Source: Eledone cirrhosa (taxonomy: Eukaryota). From it: 64,000 nucleotides of DNA. Within the stretch, counting starts at the first letter, position 1; each line of letters opens with the position of its first letter. The translations under genes and the position numbers were made by a program. The stretch lies in contig OZ024741.1 of NCBI GenBank assembly GCA_964016885.1, positions 232,376,001 through 232,440,000 of the forward strand, given 5' to 3'. Below are positions 1 through 64,000 of the stretch, piece by piece. Below the pieces are notes generated by a model that saw only the letters and a program-made list of their open reading frames with translations, ran no database searches and was not told the origin of the DNA.

Positions 1-2603
1 ATCAGTTGGATATTATCTGGATAGTATCATACCTTATCAGTTAGATATTCTCTGGATAGTATCATACCTTATAAGTTGGATATTCTCTGTATAGTATCAT
101 ACCTTATCAATTGGATATTCTCTGTATAGTATCATGCCTTATCAGTTGGACATTTTCTGGATAGTATCATACCTTATCAGTTGGATATTCTCTGTATAGT
201 ATCAGACCTTATCAGTTGGATATTCTCTGTATAGTATCATACCTTATCAATTGGATATTCTCTGTATAGTATCATGCCTTATCAGTTGGACATTTTCTGG
301 ATAGTATCATACCTTATCAGTTGGATATTCTCTGTATAGTATCATACCTTATCAGTTGGATATTTTCTGTATAGTATCATACCTTATCAATTGGATATTC
401 TCTGGATAGTATCATACCTCATCAGTTGGATATTCTCTGGATAGTATCATACCTTATCAGTTGGATATTCTCTGGATAGTATCATACCTTATCAGTTAGA
501 TATTCTCTGGATATTATGATACCTTATATGTTGGATATTCTCTGGATAGTATCATACCTTATCAGTTAGATATTCTCTGGATAGTATCATACATTATCAG
601 TTGGACATTTTCAGGATAGTATCATACCTTATCAGTTGGATATTCTCTGGATAGTATCATACCTTATCAGTTGGATATTCTCTGGATAGTATCATAACTT
701 ATCAGTTTGATATTCTCTGGATAGTATCATACCTTATCAGTTAGATATTCTCTGGATAGTATCATACCTTATCAGTTGGATATTCTCTGGATAGTATCAT
801 ACCTTATCAGTTCGATATTCTCTGGATAGTATCATACCTTATCAGTTGGATATTCTCTGGATAGTATCATACCTTATAAGTTGGATATTCCATGGATAGT
901 ATCATACCTCATCAGTTAGATATTCCATGGATAGTATCATACCTTATCAGTTAGATATTCTCTGGATAGTATCATACCTTATCAGTTAGATATTCTCTGG
1001 ATAGTATCATACCTCATCAGTTGGATATTATCTGGATAGTATCATACCTTATCAGTTAGATATTCTCTGGATAGTATCATACCTTATAAGTTGGATATTC
1101 TCTGTATAGTATCATACCTTATCAATTGGATATTCTCTGTATAGTATCATGCCTTATCGGTTGGACATTTTCTGGATAGTACCATACCTTATCAGTTGGA
1201 TATTCTCTGTATAGTATCATACCTTATCAGTTGGATATTCTCTGTATAGTATCATACCTTATCAATTGGATATTCTCTGTATAGTATCATGCCTTATCAG
1301 TTGGACATTTTCTGGATAGTATCATACCTTATCAGTTGGATATTCTCTGTATAGTATCATACCTCATCAGTTGGATATTCTCTGTATAGTATCATACCTT
1401 ATCAATTGGATATTCGCTGTATAGTATCATGCCTTATCAGTTGGACATTTTCTGGATAGTATCCTACCTTATCAGTTGGATATTCTCTGTATAGTATCAT
1501 ACCTTATCAGTTAGATATTCTCTGGATAGTATCATACCTTATCAGTTGGATATTCTCTGTATAGTATCATACCTTATCAGTTAGATATTCTCTGGATAGT
1601 ATCATACCTTATCAGTTAGATATTCTCTGGATAGTATCATACCTTATATGTTGGATATTCTCTGGATAGTATCATACCTTATCAGTTAGATATTCTCTGG
1701 ATAGTATCATACATTATCAGTTGGACATTTTCAGGATAGTATCATTCCTTATCAGTTGGATATTCTCTGGATAGTATCATACCTTATCAGTTGGATATTC
1801 TCTGGATAGTATCATAACTTATCAGTTTGATATTCTCTGGATAGTATCATACCTTATCAGTTAGATATTCTCTGGATAGTATCATACCTAATCAGTTGGA
1901 TATTCTCTGGATAGTATCATACCTTATCAGTTAGATATTCTCTGGATAGTATCATACCTTATCAGTTGGATATTCTCTGGATAGTATCATACCTTATCAG
2001 TTGGATATTCTCTGGATAGTATCATTCCTTATCAGTTGGATATTCTCTGTATAGTATCATACCTTATCAGTTAGATATTCTCTGGATAGTATCATACCTT
2101 ATCAGTTAGATATTCTCTGGATAGTATCATACCTTATCAGTTGGATATTCTCTGGATAGTATCATACCTTATCAGTTGGATATTCTCTGGACAGTATCAT
2201 ACCTTATCAGTTGGATATTCTCTGGATAGTATTATACCTTATCAGTTGGATATTCTCTGGATAGTATCATACCTTATCAGTTAGATATTCTCTGGATAGT
2301 ATCATACCTTATCAGTTGGATATTCTCTGGATAGTATCATACCTTATCAGTTAGATATTCTCTGGATAGTATCATACCTTATCAGTTGGATATTCTCTGG
2401 ATAGTATTATACCTTATCAGTTGGATATTCTCTGTATAGTATCATACCTTATCAGTTGGATATTCTCTGGATAGTATCATACCTTATCAGTTAGATATTC
2501 TCTGGATAGTATCATACCTTATCAGTTAGATATTCTCTGGATAGTATCATACCTTATCAGTTAGATATTCTCTGGATAGTATCATACCTTATCAGTTGGA
2601 TAT
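1..2603. repeat. 35-bp tandem satellite (~74 units), running off the left edge
   Basis: Unit ATCAGTTGGATATTCTCTGGATAGTATCATACCTT recurs every 35 nt (1, 36, 71 ... 421 ... 2591) with point variants only and no spacers. Confidence 0.98.
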
Positions 2604-2622
2604 CCAACTGATAAGGTATGAT
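2581..2622. repeat. Perfect 42-bp palindrome terminating the satellite
   Basis: ATCATACCTTATCAGTTGGATATCCAACTGATAAGGTATGAT is its own reverse complement. Confidence 0.95.
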
Positions 2623-3561
2623 TTTCTTGGGTATGTCTCTATTTATAAAACCAACTTTGTATTGTATAAGTTAAAACAATGAAATCAAAAATCAAGTTAT
2701 TAGAAATATATTTCACTGCTTTACTATCGTTTCTAGCTGATGAAAATATATTGTAACTATACTTCGTTATCGATCTATGTAAGTTTAGTGTCAAAATATC
2801 AGATAAAGAGAATATTTACTTATATGTATATCACCAGCTGTTGTCAAATGCAATAATAATTTTATTCAAAATTAGTAGTAATTTAGTATTATGTTTAATT
2901 CTATGATCTTATTTGGAGGTAGCTGAAGAACTAACCAATCAGATTGTTTTTTTCCATATGATTAAAAATAATTCACTTTAGTTGAGGTCATGAGCCTTTG
3001 AAAGTAATGGTTGAATGGTGTTAATAATAGAATTGCCATAAAAAATATATTAGGAAGAGAGGGATTGTCAGATTGATAGTTGAACGTATATGGTAGAGTA
3101 AAGTTTAAAAGGAACGTAAAAATTAAATGTTGAGTTGTGTTGTATGGAGTTTTTATGTATATATAAATTGAGGTCATAGCTAGGAGACATAGTATAATAA
3201 AAGATGAAAATTATAATAAGATAATGAAATACAGTAATACAATAATATAACATAATGTAACACAATATAGTACGGTGTGGGAAATCGTACTTAGTATAAT
3301 ACAGCGTGTGATACGCCTTAAAATACTTTCAAGTATGTCTATGTATAAATAATGAAACTCAGATAAATACATGTTGTCATAGTCCAAACGCATAGCTTTC
3401 ATAGATCACAAAGTGCATATACCCACATTATAGATAGATGTTTAGTTATATTGATACTCAATTAAAAATATACATAAGCGTAAATAGATGCAAACATATA
3501 CATACATGTAAACATGTGCACACAATCATATACACATATATTTATATATATATATATATAT

Positions 3562-4005
3562 TTACATAAATATATGTATGTATACGTACATACAAATATG
3601 TATACAGACGTACAGTAGTATGTATATATATATATATACATACATGCACACATATATATGTACGTATGGATTCAGCAAACATTTATTATAATGCTCGGTG
3701 TGTTTGTAAACAAACATTCCGAATTAAGCCGTACAGTGTCTAGCAACCATCGTTGCTCTTTTGTTCAACACTGGCAAAGGAACGCTGCGTTCCTTTATCA
3801 GTGTTGAACAAAAGGGCAACGATGGTTGCTAGACACTGTACGGCTTAATTCGGGATGTTTGTTTACAAACACACCGAGCATTATAATAAAGGTTTGGTGA
3901 ATCCATACGTACATATATATGTGTGCATGTATGTATATATATATACATACTGCTGTATGTCTGTATACATATATGTATGTACGTATACATACTTATATTT
4001 AAGTA
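3562..4005. repeat. ~440-bp near-perfect fold-back palindrome, probably a retroelement-end remnant
   Basis: Arms mirror around 3786 (AAAGGAACGC-T-GCGTTCCTTT). A single-arm paralogue lies at ~17160-17433. Confidence 0.9.
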
Positions 4006-4165
4006 ACAGCCGTACTAAGAGTGAGAAATGAAATTTCGTTTCATTTTTTCCGTTTATATTCACATATATACACCTATACACATATATATGTATGTACACA
4101 CACATACATGTACACACACACATATAAACACTCATACACATATACTCGCATATACACACATACGC

Positions 4166-4244
<79 letters not shown>

Positions 4245-4567
4245 TCATATCATACACACATAGATACATATTTACTCATGCAATTACGGGTGGCTGTGTA
4301 CCTTGTTATCCTTAGTCATTAACGCATAAAACTAAGGAAGCTAAAACATTAAAACGTGAAAAATAAGCATGAATGCGTATAATTAAGGGAAACTGATACT
4401 AACAAATGTTTCGCCATATAGAATTATAGTGAGTTGCTATTTAGAATATTTAATTAGGTTTATAGTATTTAAATGTTTTTCGAATACGGTGATTTGTATA
4501 CGGGGATAATCAGTTCCTGTCTTTTATTCACTAAACCGTCCTTAAATTTATATATAAATTTATATAT

Positions 4568-4627
<60 letters not shown>

Positions 4628-4629
4628 AT

Positions 4630-4821
4630 AATAGCTTTCACCGTATTTTTGCCTAAAGGAATTTTAGCCTGATAATGGGGTTTAGAACCCTCAGATAAAT
4701 GGAAAAAGATGAGTATTGACGTACATGTACGTCAATACTCATCTTTTTCCATTTATCTGAGGGTTCTAGACCCCATTATTAGGCTAAAATACTTTTAGTT
4801 AAAAATACGGTGAAAGCTATT
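4630..4821. repeat. ~190-bp spacerless palindrome next to a (TA)n tract
   Basis: Mirror centre GTACA|TGTAC at 4725/4726; ends AATAGCTTTCACCGTATTTTT ... AAAAATACGGTGAAAGCTATT. Confidence 0.92.
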
Positions 4822-4900
4822 CTATTTTCTAATTTCAAACCTGCTCACTGTTTCAAAAACATACTTACTTGATATATATATATATATATACATATATATC

Positions 4901-4941
<41 letters not shown>

Positions 4942-5149
4942 GTGTGTGTGTGTGTATATGTATATATATATATATGAATAAAGTTAGTCCTTCATCAGTG
5001 ATCTTCCAACCTTCATTGGTATTTCATCGCTTTAAAGAGCATATACCTCCTGTTGGTGCGAGCAACGGCTAAAGAAAGTCGTTGGGACACGTAAATAAGG
5101 GGAACGAGCGAGACTGTAAACAATCAAAGATGGTAATGCAACGAAAAGT

Positions 5150-5415
5150 GAGGAAGAAGGAGTCAAGTCCCAGAATTCTATGAATATAAGTTCTGTGAAA
5201 TCGTGGACGAGAGAGAATAAAGACCATCAAACTTAGTCGAAATGTGAGCAAGGAAAGAATTCCGCACAGGTCAAACGGGGGGAAGGAGTCTAGTCCCTGA
5301 ATTCGGTGAACATAAGTTCTGTGAAATCGTAGACAAGAGAGAAAAAAAGGAACAACCAACGTGGTCAAGTGTGTGCGAGAAAAGAATTACGCACAGGTCA
5401 AACGGGAGGAAGTAG
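5150..5415. repeat. ~127-bp tandem duplication (about 2 copies)
   Basis: GAAGGAGTC...TAAGTTCTGTGAAATCGT and AAAGAATT.CGCACAGGTCAAACGGG each recur ~127 nt apart. Confidence 0.8.
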
Positions 5416-5474
5416 GAGAGGGAGTAGAAGAGAGTGAGTGAGTGAAGGGTGAGGAAGAGGCTAACAGAGAGAGT

Positions 5475-5519
<45 letters not shown>

Positions 5520-5520
<1 letters not shown>

Positions 5521-6527
5521 CGTTTCTGAATTTGTTTAGCAAGATCCTTAATCTGAAAACGTGTGTTGAAACCGATATTGTTATACTTTGGGAGGGTCAT
5601 GTTGCTTATAAGAAACACACGCACCAGCTGCTTTCACTTCAATTTATTATAAATTAAATTATAAATTAAAAAATTATAAATTTCCGGTTGGTTGGTTCCA
5701 CACCCGTACGGTTGTTTATATATCGTCAAAGTTCTTCCGTCACGCATTCTTTGACCTCTACATTGACTGGGGATTCTTTTCTTTGTTTTGCGCCTCTCCT
5801 TTCTTCTGTCCTACGCCATCTTGTTTTTGTGTGTGTTGTGAGCTTAGTTTGCGCATGTGTTACATCCGGGTGTCTGTGTGTGTTTTTATTTGTTTATTTC
5901 TTTCTTTATGTATATGTAACTGGCTGGTTGTTTGTTCTATGTGTGATGTTTTCATTTTGTCGTTAATTGTAAGTTGTGATGTTGCTATTCCATTCATGTT
6001 TTCTATTTAATTTGGGTTGGAGTTCATTTATGTTTATTGCCTCTGTGATTTGTCTAAACATTGCGTCTTTTCTGTGTGTAGATTTTATTTTTTTCTATGT
6101 TCTCTAATTTGCCATTATGTTTTATTTTAGCATGTTGTTGGAGTACTGATGATTCTTTTCTATCTTGAAGCTCATTTAATCGTTCTCCTATACTACGAGC
6201 TATCTCACCTATGTACACTATATCCTTATCTTTACATTGTCCTTCAGTACATCCTATGCTATATACTATGTTTCTAGTTTTACTATGGCGGCTTATTTTA
6301 CAGATTATGCATTTCTTATCTATACAGGGAGGTCTTTGAAAAGCGTATGTATTACTAATAAGTGTTTTTATGGGGGTCCCTGGTCTTTCTACTATCTTAA
6401 TATTTATTTTAAGTTTATCTAGGGGCCTTCTACATTTGTAAGCTAGTTCACCTCTAGGGGTTGTATTGATGAACACTACACTCTGGTATTTATTGCTATC
6501 ACACCATGAGTTTATTCTATTAAACAT
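5520..6527 (-). mobile_element. 5'-truncated Penelope-like element fragment (Cys-rich linker, GIY-YIG endonuclease, 3' region)
   Basis: ORF 6054-6527 has CIDKKCIIC ... NIVYSIGC...C...YIGEIARSIGERLNE, the PLE GIY-YIG pattern. Bounded by (TA)n-rich tracts; the left limit is approximate. Confidence 0.8.
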
Positions 6528-6730
6528 TCTATATATGTATGTATATATTTATGTATGTATGTGAGTATACATATTCGTCATATATCTATGTGTGCGTGTA
6601 TGTATGTATGCGTATATATATATATATAACGAAGGAAATGTGGTAAGGAACCAGGTGGACCATAACGCACCAAAGTACTCAATACTTAGGGTAGTAGAGT
6701 GGGTAATGGGGTTCATATATATATATATAT

Positions 6731-6814
<84 letters not shown>

Positions 6815-7130
6815 GGGTGTGTATGATTGTGTATAGAAGATTATATTAATAAAAGGAATTCCAACTTTGTCTGATTTACTCGTTTTATTTACAATCCTTT
6901 AAAATTTATAATGGTATTAGAATGAAATAGTATGGTAGAATATTAAATGTTAAGTGTTAATTGAACAAGTACTTTCATGCTTTCGCAATCTTTAGGTTCA
7001 TATTCTGTGGTGACAGTCAAGTTTGCAATTTTCAACTGTAATGAGATGGGTAAATTGTGTGCCTTATATACAGTCAAAAGTTCCTACAGAATGCTAAATC
7101 TTGCAAACTGTATTTCGACCAATCGGTGTG
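6815..7130 (-). repeat. PLE pseudo-LTR, downstream copy
   Basis: Nearly identical direct repeat of 11017-11332, with only a few substitutions. Confidence 0.92.
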
Positions 7131-9041
7131 TAGTTTCACTGGATTACTAAAGCTGATTGGTTTAGGCGTCACGGTTGGTTGAGCATGTCTAACTACTACT
7201 AATTGAACCTATCCAAAGCATCAATTGTTTAGCTATTTTTAGAAATGATGAAAATAGCATTTTCTAGTAATCATCACCATCAACATCACTTGTATTATTA
7301 TTATTGTTGTTGTTGTTGTTGTTGTTGTTGTTAGTGGTCGTAGTCATACTTTGATTTTTCTCTTGATTTCACTTGATGGACATTTGGGTCTCGGATTTGC
7401 AGTCGGTGTACCCGTGCACGTTCCGATAGTGCATTTCCAGTTTCACCGACATATAGTTCTTCACAATTCTGGCATTTAATGCAGTAAATTAGATTTCTGC
7501 TTTTGTAGTTCATATTTGCATTTGGGAATATTTTTCCAGTTTTTGTTTTCATATATTGACCGGCGTGTATGGATTGACATGTGCCACATCGACTATCATT
7601 GCATTTAGATACAGTGAATGATTGATCTTTGTTGTTAATTCAAACTTTGCTTTTGTTAGTAATTGCTTCAAATTTTTCGGCTGTCTTTTACTAAGAGTCA
7701 AAGATCGATCTGTGATTAAGCCTTTTAATTCATTACTTTGAGCAATGATCGGTAAGTTTGCTTTGGCAGTGTTGAAGATATTCTGATGATATGGGTTGTG
7801 TGTCATTATAAATGGTATGACCAATTCTTGGTTTCTTCTTCCTTGGGTTGTCCTAAGTTGTTGTACAGGTATTTTTATAGCCCGCTGTATGCCATTTTCT
7901 ATAAGTAGATATGGGTATTTGTTGTTTGAGCAAAAATTCTTAGTTCTTTTAGGCGTTTGTACCTGGCATTCGTATCTTCTACAATGGTACAAATTCTTCT
8001 GGCTAGGCAGTATGGGATGTTGCGTTTCGTATGAGGTGGATGGCACGACTTAAAATTCAGATATTTATGGGTGTCTGTGTGTTTAAATATATATCCGTGG
8101 TAATGGTGGTGTCGTTTTTGATTATCATTATATCTAGGAATGGTAATTTGGTACTACTCATCTCTTTTGTGAATTGGAGAGATGGGTGTAGGCTATTCAG
8201 GAGGATATTGAACCCATCCAGTGTATCTAGAGATTCGGTCCAGATGATGAAACAGTCGTCAAGGTATCTCTTCCAAGATTTTTCAATGTACTTTCTAAAG
8301 TCAGTACTATATTGTTCCTCTATTTCTTGGTACAGTTGTTGTTCTAATTATCCCATTACAGAGTTCGCGTAAACGGGAGCAAACTTCATTCCCATCGCTG
8401 TGCCTCTAATTTGGATGTAATTCTTTCCATTGAAGAAGAAAGTGTTGTTTTCCAGAATAAGTTTAACTGCGTCTAATATAAATGGCGCTGTGAATCTGAT
8501 GGGAATCACTTCTCTATGTTTTCCACCCAGTATTTAACCGCATTTATTCCTAAATCATGTGTAATGTTGGTGTAAAGGCTTACCACATCAAAACTAAGTA
8601 GAAGTGAGTTCGTTTCCGTGGTTTTGGTAAGATGGGACAGGAAGTCGATACCATCCCGGATGAAACTGGGTATATGAATACATAGTGGTTTCAAAATAAT
8701 GTCAACAAAATTGCTTAAACGGTGGGTGGGGCATGTTCGACCAGCTATAATAGGTCTAAGTTTTAAGTCTTTTGGGTGTAATAATTTAATGTACTCACTG
8801 TTTTTTTCTTTTAGTGCCAGTTATATTTCTTTTGACTTATAAACTTTCGGTAGGCCATAGAGGTTGCTGGGTTTTGGCTCAAAACTGGTGATGTAGTCTC
8901 TTTCCTTATCAGTAAATGAGTTGTAGTATTTTGAAGCCAGGTTGTTGATCTTCTTCATGATGTTGTGGTCTATATTTCATGATAGAATGTTGTGTCTTTC
9001 AGTTGTTCCTCAACCAAATCTTTGTAGTATTCAGCATCCTG

Positions 9042-9217
9042 GGAGTATCGGTAGAGGGTCGGACGCCATGCTTTCCAGCATAGTTACGTCCCTTTATGAT
9101 CTGAGTTCAAATCCCGCCGAGGTTGACTTTGCCTTTCATCCTTACGGGGTCGATAAAATAAAGTACCAGTAATGCACTGGGTGATTGCTGGCCTTGTGCC
9201 TAAAGTAGAAACAATTA
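9042..9217 (+). mobile_element. Octopus-type tRNA-derived SINE inserted in the PLE
   Basis: CTGAGTTCAAATCCCGCC (B-box-like), GACTTTGCCTTTCATCC, GGGGTCGATAAAATAAAGTACCAGT, GCTGGCCTTGTGCC. Three other copies in the window. Family recognised from memory. Confidence 0.85.
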
Positions 9218-11016
9218 TAACAACATCACCCCCTTTATCTGCTTGTTTAATTATTATTGTTTTATCATTTTGTATACGTTTAAGTGCAGACATTTCTGAT
9301 TTGTTAATGTTTGGCCTGACATTAGTATTACGTCTAAGAGGAAATTTGGACAGGATGTCAATATATTGGTCGAGATAGATATTTCTTCCTTTTGGCGGAG
9401 TGAAATTTGATTTCTTCTTTACTAGTGATTCATCACTCTCATTACTTTTATCAGCGAAGAATTCTACAAGACGTAATTTTCGACAGAATTCTTGGGTATC
9501 CTCCTTCAGTTCTTGGTGATTGACTGTTGGAGTCGGTGTGAATTTCGGTCCTTTTGACAGAATTTGCATTTCATCATTGTCAAGATCTATTTTGGATAAA
9601 TTAATTATTTTAGGATCTACGTGTACAGTTGTTTTGAGTATGTTTCCTCCTGGAGTTTTTCTTTCTCCGTTTTCTTTTTGTCTGACGTTAAAAAATGGAT
9701 TTTTCTCTGTTCAGGAATGATATTCCTGTTGGTGTTTGCTTGATGAACTTTTAGTCGTGATATATTTGGTTTCGTAATGTATTTTGTCCTATTTTTGGTA
9801 TTATGTATATTATTTTTCCATTTCTTGTTAACATTATTTTTAACAATCTGTGGAAATGACCTAGGTTCGCTTTCTGGTTTAGATCGTTTTTCCGCCCAGT
9901 TTCTTGTGGGTAATCTCTGTTGAGATCTTGAGAGTGATCTGGTTATTCTACGTTTTTTTCCCCCTCCCTTGTGGGTAGTCTCTGTGGAGATCTTGAGAAT
10001 GATCTCCTGGTTTTACTACTTCTCATGGTCTGGTGAAAGGAATATCTATCGTGTTTGTGCTTTTTGTTCATGTTGTGTGCGATAGGGTGTTTTTGTAGAA
10101 AAAGCGAAGAGTTATTACCGTAGTTCTTCTTTTATTAAAGGTTAGGTGAGTGTTTGAGTTGGCACGTGTTCTGGCGTATGTTGTGTTGGTGAGATTGTCC
10201 ACTTTTAATGCTTTTTCTCAGGGTTCCAGAGTCTTTACCGTAATTTGCAGCATATTCGTCGAGAAATAATTGTTTCTGTTGCCATACCTTTCTTGATTTG
10301 TTTTCTTCTTTTGAGGTATCTCTGATCCATAGTTCTCGTAGTTTTTCAGCTATAATAACAGTCGTTAGCTTTGAATTTTCAGCTTCAATTTGGTAATCGA
10401 TAGCTTCATATTTGGCTTTGTAGCGGGATTGTTTACATTGAGAAATGGAGATGTCGGTCCTGAATGTTGTCAATGTAAGTTCCCATCGGAGTTTTGTTTC
10501 TTCTTCTGGTTCTCCTGCAATTTCTGTAATTAGGTATTTACGAGGGAGTACGGGTGCTGTTAGAGAGAGGCATTTCGAATGTGTTTCGACATATTTTTTG
10601 CATTTGTATGCTCTCCAGAAGTTTTGTTTTCTTATGTTAACAAATGTTTTCGATGTCTTCCACATTTCTTTTCTTATTCGATGTGTTTTGTTTTCCAAAT
10701 TTCTTTCGGTTAGTTCTGATATCCAATGGGGTTGTGGTAGGCTTTCTCTTCTATCTTTGATAACTGTTGGTATAATTTCAGCTAAATTCTTAATTTCAGA
10801 GTTTATATGTTCAGTTATAAGTTTTCCGTCTGTAGATTGTTTTTCTATTTCCTTTAAAATAGAGGATTGTGTGTCAATCATCGTCATAAGTGCTGATAAT
10901 TTCGATGATATCTCCTTTAGAATTCTTTCTGATTCTGTTGATTTCATTTGTTGCTTTCCAGACATGTTGGCATATACACAATAGGAATATATATATATAT
11001 AGAGATAAATATACAA

Positions 11017-11332
11017 GGGTGTGTATGATTGTGTATAGAAGATTATATTAATAAAAGGAATTCCAACTGTGTCTGATTTACTCGTTTTATTTACAATCCT
11101 TTAAAATTTATAATGGTATTAGAATGAAACAGTATGGTAGAATATTAAATGTTAAGTGTTAATTGAACAAGTACTTTCATGCTTTCGCAATCTTTAGGTT
11201 CATATTCTGTGGTGACAGTCAAGTTTGCAATTTTCAACTGTAATGAGATGGGTAAATTGTGTGCCTTATACACAGTCAAAAGTGGCTACAGAATGCTAAA
11301 TCTTGCAAACTGTATTTCGACCAATCGGTGTG
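11017..11332 (-). repeat. PLE pseudo-LTR, upstream copy
   Basis: Direct repeat of 6815-7130. Confidence 0.92.
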
Positions 11333-12023
11333 TTTACTAAAGCTGACTTTTCACTGTAGATAAGGCATGACAGTCAGCGTGAACTTCGTCGGAACAACAG
11401 TACTGCCGCGACTGCTGCTGCTTGTGCACGAGAGGATGAAGGACGACGTGCCGTTCGACGTAGCAGGGACGATGCTGCAGCATTCACTTGTCGCGCTCGA
11501 CAGGATGAAGGACGGCGCGCCGTTCGACGAAGCAGGGACGCCACTGCAACATACGCTGCTCGCGCACGAGAGGATGAACGATGACGCGCCGTTCGACGAA
11601 GCAAGGACGGCACTGCCACTGATGCTGCACGAAATACTGAAACCATAAGCAACGAGAGGCGATCATCGAACAGCGGCGATCATCGTTACGTGGCATTTCT
11701 AGGACTTGCAATTCACGATGTTGAAGGCCTTTAACTACGACCCCTCCTCCGACTACGCCGTCCATGCTGATATTCAAATCGGGAAAATGACCTCTACTTG
11801 CCAGTTTTGTCGTACAAAATAGTGGCAAGGGGAGAGAGATATAATGCGCTGTTCAAACAGTAAATTTAGACTACCTCCTATGCACGACCCTTCAGAGACA
11901 TTGCAACTCCTTTTAACAGACACGACAGAGGAATCATCGAAGTTTCTGGGTAATATCCGCCGCTACAATTCCGCGTTTCAGATGACATCCTTCGGAGCAA
12001 AGCTTGCCTCGTAACGTGGGTTC

Positions 12024-13664
12024 TTGCCAACTTTTAAGATCCAGGGGCAGATTTACCACTTGATTGGGTCTATTCAGCCTCTGGCAGAAAAGGACCCCCA
12101 ATTTCTTCAGTTATACTTCGTTGGAAACTATCAGGAGCAGGCAGAGATGCGAAATTCTCTTTCGTCCGAAACTAACATTGGAACCATAATAAAACTTCAA
12201 GAAATGCTTCATGACAAAAACAGCTATGTTCCCAGTTTCAAGTACGCTTTAGAAAGAGGCACCGACCAAAACTTTAGAGTGGTCATACATGCAGACCGAA
12301 GGCCATCTGGAGGACACGCTGGTCGGTTCAACGCACAAACATGTAATGAGATTGATGCGGTTATTTGTGGTGAACAGCACAAGAGAGATATTATTCTAAA
12401 GCACCGAGACAGCACATTACAGCGTATCAATGAGACACACTGGTCCTACGATGCACTCCTCTATCCATTGCTATTTCTCAACGGCGAGGACGGATACCAT
12501 TTCGGCATTCCTCAACATTCGGCAGGCAATGGTGAGGCACATCTTAGCAAAACTGTCACCTGCATGGATTTCTACGCTTTCCGATTTATGGTAAGGGACA
12601 ATCCATTCAACTATCTACACCGTTCTCGGGACCTTTTCCAACAATTTGCTGTTGATATGACCGTTAAAATGGAGTCCGAGAGATTATGGTCCATTATATT
12701 AAATCGAAAGAAACTTCGATCTGAATGCTACATTCGTCTACGAGATGGAATTAACAACGACATATCCCCAGACAATTTAGGGCAAGTGTGTATTTTGCCT
12801 TCAACGTTCACAGGGGGATCCCGATACATGCACGAGAGGACTCAGGACACCATGACTTACGTACGACATTATGGGCGCCCCAACCTTTTCATAACGTTAC
12901 ATGCAATCCCAAGTGGAAGGAGATTACAAACGAACTGTTCCACGGTCAAGCGCATGCACGATGTCATAGTAAGAGTGTTTCGCCAGAAATTATCCAAATT
13001 AATGGATTTATTAAAGAAAGGACAGGTTTTTTGGTTCGTCAGGTGCGACATGTATACGGTTGAATGGCAGAAACGAGGGCTGCCGTATGCCCATATCTTG
13101 ATTTGGTTAGTTACAAAAATCAGTTCAAACTATATCGACAAATTCATTCCTGACGAACTACCTGATCGGTCGATTGATAAGGACCTCTTCTCTATAGTCA
13201 CATCAAACATGGTCCATGGTCCTTGCAGACATGGACTCAATATGAAGTCCCCGTGCATACACGACGGAAAGTGTACAAAACGATATCCCAGGCCGTTTTT
13301 ACAGGAAACACAGACTGGCGCTGACGGATATCCGTTGTATAGGCACAGGAGAACTGAAGACGGTGGGTTCACAGCAAAAGTTGGTGAACGCGAAATCGAC
13401 AACAGCTGGTTAGTGCCATATTGCCCCCTCCTCTTGAAAGTGTTCTACGCCCATATAAACGTCGAATTTTGCAACTCAGTAAAATCAATTAAATACGTTT
13501 GTAATTACGTAAACAAGGGATCAGATGCTGCCGTCCTTGGTCTTCGTCATGAAAACAGTAGAGACGAGGTATCTGACTACCAAGCAGGCCGATACATTAG
13601 CAGCAATGAAGCCGTTTGGCACGTTTTTAAGCTTCCCACTGTACCAACGACACCCCGTCATTAA
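12024..13664 (+). pseudogene. Helitron Rep (HUH endonuclease) domain, largest open segment
   Basis: 546-aa ORF with Helitron motifs (LFQQFAVDM, ILPSTFTGG.RYM, EWQKRGLPYAH, HINVEFCNSVKSIKY). Frameshifts follow it. Confidence 0.9.
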
Positions 13665-16195
13665 ACAACTTGCCGTTCACCTTCAAAACGGTCAACAAGT
13701 GTATTTCAACGATGCAACAGCTGCTCAGCAGGCAATCTCACCAAAGGAAACTACATTCACCGCTTTTTTCAAACTTTGTCAACACGACAACTTCGCTTGA
13801 ACCCTGCTGTATTCTGAAATACCGTCTTACTATACATGGAACTGGACAGAATGGCTACGAAAGAAGGTAGGGCAAGAGGTGGTTGGACATCCAGGCATCA
13901 AATTCGACAATTGCCTTAGGCGAGTTTAAACAGTCCACCCTACCCAACACGAATGTTCTACCTGCGACTTCTGCTTCATGAGGTAAGAGGGCTGACCAGC
14001 TTCAATCATTGTGAACCGTCGATGGATACCCCTGCGGAACGTACAGGGAAGCCTGCCTGAGGCGTGGACTTTTAGAAGATGGGGCACAATGAGATGCAAC
14101 CTTCACGGAAGCTGCCATCTCACAATCATCTCGTAGTCTAAGAGCACTTATTGCTATCCTCTTGCACATCTGTGAATTGAGCGATCCTTATTCTTTATGG
14201 CAAAACTGTAAAGATGATTTCGCAGGCGAATATAGGCCTCTCGCTCAACTGCAATCTTAAAACTGAGATGTCGGCTTTTCAGACGCTATATATAACAGAG
14301 CTCTGATCGATATTGAAGACACAGTGGCTTCGATGGTCGGAGATGTCTTGGAGAAATATGGGCTTCCGCAAACATTTCGAGATGCGCCATCTGACATTCC
14401 CAACGACGTTATACGTGAAACAACATATGATGTCGACGAACTCAAAAGGTATGTTGAAGAAAATGAACCAAAACTTCTAATGGATCAAAAACAAGCCTAC
14501 AACATTGTCGTTGATTCCATACGTAATCGGGGACGGGGTAAATTCTTCCTGGGCGCACCTGGAGGCACGGGCAAAACATTTGTAATCAAACTTTTATTCG
14601 CTGCAGTGAGGCAACACGGAAACATCGCATTGGCCGTGGCTTCTTCCGGCATTGCAGCAACTTTGCTGCCTGGTGGCAGGACGGCCCATTCTGCCTTCAG
14701 TCATCCTCCCAACGTGGCATCATCTGAGACACCCACGTGCAACATCAACAAGTCTTCCGGAAAGCAGTGGTGTTACAACGCTGCCTACTAATTGTTTGGG
14801 ACGAAAGCACAATGGCCCACAGGGCGACTTTCAGGGCATTAAACCGGTCACTCAGAGACGTCAGGCACTGTCAAGAACCAACAGGAGGTGTCACTTTCCT
14901 GTTATTTGGGGATTTCTGACAGACTCTGCCTGTATTCCCCAAAGGTACGCGGGTTGATGAGGTTGGTGCATGCCTTAAGGCCTCCCCACTTTGGTGTTAT
15001 TTAAGAAAGCTGACGCTTACAACAAACATCAGAGTACAACTGCAAGGTGATGAGACATCAGCGGGTTTTGCTGCTGCCATTTTGTTGTTAGGATGGCAAA
15101 GTCCCACTCGACGGAGATAGTGCAGCGGACCTCACAGGAATTTTCAGATGCGTTACGGACATGTGCTTTTCATAATCTTGAGGAGAACTACACAAATCAA
15201 GAGTGGTTGTGTGAACACGCAATATTGGCTTCGAAAGACCACATAGTTGGAAACATCAATGAGCAGCTTATGCTGTGCTTGGCTGGAAACCTGCACGTCT
15301 TCAAGTCCCTTGACTCTATGGCTGATCCGGTCGAAGTTGTTAATTACTCCAGGGAATTTCTTAACTCCCTAGACCCTCCCGGATTGCCACCACATTTATT
15401 GCGACTTAAGAAAGGTGCCTCTGTCATGCCCCTCAGGAATTTGTAACCCCAAAGGTTTTCCAGCGGCACGCGTCTGGTCATCCAAAAGGCGATGCCTCAT
15501 GTTATTGAGGCAACAATACTTACAGGTTGTGGTAAGGGGATACTGTCTTCATACCAAGCATACCTCACATTCCAGCCGGTAAAGTCATTCCTTTCACATT
15601 CAGAGGGCCGCAATTCCCTCTGCGGCTCAGTTTCGCCATGTCAATTAACAAATAACAGGGTCAGACGCTGGCGGTCGTAGGGCTTAATTTAGAAGAACCG
15701 TGCTTCTCCCATGATCAACTATATGTTGGCTGCTCTCGAATGGGGGGGGGGGGCCGACATAGCCTATTTGCTTTTGCAGCTCGCGAGAAAACCCAAATAT
15801 ATTCTATAGGGAAGTTTTGTAGGCACCCCATCCGCCAACAAGTAATCACTGTTTTTTTTTAAATATATAAGTGCTTACATTTGCTGTATCCGTGTGCTAC
15901 TTTTGTCCTTTTGAAAATATCACGTACGCCTCTGTTACTTTTGCTATACGTTATAAATGTTCAATGTCTCCGTTTTCCGCATTTATATGTTGCTATTACG
16001 CTTTGCTATCGATGTTCCGTAGTTTCAACCTAATTAATCTACTTTTCCCTACATCTTATTTACACATTTTTTTGACATTCCAGCGTGATCTTGCCAAGGC
16101 CGTTTTTGTGCCCACCGATTGTTACATGATTTTCTAGGTTACAATCTCAAATAACAAGCAAAGCAAATACGACACACCAAAGTGGTGTGAAGGAC

Positions 16196-16595
16196 TTCTT
16201 AAGGGCCATCAACTCTGATCGGAGTCGTCTTTGCTGACAGCTCTGCCGCTGAGACTTTTAAGAGTGAACGATCCAAAGCCCTCTTCAGGGCTACCAAGTT
16301 TAAATTGTTACCATCGGATTCATCTTTGCTGGCAGCACCGCCACTGAGATATTTCAAAGTGAACGTTAAACGTTCCTCTTCAGGGCCACCAACTATAAAT
16401 TGTTATCGCTGGATTCGTCTTTGCTGGCAGCACCGTCGCTGAGACTTTTAAGAGTGAACGATCCAAGGCTCTCTTTAGGGCCACGAACTTTAAATTGTTA
16501 CCATCGGATTCGTCTTTGCAGGCAGCACCGCCGCGGAGATATTTCAAAGTGAACGTTCAAAGGCCATCTTTAGGGCCAACACCTATAATTTGTTA
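16196..16595. repeat. 95-bp tandem repeat (~4 copies, 190-bp dimeric periodicity) in the Helitron 1 3' region
   Basis: .TCTT(C/T)AGGG at 16281, 16376, 16471 and 16566; GAGACTTTTAAGAGTGAACGATCCAA at 16251 and 16441. Confidence 0.9.
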
Positions 16596-17441
16596 CTTCT
16601 ATAGTCGTGTTTAACGGAAGTCTTTCGGTTCATTTGAACGACTACTCCATTGAGAGTTATACCAGGCAACGCCGGGTACCTCTTCTAGTACTATCTAAAT
16701 ACATATATAAACGAATTCTCATCTTTGAAAACATCTAATATAAAATACATTATAATCATATACAATAGAATATAGTAAATGTGTCTACTTATATCCACAT
16801 ATATCTTAATTGTATATTTCTTTAAAAGTAAATACTAGAATTAAATCTTTTCCTTTATAATGTAACATGCTTAAACATTCCTTCTACGTAAAAACTAAAA
16901 TTTACATAAATATTAAGTTTTTTGTTTATTTTCGTTGACTTTTTTTTTGTGAATGTTTCCTATCTTGATGGAACTATCTGAATGTACCAAATAATCTTCT
17001 CAAATGTATAACTACGTCCTTTTCTTAGCTATATATTGAAAATGTAAACACAAAATTCTTCGTAACCCTTAACATATATTAAACAAATTTAAACTATCTA
17101 TCTAGTGAAAATAACAACATATATACTCACCAAAAATATTTATATAAATACTTATATAAATAAATGGGAAAAATGAAATTTCATTTCTCAATCTTAGTAC
17201 GGATGATACCTAAATATAAGTAATGTATCCGTACATACATATATGTATACAGACATACAGTAGTATGTATATACATGCATACAGTCACATATATATATAT
17301 ATATATGTACGAATGGGTTTACCGAACATTTATTATAATGTTCGGTTTGTTTGTAAACAAACAGCCCGAATTATTAGCCGTACAGTGTTCGGCAACCATC
17401 GTTTCCATTTTGTTCAAAACTGACAAAGGAACGATGAAATA

Positions 17442-17467
17442 GTTTCTAGCTTATTAGCTGTCATCAG
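17442..17467 (-). ncRNA. Hammerhead-ribozyme-like core of the PLE/retrozyme type, probably incomplete
   Basis: Minus strand reads CTGATGA-CAGCT-AATA-AGCTA-GAAAC. Stem I and stem III partners are not convincingly present. Confidence 0.45.
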
Positions 17468-17965
17468 CACCGTATACCTTCCTGTCAGTTGATTGAACGT
17501 TTGAAAGTATATACTTTCCTTATGCATATTAACGGCTGATTAATTTTGTCTTTTTCAGGGTATGTCAATATTTATTTATAAAACTAATCTGTATTGTATT
17601 TTATCTGATAAAAGCGCACCACAACTTTCCTTGGTGCCCTTGAAATATGTATAATAAAATAAATATGGTTTCATAAATATAGTTTCCATTTGTTAATATA
17701 TTGTATATTTACTCCAATAATTTGTTGAGTGCTTTATATCAGTTATAAAAATATTTTTAAGCTTGTTGTATCCCAACAAATTAAATATAACCTCTGCATA
17801 TATATATATGTGTGTGCATGTATGTATTTACATTCTACTGTACGTCTGTATACATATATGTATGTACGTATACATACTTATATACTTATATAAATAACCC
17901 GTTGTAATATAATAAACTAAAATATACTTACTACCTTAAAATATACTTATAAATATTATCTAATT

Positions 17966-18143
17966 GGCAGTATCTGTAGAGGGTCGGACGCCATGCTTTC
18001 CAGTATAGAGTTACGTACCTTTACGGTCTGAGTTCAAATCCCACCTAGGTTAACTTTGTCTTTCATCCTTACTGGATTGATAAAAAAAGTACCAGTAATG
18101 CACTGGGATAATTACTGTTCTTGTGCCAAAAGTAGAAACAATT
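17966..18143 (+). mobile_element. Octopus-type SINE
   Basis: Colinear with 9042-9217. Confidence 0.85.
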
Positions 18144-18994
18144 AACTATATATTATCTATTATCTATATAATATTATAACTCATGATTTAAATAGATCCA
18201 ATAATTAGTTGTATATCTCAATTTTCAAAAATGTTAAATTGGTATTCTACCACTTCAACACATTTTTAACTCTCATAGTATTTTATAGATACTACCAAAA
18301 TATATGATTATCTAATTAAATAATTAAATATAATTATATCACTCTCCTTACACCATCACTAATATGATCCATATAATTTTATCTTAATAATAATAGTGTA
18401 TTTCTAATAATCATTCCTTAAATTTTCTTACACCTTAATATTAATTATTAGACTCTATTTTTATCTTCTTCCCTCTATGAATTATCCTAATAATTATTTA
18501 AATTTACCTAACGTTTAAATATAACGATCTTTTTTCAGCCTTACGTTTCAACCTCATTTACATATTCATCCTAAAGATTTGAAATTTTTCTTTCAGTATC
18601 CAAACTGAAACTGAACCGATATGGTCTGGTTTCTTGCGTATGTCACTATTTATAAAACAAATGTTAATCTACTAAATTGCGTGGCTGTTGATTAAATATA
18701 TTTTGTTTATTTAAAATTTCACTTCTTTAAAATTTCTGAAATGTCAACATTCCGGTTGGCCATCGCTTAATTAAACATACTAATTTTCTCCTAATGCAGT
18801 TTATATATAATATCGTCTTTTTTAATGTATCATGGATTACGTTAATGACTAAATAAGACAGTCAGCGTTCAATTTCTATGTATTATATACTGTCAATTAC
18901 GATTTTATTTGACGTATCATATCTACATGTATATATACTTGCGTATAATATCAATATACACACTACACATGCTAGCAGAAAACCACCCGAGGGG

Positions 18995-19087
<93 letters not shown>

Positions 19088-19089
19088 GT

Positions 19090-19575
19090 ACATCTACCAA
19101 CATATGTGTACAGATGTACACTAATGCTAGCAAATATATAAGTTATGTCTTAGTACCTATGTGGTTGTATGCAGGTGAATGCAGAACAATTATATGAAAG
19201 ACGTAAAATAAGAAAATTTTAAAAATTAAAACTCAACTTACTTACTAAGATTTTCACTCCAACTAATTAGTTTCTGTAATGGGATGAATATAGTTACATA
19301 ATATATATAACTATAGAGAATTCATTACGCCATCAGGGTGTCTATTCTCAGCTAAGTTCCCAGGCAATGCGCGGACACTAGGAACCCATATAAAAATAAA
19401 ATTCAGTAGATGGAATGAAGCTAGCGTGGACTAAATTCCGGAGCACTGAAAACATTGCACTGCCTCTGGTCAGTGGCAGATTCTAAAGAATCAATCACGT
19501 GACACCGAGGTTAATCAGTTAGGAGCGGGGTGGTATTATGACAAGAGCCTACTATTACCATGAAACAGCAGTAAA
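19090..19575 (+). repeat. ~480-bp segment duplicated at ~62355-62830
   Basis: Shared blocks ATGCTAGCAAATATATA, GCAGAACAAT, ACGTAAAATAAGAAAATT, AAAGAATCAATCACGTGACA. Confidence 0.85.
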
Positions 19576-19826
19576 TTTGGGCCAGTTTGTATATGCATAC
19601 GCTTGTATATTCATACGCAATCTAATTTGTACATCGGTTTGTGGTATAGAGAAGGCTGAATAGTTTGTGTATATCTGACAGATTCCTTCTCTTGGAAAAC
19701 CCTAAGTAATCATGAACTTTGACCTTTTATTGTGCCCGAAATCTATATCCTTCTAACCTTGCAGAGCTTCCATCTTAGGCTATCTCTCTATATATATTTA
19801 CGATAGTTGTGTATTCTCTTTCACAG

Positions 19827-19970
19827 AATGCAAACCCGGATTTTACGGAGCTAACTGTGAACATAATTGTACAGATTGTGTAGACATGGCATGTGATATG
19901 AATAATGGTAAATGTGAAAAAGGTTGTATCAAAGGTATGACTTGGAATGAAGAAATTATGAGATGTAAAG
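19827..19970 (+). CDS. EGF-like exon 1 (144 bp, phase 1/1, open): xCKPGFYGANCEHNCTDCVDMACDMNNGKCEKGCIKGMTWNEEIMRCK
   Basis: tttcacag|AA ... AAAG|gtaagt. Eight Cys in a CxxGxYGxxCxxxCxxCxxxxCxxxxGxCxxGC spacing resembling MEGF10/SCARF-type laminin-EGF repeats. Confidence 0.85.
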
Positions 19971-20729
19971 GTAAGTGAATTTACGGATATATGTGTGAAT
20001 ATAATTGTACAGATTGTCTAAACATGTCATGTGGAAGTTTTATTGGTGAATGTCTGCTGGTTGTAATACAGGAAAGGAATGGGATGAACATTTTAGTAAA
20101 AGTAAAGGTAAGTGACATTTTAGTTGGGAAGATATTACTTTTTACTTGGTCGTTCTATAAATGCTGTGTGTCGAAAGTGTTGTTAGAGTGTGGGGAATAA
20201 AGACTTGGGGTACTTATTCCGTTTTCTGTATCCATCTAGGACTGAATTTGTTTACGAATGTTGATGACATGTGCGGTGGCAATATTTGTCTCGGCATTAC
20301 GCATTCTGAGCTTATATTCCAATATATCCTATTAGGTAAAGTGAGACGTAACATTTCACTCCATTTATGTCAACCTGGCCCTTGGTTGTTTTTAGCAGAG
20401 TTTATTCTTTTGTAATTATTTGAACATGACTCTGGTTTGACTATAAATTCATTGGTATTACAAGTCAACTTAATGAAAGTTAAACTTGACCCTTCTCTAG
20501 GTAAACAAAACTTGCTAATGTTTTGAGATGATGGGCTCTATCCTTCATGCTTTGATTAAGCGAAAAGAAGAAAATATGTGGCAAATAGCTTATAAAGAGG
20601 GCTCCTCAGAAATCATCACTCTCATAGTATAATTCTCACCTCCTTTTGAAAGCAATACACTTTACTTGCATCATACTATTTAACATACATAATACATAGA
20701 GACGCTAATACTAGTAGAACAGACATTAA

Positions 20730-21200
20730 TTAAATGCACCACCAGCCGAAATTTGTTCAGCTTTTATTTCTATCGCATTATGTCTTTGATCTGTTAGACG
20801 GAAAATACAATCAGCCAGGTAGCACCTTCGTTCCGCCATTTCACTTAGAATGATTGTGATTTGCTCTGCTCGGCATTGTTTTATTTGTAAACGAAGTTCA
20901 TCATTTGATCTTTTGTAATCTTTCTCAGCCAAAATTGATGGAGCACATTCAGCTTTCTCGAAATTGTTGCTCTGTTTTCAGGTCGCTTTAGCATACACAG
21001 CTGTGTGGAGAACGACTGTGTCGTAGAGACGAAGTTTGACATCTGCACTCATATTTGAGCCTGGGGCAAAAAAGTGCATTCACTGTAACAACTACACCGC
21101 CTTTCCAATTTTGCTGATGACGTCCAGTTCATTGTTGCTTTTGTTGGTTCACTTCACTGCGGCTTCCTTAAATGGTGTTGTCTCCCTCCATCATCAACTA
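20730..21200 (-). mobile_element. Ancient RTE-like LINE C-terminal fragment, co-duplicated in most array introns
   Basis: Minus-strand remnants ISKIGKA..SADVKLRLYDTVV...AVYAKAT..ERRCYLA..FRLTDQR resemble the post-RT region of RTE LINEs. Paralogues at ~22470-22940, 24420-24910, 29840-30090, 32190-32660, 33580-34090, 35440-35900 and 37140-37640. Confidence 0.65.
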
Positions 21201-21618
21201 ACCCAATATTTAGCTGCTACAGATTTGTACTAGTTTCTGCTATTAAGGCGATGTTGACAGACTTGTGTGTTCTCTCCATGAAATTCATTCTCTGGTTCTA
21301 CCATGAGGGTGCGTGTCTGTGTGTGTTGGATCATATATGAGTTTTTAATTATTATGCAAAATGTTCGCGTTTGTTTAGTCATACACAATCCCTTTGAAAG
21401 ATATTAGTTTGTACATTGGTGTATGGTGCGGAGAAAGCTGAAGCGTCTTGCGCGTTTCTGGTATCCACCGTGTCTCGGAAAACACTCAGTGATCAGGAAC
21501 CTTTTGATAAGTTTAAGTTTAATTGTGTACGAATGCCTTCCCTCGTAGCCTTGCAAAGCTTCCATCGTAGGATATATGTATATATATATTTACGATAGTT
21601 GTGTATTCTCTTTCACAG

Positions 21619-21762
21619 AATGCAAACCTGAATATTACGGATTGAAGTGTGCAAATAATTGTACAGATTGTGTAGACATGGCATGTGATAAGTATATTGG
21701 TAAATGTGAAAATGGTTGTATCGAAGGTATGGCTTAGGATGACGAAATTATGAGATGTAAAT
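21619..21762 (+). pseudogene. EGF-like exon 2 (144 bp) with in-frame TAG at the conserved Trp position
   Basis: cag|AATGCAAACCTGAA ... GGT ATG GCT TAG GAT ... AAAT|gtaagt. Confidence 0.8.
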
Positions 21763-23362
21763 GTAAGTGAAATTTTCGATGGAAAGATATTACATTTTGC
21801 CTGGTCATTCTATAAATGCTGTGTGTCGGTGGTGAAGGTGTTGGTAGAGTGTAGAACAAAATGTCTTGGTGTACTTGTTTCGTTTTCTGTATCCATCTAG
21901 GGCGGGAATTATTTGAGAATTACACGACATGCGTGGTGGCAATATTTATCGCTTCATTACGCATTCTAAGTTTTCATTCCAATATATCCTCTATTAGTGG
22001 AAAGTGATAATTAAACTTTCACTCCGTTTATCTCAACCTAACCCTTGGTTGTTTTAGAGGAGTTTAGCCTCTTGCAATTATTTTAACAAACCTCTGGTTT
22101 AACGATACATTCATTGGTATAACAAGGCAACTTAATGATATTTAAACTTAACCCTTCTCCAGGTAAAAGAATTCTCTAATTTTTCGCGTCCGTTGCGCCT
22201 GATATTCACTGTAAGGTTAACATACAACTTAATCTTGTAAGTCCGGAAAACCTTGACATGGATCATGGGCTCTATCCTTCATGCTTTGATTAAGCGAAAA
22301 GTAGAAAAATATGTTGTAAATCATAGGTTATAAAGAGAGCTCCCCAGAAATCATCAATCTGATAATATAATTGTCATCTCCTCTTTAAAAGCAATTCACT
22401 TTATTTGCATCATACAATTTAGCATTCATAATACATAGAATCGCTAATCCTAGTAGAATGGACACTAATTAAATGTATCGACATCTGAAATTCGGTCTGC
22501 TCTTCTTGCAGTTGCATCTTGGAGACGTTCAAGTCAACACTATTGTTGAATGTCGTTGATCGGGTAGATGGAAAATATCGTCAGCCAGGAAGAACCATTT
22601 TCAGCCATTTTACTAAGAGTGGTTGTGACTTGCTCTCCACTGAATTCTGCTATTAGTAAACTAGGTTTGCCTGGTTATCTTATTTAAACTTTCTGAGGCA
22701 GTTTTCTGGCAATCTTTGGTGTGTTTTCACGTCGGTTTAGCATACACGGTGTGGAGAAGGGCTGTGTCGTATAGACAAATTTTGACATTTGCCGTCATAG
22801 TTGAGGCTGAGCAAACAAAGCGCATTCACTGGAATACCTTTACCGCGTCACTAATTCTGCTGATGACGTCCAGTTTTATTGTTGCTATTGTTGGATAACT
22901 TCACTGCGGTTTCCTAATTGTTCTTGTTGCCCACCATAGTCAACTAACCCAATATTTAGCTGCTACAGATTTGAACTGTTTTCTGTTAATATAGCGAAGT
23001 TTACAGACTTTCTCTCCATGGAATTCATTGGCTGGTTCCATCATGTGTGTACGTGTCTGTGTGTGTTGGTACATATATGAGTTTTCAATTGTTATTTAGC
23101 AAAGTTCTCGCGCTTTTTTATTCATACGCTATCCCTTTGAAAGACAGTATTTTATAAATCGCTTTATGGTCCAGAGAACGCTGAAGAGGTTTGTGTGTAT
23201 CTGACAGCCTCCTTCCCCCGAAATTCCTTCAGTAATATGAACTTTGACAGGAGTTGAGCTTTTATTGTGCCCGAAATCTATCCCTTCTAACCTTGCAAAG
23301 CTTCCATCGTAGGATATCTGTATGTATATATATTTATGATAGTTGTGTCTTCTCTTTCACAG

Positions 23363-23506
23363 AATGCAAACTCGGATATTACGGATTCAAATGTGCAAAT
23401 AATTGTACAGATTGTGAAGACATGGCATGTGATAAGTATATTGGTAACTGTGAAAAAGGGTGTATCAGCGGTATGATTTGGGATGAAGAAATTATAAAAT
23501 GTGTAG
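23363..23506 (+). CDS. EGF-like exon 3 (144 bp, open): xCKLGYYGFKCANNCTDCEDMACDKYIGNCEKGCISGMIWDEEIIKCV
   Basis: cag|AA ... GTAG|gtaagt. Visible at the end of ORF 23254-23514. Confidence 0.85.
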
Positions 23507-25350
23507 GTAAGTGAAATTACGGATATATGTGTGAATATAATTGTGTAGATTGTCTAAACATGTCATGCGGAAGTTTTAATGGTGAATGTCACCTCGGTTG
23601 TAAGTTAGGATAGGAATGAAATGAAAGTTTTAGTAAAAGTTTTATTAAAAGTTTTAGTAAAAGTGTATGTCAGGCAGGGAATTGGGTGAAAATGTTAGTA
23701 AATGCAAAGGTAAGTGAAATTTTCGTTCGGAAGATATTAATTTTTAACTGGACGTTCTATAAATGTTGTGTGTCGGAAGTGTAATTAGAGTTTAGAACAA
23801 AATGGTCTGGGGTACTTGTTCATTTTTCTGTATCCATATAGGACTGGAATTGTTTAAGAATTTAGATGACACATGTGGTGGCAATAATTGTCTCGGCATT
23901 ACTCATTCTGAGGGTATATCCCAATATATCTTATTAGGGTAAAGTGAGACGTAATATGTCACTCTGTTTATCTCAACCTGGCCCTTGGTTCTTATTAGCA
24001 GAGTTTATTATCTTGCAATTATTTGAACATAAATCTGGTTTGAATATAAATTCATTGGTATAACAAGTCAACTTAATGATATTTAAACTTAACCCTTCTC
24101 AAGATAAACAAAATTCGTTAATTTTTTTAGTCCACTGTATTTTTGAGTTCACAGATATTCATTGTAAATATAACGTGCAACTTAATCTTGTAAGTCCGGT
24201 AATCCTTCACATGAATCATGGGCTCAATCCTTCATACTTTGATTAAGCGAAAAGCAGAAAATATATGACAAACCATAGCTTATAAAAAGTGCTCATCAGA
24301 AATCATCACTCTCATAGTATAATCCTCATGTCCTTTGGAAAGCAATAGACGTTACTTGCATCATACAATTTAGCATATGTAATGCATTGAGACTCTAATC
24401 CTAGTAAAACAGACACTAATTAAATGCATCGTCAACCAAAATTCGGTCACCTTTTATGTCGTTGCATTATATCGTTGATCAGTTAGACGGAAAATACGAT
24501 CAGCCAGGTAGAAAGTTCTTTCCGCCATACTACTTACAACGATTGTGATTTGCTCTCCACTGCATCTTTTTTTTCTTTTTTTTTTAAACGAGATTCACCA
24601 TTTGATATTTTGTAATCTTTCCGAGCCAACTTTGATGGAGCACATTCAGCTTTCTCGAAATCTTTGCTGTGTTTTCGGGTCGCTTTAGCATACACAGCTG
24701 TGCGGAGAACGACTGTGTCGTAGAGACAAAGTTTGACATCTGCACTCATACTTGAGCCTGAGCAAACAAAGCTCATTCACTGGAACATTTTCACCGCCTT
24801 TCCAATTCTGCTGATGACGTCCATTTCATTGTTACTTTTATTGGATCACTTCACTGCGGCTTCATTAAATGGTGTAGTCTCCATCCATCATCAACTAACC
24901 CAAAATTTAGCTGCTACAGATTTGAACTAGTTCCTGCTATTGAGGCGATGTTGACAGACTTGTGTGTTCTCACCATGAAATTCATTCGCTGGTTCTACCA
25001 TGAGGGTGCGTGTCTGTGTGTGTTGGATCATATATGAGTTTTTAATTGTTATTTTCCAAACTTCTCGCGTATGTTTAGGCATACACAATCCCTTTGAAAG
25101 ACATTAGTTTGTACATTGGTGTATGGTCTGGAGAAAGCTGAAGCAGCTTGTGTGTTTCTGGTAGCCCCAAAACCCCCAATCCCCACAAAACCCCCAACCC
25201 CGTCTCTCGGGAACGCCTCAGTAATCATGAACTTTGTCTTCAGTTGAACTTTTGTTGGGCACGAAATATATCCCTTCTAGCATTGTGAAGCTTCCATCGT
25301 AGGCTATCTCTCTCTATATATTTACGATAGTTGTGTATTGTCTTTCACAG

Positions 25351-25494
25351 AATGTAAATGTGGATATTACGGATTGAAGTGTGCAAATAATTGTACAGAT
25401 TGTGTAGACTGGGCATGTGATAAGTATATTGGTAAATGTGAAAAAGGTTGTATTCGCGGTTTGAGTTGGGATAACTGAATTATAAGATGTAAAG
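25351..25494 (+). pseudogene. EGF-like exon 4 (144 bp) with in-frame TGA and an extra Cys
   Basis: xCKCGYYGLKC...CIRGLSWDN*IIRCK; weaker donor gtaaat. Confidence 0.8.
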
Positions 25495-26119
25495 GTAAAT
25501 GAAATTACGGTTATATATGTGAATATAATTGTGTAGATTGTCTAAACATGTCATGCGGAAGTTTTAATGGTGAATGTCACCTCGGTTGTAAGTTAGGATA
25601 GGAATGAGATGAAAGTTTTAGTAAAAGTTTTATTAAAAGTTTTAGTAAAAGTGTATGTCAGGCAGGGAATTGGGTGAAAATGTTAGTAAATGCAAAGGTA
25701 AGTGAAATTTTCGTTCGGAAGATATTAATTTTTACCTGGACGTTCTATAAATGCTGTGTGTCGGAAGTGTAATTAGAGTTTAGAACAAAATGGTCTGGCG
25801 TACTTGTTCATTTTTCTGTATCCATATAGGACTGGAATTGTTTAAGAATTTAGATGGCACGTGTGGTGGCAATAATTGTCTCGGCATTACGCATTCTGAG
25901 GGTATATCCCAATATATCTTATTAGGGTAAAGTGAGACGTAATATGTCACCCTCTTTATCTCAACCTGGCCCTTGGTTGTTATTAGCAGAGTTTATTATC
26001 TTGCAATTATTTGAACATAAATCCCTTCTAACGTTGCAAATCTTCCATCGTAGGATATCTATCTATCTATCTATCTATCTATATATATATATATGATAGT
26101 TGTGTATTCTCTTTCACAG

Positions 26120-26266
26120 AATGCAACAAACCCGGATTGTACGGATTGAAGTGTGCAAATAATTGTACAGATTGTGTTGACATGGCATGTGATAAGTATA
26201 TTGGTAAATGTAAAAATGGTTGTATCAAAGGTATGGTTTGGGTCGACGAAATTAAAAGATGTAAGG
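26120..26266 (+). CDS. EGF-like exon 5 (147 bp, open): xCNKPGLYGLKCANNCTDCVDMACDKYIGKCKNGCIKGMVWVDEIKRCK
   Basis: cag|AA ... AAGG|gtaagt. A one-codon insertion keeps the frame. Confidence 0.85.
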
Positions 26267-26606
26267 GTAAGTGAAATTACGGATATATGTGTGAATATAA
26301 TTGTACAGATTGTCTAAATATGTCATGTAGAAGTTTTAATGATGAATGTCACATTGGTTGTAAGATAGGAAAGAAATGGGATGAAAATGTTAGTGAAAGT
26401 AAAGGTAAGTGAAATTTTCGTTCGGCAGATATTACCTTTTACCTGGACGTTCTATAAATGCTGTGTGACGCAAGTGTTGTTAGAGTGCAAAACAAAATGT
26501 CTTGGGGTACTTGTTCTGTTTTCTGTATCCATCTAGGACTCGATGTTTTTAAGGATTTGGATGACATGCGTGGGGGCAATATTTGTCTTGGCATTACGCA
26601 TTCTGA

Positions 26607-28341
26607 CTATAGTGTGGAAAAAAGAATTTCTAATTTATCCTATAACAAAGATATCTTCGAAGCTAACGCCAATTATTATAATAATGAGCTATCTAGGGCT
26701 GGATATCTAGACAAAATTAGGTATACTAAGGAAACTAATCTTGGCAGAGCTATAGTAAATCTAGTAATGTAGCTAGTAATAATCATACCACTAACAAAAG
26801 GAGGAGACCTAGATATAAAAATATCCTTTGGTACAATGTTCCCTTCTCTCTTTCCGTTATTAATAATGTCCCTAAATTATTTTTAGGGCTCTATATAACA
26901 GCTTCCCTCCTTCACATATATATAGCAAGTAATTTAATAAGCATACTATTAAATTCTCATACTCCACTACCTCAAATATTTCTAAAATTATCTCAAGTCA
27001 TAATTCTAAAATATTAAAGAATAATACATATGCATCCAACCATGAGAGTCATCATAATAACACTATAAGGCCCGACGTCAATGTAAACTCTAGGCAAAAT
27101 AACACATATAAATATACGTCAAACGTAACTTTGAGGAATACATCAAATAGTAATGTAAATCTAGAAACTTTAGCACCTTCTTTAGTTAATTCCACCACTC
27201 CAGTTCCTAATATAATTAACCCTGGGCGACTTGCCAATAACACTGTAAATAATCTTAATCGTAAATGAAACTGCCCTATTAGAACTAATTGTCCTCTTAG
27301 TAGTTTCTGTCTCGATAAAAACCTAGTATATAAATGTAAAGTGGTAACTAGTACCAATACCTATACCTACATTGGCTCTACTTCTACCTCTTTTAAAGCA
27401 AGATTCTATAATCATTCTTCTTCATTTAAATATCCACTTAAAAGGACCAGCACCGCACTCTCAGAGCTTATTTGGTCCTTAAAAGACAAACGCATTAATT
27501 ACGAAATTTCTTGGCGTGAAATCTACACCGCATCTCCATACTCCAATACTTCCATATCTAGTTATATCAACTTATGTCTAGTTGAAAAATTTACCATTAT
27601 CTCGAATTTCAACTCTATTATAAATAGAAGAACAGATTTATTTGGTCTTTGCAATCATAAATCCTTCAAGACCTTTCACAAAGTATATAGCTAATCTCCT
27701 TTAACTTTTTCCACGAATAACGGTTAATTTCTTACACATATTTTTATATATATATATATATTCTTTCTACATATATATATTTTTTTATATATATTTTTTA
27801 CAGATATTTCATTATATTCTACAATGTATCAATTTAGTTTTCTCAGCATATTTTAAGCCTTTGACCTTTTTTCGATAGCCTTAAATTTTCGCTCAAATCT
27901 TCGTACATTTTGTAAACAAACTATGACGTCATAAGTTTTTTCTACGTTTATAAATTATTCTAGCAATTTCCTTTATTTACTTGTTGATATTAAATAATAG
28001 TTAAATAGTATATCCCACATATATGGATTTTTAAGAGAAATTTTTTATTTTGACATAGATAGACTATTTTTATTTTTTTTTATTTTATTTCTATTTATTT
28101 TATATAAAAATATTTTTTTATACTTATTTTTATTTTATTTTATTTTATTATATTAATACATTTTTACACTTCTTAATCCAAGTTTTAGTATTTAAACCCA
28201 ATATAAAATAATAGACCTAGTTTCTATATTTTAGACCTGTAATATTTGAATACCACCTATAATGTTCGCACATACACGTTATATATTTACTTTTTAACCA
28301 TTATCTACAGCTGTTTTCATTTTGATAGCGTTCCTGATTAA

Positions 28342-28381
<40 letters not shown>

Positions 28382-28672
28382 TTCTCTTTCTTCCTTTTTT
28401 CTTTTGTTTTCTTTTTTCCTCTCCTCACTTTCTGTTTCCTTTTTCTCCGTCTTCTTCTTTTCATTTTTTCTATTTTCCTATCCTTTTCTTACTATTATAT
28501 TTTCTGTCATATGTAGGTTTTGCGTTTTCCTGTTGACAAGTGTGTTTAGGCCTCATATCATGTTACCTTATTTTATCTGATGGGAACACAATTTTTGTCC
28601 CAGGAAGATATTGTTTTCGAAGTGCGCATAATAAAATGTATGGAACTTCTTTAACCATCTTTTAATTTCTTC

Positions 28673-28680
<8 letters not shown>
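26607..28680 (+). mobile_element. 5'-truncated Penelope-like element (Naiad/Chlamys-like GIY-YIG) inserted in the exon array
   Basis: SVEKRISNLSYNKDIF..YYNNELSRAGY, NILWYNVPFS and the GIY-YIG VYKCKV..YIGSTSTSFKARFYNH..LSELIWSLK..LCLVEK..CNH (27341-27694). Degenerate hammerhead-like CTGATG at 28577, AATAAA at 28630, ends at (TA)n. The clade call rests on recalled motif pattern. Confidence 0.82.
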
Positions 28681-28722
<42 letters not shown>

Positions 28723-28898
28723 GTAAACATCACGGGCGTTCTATCTCAAAATTATTTTTGAAAAGCATTAGAAATGCACAACCGGTAAAACTTAAAACCA
28801 AAACTGAATACTAACCAATGCTATTACTAATTTTCGCTTATTCCTAATTAAACTATTTTTCACTGTCAACAATTTGTCTGCATTTTCTTTTCCGTTTA

Positions 28899-29006
<108 letters not shown>

Positions 29007-29221
29007 AATTTCAAATAAATGGAAACTATATTTATAAAACCATATTTATTCTATTACATATATTTCAAGGGTACCAAAAGCTTGGTACGCTATAATCAGA
29101 TAAAATACTAGGTTTGTGTTATAAATTTGACATAACCAGGAAGAAGGACTTAACGGTTCAAGATTTTCCTGGATAAACATTTATATTTGTTGAATTACCA
29201 ACAAATTGGATATTCCTTTTG

Positions 29222-29308
<87 letters not shown>

Positions 29309-30414
29309 GTACGTATTCCTATACTGTATGTAAGTCAACATTTTCCCACAAAATTATATGTATTTTCCTATGTATACATATTCACATGATTATGTACTAA
29401 TATTTAGATGTTTATTCTTGAAAATATATTCAATGCTTGCATATTTGTTTATGTTAGTATGTACTGTTCCTTTACTCGGATGTATATATATATATTGTAT
29501 TGGTGCTCGCTGTTTGGCGCTTATCAAAACCACTCACACTCCAGCCTGACGAAAATTGTAGGAGCTGGATTTTTATACAATTCCAGTAGTAATCAGGAGC
29601 TGATTACCCAGTGTGATTGCTGGTCCAGCAACAATTAGGTATTAGTATTGGTGCTCTGAAATAGCGATGTATACATGAATGTATGTATAGTATATTTGGC
29701 AATATACCGTATGTTTAATATAAAACATTTTAGGGAGAGAGGCTGATAGTGTGTTTCTCGCTGTTTGGCGTTTATCAAAACCACGCACTTCCTTGCCTTT
29801 GCCGAAAGTTGTAGAAACTCTGGAATTTTATAAGAATCATCAGTTGAAATTCTATCTGCTCCTCTTTTAGTTGAAACTTGGAGACATTCAAGTCATCACT
29901 ATTGTCGAAAGTCATTGATCTGGTAAACGGAAAACACGGTCAGCCACGTAGAACCTTCATTCCGCCATTTTTACTTGAAGTGGTTGTTATATGCTCTCCA
30001 AGGATATCCAATTTTGCTGTTGACATCCAGCTATTGTTTGATCACTTTATTGCAGCTTCCTAATTGGTGTTGTTGTCCACGATATACTATTAACCCAAAC
30101 TTGACTGTTCTCTTCATGGTATTCATTGGCTTGTTCCACCATGTCCATGCGTGTCTATGTTTTTCATTGTTATTTGGGAAACGCTTGTATCTGCATACGC
30201 AATCTAATTTGTACATCGGTTTATGGTGTAGACAAAGCTGAAGAGGTTTGTGTATATGTGACAGATTCCGTCTCTTGAAAAGCAGTCAGTAATCTTGAAC
30301 CCCTGACAGCAGTTGACCTTTTATTGCGCCCGACATCTATCCCTTCTATCGTTGCAAATCTTCCATCGTAGGATATCTATCTATCTATCTATATATATAT
30401 ATATATATATATCT

Positions 30415-31213
30415 AGGCGTAGAGGAAGATGAACTGGCCAGTCTGTTCGGTAGGACATTCCGCCCGGGACCGATGGACAACTTCCAAAAGTCCCTGGCCT
30501 GGCAGTGCTACCGAGGAGCTCTACCAGTTCGAGACAAGCTCTACAGACATGGGCGCCCGGGCAGGGACCCTGCAAAAAAGATCTGTCCGAGGTGCGTGCG
30601 AGACGAAGAAACCGTCGCGCACGCATTCATACACTGCCCGGGCGTCACTGACCTGTGGGGCTATGTAGAACGACTATTGTCGCGGGTGGGACCAATCCAG
30701 TTGACCACCGAGTCCATTGTCATGATCAAACCGCCACCCTCCTTCAAAAACGAAGGAGAGGCGGTTTTCCTTTGTGTGATAGCTATGGCGAAAGCGGTTG
30801 TATGGTGGACAAGGTTGAAAGGGCTGAGGTCAGACACCTTTCTCTCCGGCCAACAACTGATTCTTTTTTTCAAATACCACTTTGGAAGAAGAATCAGGAT
30901 GGAGAGAGAGGTGCTGTACCCCAGCAAGTTTTATGAAAGGTGGGTGAAAGTGGCGAGAATGGCCCGAGTGAATGGGCCTTCTCTCTATATCAGCCTGTAG
31001 GTTGAGGAAAAGGAGGAGGAGAGGAAAGGAGTACAAGCTCTTCGTACTCCTGGAGATGAGGGTTGCACATTTTTTTTCGGGGGTATGTGTTACCCATATA
31101 AACTGTCTCCCTCTATTGGGAAAAATCGACTAACTTTTAAATTCCATCTGTGTATGTAAACTTCCCCCTTTGTATTTGTCCCCTTCTTTTGTGCCCCTGT
31201 AGCTAATAAAGAA
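30415..31213 (+). mobile_element. 5'-truncated L1/Tx1-clade LINE 3' end inserted into a (TA)n tract
   Basis: ORF 30473-31000 has the CCHC knuckle CPRC..EETVAHAFIHC. AATAAA at 31205-31210. (TA)n on both sides; the empty site is visible before exon 5 (26055-26094). Confidence 0.88.
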
Positions 31214-31258
31214 ATATATATATATATATATATGATAGTTGTGTATTCTCTTTCACAG

Positions 31259-31405
31259 AATGCAACAAACCCGGATTGTACGGATTGAAGTGTGCAAATA
31301 ATTGTACAGATTGTGTTGACATGGCATGTGATAAGTATATTGGTAAATGTAAAAATGGTTGTATCAAAGGTATGATTTGGGTCGACGAAATTAAAAGATG
31401 TAAGG
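31259..31405 (+). CDS. EGF-like exon 6 (147 bp, open), differing from exon 5 by one V/I change
   Basis: cag|AATGCAACAAACCC ... AAGG|gtaagt. Confidence 0.85.
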
Positions 31406-33060
31406 GTAAGTGAAATTACGGATATATGTGTGAATATAATTGTACAGATTGTCTAAACCTGTCATGTGGAAGTTTTAATGGTCAATGTCTCCTTGGTCGT
31501 AATTCAAAAATGGAATGGGATGAACATTTTAGTAAAAGTAAAGGTAAGTATTACTTTTTAGCTGGTCGTTCTATAAATGATGTGTGTCAGAGATGTTGTT
31601 AGAGTGTAGAACAAAAGGACTAGGTGTACTTGTTCCGTTTTCTGTATCCATCTAGGACTGTAATTGTTTAAGAATGTTGATGACATGCACGCATGGTGAG
31701 CTTACATTCCAAAATATCCTATTATTGTGAAGTGATAATTATACTTTCACTCCGAACCTGGCGCTTGGCTGCTTTTAGCAGAGTTTATTCTCTTGCAATT
31801 ATTTGAATATGACTCTGATTTGAATATAAATTCATTGGTATAACAAGTCAACTTAATAATATTTAAACTTAACTCTTCTCCATGTTAACAAAATTCGCTA
31901 ATTCCTTTAGTTCTTTTGCGCCTAATATACACTGTAAGGATAACGTACAACTTAATCTTGTAAGTCCGAGAAACCTTGACATGGGTCATGGGCTCTTACT
32001 TCATGCTTTGATTAGGGCGAAAAGAAGAAAATATATGACAAACCATAGCTTATAATAAGTGCTCCTCACAAATCATCACTCTGATAATAACATTTTCATC
32101 TCCTTTCAAAAGCAATTGATGTCCCTTGCAGCATACAATTTAGCATACATAATAAATAGAGTTGCTGATACTAGTAAAATAGACACTAATTAAATGCATC
32201 GCCAGCCGAAATTCGGTCAGCTTTTATTACTGTTGCATTTTATCGTTGATATGTTAGACGGAAAATAACATCAGCCAGATAGCACCTTCGTTCCGCCATT
32301 TCACTTAGAACGATTGTGATTTGATCTCTCCATGGCATTTTATTTTTTTTTAAAACGAGGTTCACCATTTGATCTTTTGTAATCTCTCTGAGCCAACTTT
32401 GCACATTCAGCTTTCTGGAAAACTTTTCTGTGTTTTCAGGTCGCTTTAGCAGACACGGCTGTATGGAGAATGACTGTGTTGTATAGACAAAGTTTGATAT
32501 CTGCACTCATATTTGAGCCTGATCAAACAAAGCGCATTCACTGGAATAATTTTTCACCGCCTTTCCAATTCTGCTAATGACGTCCAGTTTATTTTGTTGG
32601 ATCACTTCACTGCGGCTTCATTAAATGGTGTTGTTTCCCTCCTTCATCAATTAACCCAATGTGTAGCTGCTACAGATTTGAACTAGTTCCTGCTGTTAAG
32701 GCGATGTTGACAGACTTGTGTGTTCTCTCCATGAAATTCATTTGCTAATTCCACCATGTGTGCGCGTGTCTCTGTGTGTTGGTGCATATACGAGTTTTTA
32801 AATGTTATTTAGAAAAGTTGTCGCGTATGTTTTGGTATACAAATTCCCTTTGAAAGACATTAGGTTGTACATAGGTGTATGGTCCGGAGAAAGCTGAAGC
32901 GGCTTGTGTGACAGCCTCTATCGTCCGGGAAACCCTCACTAAACTTGAACCTTGACATGAGATGACCTTTTATTGTGCCTCTTCTAAACTTGCGAAGCTT
33001 CTATCGTAGGATATCCTGTATATATATATATTTACGATAGTTGTGTACTCTCTTTCACAG

Positions 33061-33204
33061 AATGCAAACCTGGATATTATGGATCGAAGTGTGCAATTAA
33101 TTGTACAGATTGTGTAGACATGGCATGTGATAAGTATACTGGTAAATGTGAAAATGGCTGTATGGATGGTATGGGTTGGAATAACGAAATTAAAATATGT
33201 AAAC
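33061..33204 (+). CDS. EGF-like exon 7 (144 bp, open): xCKPGYYGSKCAINCTDCVDMACDKYTGKCENGCMDGMGWNNEIKICK
   Basis: cag|AA ... AAAC|gtaagc. Confidence 0.85.
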
Positions 33205-34492
33205 GTAAGCAAAATTTTTGTTGGAAAGATATTGCGTTTTGACTTAATGATATTTAAACTTAACCCTTCTCCAGGTAAACAAAATTCGCTAATTTCTTGC
33301 GTTCCGTTGCGCCTGATATTCACTGTAAGGATAACATACAACTTAATCTTGTAAGTCCGGAAAACCTTGACATGTATCATGTGCTCTATCCTTCATGCTT
33401 TGATTAAGCGAAAAGAAAAAAAAAAGTGCAGTAAACCATAGTTTATAAATAGAGCTCCCCAGAAATCATCACTCTGATAATAACATTTTCATCTTCTTTT
33501 AAAAGCAATTCACTTTATTTGCCTCATACAATTTAGCATTCATAATACATAGAATCGCCAATCCTAGTAGAATGGACACCAATTAAATGTATCGACATCT
33601 GAAATTCGGTCTGCTCTTATTTGAGTTGCATCTTGGAGACGTTCAAGTCAACACTATTGTTAAATGCAGTTGATTTGGTAGATGGAAAATATGGTCAGCC
33701 AGGAAGAACCTTTTTCAGCCATTTTACTAAGAGTGGTTGTGACTTGCTCTCCACTGAATTCTTCTATGATTAAACTAGGTACGTCAGGTTATCTTGTTTA
33801 ATATTTCTGAGCTACACTTTATAGAACACATTTAGCTTTCTGGCAATATTTGCTGTGTTTTCAGGTCACATTAGCATACACAATGTGGAGAAGGGCTGGG
33901 TCGTATAGACAAATTTTGACATTTGCCGTCATAGTTGAGGCTGAGCAAACAAAGCGCATTCACTGGAACACCTTTACCGCCTCACTAATTCTGCTGATGA
34001 CGTCCAGTTTTATTGTTGCTATTGTTGGATAACTTCACTGCGGTTTCCTAATTGTTCTTGTTGCCCACCATAGTCAACTAACCCAATATTTAGCTGCTAC
34101 AGATTTGAACTGTTTTCTGTTAAGATAGCGAAGTTTACAGACTTTCTCTCCATGGAATTCATTGGCTGGTTCCATCATGTGTGTACGTGTCTGTGTGTGT
34201 TGGTACATATATGGGTTTTCAATTGTTATTTAGCAATGTTCTCGCGCTTATTTATTCATACGCTATCCCTTTGAAAGACAGTATTTTATAAATCGCTTTA
34301 TGCTCCAGAGAACGCTGAAGAGGTTTGTGTGTATCTGACAGCCTACTTCCCCCGAAATTCCTTCAGTATTATGAACTTTGTCATGGGTTGAACTTTTATT
34401 GTGGCCGAAATCTATCCCTTCTAACCTTGCGAAGCTTCCATCGTAGGATGTATATATATATATTTACGATAGCTGTGTATTCTCTTTCATAG

Positions 34493-34636
34493 AATGCAAA
34501 CCTGGATATTACGGATTTGACTGTGAAAAACATTGTACAGATTGTGTAGACATAGCATGTGATAAGTATATTGGTAAATGTGAAAATGGTTGTTTCAGAG
34601 GTTTGACTTGGGATGACGAAATTAAAAGATGTAAAG
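34493..34636 (+). CDS. EGF-like exon 8 (144 bp, open): xCKPGYYGFDCEKHCTDCVDIACDKYIGKCENGCFRGLTWDDEIKRCK
   Basis: tttcatag|AA ... AAAG|gtaagt. Confidence 0.85.
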
Positions 34637-36316
34637 GTAAGTGAAATTACGAATACATATGTGAATATAATTGTGTAGATTGTCTAAACATGTCATGTGT
34701 AAGCTTTAATGGTAAATCTCACCTTGGTTGTATGTCAGGCAAGGAATTGTCTGAAAATGTTAGTAAATGCAAAAGTAAGTGAAATTTTCGTTGGGAAGAT
34801 ATTACTTTTTAACTGGACGTTCTATAAATGCTGTGTGCCGGAATTGTTGTTAGAGTGTAGAACAAAATGTCTTGGGGTACTCTGTATCCATATAGGACTA
34901 GAACTTTTCAAGGATTTGGACGACATGTGTGGTGGCAATATTTGTCTGGGTTTTACGCATTCTGAGCTTACATTCCAATATATCCTATTACAATAAAGTT
35001 ATAATTAGAATTTCACCCCGTTTATCTCGACCCGACCCTTGGTTGCTTTTAGCAGAGTTTATTCTCTTGAAATTATTTGAACATGCCTCTGGTGTGAAGA
35101 TACATACTTCGGTATAACAAGTCAACTTAATGATAATAAAAAGGTAATACTTCTCTATGTTAACAAAAGTCCCTGATTGTTTTAGTTCCTTTGCGGCTGC
35201 TCTTCTCTGTAATGAAAAATTACAACTTAATCTTGTCCGATAAACCTGGACTTGGATCATGGGCTCTATCCTTCATGCTTTGATTAAGCGAAAAGAAGAA
35301 AATATGTGACAAACATAGCTTATAAAAAGAGCTCCTCAGAAATCTTCACTGATAATATAATTTTCACCTCATTTTGAAAAGCAATATACGTTACTTGCAT
35401 CATCAATTGCACATACGTAATACATAGAGACACTAATTAAATGCATGGCCAGCCGAAATTTGGTCAGCTTTTATATCTGTTGCATTATATCGTTGATCTG
35501 TTAGACGGAAAATACGGTCAGCCAGATAGCACCTTCGCTCCGCCATTTCACGTAGAACGATTGTGATTTGCTCTCCATGGCATTTTCTTATTTGTAAACG
35601 AGATTCACCATTTGATCTTTTGTAATCTCTCTGAGCCAATTTTGATGGAGCACATTCAGCTTTCACGAAATCTTGGCTGTGTTTTCAGGTCGCTTTAGCA
35701 TACACGACTGTGTCGTATAGACAAAGTTTGACATCTGCACTCATACTTGATCCTGTGCAAAGAAAGCGCATTCACTGAAACACTTTCACCGCCTTTCCAA
35801 TTCTGCTGATGACGTCCAGTTCATTGTTGCTTTTGTTCGATAACTTCACTGCGGCTTCATTAAATGGTGTTGTTTCCCTCCATCATCAACTAACCCAATG
35901 TTCAGCCGCTACAGATTTGAACTAGTTCCTGCTGTTAAGGCGATGTTGACAGACTTGTGTGTTCTCTCCATGAAATTCATTTGCTGGTTCCACCATGTAG
36001 GTGCGTGTCTGTGTGTGTTGGTGCATATATGAGTTTTTATATGTTATTTAGCAAAGTTGTCGCGTTTGCTTATGCATACACAATCTTTTTGAAATACATT
36101 AGTTTGTAAATCTGTTACTGGTCCGGAGAAAGCTGAAGCAGTTTGTGTGTATCTGACAGCGTCTCTCGCCCGGAAACCCCTCAGTAAACTTTAATTTTTA
36201 CATGAGTAGACATTTTATTGTGTCCGAAAGCTATCTCTTCTAAACTTGCAAAGCTTCTATCGTAGGATATCCTGTATATATATATATTTATAATAGTTGT
36301 GTATTCTCTTTCACAG

Positions 36317-36460
36317 GATGCAAACCCGGATATTACGGATTTGAGTGTGAAAATAATTGTACAGATTGTGTAGACATGGCATGTGATAAGTATATTGGTA
36401 AATGTGAAAATGGTTGTATCGAAGGTATGGCTTGGAATGACGAAATTAAAATATGTAAAT
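36317..36460 (+). CDS. EGF-like exon 9 (144 bp, open): xCKPGYYGFECENNCTDCVDMACDKYIGKCENGCIEGMAWNDEIKICK
   Basis: cag|GA ... AAAT|gtaagt. Confidence 0.85.
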
Positions 36461-37759
36461 GTAAGTAAAATTTTCGTTGGAAAGATATGATGTTTTGCTC
36501 TATAAATGCTGTGTCGGAGGTGTTGGTAGAGCTTAGAACAAAATGTCTTGGGGTCCTTGTTCCGTTTTGTGTATCCATCTAGGGCTGGAATTGTTTGACA
36601 ATTTTGATGACATGAGTGATGGCTATGTTTGTCTCGTAGTTATGCATCCTGAGCTTACATTCCAATATATCCTATTAGGGTAAAGTGAGACGTCAAATTT
36701 CACACCATATATCTTAAGCTGGCCCATGCTTGTTTTAGAGGAGTTTATTATCTTGCAAGTCTCTGGTTTAACGATGTATTCATTGGTATAAAAAGTCAAC
36801 TTAATGATATTTAAACTTAACCCTTCTCCAGGTTAACAAAATTCTCTAATTTTTTTAGTTCTTTTGCGCCTAATATACACTGTAAGAATAAGGTACAACT
36901 TAATATTGTAAGTCCGAGAAACCTTGACATTGTTCATGGGCTCTATCCTTCATGCTTTGATTAAGCGAAAAGAAGAAAAATATGTGGTAAACTATAGCTT
37001 ATAAAGAGAGCTCCCCAGAAATCATCACTCTGATAATAACATTTTCATCTCCTTATGAAAACAATATACTTTACTTATATCATACAATTTAGCATGTATA
37101 ATACATAGAGTCGCTAATCCTAGTAGAATGGACACTAATTAAATGCATCGACATTCGAAATTCGGTCTGTTATTATTTCAGTTGCATCTTGAATGTCGTT
37201 GATCTGGTAGATGGAAAATATGGTCGGCCAGGAAGAACCTTCTTTCAGCCATTTTACTTATAATGGTTGTCACTTGTTCTCCACGGCATTTTCTTTTTAT
37301 TTGTAAACGAGGTTGTCCAGGTGATCTTTTGTAATTTTCGTAGCCAACCCTGATGGACCATATTCAGCTTTCTGGCAATCTTTGCTGTGTTTTCAGGTCG
37401 CTAGAGCATACGTGACTGTGTGGAGAACGACTGAGTGGAGAACGACTGTCTCGTATAGACAAAGTTTGGCATCTGCACTCATAGTTGAGCCTGAGCAAAT
37501 AAATCGCATTCACCTGAACACCTTCACTGCCTTTCCAATTATACTGTTGACGTCCAGTTAACCCTTGCTATTGTTCGGTCACTTCATTGGGCTGCAGCTT
37601 CGTAATTGGTGCTGTTGCCCATCATAATCAAGTAACCCAATATATAGATGCTACAGATTTGAACTAGTTCCTACTATTAAGGCAACGTTGACAGACGTGT
37701 GTTCTCTGCACTGAATCCATTGGCTGTTTCCACCAACAGTTCTTTTAAAAACAACATTG

Positions 37760-39200
37760 CAACCAATAGTACAAGAGAGAACTGAGGAAGCAAACCTCGA
37801 TGGCGTAACACAACTCTTTACAACAAAAAGGCACTGCTACAAAAGACCGATAACAAACCCACGAAAATGGGAGATAATCGCTCTCTGTACAAGAGGCAAA
37901 ACGCTGTATGTGGCTGGTCTGTGCTTCAGGTTTTACGTTTAAATGTGATATTTGTTCGACCATATTTAGGTCAACGTCTACAACAAAATTCAGTAGAACG
38001 TGAAATTTCAAAAGGTCAGCCAAGATGTTATTAATAAGTTTGTTGTTTGTTGTGATGAGTCTGATTGGAAGGAGGCAGGCATGCGCCAACAACAAACTTT
38101 CTGCCACGACCGACATGCGATATATCATAGCATGTAATAATAATAAAGTAACTCTGCAAGAACGGGACCGTAATTAACTTGTAGATTTATCTAAAACTTT
38201 AGATAGATCCACCATCACAACTTGGTAGCTAACTTTAGGGCTGCCAGTGTTGGCCCTATATTCAGTTGAAAGTTTTTCTGCAATTTACAGCGATATCTGA
38301 CCGGTGGTTATTGTGAATTACCATACATCGGAATTGTTCGATATCAAGCACTTCGTCTTCCAATGACGCCCCCTCTCCTCTCTCGTATACGCTCATTCCA
38401 GAGCCATTAATGCGCAACTTAAAAATACAGAGGTGCAACTCACACGATCTAGAATCCCAGGGAAACGTATCGGCACATTCGGATTACGTCACGGCAGTGA
38501 TGTGAAAAAATGTTAATCAGGAAAATCTATAGGTGTACGACTTGCACCTAGAGTACGCTCCTTGTCATCCAACAGAGTGATTACACAACTTGAACATGTT
38601 GTGTTCACAGTCTTCTAACACTTGGACACTTGACTCGGTGGAAATCCACTTTAACATTCTGCCGAAGATCAGAAACGCGGGGAGAGATATAACGTTCTGG
38701 GCTACACTGAGCGGCGAATATAATCGAATACACACCGATGGATTAATTCTAGAAATTTGTGGCCTGGTAGAGCTACCGATGACATTGACGTATTGAAATG
38801 ATCTCTGCAAGCACGGAAGTGCCGTCAACTGAGGCTTTTGGAGATGTACACATGGGGAAAAAAAACCTTCCTGAAAGCACTCATACAAAGTTTGAGTGAG
38901 TTTTCCTGACTCGTGTTGCTATGTCGAACAGATGGATCTGGCTATCAACTGAGTCCATAATAAATATAGCCTCACCTGCCTGGCCCTGCAGGCTGTGTTC
39001 ATGCTCCTGGTAGTCCTTTGAAAAGAGATTTTATCGGGAAAGTGGTTGAAAATTGCGTGGACAGACATTGCTGTTCGGCGAGGTCCTAGTTAACTTTTTC
39101 AAATTTTACTTGAAGAGAAACATAAATGGATGGAGGAAAGTGTTGTCTTCCAATCAATTTGCCTTTCATATTTTCTCCATAGAAACCCTTTGTAGGTAAC
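37760..39200 (+). mobile_element. Highly degraded L1/Tx1-like reverse transcriptase remnant
   Basis: Remnant motifs DLSKTLDR (~38183-38210, cf. DxSKAFDRV) and PLSSLVYA..EPLMR (~38370-38415, cf. GCPLSPLLY..LEPL). Boundaries approximate. Confidence 0.5.
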
Positions 39201-40949
39201 AGAAATCATACTTATTTTCACTAACAAAACAAACTAATGTACCTTCTGCGGCAGTAAGTAAATTTGACCCACACACATTACGCTACAGTAATTCATATTA
39301 CGGATAGTATTCCTCGAACTGTGAACAAATGAGTTATCTATTAGAGGGCAAAATACCAAATTGCTCCACATGTGGGTAAACAAACCCCTTAAGACATTTG
39401 GACTCATGCAAAGGGGGACAAATTTAAAACAACTTTCAAATTCATTGCTTTCAACTCTTCAACCGTACTAGTAAAATAAAAACAGGAATATATTTCTCCC
39501 ACATACAGAGAGGAGGGGAACATTCCTATTTACGATAAATAAATTGCCGCAACGTATCTAGAAGCCACACATAGTGACATATCCTCCATATTCAATAAAA
39601 GTAGAAGATTGGAGTACTACACAATTGGAATCCGAATGACAACTGGTAGTGGAGCAGCGGATGGTTACAGAAATGCTGTATAAAGAAATCAGCGCCACAA
39701 CATTAAAATTAAAATAAAAACATCACTAAAGCCAACAACGCATAAACCCTCCCAGAACAACCTCAGCAATTATGGCTTCAGCAACTACAATTACAAGTGC
39801 CCTAGAAAGCCAGAAGTGTTAAAGCAACAAAGATAGGCACAACAGTCGTGGAGCAGGAAGATAAAACAAACTCTCCTGCAAGCCTCAACCACAATAAAAA
39901 ACAAGAACAATTATAATATAAAAATTAGATTTGATGGAATTTGTACAATACAACAAATACAATATTATTTCTTCGAGCGTGGGACTGGACGGGACAATGT
40001 TCTTCAGATCCCTATAGGGAGGAGATTTAGTGAGGACTATATTTGAATTATGTAGATCTCTTAGTAAATGTTACACATAAAATGTAGGAATCATAAAATC
40101 ACTTTAATCACGGCCACAAAGAACAAGTCGATTAGCCATGTCATGTATTTTACTTCCCCCCCTCCTCCTTAATGCTTTTAGGCATCATAATTGCATCGGG
40201 TCTGGGGTCGGCATGGAATCAGAGACGTCTGCCCAACAACCCTAGTTCATTACGCTTGGATGTGGTGCACCATTGTGTAGTCGCTTACCTTCGTTCTCAA
40301 TAATTACAAATGTAGTCAACTTCCTGAACGTGAGAATAGCGACATCAGTGCTTTTAAACTAATGACAATCTACGCCCCAGCACCAGCAGGGTGGTCAAAC
40401 CTATTCACACACTTAGTGACAACCCTAAACCATGTCACTTATTAGTAATAGAGGACGATGTATATGGCATTCTGTATGCACCGATTCTCTAAGAATAAAC
40501 GTTAGACGATGTGCATGCAAAATCCTCGCTTACCTGTTCAGTTTTATCCAATGGTCTGACTGGGTTCATTACGAATTTTCAGAAGTGGCATTATGAGCTT
40601 GTCAAATAGCAGTAACTCTTACGTAGAATGTTCTTTAGGTTTCATTAAGAAATAGTGTAAATTACTAAAAACATTTTATAATTGCCTATAAATCATATGT
40701 CTGGTTCATGTGAGGAACAGACAATGATCCTGTGAGTGGCAAAAGGACTACAGAACATTGGAACACCTGATGACAAGGCTTTTGGCTCTAAAGCCCGCGT
40801 ACAGGATACCACTCAGGTCTGAGGGTGTCTGTCCTTTTTAAAGATTCGAAAGTATACTGAACACTGGAGCGAGCAATTTACGCATCCTCTCTATAATCCC
40901 TCGGGGTTTAGCGGAGGTATCTTTAATAACTTGCTTCAATTGTATATAA

Positions 40950-41710
40950 TTCAAGAAATGTCAGATCATCCTAATCTGGCAGATGTCCAACAGACTGTAG
41001 GGAAGATTGATACTTGGAAGGCACCAGGTATTGATGGTATTCAGTCTTGCTTCATAGATGTGACAAAATTGCGTGTACATTTACCGTTTGATTGCTGATA
41101 ATCGGAGACGTACGCCTGATTCTCAACTATGGATGCATGCGATACTTGTTTCCTTGTTCAAGGGGAATAACTCTTCTTGGAGCAGGGGGTAAAGTTTTTG
41201 CAAATCATCTCTCTAATAGGCGAACCAAATGTATTTGCCCTTGAGTGATTAAGTAGACACAATGTAGCTTTAGACTAGACAGGAGGTTTATGCCAACTTT
41301 AGACCAGCTTTAGACCAGCTTTAGACCAGCTTTAGACCAGGCAGGAGCACAATGGACATGATCGTTCTTGCTGAGCAGCTGTAGCAGAAATGTTTAGAAC
41401 GTCACATGGCTTTGAACCAGGTATTTATTGACCTCACCAAGATATTGACTCCGCGAATACGGATGATCTGTGGACTATTCTTGGTAGGGAGGAATACACA
41501 CCGGGTTTCGTGTGATTGTTCAAACAGCTACATATAGGGAAGAAAAAGAGGGTTTACTCTGCAGGTTGTGTGTCTGAACCCATAGCCATTTAAAATGGTG
41601 TTAAGCAAATAGACATCCCAGTACAGACTCTGTTCTCCTTGTTCTTTGCCGTGATGCTCATGTATGCTTTTCAGAATTGCGATGTATGTGTGTACTTACG
41701 TTTCAGAACC
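40950..41710 (+). mobile_element. Degraded RTE-clade LINE RT fragment
   Basis: KAPGIDGI, GITLLGAGGKVFA, GRSTMDMI, FIDLTK and NGVKQ...TLFSLFFAVML. Contains an 11-bp tandem CTTTAGACCAG x4 at ~41297-41340. Confidence 0.8.
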
Positions 41711-42047
41711 AGGGAAAGGGTGGAGAATTAACAGAATATTATACTTTGACTATTTAATATGCCGTGAGTTAAAATATATATATATGTATATATATGTCTG
41801 ATTCTTTACAGACGAGGGCCATCTCTTCAACATTGTTGTCAGAAAGAAAGGGAGAGAGAGAGACTTAGTTTCACAACAAATTAACTGCCATGAAAGGGTT
41901 ATAAACTGCTCGGTGAAACGTGCGTACTTGAGTACCGTTTGCTAATTTGTTGTGGAACTTACTCTATATTGAGATCGTCCTCTAGACTGAGTGCTCTACT
42001 TCCTACATATATAACCTCCATTTTTTACCACTGTATATATATATATA

Positions 42048-42109
<62 letters not shown>

Positions 42110-42305
42110 CCATTTCCTGTCAGCATGACTTGGCAAGCTATTTAGAACAACGGTTTAACCGCTTTACTTCCCTCTCGAAAATTAAGGACATTTAAATAAA
42201 TCTAAGGTAAAAGACTAATTGTCAACAATATCTTTTGCATTTGCATTTTTTATTCTATGTCCATACCTGCATTGTTTGGCTTTACAAATCCAAACGTTTA
42301 TAATA

Positions 42306-42400
<95 letters not shown>

Positions 42401-42540
42401 GATATTAATAAATGGAAACTATATTTATAAAACCATATTTATTTCATTATACATATTTCAGGGATACCAAATGTAGAGTGCTTTATATCAGTTATAAAAA
42501 TATTTACTTGTTGTATCCCAACAATTTTAAATAGAACTTT

Positions 42541-42612
<72 letters not shown>

Positions 42613-42686
42613 CATGTGTGCGTGTCTGTGCGTGTGTGTGTGTGCGTGTGTATGTGTGTGTGTATATTTATATTCTCTTTGATCAG

Positions 42687-42777
42687 ATCCAAATTCCAGT
42701 ATTATGGTGGCGAAAATTATAGTTATGTTTCTCCTGTTCATCTGGCTCTTTGGATTAGGGACAACACTCTATTGTTG
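42687..42777 (+). CDS. Predicted transmembrane exon (91 bp, phase 1 to phase 2): xPNSSIMVAKIIVMFLLFIWLFGLGTTLYC(W)
   Basis: Acceptor tattctctttgatcag|AT and donor TG|gtatgt. A ~21-aa hydrophobic stretch lies in exactly the frame delivered by the phase-1 EGF exons. Confidence 0.72.
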
Positions 42778-45700
42778 GTATGTGATTTTTTTTCTTTTAT
42801 CACTATTATTTTTGTAACTAGTACTTGACTTTGAATGAGTATGAGGTTTAGTTATATAACCAATAATAATATTGTTTCTTATAGTTGGATATGAGTGCAA
42901 TGGAACTCAGTAGATTTCAGCGATGAGTGTTCAAATTATTTGGTGACTAAAACGGTCTAATTCTTAAAGAACTCTTTAACTCAATTTCATTAATAAACCT
43001 TAATTGTAGCCAATGGTTATGTTAATAGACACTAATACATAATACCATGCAGTGTGACCGATATCGGGACAGCATGACAGGGAATTACTATTTGCATCAA
43101 TTGGTCCATGCTGAGCTCATTGAGGCATACACTTAACTTGAATTCCTGAGTCATAAAATTAGAACGATACATATATATGAACACATATTTTCCCCTTTAC
43201 GTTGCTTGGTGAAAATTAATTACCACTTATATTGATATCAAATTAAATAATTGCCATGTTATTGCAATAAATATTAGACAAATTATTGTTTCATATTTTT
43301 TGACCAGGGAATTTTGGTAGGTTTCTTTACTTGACACCGACTCAGCATTTGTTTTTATGTTGAAACGATGACAAAAATATTTGCCGCGAAGATAATTGAA
43401 CACTGAGACACGAGTAAAAAAGCTATAAAATTCAAATTATATATCTATATAAGACGACTAGCAGTAAAGCCCGACGTTGCTCGGGGCTGCTCAGTAGCTG
43501 TGTTAAAGTTACAATGTAAAGTTCCTTTCTTGGCTTAAAAACTGTATAGTCTACAATGTAGACTTTCATGTGGTACGTTTGATTAATATTCCCTCAACCA
43601 ACAGTATGACTTATGAAGTTAAGATAAAATAACCATAACCCGAATGTTAAAACAAAAGAGGATGCTGGGGATAAAAACTGAACTGGTAATCTATTAACAA
43701 TAATCGAAAATGTAAACACTGCAACACTTGTCTCAGAGAAAAACATCAGTGTAACCAAACTATCAGTTATTTTGAAACAAAGAAATTGGATGGACATGAA
43801 AAACAAATGCGTTATCCGAAGTCGAGGGGGCAGGCAGTATCAAAGAGGTTCGTACCTGTGATAAAACAAATATTGACAATGTAATAGCGTAGATGTTTAA
43901 GTATAAACTATCATAACAAACCCATGGTGAGTTTGACGGGCAGATTATAGACAGCCACAGCATGCGAAATGGACAGCTGCAGCAAAAGCCATATTCACCA
44001 AAAAGAATCGCTGAAATCAACAAAACAGAAATGCTGCTTCCATTGCATATTCACATGCAATTGAGAATGATGACGAAAGTTTACTTCGACTCACCAGAAA
44101 TGCTGTTGTTGAGTGTTGTCTAGGTCGGAATGCATATTGAAACAATGAAAAAAATGGCGGGAACAATCCTTGTATGTATGTGCCAAGTTGTGTGTGTCTA
44201 TTTATTAAACGCCAGACTTGTCAGCGACTTGAGGGGCGTCCTTAACAATCGAAAGCATCGATTTAAGAGTCCGCTTTGATTTGCGAGCAATGCTGGTCCC
44301 TAGAGGCCTATGTGTCAATAGGATGCACTGCATCGATGTTGAATACAGGTTTCGTAGACGCTATATATTTAAGGCAGTCGGTGTAACATTGCCGTTTTGA
44401 ACCCCAAACCCTATAAAACCTCACGGTATACAATATTCTTTGTTTTTTCCGTTTGGAGCCAAAGCAAAGAGGTTGTTCCGCCTGCCAACTCGAGAACATC
44501 CAACGTAGAATTGTCAATGTGAAAAACATGGCTCCTCCAGGTGAAGTCCTGCCTGAGATAAAATCTGACCCTGGGACTTGTTGAAGGGGAAATTGGGTTC
44601 TTTTAAAAGAATCGGGTGCATCCACTCCTGATGTAGTAAGAGTTACTCTAGGTATTAAAACATCTTCTCCTTTTCCACACCCCGACATAATCGTAGCATA
44701 AATAATGTGCTGTGACATCCTATTGATAACAAGGCGTATACCATTGCAAAGCTTGCGAGGGGTTATATTCCTGAGAAATATAATTTCCTTGAGAGACAAA
44801 ATATGTTGAGGTAGACCGGGAATATCCAATGAATTGAGGTATTCAATGGGATAATTGACCGCATCATGTGGATCAACATTGGTATCAATAGACTTAAAAG
44901 TCTTATCATTTCCAGGAAGACTTTCAAGCATGTGGCGATTAATGGCGGAGACAGTGACATTTGTAGGAGCTAATATAGCCCTCTCACACAGCCATGTATG
45001 ATTGCGGTAATTATCTGCCAAGTTGGGAAAAACGGCTGCCTTCAGATCTTCGACAGTGTTAACCAGACAGCATATATTGTCGAGTGCAATGTCTCCATGC
45101 ACATCTGAAGGTACTTTGCCGTTGCCAATAATGAGAAGGTCTTCAGCAAAATTTTCAGACACAGTATCGCCATGCAGTTGAACACGCATGTTAGTGGTCA
45201 GATGAAGTGTTGTTACCTGTTGCCACAATGGAGAGGACGTCAGCTCTGATGCCCTTTGGAATAACCGACAGAGTTTGTCGAAAGTCCCCTGAAAGCAAAA
45301 GAGTTACACCCCCATGGTCTTCTGACGGTCTCTAATGTATTTCAGTGTTCTATCTAAGGCCTCAATAGCTCCTTTGTGAACCATGGTGCATTTATCCCAC
45401 ACAATCAGTTGGTACCGTTGTAGCAGTTCTGCTCTCGGACTATCCTTGGTGATATCACAGAGCGGTGTTTCAGCTGATATCAAGTTAAGCGGAAGCTTAA
45501 AGGTAGAGTCTGCTGTCCTGTCGACAGGAAGTAGTGTAGCTGCAATACCGGATGATGCAACGACTATTGCGATAACTTCATTCTGTCTAACTTTGGAAAG
45601 AAGAAGTTTAGTAACAAAGGTTTTTCCAGTGCCTCCAGGGGCATCAAGAAAGAAGATACCACTCCATCGATGAAATACATAGTCGATGATGGTGTTGTAT

Positions 45701-47769
45701 GCAAATTGCTGATCAGGAAGTAGCTTTGGTTCCATTTCAAACACACATCTAGTTAGAGTGTCGACATCATAAGATGTTTCTTGGATGAAGAGAGTTGGAA
45801 TTTTATTAGAATCAGTGCGGTGGGTTTGTGGCAGACCGTATGCTGGCAAGGCATTCCCACCCATAACTAAAATCCTGTCCTCTATGGCTATTGATGATTT
45901 ATTGTACAAATCATCACTGAAATCTACTTCTATGTCAGGAAGTAGTAGTTCAGCCTGGTGCAGGAAGTTCCCAGAATTGTTGGTTCCGAAACTTCAACCA
46001 TAATGTGTAGGGATCACAAATGTTATATAAGTGAAGAAGCTTTGCAAAGAGCTCTCGTAGTCTTCCAGCTGAGTGTGATGAAACGATCTCCACCAAGGTT
46101 GCATCCCATCGTGAGTCATTTTCAAGCATTCCACGAGCCAAACAGGCATCTCTGTATATAGACCAAACACGATTACAGTAAGTTCTGGGGTCCAGAAAAC
46201 TGGTCGGTCCTTTGACCTCATGCAGTAGCATTCGAAGTTAGAAGCACTCGTGTTGATTTGGAGGAATCGTATACACTCGCCCCAAGCAATTAGTGAATTT
46301 GATCCAGGGAACTCCAATAACTGGTTGGCCAGTCTTTCTGCGACTCCTTGTTTTTTTAATTCCATGTGTAGTATGATGGCACCTGAGGATACAGCAATGA
46401 TTTTGCAAAGTCATCGTATTCGCACTGTTTGAAAAATCCATTTAAAGTTGTCTCCCTAGGGGTCTGTGCCAATTCAGCGGCATTTTTGTTGGTATAGTAC
46501 ATCCGTTGACCGTTTTCTAGGTGTACATCTAATTTTACAATTGAAGGGTGCCTATCATGTATTGGAAAACCGAATATTCACCAAAAGGCCTCGCTACTAC
46601 TTATGTAGCGCCCTACTTGGAATTGCGTTACTTCATCTCTATTGTTTTCGTTGAGTTTACCGAACGAAGCAGCGTCAGAACCCTTATTAACATACTTACA
46701 TATGTATTTGATTCACTTGACGGAGCTGCAGAATTCAACATTAATGTGTGCGTTGAAAGTACTGAGCAGGAGTGGGCAATAGGGAATGATCCATCGGTTT
46801 TCAACATCACCATTCTTTACCATTGCCTTAAAACTTCCCTCTTCGCGTCGCCTACGTCTATATAATGTGTAGCCATCATTGCCAGTCAGAGTATCGCGAA
46901 TAAATTGATGTGGAAATTTTTAGTGCATCTTTTATTGCCTGTAACGCATGGTAAATCAGTTCTAAAGCCAGGCACACATGGATCATGCACCATATGTGCC
47001 CTAACTTCCATCTACAAGTCCTTGTCAGTGGAAGGATCGGGTAATTCTGCAGAGATGATCCTGTCAATGTCGTTAGGACTAACTTTTGTTGTCGGCCAAA
47101 TAAGAATGTGAGCATGGGGGTGGCCTCTTTCTTGCCATTCGATTGTGTACATGTCACATTGAACTGGTTCGAAAACATCACCTAATTTGATAAGATCCAT
47201 AAGCTTAAGTAACTTAAGACGGAATACTCTAGCCGCAAGATCATGTCGGCGTTCTGACCAGGCAGAAGTTTCCCCCTCAATCTCCTTCCAATTGGGGTTA
47301 CAAGTAAAAGTTATAAATAAGTCTGGCCTGCTGTAATGTTGAAAGTGGGCATAAATCCACCTTCATACTCATAACTCGATCCAAAAGGTGTCATTTGGAA
47401 GGCACAATTGTAATGTCGAATATCTTGAAGAAAACCTCTTGAAAGTGAATGGGTGCCTGTAAGAAGAAGCCTCAATGGCTGTGGTGGATCCCTAGGAGGG
47501 TACAAGTTTACCTTACCATTAGGGCAGCACATTCCGGCTGGTTCACCCGGCCACTTTTGGAGTTGCAAAACTGGCAAATTTCAGACATGCCGCCGATTTG
47601 AATATGAGAGTGTGCAGCATAATTATTAGCGGGGACATATTTGAAAGCCTTCAATGACCATCGTGATTTTGCAGCCCTCAAAATACCCCGCTTATTGGCT
47701 TTATACTGAACCCCCACCCCCCACCCTCACCCGAATAGTTCGGATCGCTGCTGTCTCCGCTTCTCGCGC

Positions 47770-47990
47770 AGCTGCTTCAGCTGCCGCGTCTCTGGTCTGA
47801 CGAAGATCAGGTTCAACATCATTCTCTGCAGCTCGCGCAGATTCCGTAGCAGCCGCGTCTCTGCTCTGACGAAGTTTACGTTGAACATCATTCTCTGCAG
47901 CTCGCGCAGATTCCGTAGCAGCCGCGTCTCTGCTCTGACGAAGTTTACGTTGAACATCATTCTCTGCAGCTCGCGCAGCTGCGTTTGCCT
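47770..47990 (-). repeat. 69-bp coding tandem repeat (ARAAENDVQRKLRQSRDAAATES) in the Helitron N-terminal region
   Basis: About three units 69 nt apart in ORF 47701-48201. An analogous repeat occurs in Helitron 1 at ~11410-11640. Confidence 0.88.
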
Positions 47991-48496
47991 TTGCATTTCT
48001 TGCAAGCTGAGTTTGACGTTCCTCGTTATTCACTGAGGCATGTGAGGATGCAGTTGAAGAAGAATTTCTGGTGGGTCGAAGTAAACACTCGTCATCTTTC
48101 TCAGTTGCATGTGAAGATACAATGGAAGCAGAATTTCTGGCACATCGACTCAAGCAATGCTCATCGATAGATAGAGCTATCGCATTCACTGAACACCCCA
48201 CAATTTGAGGCTGTCTAATGCTCGACGACGCCTCATCAGCCTCCTTCTTTTCGTTATCTGAGACCGCTTCAGTCGTAATAAGGGCATCTTCTTTTTAGGC
48301 ATCAAGGTGGCGAGCACGATATGACAAAGAAATGTGACAAATGTATCTTAAAAACAATGTATATAAAACAATGCGAAAAAATAAGTTTTGCGAATCAATC
48401 AATTTTGAAAATCAATTCGTCTAATGAGAAATGCACCCAAAATCCTAGAAAATGTCATAGATGCATTATTTACAAAGTCATCTTTACATGAACATG

Positions 48497-48876
48497 CAGG
48501 GTAACCAATAATGTTGGCACTGCCCTTCTTTAACTTTGTTATAATTCAGTGATAACAGTGATTCAAAGGAAATTTAAACTTTTTAGAGAAATCAAAATTT
48601 CACATAAGGCATAACATCGATATATCAATAAAATCGGTTATGGTAATCAGGAGTTACTTGAAGCCGAATATTAGAAACATGGCAGCTTAAAAAAATTGCT
48701 CGATTTCTTTTTATGTAACTTTTTATCAGATTTTGAGTGCATTTCTATAATTTTCCTGAAGAAATGGATGCGAAATAGTTACGGCTACGGTAAAAATGTC
48801 TAAGTACGAAAATCACTTGCATGGATACTGAGCTAAAGCTGATTAAAGAGCCAGTAAGGGTGTTTAGGTCACCCTG
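48497..48876. mobile_element. Possible Tc1/mariner-type MITE inside the Helitron 2 5' region
   Basis: Terminal inverted CAGGGTAACC ... GGTCACCCTG followed by TA. The TIR is short and imperfect. Confidence 0.4.
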
Positions 48877-50129
48877 TATGTCGAGCCGAAATGCACAAAA
48901 ATGGGGCATGGTGGAAATAATCTGACTTCTTATTTGGATTGAAATTACTCAGATTGACTTGAATATGCTATTTTAGTTTGAGCAAAACTTTTGTGCTGGC
49001 CAAGCGTCAATAGTAATTAACTGCATACCTACTTTTGCACCCTTCCGGTATATACATGAATCCTAAAACAAACAATCCGTCCATATTTCCTTCAAGATAA
49101 AAGGAAATTAAAGTAAATTTAGCCTCATAAGACCGCAAAATTAATTTAAGTAGAAGGCCTAACCGCCAACGCCATAGCAAAATCAAACAACAATTGAAAT
49201 TCAATTTTAATGGCATTTATTTATACTGAAAATAATCCAAACATTTAATAGGGAAGGTTTAACTTACCAAGTAATGAGGTCGCTGACTTTTTAACGCTTT
49301 GTAGCATACAAAGGTAGTACAGTGCAAATGAAGCTACTAAACAAATTGAACCAACAATTGAAATTCAATTTGAATGGCATCTACTTATACTGACAATAAT
49401 CCAAATGTCTAATCGTCTGCAAGTTGTGAAAATTTGCTATCGTCTGCGCGTTCCATAAAAGGGAAATAACTCGTTTCTCATCTCTATTTATACATTTGAA
49501 CTGAAAAATCAATACATTACAGATTCGATTTTTGCATATGGCGTGGGTCGATTTGAACATTTTTTTGACCGATGTCTCCGCTGGAGCTTCATCTATAAGT
49601 GTCAGACAGACAGACAATCTCAGTTTTATATATATAGACTAGCAGAAAACCCCCCGGTGGGCGGTTTTCTGCTAGCAAATCTAGTGTATATACTGATATT
49701 GTTGAGTTTGGATGAGAAATATTTTCGGCACCACATGTTCACCGTCTCTCGGTGTGTCTTTTATGCATGTATAAATATATATGTTATCTATACGGTGAAA
49801 TTTTTGAAATAAATATATGTTAAAACGAAAAAGGAGAAAAAGAGATTAGTGACGGAAATATATACGTTATGATACATAAACGTTATGATATAACGATGGA
49901 AATATATAAACGTTTACGATAAAACGATGGAAATAGAAACGTTTATATATAATGATAAGCCGAAACACTCGTAAGCCGAAACACTCGTAAGTCGAAACAC
50001 TCGTAAAGCGAAACGTATAAATAAAGATTAATGTAATGAATTTGAAAAGCATAGAGATTTGAAACCGCGTCTATTTGTTTCCTTGGCACTTTTTATAGAC
50101 GGACAGACAGACAGACAGATAGACAAACA

Positions 50130-50149
50130 GAGAAATGCCCATATATTTC

Positions 50150-50203
<54 letters not shown>

Positions 50204-50230
50204 ACACACACAGAAATGTATATATATTTC

Positions 50231-50267
<37 letters not shown>

Positions 50268-51164
50268 TACACACACAGAAATGTATATATATTTCTGTGT
50301 GTATATATATATATTTCTGTGTGTGTATATATATATATATTACACACACAGAAATGTATATATATTTCTTAGAACAAAATTATTATTAATGTTTTGCTGT
50401 TCATAACAATTGGAATTGAAAAATTACTTTTGAAATTATTAGTTATTTTACTAATGCTTAGATATGTAAAAATGAAGCAATGTTTCTAATAATTGTTTCT
50501 ACTTTTGGCACAAGGCCAGCAATTAACCAGTACATTACTGGTACTTTATTTTATCGACCCCGTGAGGATGAAAGGCAAAGTTAACCTCGGCGGTATTTGA
50601 ACTCAGACCGTAAAGGGACGTAACTCCATGCTATGAAGCATGGTGGCCGACTCTCTACAGATTCTGCCAATCCACCGCCCTAATATCTGTACGTAATGAG
50701 GGAGTGAGAGGGGAGAGAAAGAAAGGCAGAGGTGAAGTGATGAAGTGACTCTCTCCTCCTCCTCCATCTCCCCATTCGTCACAGCGATAGAGGGGAGGAA
50801 TGTTAGTGTGTTACAAAGAGAAAGAGTGAGAGTGAGAGAAACGGACAGACTAAAAGAGAGGGATAGCTGGAGAGAGAGAGAGAGATAGCAACAGATACAG
50901 TACAGTAGCTAAGGGATGTATATATATTTATGTGTGTATATATATATACATTTCTGTGTGTGTAATATATATATATATATATACACACAGAAATATATAT
51001 ACATTTTTGTGTGTGTATATATATATATATATTACACACACAGAAATGTATATATATTTCTGTGTGTATTTATATATATATTACACACACAGAAATGTAT
51101 ACATATATATATATATGTGTAATATATATATATATATATACACACAGAAATATATATACATTTC

Positions 51165-51205
<41 letters not shown>

Positions 51206-51290
51206 CACACACAGAAATGTATATATATTTCTGTGTGTGTATATATATATATATTACACACACACAGAAATGTATATATGTTTCTGTAGC
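50130..51290. repeat. Palindromic minisatellite ACACACAGAAAT(GT/AT)ATATA(T/C)ATTTCTGTGTGT plus (TA)n, in two clusters (50130-50370 and 50916-51290)
   Basis: More than 10 self-complementary units in both orientations. Confidence 0.85.
50490..50680 (-). mobile_element. Octopus-type SINE
   Basis: Reverse complement of the 9042-9217 family. Confidence 0.85.
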
Positions 51291-52453
51291 ACTCCTCAAT
51301 TCCCCCCTCTCTCCCTCCCGCTATCCCCCTCTTGTAGTCTGTCTCTTTCTTTCACTCCCACTCTCTCACTCTCTCTCTCTCTACGCGTGCGAGGAAAATA
51401 TTCGCACGCGCGCACGTGTTTCCCCTGTCGGACAGACAGACAGAGGAATTGCTGGTTATATATTATAAGGAGATATCTCCTTTCTGCACGACTGTCTGTC
51501 TACATGCCGCTATCGTCTCTCTGCACAACTTTATCGCTTATATCAACCCTCTGCACGACTGTCTGTCTGCACAACTTTATCGCCTATATCACCTCTCTGC
51601 ACGACTGCCTGTCGCTTAAAATCATTGCTTCTAAATGAAAATCTCATAAGGCTTTATTCGAGAGAAATGCTTTTTTTTACAAAATATTTGCTTGTTTTAC
51701 GGTGTATTCAAATAGGCTTGTTTTCAAGTAAAAATATTGTTTTAAAAGACTGTTTAATGGAAATGAAGCAAAATGGAAGCTTAATGTTGAAACTTCGAAA
51801 TCATGAATTTTGCAGGTTAAAATTTTGCTGGCCCGAAAACTGTTCGTGTATTCTTGTACTTTTGCACGCATTGTTTATTCGTAACGTAAATAGATAAACA
51901 GAATGACGCCATTAAAGGGAAATAACTCGTCTCTCATCTCTATTTATACATTTGAACTGAAAAATCAATACAAATTCGATTTTTGCGTTTGGCCTGGGTC
52001 GATTTGAAAAGGTTTTTGACCGATGTCTCCGCCGGACCTTCATCTAAAAGTGTAGCAATTTCACCGAAATTTGATCGTACGGTTTAGATGTGTGCCGACC
52101 GTTTTAGTAGACATACAGACAACCTCAGTTTTATATATATAGATAAACAATTGTTAATATAGTTAGAAATGTCAGTGGTGTGAATGTGTGCGAGTTTAAC
52201 AGCACTGTATATATATGTGTTCTGTAGGCGTATTGCTTATAATAAATATTTCTTACATAGGTAAACTCATATAAACTAGCATATTTATTAAGAAATGTAA
52301 TCGACGTGACTATATTAAAGTTAAATAATCTACCGACGACGTAGTTGCGACAAAAAACAAAATCCTCTCGCAACGTAAGAGATAAAGTAAGCGAGATAAG
52401 TTTCTATTACGTTACACAGTGGTTGATAATAAAATATTTACATGATGTTTCAG

Positions 52454-52487
52454 GAAGAAACGACGAGGAAATCAAGAACAAGTCTAA
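52454..52487 (+). CDS. Predicted cytoplasmic-tail exon (phase 2 start): (W)KKRRGNQEQV*
   Basis: Acceptor gatgtttcag|G completes TG+G = Trp from the TM exon and gives a KKRR stop-transfer cluster immediately after the helix. It lies in non-TE sequence between Helitron blocks. Confidence 0.55.
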
Positions 52488-53375
52488 ACAAATTCATCAT
52501 GACACCCTTGAAATACCGGGAAGTAGACGGTTTGAATGTATTCCGCAAGATACGCGTGTGTTGCTTCTTTGTGACTCTTCATTTTTTATATATATTTTTT
52601 TTTGTGACACGATGATAGTCTCGAAAACCAAATAAATAATTGTTTAGTCTCTGTTATCGTGTATTTTATACGTTTTCTATGATTTCCCAAAATATCATAA
52701 AAGACAATTGATAAACATTGTAGATAATAAGGACACCAACCTATGGAATTAAATGAGGCCGGCATCATTTTGAGGAAGAACAGGTGTACTGCATATGTTG
52801 GCACTATTTCGTGGGATGAGACTCAATATTGCGTACATAGACACTCACATACTTATGTATATACACATAATCGCGTGTGTAAATTCTATCACATATAAAT
52901 TCTATCACATATAAATTCATGGTTAATCCTTACTGTCTCGTTTGTCTTTAGCAAGAATTGCCCTTTGACACAACCATTTATGTGAATTATAATTATTACT
53001 TAAATTTGGAAATACCCTATCGTTGCAGAGGCATCCGGTATTGCCCGGGAATGAAATTGTCCCTATATATTAGAAGAAAAAAGGGGAAATATGTTGTATA
53101 GAAATTTATTATTCTAAATACAATACATTCTTCAATTGGGATAAATGATGAAATAAATTCTGAATTCATAATTAAAGAAAAAGAAAATACAAAATTTACC
53201 ACTTATATGATGCGAGATAAATTCTATCACATATGAAACCATGGTTAATCCTTGCTACTGTCTCGTTTTTTTTAGCAAGAATTGCCCTTTCACACAACCA
53301 TTTATGTGAATTATAATTATTAGTTAAGTTCTGAAATACCGTTCCTTAATTCAGCTGTGGAGATTTACCATGATA

Positions 53376-53563
53376 ATAATTGTTTCTACTTTTGGCACAA
53401 GGCCAGCAATGACCCAGTGTGTTACTGGTACTTTATTTTACCGATCCCATAAGGATGAAAGGCAAAGTTAACCTCGGCGGGATTTGAACTCAGAATGGCA
53501 AGGGCCGTAACTCTATGCGTCAAAGCATGGAGTCCGACACTCTACCGATACTGCCAATCCACC
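53376..53563 (-). mobile_element. Octopus-type SINE inside Helitron 3
   Basis: Reverse complement of the 9042-9217 family. Confidence 0.85.
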
Positions 53564-53856
53564 AATATTATGAGAAAAATTGATATCATCATTCCCATCA
53601 GCTGCTACTTTCCCATTTCCAAATTGGAGAAGTTGGGTTGAAAACTGTTCTGCAGATTTGTCCCCAAGTAATAAAGCTCCCATGTTAGTTTTGAAGGAGA
53701 ATTTCTGTACTTTATTCCATAGGAGCGAATACTTAATGCTTGCTTTTATTTCATCAGCTCTTGTTATTCTCGGAATGACTAGTAATGTATGTCTGAATTC
53801 TTCTGATAAAACCAATGCAACTCCTCCCATAGATTTATTGTTGCCTCATATGTGGT

Positions 53857-54130
53857 GGAGGCACGTAGCCTAGTGGTAAGGGTGTTAGATTTACGATAAT
53901 AATGTCATGGCTTCGATTCTTTGGTTGCGTGTTGTGTTCTTGACCAAAAGACTTCATTTCACGTTGCTCCAGTATGCTCAGCTGAAATGAATAATAGTAA
54001 TAGCTGGGGTGTTAAGTCTGTGATGGACTGGTGTCCTGTCCAGGGGTGAGTCTTGTACTCTCAGTCGCTTCAGAGCATGAAACCGGGATAAGCACCGGTC
54101 TGATAAGCCTTCTGGCTTATGACATACCTT
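53857..54130 (+). mobile_element. Second tRNA-derived SINE family interrupting the Helitron 3 helicase
   Basis: A-box-like TAGCCTAGTGG and B-box-like GCTTCGATTC; body TGTGTTCTTGACCAAAAGACTT ... GATGGACTGGTGTCCTGTCCAGGGG; tail CTTAGACTTAGA. Confidence 0.7.
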
Positions 54131-57100
54131 AGACTTAGATTTATGTCCTGTAAGGACTTAACAAGAGCTTCCATTGCAACTCTATGTAACACGGGTTATT
54201 CATCCCAAACGACCAGGTGACATTGGCGCAACACTCCTGCCGAACCTGAACCTTTGCTTATGTTATAAATTGGACTGTCATTTGAGAATAGGTTTAGTGG
54301 TAATTTAAAAGCAGAATGTACTGCTTGTCCTCCTGGGAGAAGGGTGGCAGCAATGCCAGATGTTGCTACTGCAACTGATATTCTTTTTGTTGCCTTACCT
54401 TGAAGAGAAGAAATGTTGTTACAAATATTTCACCCGTGCCACCTGGAGCATCTAGAAAGAGAATACCCCCGCTTTTTTCTCTGACTGATGAAATAGTTTT
54501 GTTATATTAAAAGCGTTGTTCTGGAAGAAGTTTAGGTTCATGTTCATTTACAAATACAGCCAAATCTGTGATGTCATAATTTGTTTCTCTTGCCATGTCT
54601 CTTGAATTTAAACGGTTTGAAGTTTGACGGTTTGCTTTTAGCAGTCTGGAGACAGACTCCTGCAATGGTTTGCCTCCCATGGTCAAAACGTGATCATCAA
54701 TCTCAATCTGTGCTTGGTAGCAATGTTTTTCAGAGAACTGTATATTGATACCCGGATTTACATTTTGAACTGCATACATTAATCCTCAGCAATGTCCACA
54801 TGATGTTTCATTCAAAGCTATAGAGGACTGCCAAGTTGACACATATTCAGTATAATTGCAAAAAAATTCAATATAATTGCAAAAGACTTGCTACAGCCAA
54901 TGCAAGTTTCCAATGCTCATTATTCTCTAAATAATATTTTTGATAGCATGCTTCCATATATGTTTCCCACGTATGTCCATTTACCATCCCAAAATCTTGG
55001 AATGATTTGGGACCACGTTCTTCATTCTAAAGGAGCTTTAAGTAGTAGCATCTACTTGACTTGGTTGGACACTCTAAACTCTTGCAAGATCGTCAGCCCC
55101 ATATTTCCTCTTCTGCCATTTATTGTTTCTCTGGGTGTTCTACTTGGGTAATTCTAGGTGAAGGAGTTTTCTTGCCTCTTCATCGCCTTGACACGACTTA
55201 AGAAAGAGAAATTGCTTGTTGCAAGGCTATTTGTTTTGTAAAGATAACCCATTGGCCATTCTCTAGATGGACACTCAGATGAATGACGGCTGCGTGCATC
55301 CCATGAATGGGAAAATAGAAGATTCTACAAAAAGCCTTGTTGCTACTGATGTATCTTCCTCTCTCATACTGTGCAACTTCGTCATTTTCATTTATCTAAT
55401 GACTGCCATTCTGCTGAAGTATCTAAACTTCTGTTTATATATTTGCAAACATACTTCATAGACTTAACAAAGTTGCAGAATTCAACATTGATATGAGCTT
55501 TGAAAGCTTTTGTAAGAAGAGGACAGTGGAGTAGAACACACCGATTGTTTCGATGAATTCTTGCCCATTTATCTTTTTTCTTTTCGAAGTAAATCCACCA
55601 TGCCCTGGTTTTCTTATCCTGTAAAAGGGATAGCCACCTTCTCCAGTTTGAGTTTCTTGTACAGAGGAACGTGATTAGTTCTTGGTACACTTATTATCCA
55701 TCATGCATGGGGAAGATGGATTAATTGAACCGTAGTGCCCATGAATCATATTTGACTTTAGAATTTCATGCAGCAAAGGATCTTGCTGTGGATCAGGAAG
55801 TTCAGCTGATATATCCAAAGTTTTTCATGTAACCAAATCAAAATCTGGGCATGTTTTTGCCACTCAATTGTGTACATGTCACATTTGACTGCTCCAAAGA
55901 CTTCACCTCTTTTTAGGCGACCCATCAGCTTTATAACTTAAAGTCAAAACAAACTAGCTATAATATCATGACGATCTTAAAGGTCTGGATGATGATAAAA
56001 CTTACACTTCATTTCATGCCATGTTGGGTTATACGTGAATGTAATGAAGAGGTATGGCCGACTATAGTGTCTGACATATGTAAGTGTATCTTGGATACGC
56101 TCATACATTACCATGTAAAATGTATCTTGGATACGCTCATACATTACCATGTAAAGCTTGATGGAAGAATGGCACAAATCTGTCCAATGATATCAGCAGC
56201 TAATGCTCCTTCATTATTGAATACATCTTTCAGGTGAATGTAATCTGACGCTCGGAGAACTTTCTGATGTGTTCGAATGTAAAGAAGTCTGTCTCCTTCA
56301 ATGTTTGCATACATATCAACTGCAAATTGCTGGAAGAGCTCACGTGAACGATGAAGAATATTGAAGTTTTGCTCTTTTAATATGAAAATGTAAGCATAGA
56401 ATTCCATGCAGCTTACTGTGTTTTTCTGTGTAGGTACGCTCGTTTTAAGGTCTTTTTGTTATACCAAAGTGATATACATGTTGGCCAAATATACATATGA
56501 ATGGATACTGGAGTGCATCATATGATCAGTGGGTTGCATTTATCTGCTGTATCTTATTTCTTCTTCCTTGAATAATAATATCTCTCTTCTCCTACTCATC
56601 GCCTCTAATAATTGCTGCTATTTCATTTGCGGCTGGGGCATTGTAGCTGCATCTGTGTCAAAGCAACAGGATTTTTGTCTGTATCAAAAACTCTCTTGTA
56701 TTCAGTGGCTGGTGCATATTCTAATGCATACCTGAGGCTTCTGATATCTGCATGCAACATATCTTGGATATCAAAGATTAATTCTTCATTCAATGTAGGA
56801 AGATTAACTGACCGTTGCAAAGCCTGCTCCTTGTAATTTGCCACAAAATATATCTGTAAAAACAGAGAATGTTTGACTTCATTTCGCAACAGATACAATA
56901 CGATGGTATACCTGACCTTGAACCATAACAGTTGGCTCATGTTCCCTTCTCTTATAGTATTGCTACCAAAATAGGTCATTTGAGAAGCGGAATAATTCTT
57001 AATGTTTTTCAAGAAGTGCATGCTCCTTTGTGTGTTTCCCAAAAGTAATGACCTCTACCAAAAAACACAGTGGTGGTTTCTTTTCCCCATATCTTTCCTT

Positions 57101-58006
57101 TATAAAAACTGCACGCTTTTGACATTGTGCCAATATCAATCAATTTCTCTGTAGAAAAATCATGTTTTGGATCATTGGCAACTCCGGCAGTTTCCCTTTG
57201 TCTTGCATCATTTAAACGTATTTCTCTTTCTTTTTTTACTCTTCGCTCCTGCGTGTTGCATTTTGTTGACGTAATTGTTATAACCGTTTTCCCATTGGCT
57301 CTTGTGACTCATTCGTCTCGCCTGCAGCTGTTCTCCTCCGGGCGATTTCATGTCTTTGCTGTTGCTAGTGACCTTGCTCTGGCTAACTCTACTCGTCTTT
57401 GCTTCACTATAGAATACTAATCATCTACATCTACCCCCGTCTCCTCCTGTAGAGAGTCAGAACATTTTTCACAGGAACCTTTTTGATAATTAAAATGGGG
57501 ATTAAATGAAATAGGTGAAAGTTACGTGAATACCTTCACAAGAGTGATTGAATTATATGGCGATTGTGGAACCCCGCACACACACACACGCGCGCGCGCA
57601 CATATAGAGGCACGCGTGCACGTACACACACAGGCACTCACTCACACAATTTAATAGTTTTCACTTTCTGTGGAACAACGCACAAACGCACACAAACACC
57701 CACACCCACACACTCAAGCACGCAAGCAAGCGTGCTCGTATACACACACACGCACACATGTTAACAAGTATTGCTTTCCTTCCCCTCGTATTTCCACACA
57801 CATGTATCTACACTGATATTCATACAGTATCAAACATACAGCGTATCCCTCTCTCTCCCGTTATCCCCATCTTTTTCAGCATCTCCTATAGAAAATTGTT
57901 CTCTATCGGTGTGTCTTCTCTCCGTCTTTTTCTTATTCTGTTTCTTTCCCTCACACATATTCTCTCTCACGCTCTGTACCACTTCCTCTTATTTAGTCAA
58001 TGTCTG

Positions 58007-58110
<104 letters not shown>

Positions 58111-58387
58111 CTCTTTCTTACTCACCCTCACACTATTTACATATCTCCCTATAACGAAAGACGTTGTCACGCATGGGGAGTTGGAGGAGAAATAAAGAGT
58201 TACTTGCTCATATTGTCACTCTGTTTCTTTCTATCGCCTCTCGATCCTTCATTGACATTATGTGCAAACATACAATTACATACATCTGCTAATATATAAA
58301 TATATAGATAGATATAGATAAGGAGGCGGTTGCACTTGAGAGGAGCTGATGGAATGAGTTTGAGTACTCTTCACCACCGACTCTCTC

Positions 58388-58650
58388 AAGAAGAAGGAAA
58401 AGAAAAAGAAAAAGAAAAAGGAAAAAGGGAAAAAGGGAAAAGGGGAAAATATAAAAAAATAAAAAAGAAAGAAAAAAAGAAAAAAGAAAAAAGAAAAAAG
58501 GAAAAAGAAAAAAAGAAAAAAGAAAAAAGAAAAAAGAAGAAAAAAAGGAAAAAGGAAAAAGGAAAAAGGAAAAAGGAAAAAGGAAAAAAGGGAATGAAAA
58601 ATGAAAAATGAAAATGAAAATGAAAATGAAAATGAAAAAGAAAAAGAAGC
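58388..58650. repeat. Polypurine G(A)n / GGAAAAA / TGAAAA simple repeat
   Basis: About 260 nt almost free of pyrimidines. Confidence 0.95.
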
Positions 58651-58689
58651 TTACGTTGATGAAGAAAAAAAAGGAGATCCCTGAAGATG

Positions 58690-60050
58690 GAGGAGACGTT
58701 TCATGATCACTCATGGAAAAAAACACATAAAATCACCGGAGTCCTGATCTCTCTGGTAAATGCCCTGCCCCATTTGATTTCCTCCCGAAAAGAGCGGATA
58801 GTTGATTTCCAGTCTTCAAAAGAGTGGGTGTTGACAGTAGATGGACAGAAGGATCATAGGAACGCATCCCTTCCACAATAGGCCTAAGAGTAAACAATCC
58901 AGGGCTGTCACACGGGGTATAGGACAAGGCGCAGACGGTCAGGCCTTTATAGAAAGCAGACTCGATGTACACGTTCACCACCTCTGTCCTACCTTTGAGG
59001 GACAACTTTGACTCAGCTTATTTCTGGGTGTGAATTACATTCTGTTTCGTCAACACAACCCATCTTTTCTCCATGTTGCGATTCTGACCTATTTAGACCT
59101 CAAGCAATTCAACAGATTCAACTGTTCAGAGTACGAGGAGCAATGCTATTCACCCCGATGTGTGTAATCCTCGACACTACAACGATGACGTCGTCGGACT
59201 AAGCTGACACAGATGTCCCATGCACTCATGCTTGCGGGATAACCTTCAACATCCCTTTGAGAAGTTGTAGGTTTAGTGTCAATACACACTGCTGGGACGA
59301 GAGGTCAAGCTTTGTGGACCGTGCGTATAGAGTTGAACGATTCTGAAATGCGACCGTTCACTCTAATCACAGAGCAGATCTTGCTGTGCAAAACAGCGAT
59401 CAACCATCTGAAAACGGACCCAAAGCCTGCTGCCTTCAGAACTGCCGCCAATTACTTATGGCGAACCCTATCGACTCCTTTCGATTCATACAAGTTGATC
59501 GCTGCCCCCATCCCCCGTTGTGCTTGCTTCCTAAGCCAGCCTCTTTATAATGCATGCGAAAAGGGAGGGGGTCGTCAGGGAGAGATCTCTTGGAAATGGA
59601 ACATGCCTGCGCCTTCCCTGCCAAATCATCGACAAGAGCCAAACTCTTCGGTAACACTTCGGACAAAGTTTTGTACTCTACATTTAGTAAAATTACGTGC
59701 CTAAAATTATCGATAACATCCCCTTTCTACGAATCCTTTCTCAGCAGTGCAATCACTCCTCGGCTGACAGAAATGGGAAATTCTCCTGTTCTGCTTCTGC
59801 TGCCAGTTGCACAACAATCAGGCAAAGCCGTACATGGTGCATCAGGGATCGGATTTAGGCTTTTTCTCCAAGCTGCTCCTCTGCCATTCAAGCTTATTGT
59901 ACGGCTTTTGTACCTAGGTGTCTAAGAGCACTTGCCTTAGCTCCGACCAAACAGCCTTCGTGCTTAGCATTGAAGACTGTCCAGGGCCAATCTCGCCGCC
60001 AGAAAGTCGCTTGCGAGGCTTTCGCTAATAATCTCTTCTACTATATGTTT
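58690..60050 (-). mobile_element. Degraded L1/Tx1-like LINE RT
   Basis: Minus-strand remnants VSA*SDDVIVVV (~59170-59215, YADD-like), VIRVNGRISESF (~59335-59370) and AAINL..SK..DRV (~59465-59505). Boundaries approximate. Confidence 0.65.
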
Positions 60051-61733
60051 AACTAGTACTCTCGCCTATGTAATTTTATCTAATATTGCGAGATCCTGGC
60101 CTTTCCGGATCAACACAACAAATCTGCATCGATATTCCGGATGGCTCGGAGTTGAGTACCATGTTTAGCCGCCGGAGATGAATGCGACAGTACGTGCGCA
60201 AGACTCTCTGGTCAGACAAATGGCGTCAACATCTATGTCAAATTACCTGAGTCCGAAGAACAGGTGGCTTTGCTTCCAAGACGACTCGAGTACATGTGCA
60301 TTTAGACTGCCTAACTTGAGTTAGGCCATGATCGTCTAGGAGGAGGAGGAAGTGGGAAATACCTGTTACCTGAGATTTGTTCAATACGGACTGTTGTTCC
60401 TTCCTTCCCGTTGCTTGTGGTCTGTTGTTTCGAATTGTTTGTATAGATTATTTTAGATAGCGACACTCGGACAAATCCAAAAGAAACGGGGAAAGTTATT
60501 TTTAGGTGTGTGTATGTGTTTTGTGGCAAACCATGTACTCTAGTGTAATTTGACGTCTTGCAGTACTGTTTGTACGTAAGGGTTACATCATGACGTCTCA
60601 TTGATAACAGGTTTAAGCAGGTAAGAGCCCTCTCCCTACGTTGTATCCATCCATCTTATAGGTGGCTATCAAATGATCGGAATAAACGTTTAAACAGAAG
60701 TTACATAGTTATATTTATCGTATTTCTTTGAAAACGGCGTGGAGCTGTTTTGCAATTATTACAAAGCGACCTGCATCAGTTTGACATGATCAGATGTTAA
60801 CACAATTATCTGGATAGGTCGATCTGTTGTTTGCTAATGTGACCATGTTTGCGAAGTCCGGAAAACACAGGTCGCTGCCGTCACGATTGTTTAACAGCAC
60901 CAAGCTTGTGTAACAGTAGTGTGTATAATAATTATGATTATGTAACATGTATAAATGGACTGAAGGCCTGTAGATTATATAATGACGTGAAATTTTGGAT
61001 ATTGAATAAACACCACAACAAATCACACAATACGCGTTCTAAGTTCTCGAAATTTCCTCATGTTTCTAAGCGCCTCCCAAATAATCGATTCATATATTTC
61101 TTAGAATATCGATTTATTTCTAGCCCCCTAGTTATTTTGGTATTTGTTTGTTCTTTCAGGTCAGATACTCTCCCCTAAATTTATCCGGATTATCTGTCCA
61201 TTATTTGACTCTCCGCCCTTTACTTCTGTTCATTTTTATAGACAGAATGAGAAAAAGGAATCTCCGCACTTTGTCTCAACTTGCTCAGTTTTCTCAAGGA
61301 GTTTTCCGAATTTGGATGCAATAGTTTCTGCATAACTGGCCATTTCTTCATTATGAACCAACTCTTCCCAATTTATCCTGTACTTCACCTTGGACCTGAC
61401 AGTTTTGTGGGCATCTTTGGCTTTAGGCTGTCTCGAGTTGCAGATAAATAGACGGAGATCAGGCGAGAGTCAAGCCCCTCTTATAACACGGAAAACTTTT
61501 CTATACAATCCCTCGTGACTGCTACCATGTATCAGTAAGTATGTATATGTAAAAATGCATACACATTATTGTACAATTCCTCACGTTCCAAGAACAATCC
61601 TTCACACATACGAACACACCTACACTAACACAAACCAAAGAGAAATTGTGTTTAAATTTATATTTATGGCAATTTTATAACAACATAACCCACCCCAAAT
61701 ATATATATATATATATATTTATGCATATATATA

Positions 61734-61819
<86 letters not shown>

Positions 61820-61847
61820 TGTGTGTGTGTGTGAGTGTGTGTGTGTG

Positions 61848-62146
61848 TGTATTAGTAAAATTAATCTAGTGAAATGTTGAGTATTACAATTAAAATGATT
61901 TAATAAGGATTAAAAACATAAAATTAAAGATTTAAAATTAATAGTTGTTTCACCGTCCTTGCTGCTACTTTATGATTACACCTCTCTCTATATACACTAG
62001 AGTTCATTTTCCAGTCTCTTTCTCAACAAGAAAGATGAAAAAAACTACCTCTTAATTTTAAATCTTTAACTTTTTAGTTTTAAATTCATATTAATTCATT
62101 TTAATTGTAATACTCAACATTTGACTAGATGAATTTTACTAATACA
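61848..62146. repeat. ~95-bp inverted repeats around a ~110-bp spacer
   Basis: TGTATTAGTAAAATTAATCTAGTGAAATGTTGAGTATTACAATTAAAATGA... is mirrored by ...TCATTTTAATTGTAATACTCAACATTTGACTAGATGAATTTTACTAATACA. Confidence 0.85.
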
Positions 62147-62354
62147 TCGAAACCGGCAATACATTATATACATTATAAAACTCATTTTTTTAATAATATC
62201 CCTTTGACGAATCAAAGAAAGGAAAAAAGAAAGAAAGACAGACCCTAAAATATATTTTCCGTTCTATTGCCAACTTCACCCTTTCTCCATAATCACTATT
62301 TTGTATAGAACCATACTTGCTTTTTCATATATATATATATATATATAAAGAATT

Positions 62355-62830
62355 AATATCTAGTAACATATATATACATACAGATGCATATCAATGCTAG
62401 CAAATATATAGGTTTTGTCTTAGTAACTTTGTGGTTCAATGCATGGGGTTGCAGAACAATAATATGAGAGACGTAAAATAAGAAAATTATAAAATTAACT
62501 TACTTACTAAAATATCACTTCCAACTAATTAGTTTCTGAAATGGAATAAATATACTTTCCGAAGAAAACATGGAGAATCATTTCGTCGTCAGGGAAGACT
62601 ATTCTCATCTAAGTATCCAGGCAAAGCGTGGACTCTGGAAACTTATTCAAAAATAATTCAGTGGATAGAAAATAGCAAAGCGTGGACTGAATTCCTAGCC
62701 ATTGAGAAAATCACTGCCTCTGCGTCGGTGGCAAATTCAAAAAGAATCAATCACGTGACATCGAGGTCAATCAGTGGAAAGTGGTTTGCTAATAAGACAG
62801 CGGCCTGCCTGCTACCATAGCAGCAGTCTT
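62355..62830 (+). repeat. Second copy of the 19090-19575 segment
   Basis: Colinear diverged direct repeat. Confidence 0.85.
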
Positions 62831-62879
62831 GGCCAATATTGCTCGACAAATAATTTGGAGATAATTATAAAGAATTAAT

Positions 62880-63640
62880 ATCAATAAGGATCAACAATTA
62901 GAGACGTACAATATAGAGGAACAGAGAGAATTCCTGAAAGTTAACCTGCTGAAGGCGGCAGATGTAATATGTGGCTGGAGCAGAACTTTAGGCCTGACGA
63001 GCGTAACATGATGGTGGAACAGTAAGCTGGATGAGACAATCAAGTCGAATAGGCAGGCTTGGAAAGAATGGAGGGTTGGGGTAAGCTAAGTATCAAGTGC
63101 CTAGGAGAGAAGCTAGACAACAAGCGTACTTTGCAGGAGAGGAAGCAAAAAATACAAATTTCAAGCATATTCTACAACGCGAGGATCAAAAACGTGGCAA
63201 GAAAATATGTCAAGGTAAATTGTGATATTGTCAGGAAGAATTGTTTCCGTAATGATGATGGTGTAGTAGCCATCACTGATACCGATAAAAAAGGTAACTT
63301 GGAAGTGTCACTACGGGAAACTAGTAAATGAGGAGAATGAAAGGGATAAAGATAGTCTGCCCCAAGTTGATCGAACAGAGGGACCAACTATGCAAGTTAG
63401 TGATAGTATAGTAAATAAGGCATTCAAAGATATGAAGACAGGCAAGGAAGTTGGGCTATCGCATATAGTTGCTGAGATGTTGAAAGCATCTGGAACGGTG
63501 GGGCATACATTGGTCACCCGCATTGTAAACCAAGTAATACAGAATGAGTTCATACCAAATAACTGGCGTAGCTACATCGTCGTTAATTGCTCCGAGGGCA
63601 AAGGAGATGCTTTAGATGGAGAAAACTATAGAGATGTAGT
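62880..63640 (+). mobile_element. Degraded RTE-like LINE fragment (pre-RT region and RT start)
   Basis: WWNSKLDETIK..RQAWK, and VNKAFKDMKTGK..IVAEMLK..IPNNWRSYIVVNCSEGKGDALDGENYR (63390-63640). Confidence 0.8.
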
Positions 63641-64000
63641 GACCTACATTCCAAGGGCTCATGGATACACTCTCCGTACGTTGTTTGGCTCAATTCAGCC
63701 AATCGCTACCAACGTGGGAGAATGTATCTCGACTTCCGCCCAGAGGGAAAAATTCCCGCGGCGAGTCAAAAATCTCTCTCTTGCTGCTTTGGACACTGAA
63801 ATATCAACACGCAATTATGTAATGGTGAGATTTTGACTTTGGCCTGTCGGCCTTCTTTGGCCCGGAACAGCGCTTTTTCTTTACTTCTTAAAACTCTTTA
63901 TTTTGTTTGTTCTTTTCTTTGACTTGTCAACCCAGCTTAACTTTTCTGGTCGGTTGTAAATAAAGCTTGTAAATATTATAAAGTCTCATGATCTTTTCTA

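What the first reader, a model, noticed from the sequence alone, without database searches (positions are those of the whole stretch)
42687..52487. Transmembrane exon and 11-residue KKRR...EQV tail separated by a ~9.7-kb Helitron-filled intron
Seen: joining exon 9, 42687-42777 and 52454 gives ...KICK-Y-PNSSIMVAKIIVMFLLFIWLFGLGTTLYCW-KKRRGNQEQV*. Phases fit at both junctions, and the positive-inside KKRR falls directly after the helix, which is unlikely by chance. Established: MEGF10/Draper/SCARF receptors and receptor phosphatases have long signalling tails. Inference: this protein would have almost none, suggesting a decoy, adhesion or ligand role. The terminal E-Q-V resembles a class III PDZ-binding motif. 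The stop may instead be a recent truncation, since another frame of this exon stays open to a possible donor near 52529.
Basis: partly seen in the sequence, partly recalled or inferred. Interest (0 to 1): 0.72.

Follow-up and report, generated by a model that had tools for sequence, protein, structure and literature searches.

The report
Phosphatase-less receptor copy, missing its head
This is the back half of one copy in a cluster of cephalopod cell-surface receptor genes that likely lost their phosphatase long ago through a shared frameshift, and whose membrane helix differs between copies almost four times more than the intron beside it; this copy lacks its front half in the assembly and is probably no longer working.

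Summary
The exons, phases and stop are as described, and 8,686 of the 9,676 intron bases are a Helitron insertion (paralogue introns are about 1.0-1.1 kb). The tail exon is homologous to the first juxtamembrane exon of lectin-EGF-TM receptor tyrosine phosphatases on the same contig. Five of five short-tailed paralogues share one frame shift against that exon and an AATAAA in the old intron, and no phosphatase exon was found behind them. So the truncation is old and shared, not recent. The open second frame is the ancestral frame. E-Q-V is private to this copy (others end AIE, VSN, STH, NKK), so the PDZ idea fails. The TM exons of the three closest copies differ at 37-39% of bases against 10% in the next intron and stay hydrophobic, which points to diversifying selection; phosphatase-type paralogues show a weaker excess. 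The window copy has no lectin or N-terminal exons: a 129-kb satellite lies where they belong, and 2 of 9 EGF-like exons carry stops. It is likely a disabled member of a non-signalling receptor subfamily. Splicing and expression are untested, as no RNA run was available.

The parts
1..2590 (.). End of a ~129-kb array of a 35-bp satellite (3,659 copies) lying where the gene's 5' half would be
19827..19970 (+). EGF-like exon 1 (144 nt, phase 1-1); homology to paralogue introns starts only ~230 nt upstream
21619..21762 (+). EGF-like exon 2, in-frame stop
23363..23506 (+). EGF-like exon 3
25351..25494 (+). EGF-like exon 4, in-frame stop, weak donor (GTAAAT)
26120..26266 (+). EGF-like exon 5 (147 nt)
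31259..31405 (+). EGF-like exon 6 (147 nt, near copy of exon 5)
33061..33204 (+). EGF-like exon 7
34493..34636 (+). EGF-like exon 8
36317..36460 (+). EGF-like exon 9, last ectodomain exon
42687..42777 (+). Transmembrane exon (91 nt, phase 1-2; best 19-residue hydropathy 2.65, no charged residue in the core); 37-39% divergent from paralogues A and B
43458..49638 (-). Degraded Rep/helicase Helitron (CTAG end with hairpin at 43458; PIF1 and Helitron_like_N remnants)
49639..52143 (-). Second, likely non-autonomous Helitron-like unit, head to tail with the first; the pair sits between an A and a T, and paralogue A shows the empty site
52454..52487 (+). Coding part of the terminal exon, KKRRGNQEQV then TAA; homologous to the first juxtamembrane exon of receptor phosphatases
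52488..52557 (+). Remnant of the ancestral reading frame (DTLEIPGSRR...IPQDT) and homologue of the ancestral donor (GT at 52556)
52631..52636 (+). AATAAA in the former intron, at the matching place in 5 of 5 short-tailed paralogues, absent from the 700 nt checked in phosphatase gene P1

Best explanation
The window holds the 3' half (nine EGF-like exons, a TM exon, a short-tail exon) of one copy in a tandem cluster of lectin-EGF-TM genes that likely arose from a receptor tyrosine phosphatase by an old frameshift and a probable new poly(A) site, and this copy is probably disabled because its 5' half is absent from the assembly. Shown: the tail exon is homologous to the phosphatase gene's first juxtamembrane exon; five paralogues share the frame offset and the AATAAA; no phosphatase exon was found behind them; the long intron is a Helitron insertion in a ~1-kb intron. 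Inferred: one ancestor's juxtamembrane exon became its last exon, the phosphatase exons were lost, and the gene was duplicated. Intact members (such as A and B) would be surface proteins that bind ligand without catalytic signalling and compete with or dampen their phosphatase relatives. The window copy worked this way after it was duplicated (its TM helix diverged fast yet stayed hydrophobic, and all cysteines are kept) and later lost its head next to a satellite array.
For: Exon length from acceptor to donor homologue: 77 nt (mod 3 = 2) in phosphatase gene P1 against 102, 189, 261, 93 and 96 (mod 3 = 0) in W, A, B, D, E. P1 continues into a second juxtamembrane exon and PTP exons. No such exon in the gap-free 525 kb holding A, B and W, nor in ~30 kb after D and E, while the same queries find them in genes F and G. 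AATAAA in 5 of 5 against 0 of 1. No lectin or N-terminal exon between B's tail and window exon 1; 129 of those 174 kb are satellite. Stops in 2 of 9 exons. TM changes private to W: 13 of 87 sites against 28 of 584 intron sites, Fisher p = 0.001. Cysteines kept 72 of 72; 0 changes at 16 Cys first/second positions against 39 at 78 others.
Against: No transcript was seen, so splicing, poly(A) use and pseudogene status are untested. A long satellite is a likely place for an assembly error that could hide the head. Two stops with no cysteine lost fits neutral decay poorly (64 Cys-destroying against 20 stop-making single changes in exon 9), which leaves room for a live gene that skips two exons. TM excess also occurs among phosphatase-type paralogues (exon 0.10/0.26/0.20 against intron 0.07/0.11/0.10), so it is not specific to tail loss. 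Site numbers are small. The decoy function is inference only.
Confidence: 0.62

Rival explanations
1. The window copy is an intact, expressed short-tailed receptor. Its 5' half was lost from this assembly (misjoin across the satellite) or only from this haplotype, and the two stop exons are skipped.
For: The break sits at a 129-kb satellite. B's tail and window exon 1 lie 174 kb apart, about the room a head needs (A tail to B tail is 173 kb). All nine exons are phase 1-1 and skippable; cysteines 72 of 72; TM and splice sites intact.
Against: No spare close lectin exon anywhere in the assembly: first-lectin-exon matches of 60% identity or more belong to B, A, F and D only (4 of 39 matches; 7 matches for the second exon). 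No N gap in the 525 kb. Pooled dN/dS 0.85 among window exons against 3.7 among B exons 4-8 suits recent decay.
Confidence: 0.2
2. The window exons are an alternative 3' half of gene B: B's head and first EGF exons splice across ~190 kb to the window's EGF exons, giving a second TM and tail.
For: Phases are compatible, window exons resemble B exons 4-8 and homology begins at an exon-unit boundary. Introns of ~85 kb occur in the family (gene D).
Against: B has its own TM, tail and AATAAA in between. The window's TM intron is about equally far from A and B, and its 3' flank is closer to A, as expected for a separate copy.
Confidence: 0.08
3. The short tail is a recent stop in a gene that otherwise continues to a long signalling tail, or it is a functional class III PDZ ligand.
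For: The exact TAA at 52485 is private to this copy, the ancestral frame is still readable and GT remains at the old donor. E-Q-V fits the recalled class III consensus.
Against: All five paralogues stop within 3-66 residues in this frame with different ends. The window frame has a second stop a few codons later. No downstream coding exon exists to splice to.
Confidence: 0.05

Closest known systems
MEGF/galactose-binding-domain receptor-like PTPs of molluscs (Biomphalaria sudanica SudRes1, PMC12297450; Octopus models CAI9733301.1 and XP_052834032.1)
   Same: Clustered paralogues with lectin-like domain, EGF-like repeats and one TM helix; variable EGF number, high ectodomain diversity, gene and domain loss (section 8 and passages read; proteins).
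   Different: A five-member subfamily here has no phosphatase exons and ends just after the helix through a shared frame shift. The parts of the snail paper I read describe EGF loss, not this. The window copy also lacks the lectin domain.
Non-signalling receptor isoforms made by intron retention or intronic polyadenylation (C. elegans DAF-2B, PMC7041946; PMC3826338; abstract openings in listing only)
   Same: Ligand-binding part kept, catalytic part dropped by ending the transcript early.
   Different: Here the cut is fixed in separate genes and falls after the TM helix, so the product would stay in the membrane.
Paired receptors (e.g. Xenopus CEACAMs, PMC5112662, abstract opening only; KIR/LILR recalled)
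   Same: Tandem paralogues with related ectodomains, different tails and signs of positive selection.
   Different: No charged TM residue in any of 6 helices checked and no tyrosine in the five short tails, so no activating-receptor signature; the long partner is an enzyme.
Tetherin TM domain under positive selection (PMC2633611, abstract opening only)
   Same: Fast amino-acid change in a membrane helix.
   Different: Unrelated protein; the driver here is unknown and the comparison is between paralogues.

Membership tests
MEGF/GBD receptor-like PTP | Extracellular galactose-binding/F-type lectin-like domain | tested here: not met
   Absent from the window copy; present in paralogue B (PF22633 E 8.1e-09) and by homology in A
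MEGF/GBD receptor-like PTP | EGF-like cysteine repeats | tested here: met
   Nine 8-Cys exons match Octopus MEGF/RPTP models by tblastn at E 1e-5 to 1e-9; Pfam gave no family for 3 of 3 single exons tried, so the label rests on homology
MEGF/GBD receptor-like PTP | Single TM helix followed by basic residues | tested here: met
   Hydropathy and exon homology to P1; hydropathy scale only, no topology predictor
MEGF/GBD receptor-like PTP | Intracellular PTP domains | tested here: not met
   No second juxtamembrane or PTP exon in 525 kb
F-type lectin (paralogues A, B, F) | Cation motif h2DGx (PMC5712786) | tested here: met
   AVDGN in 3 of 3 aligned
F-type lectin (paralogues A, B, F) | Fucose motif HX24RXDX4[RK] (PMC5712786) | tested here: not met
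   No such pattern in 3 of 3 by eye; ligand probably not fucose
Class III PDZ ligand | C-terminal [DE]-x-hydrophobic (consensus recalled) | tested here: met
   E-Q-V before the stop
Class III PDZ ligand | Conservation of the terminus among homologues | tested here: not met
   1 of 5 short-tailed paralogues
Class III PDZ ligand | Binding to a PDZ domain | not testable with these tools
   Needs an assay
MEGF10/Draper/SCARF | Long tail with tyrosine motifs (recalled) | tested here: not met
   Tail of 10 residues after the junction W, no tyrosine
Activating paired receptor | Charged residue inside the TM helix (recalled) | tested here: not met
   0 of 6 helices
Helitron | Rep and PIF1 helicase remnants | tested here: met
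Helitron | 5' TC, 3' CTRR with hairpin, insertion between A and T (recalled) | tested here: met
Expressed, spliced gene | Junction reads and a 5' end | not testable with these tools
   No RNA holder was listed; the laid runs are DNA

The most novel reading that the evidence does not exclude
Cephalopods have a paired-receptor system built from receptor phosphatases: tail-less paralogues, made once by frameshift and intronic polyadenylation, diversify their lectin, EGF and above all transmembrane sequences under positive selection, and act as membrane-bound decoys or dominant-negative partners whose helix sets which phosphatase they pair with or lets them evade an antagonist acting in the membrane.
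Probability: 0.25. Interest if true: 0.72.

Novelty: new variant of a known kind. Interest (0 to 1): 0.4.

Why it matters
Clusters of this receptor-phosphatase family are tied to parasite resistance in snails (PMC12297450). Here the sequence record shows how a phosphatase-less branch arose and spread, and that its membrane helix changes much faster than neutral DNA while staying a helix. If intact members are expressed, they offer a testable decoy-and-enzyme pair for cephalopod recognition. The specific claims of the finding (PDZ tail, recent stop, unusual intron) are explained as ordinary, and the window copy itself is the least useful member to study.

Tried and rejected
RNA evidence: no RNA holder listed; X1-X3 are genomic DNA of one sample (contigs cross the acceptor, a SINE has huge depth), so neither junction was tested. 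Protein word searches with single exons scored nothing (28 and 1 candidates), weak evidence. The profile search found Octopus family members but no close orthologue of A, B or W (best single-domain E 2.8e-19). A scan for a new signal-peptide exon gave 5 candidates upstream of window exon 1 against 1, 2 and 0 in A, B and D; I took them as chance, and three lie in or near transposon remnants. A whole-region self-BLAST timed out and was replaced by a k-mer map. One PTP query was in the wrong frame and was corrected. In one search the 'up' and 'down' flank distances of the EGF units were not used, because the alignments mix non-homologous DNA. Paper searches gave 0 papers; others listed none describing this subfamily; PMC7494358 passages held nothing on phosphatases; PMC6275553 passages gave only general support for inhibition by dimerisation. 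No supplements were read; those of PMC12297450 may list tail-less members. No structure or complex was predicted. Three look-ups of earlier findings returned nothing.

Full report
Observation. The window lies at G000:C2:232,376,001-232,440,000 of a 3.0-Gb genome; the closest named family members are Octopus proteins. Nine cysteine-rich exons of 144 or 147 nt, all phase 1-1, run from 19827 to 36460. DNA contigs of one sample confirm the tail sequence but say nothing on splicing. My own chance test did not single out this acceptor: it failed my pyrimidine filter, and 3 of 148 other candidates also start with basic residues. The case rests on homology.

The intron. It is 9,676 nt; 8,686 nt (43458-52143) are two head-to-tail Helitron units on the minus strand, with PIF1 and Helitron_like_N remnants in the first. 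Paralogue A shows the empty site, and the same intron is 1,088 nt in A and 1,024 nt in B. The length is an ordinary insertion.

The family. The TM exon has two close matches upstream on the contig (A, B) and the tail exon matches 8 places, all of which I read. A and B have a two-exon F5/8-type lectin-like domain (PF22633 for B), 4 and 8 EGF-like exons, a TM exon and a tail exon; further N-terminal exons were found for both. Two distant matches, P1 and P2 (identical over the 320 nt compared), are receptor phosphatase genes: TM exon, the homologous exon reading KKRRSTPKGDGNTLEISQRRHIEDR, then in P1 a second juxtamembrane exon and PTP exons. Octopus models P0039 and P0097 have the same lectin-EGF-TM-PTP order. 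The same architecture is described in clustered, variable genes linked to schistosome resistance in Biomphalaria sudanica (PMC12297450, section 8 and passages).

How the tail became short. From acceptor to the homologue of P1's donor, the exon is 77 nt in P1 but 102, 189, 261, 93 and 96 nt in W (the window), A, B, D and E: one frame offset in 5 of 5. The five tails end EQV, VSN, STH, NKK and AIE; A and B carry acidic repeat runs, and D already has a stop at the end of its TM exon. An AATAAA sits at the matching place in the old intron in 5 of 5 and is absent in P1. No second juxtamembrane or PTP exon was found in the gap-free 525 kb holding A, B and W, or in about 30 kb after D and E, while the same queries found them in neighbouring genes F and G. 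The five differ by 6-17% in the 3' flank and by 38-41% from P1. Inference: one ancestral event, then duplication. The truncation is old and E-Q-V is incidental.

The window copy is headless. Neither lectin exon nor any N-terminal exon occurs between B's tail and window exon 1. Of those 174 kb, about 129 kb are an unbroken 35-bp satellite of 3,659 copies that ends near window position 2,590, followed by transposon remnants. Homology to paralogue introns begins about 230 nt before exon 1. Exons 2 and 4 carry stops. No spare close lectin exon turned up elsewhere in the assembly. A misjoin at the satellite cannot be excluded.

Selection. The 91-nt TM exons of W, A and B align without gaps and differ at 37-39% of bases, against 10% in the next intron; first codon positions differ at 14-16 of 29, third at 5-9 of 29. 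Each lineage shows the excess (W 13 of 87 against 28 of 584, p = 0.001; A p = 0.005; B p = 0.001). Random change of that size left a clean hydrophobic helix in 0.3-13% of 5,000 trials per setting. A and B also show pN above pS in both lectin exons and in 4 of 4 position-matched EGF exons. All 72 cysteines of the window exons are kept, with pooled dN/dS 0.85. So W was under selection as a membrane protein after it was duplicated. Against a special link to tail loss: TM exons of F, G and a third paralogue H (phosphatase status unchecked) also exceed their introns by 1.5- to 2.5-fold, significantly in 2 of 3 pairs. These are simple counts on few sites, not codon models.

Mechanism. Shown: homology, shared frame offset, shared AATAAA, missing PTP exons, missing head, Helitron insertion, TM divergence. 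Inferred: splicing, use of the poly(A) site, surface display, and a decoy or dampening role. The last draws on inhibition of receptor phosphatases by dimerisation (PMC6275553 passages) and on non-signalling truncated receptors (listing only). The helices have no charged core residue (0 of 6), so an adaptor-coupled activating receptor is unlikely. The lectin domains keep the cation motif but not the fucose motif.

Verdict. My searches listed no paper on such a phosphatase-less branch in cephalopods; the library is partial and no supplements were read. It is a new variant of a known kind, interest 0.4.

Noticed in passing
window 19979-20110, 23518-23610, 25506-25598, 26275-26404, 31414-31543, 34648-34774: Decayed second EGF-like copies without an acceptor lie right behind the donors of 6 of 9 exons, traces of unequal crossing-over that built the array.
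   Followed up: partly
L009 and L010 (tail exons of paralogues B and A): GAA-repeat expansions give acidic tails of 66 and 42 residues made of E/D/K runs.
   Followed up: partly
L029 (G000:C2:231,023,290-231,023,390), paralogue D: The TM exon ends in a stop, leaving a C-terminal hydrophobic stretch like a GPI-anchor signal; not tested.
   Followed up: no
L080 (G000:C2:311,026,476, minus strand): Distant paralogue P3 has the same exon expanded into a repetitive K/E/G/T tail of about 240 residues; no PTP exon hit in the 40 kb fetched.
   Followed up: partly
G000:C2:257.5 Mb and 261.8 Mb: Two receptor-phosphatase loci identical over the 320 nt compared: a recent duplication or a haplotype duplicate in the assembly. 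One PTP exon of P1 reads AGDGRTG at the active-site loop.
   Followed up: no
G000:C2:232,463,885-232,509,653 and 231,839,765: Neighbouring family members G and C have stops or frame breaks in their head exons, so the cluster shows birth-and-death turnover.
   Followed up: no
G000 contigs C16, C20, C22, C23, C27: At least 25 near-identical weak matches to the lectin exon, many spaced 100-200 kb apart: another, recently amplified lectin-domain family.
   Followed up: no
window 6000-11100 and 11300-16000: Broken retroelement-like ORFs on the minus strand (type judged by eye) and a second Helitron (Helitron_like_N E 4.2e-40) between the satellite and exon 1.
   Followed up: partly
window 53373-53495: A very high-copy SINE-like element follows the tail exon's 3' region.
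   Followed up: no
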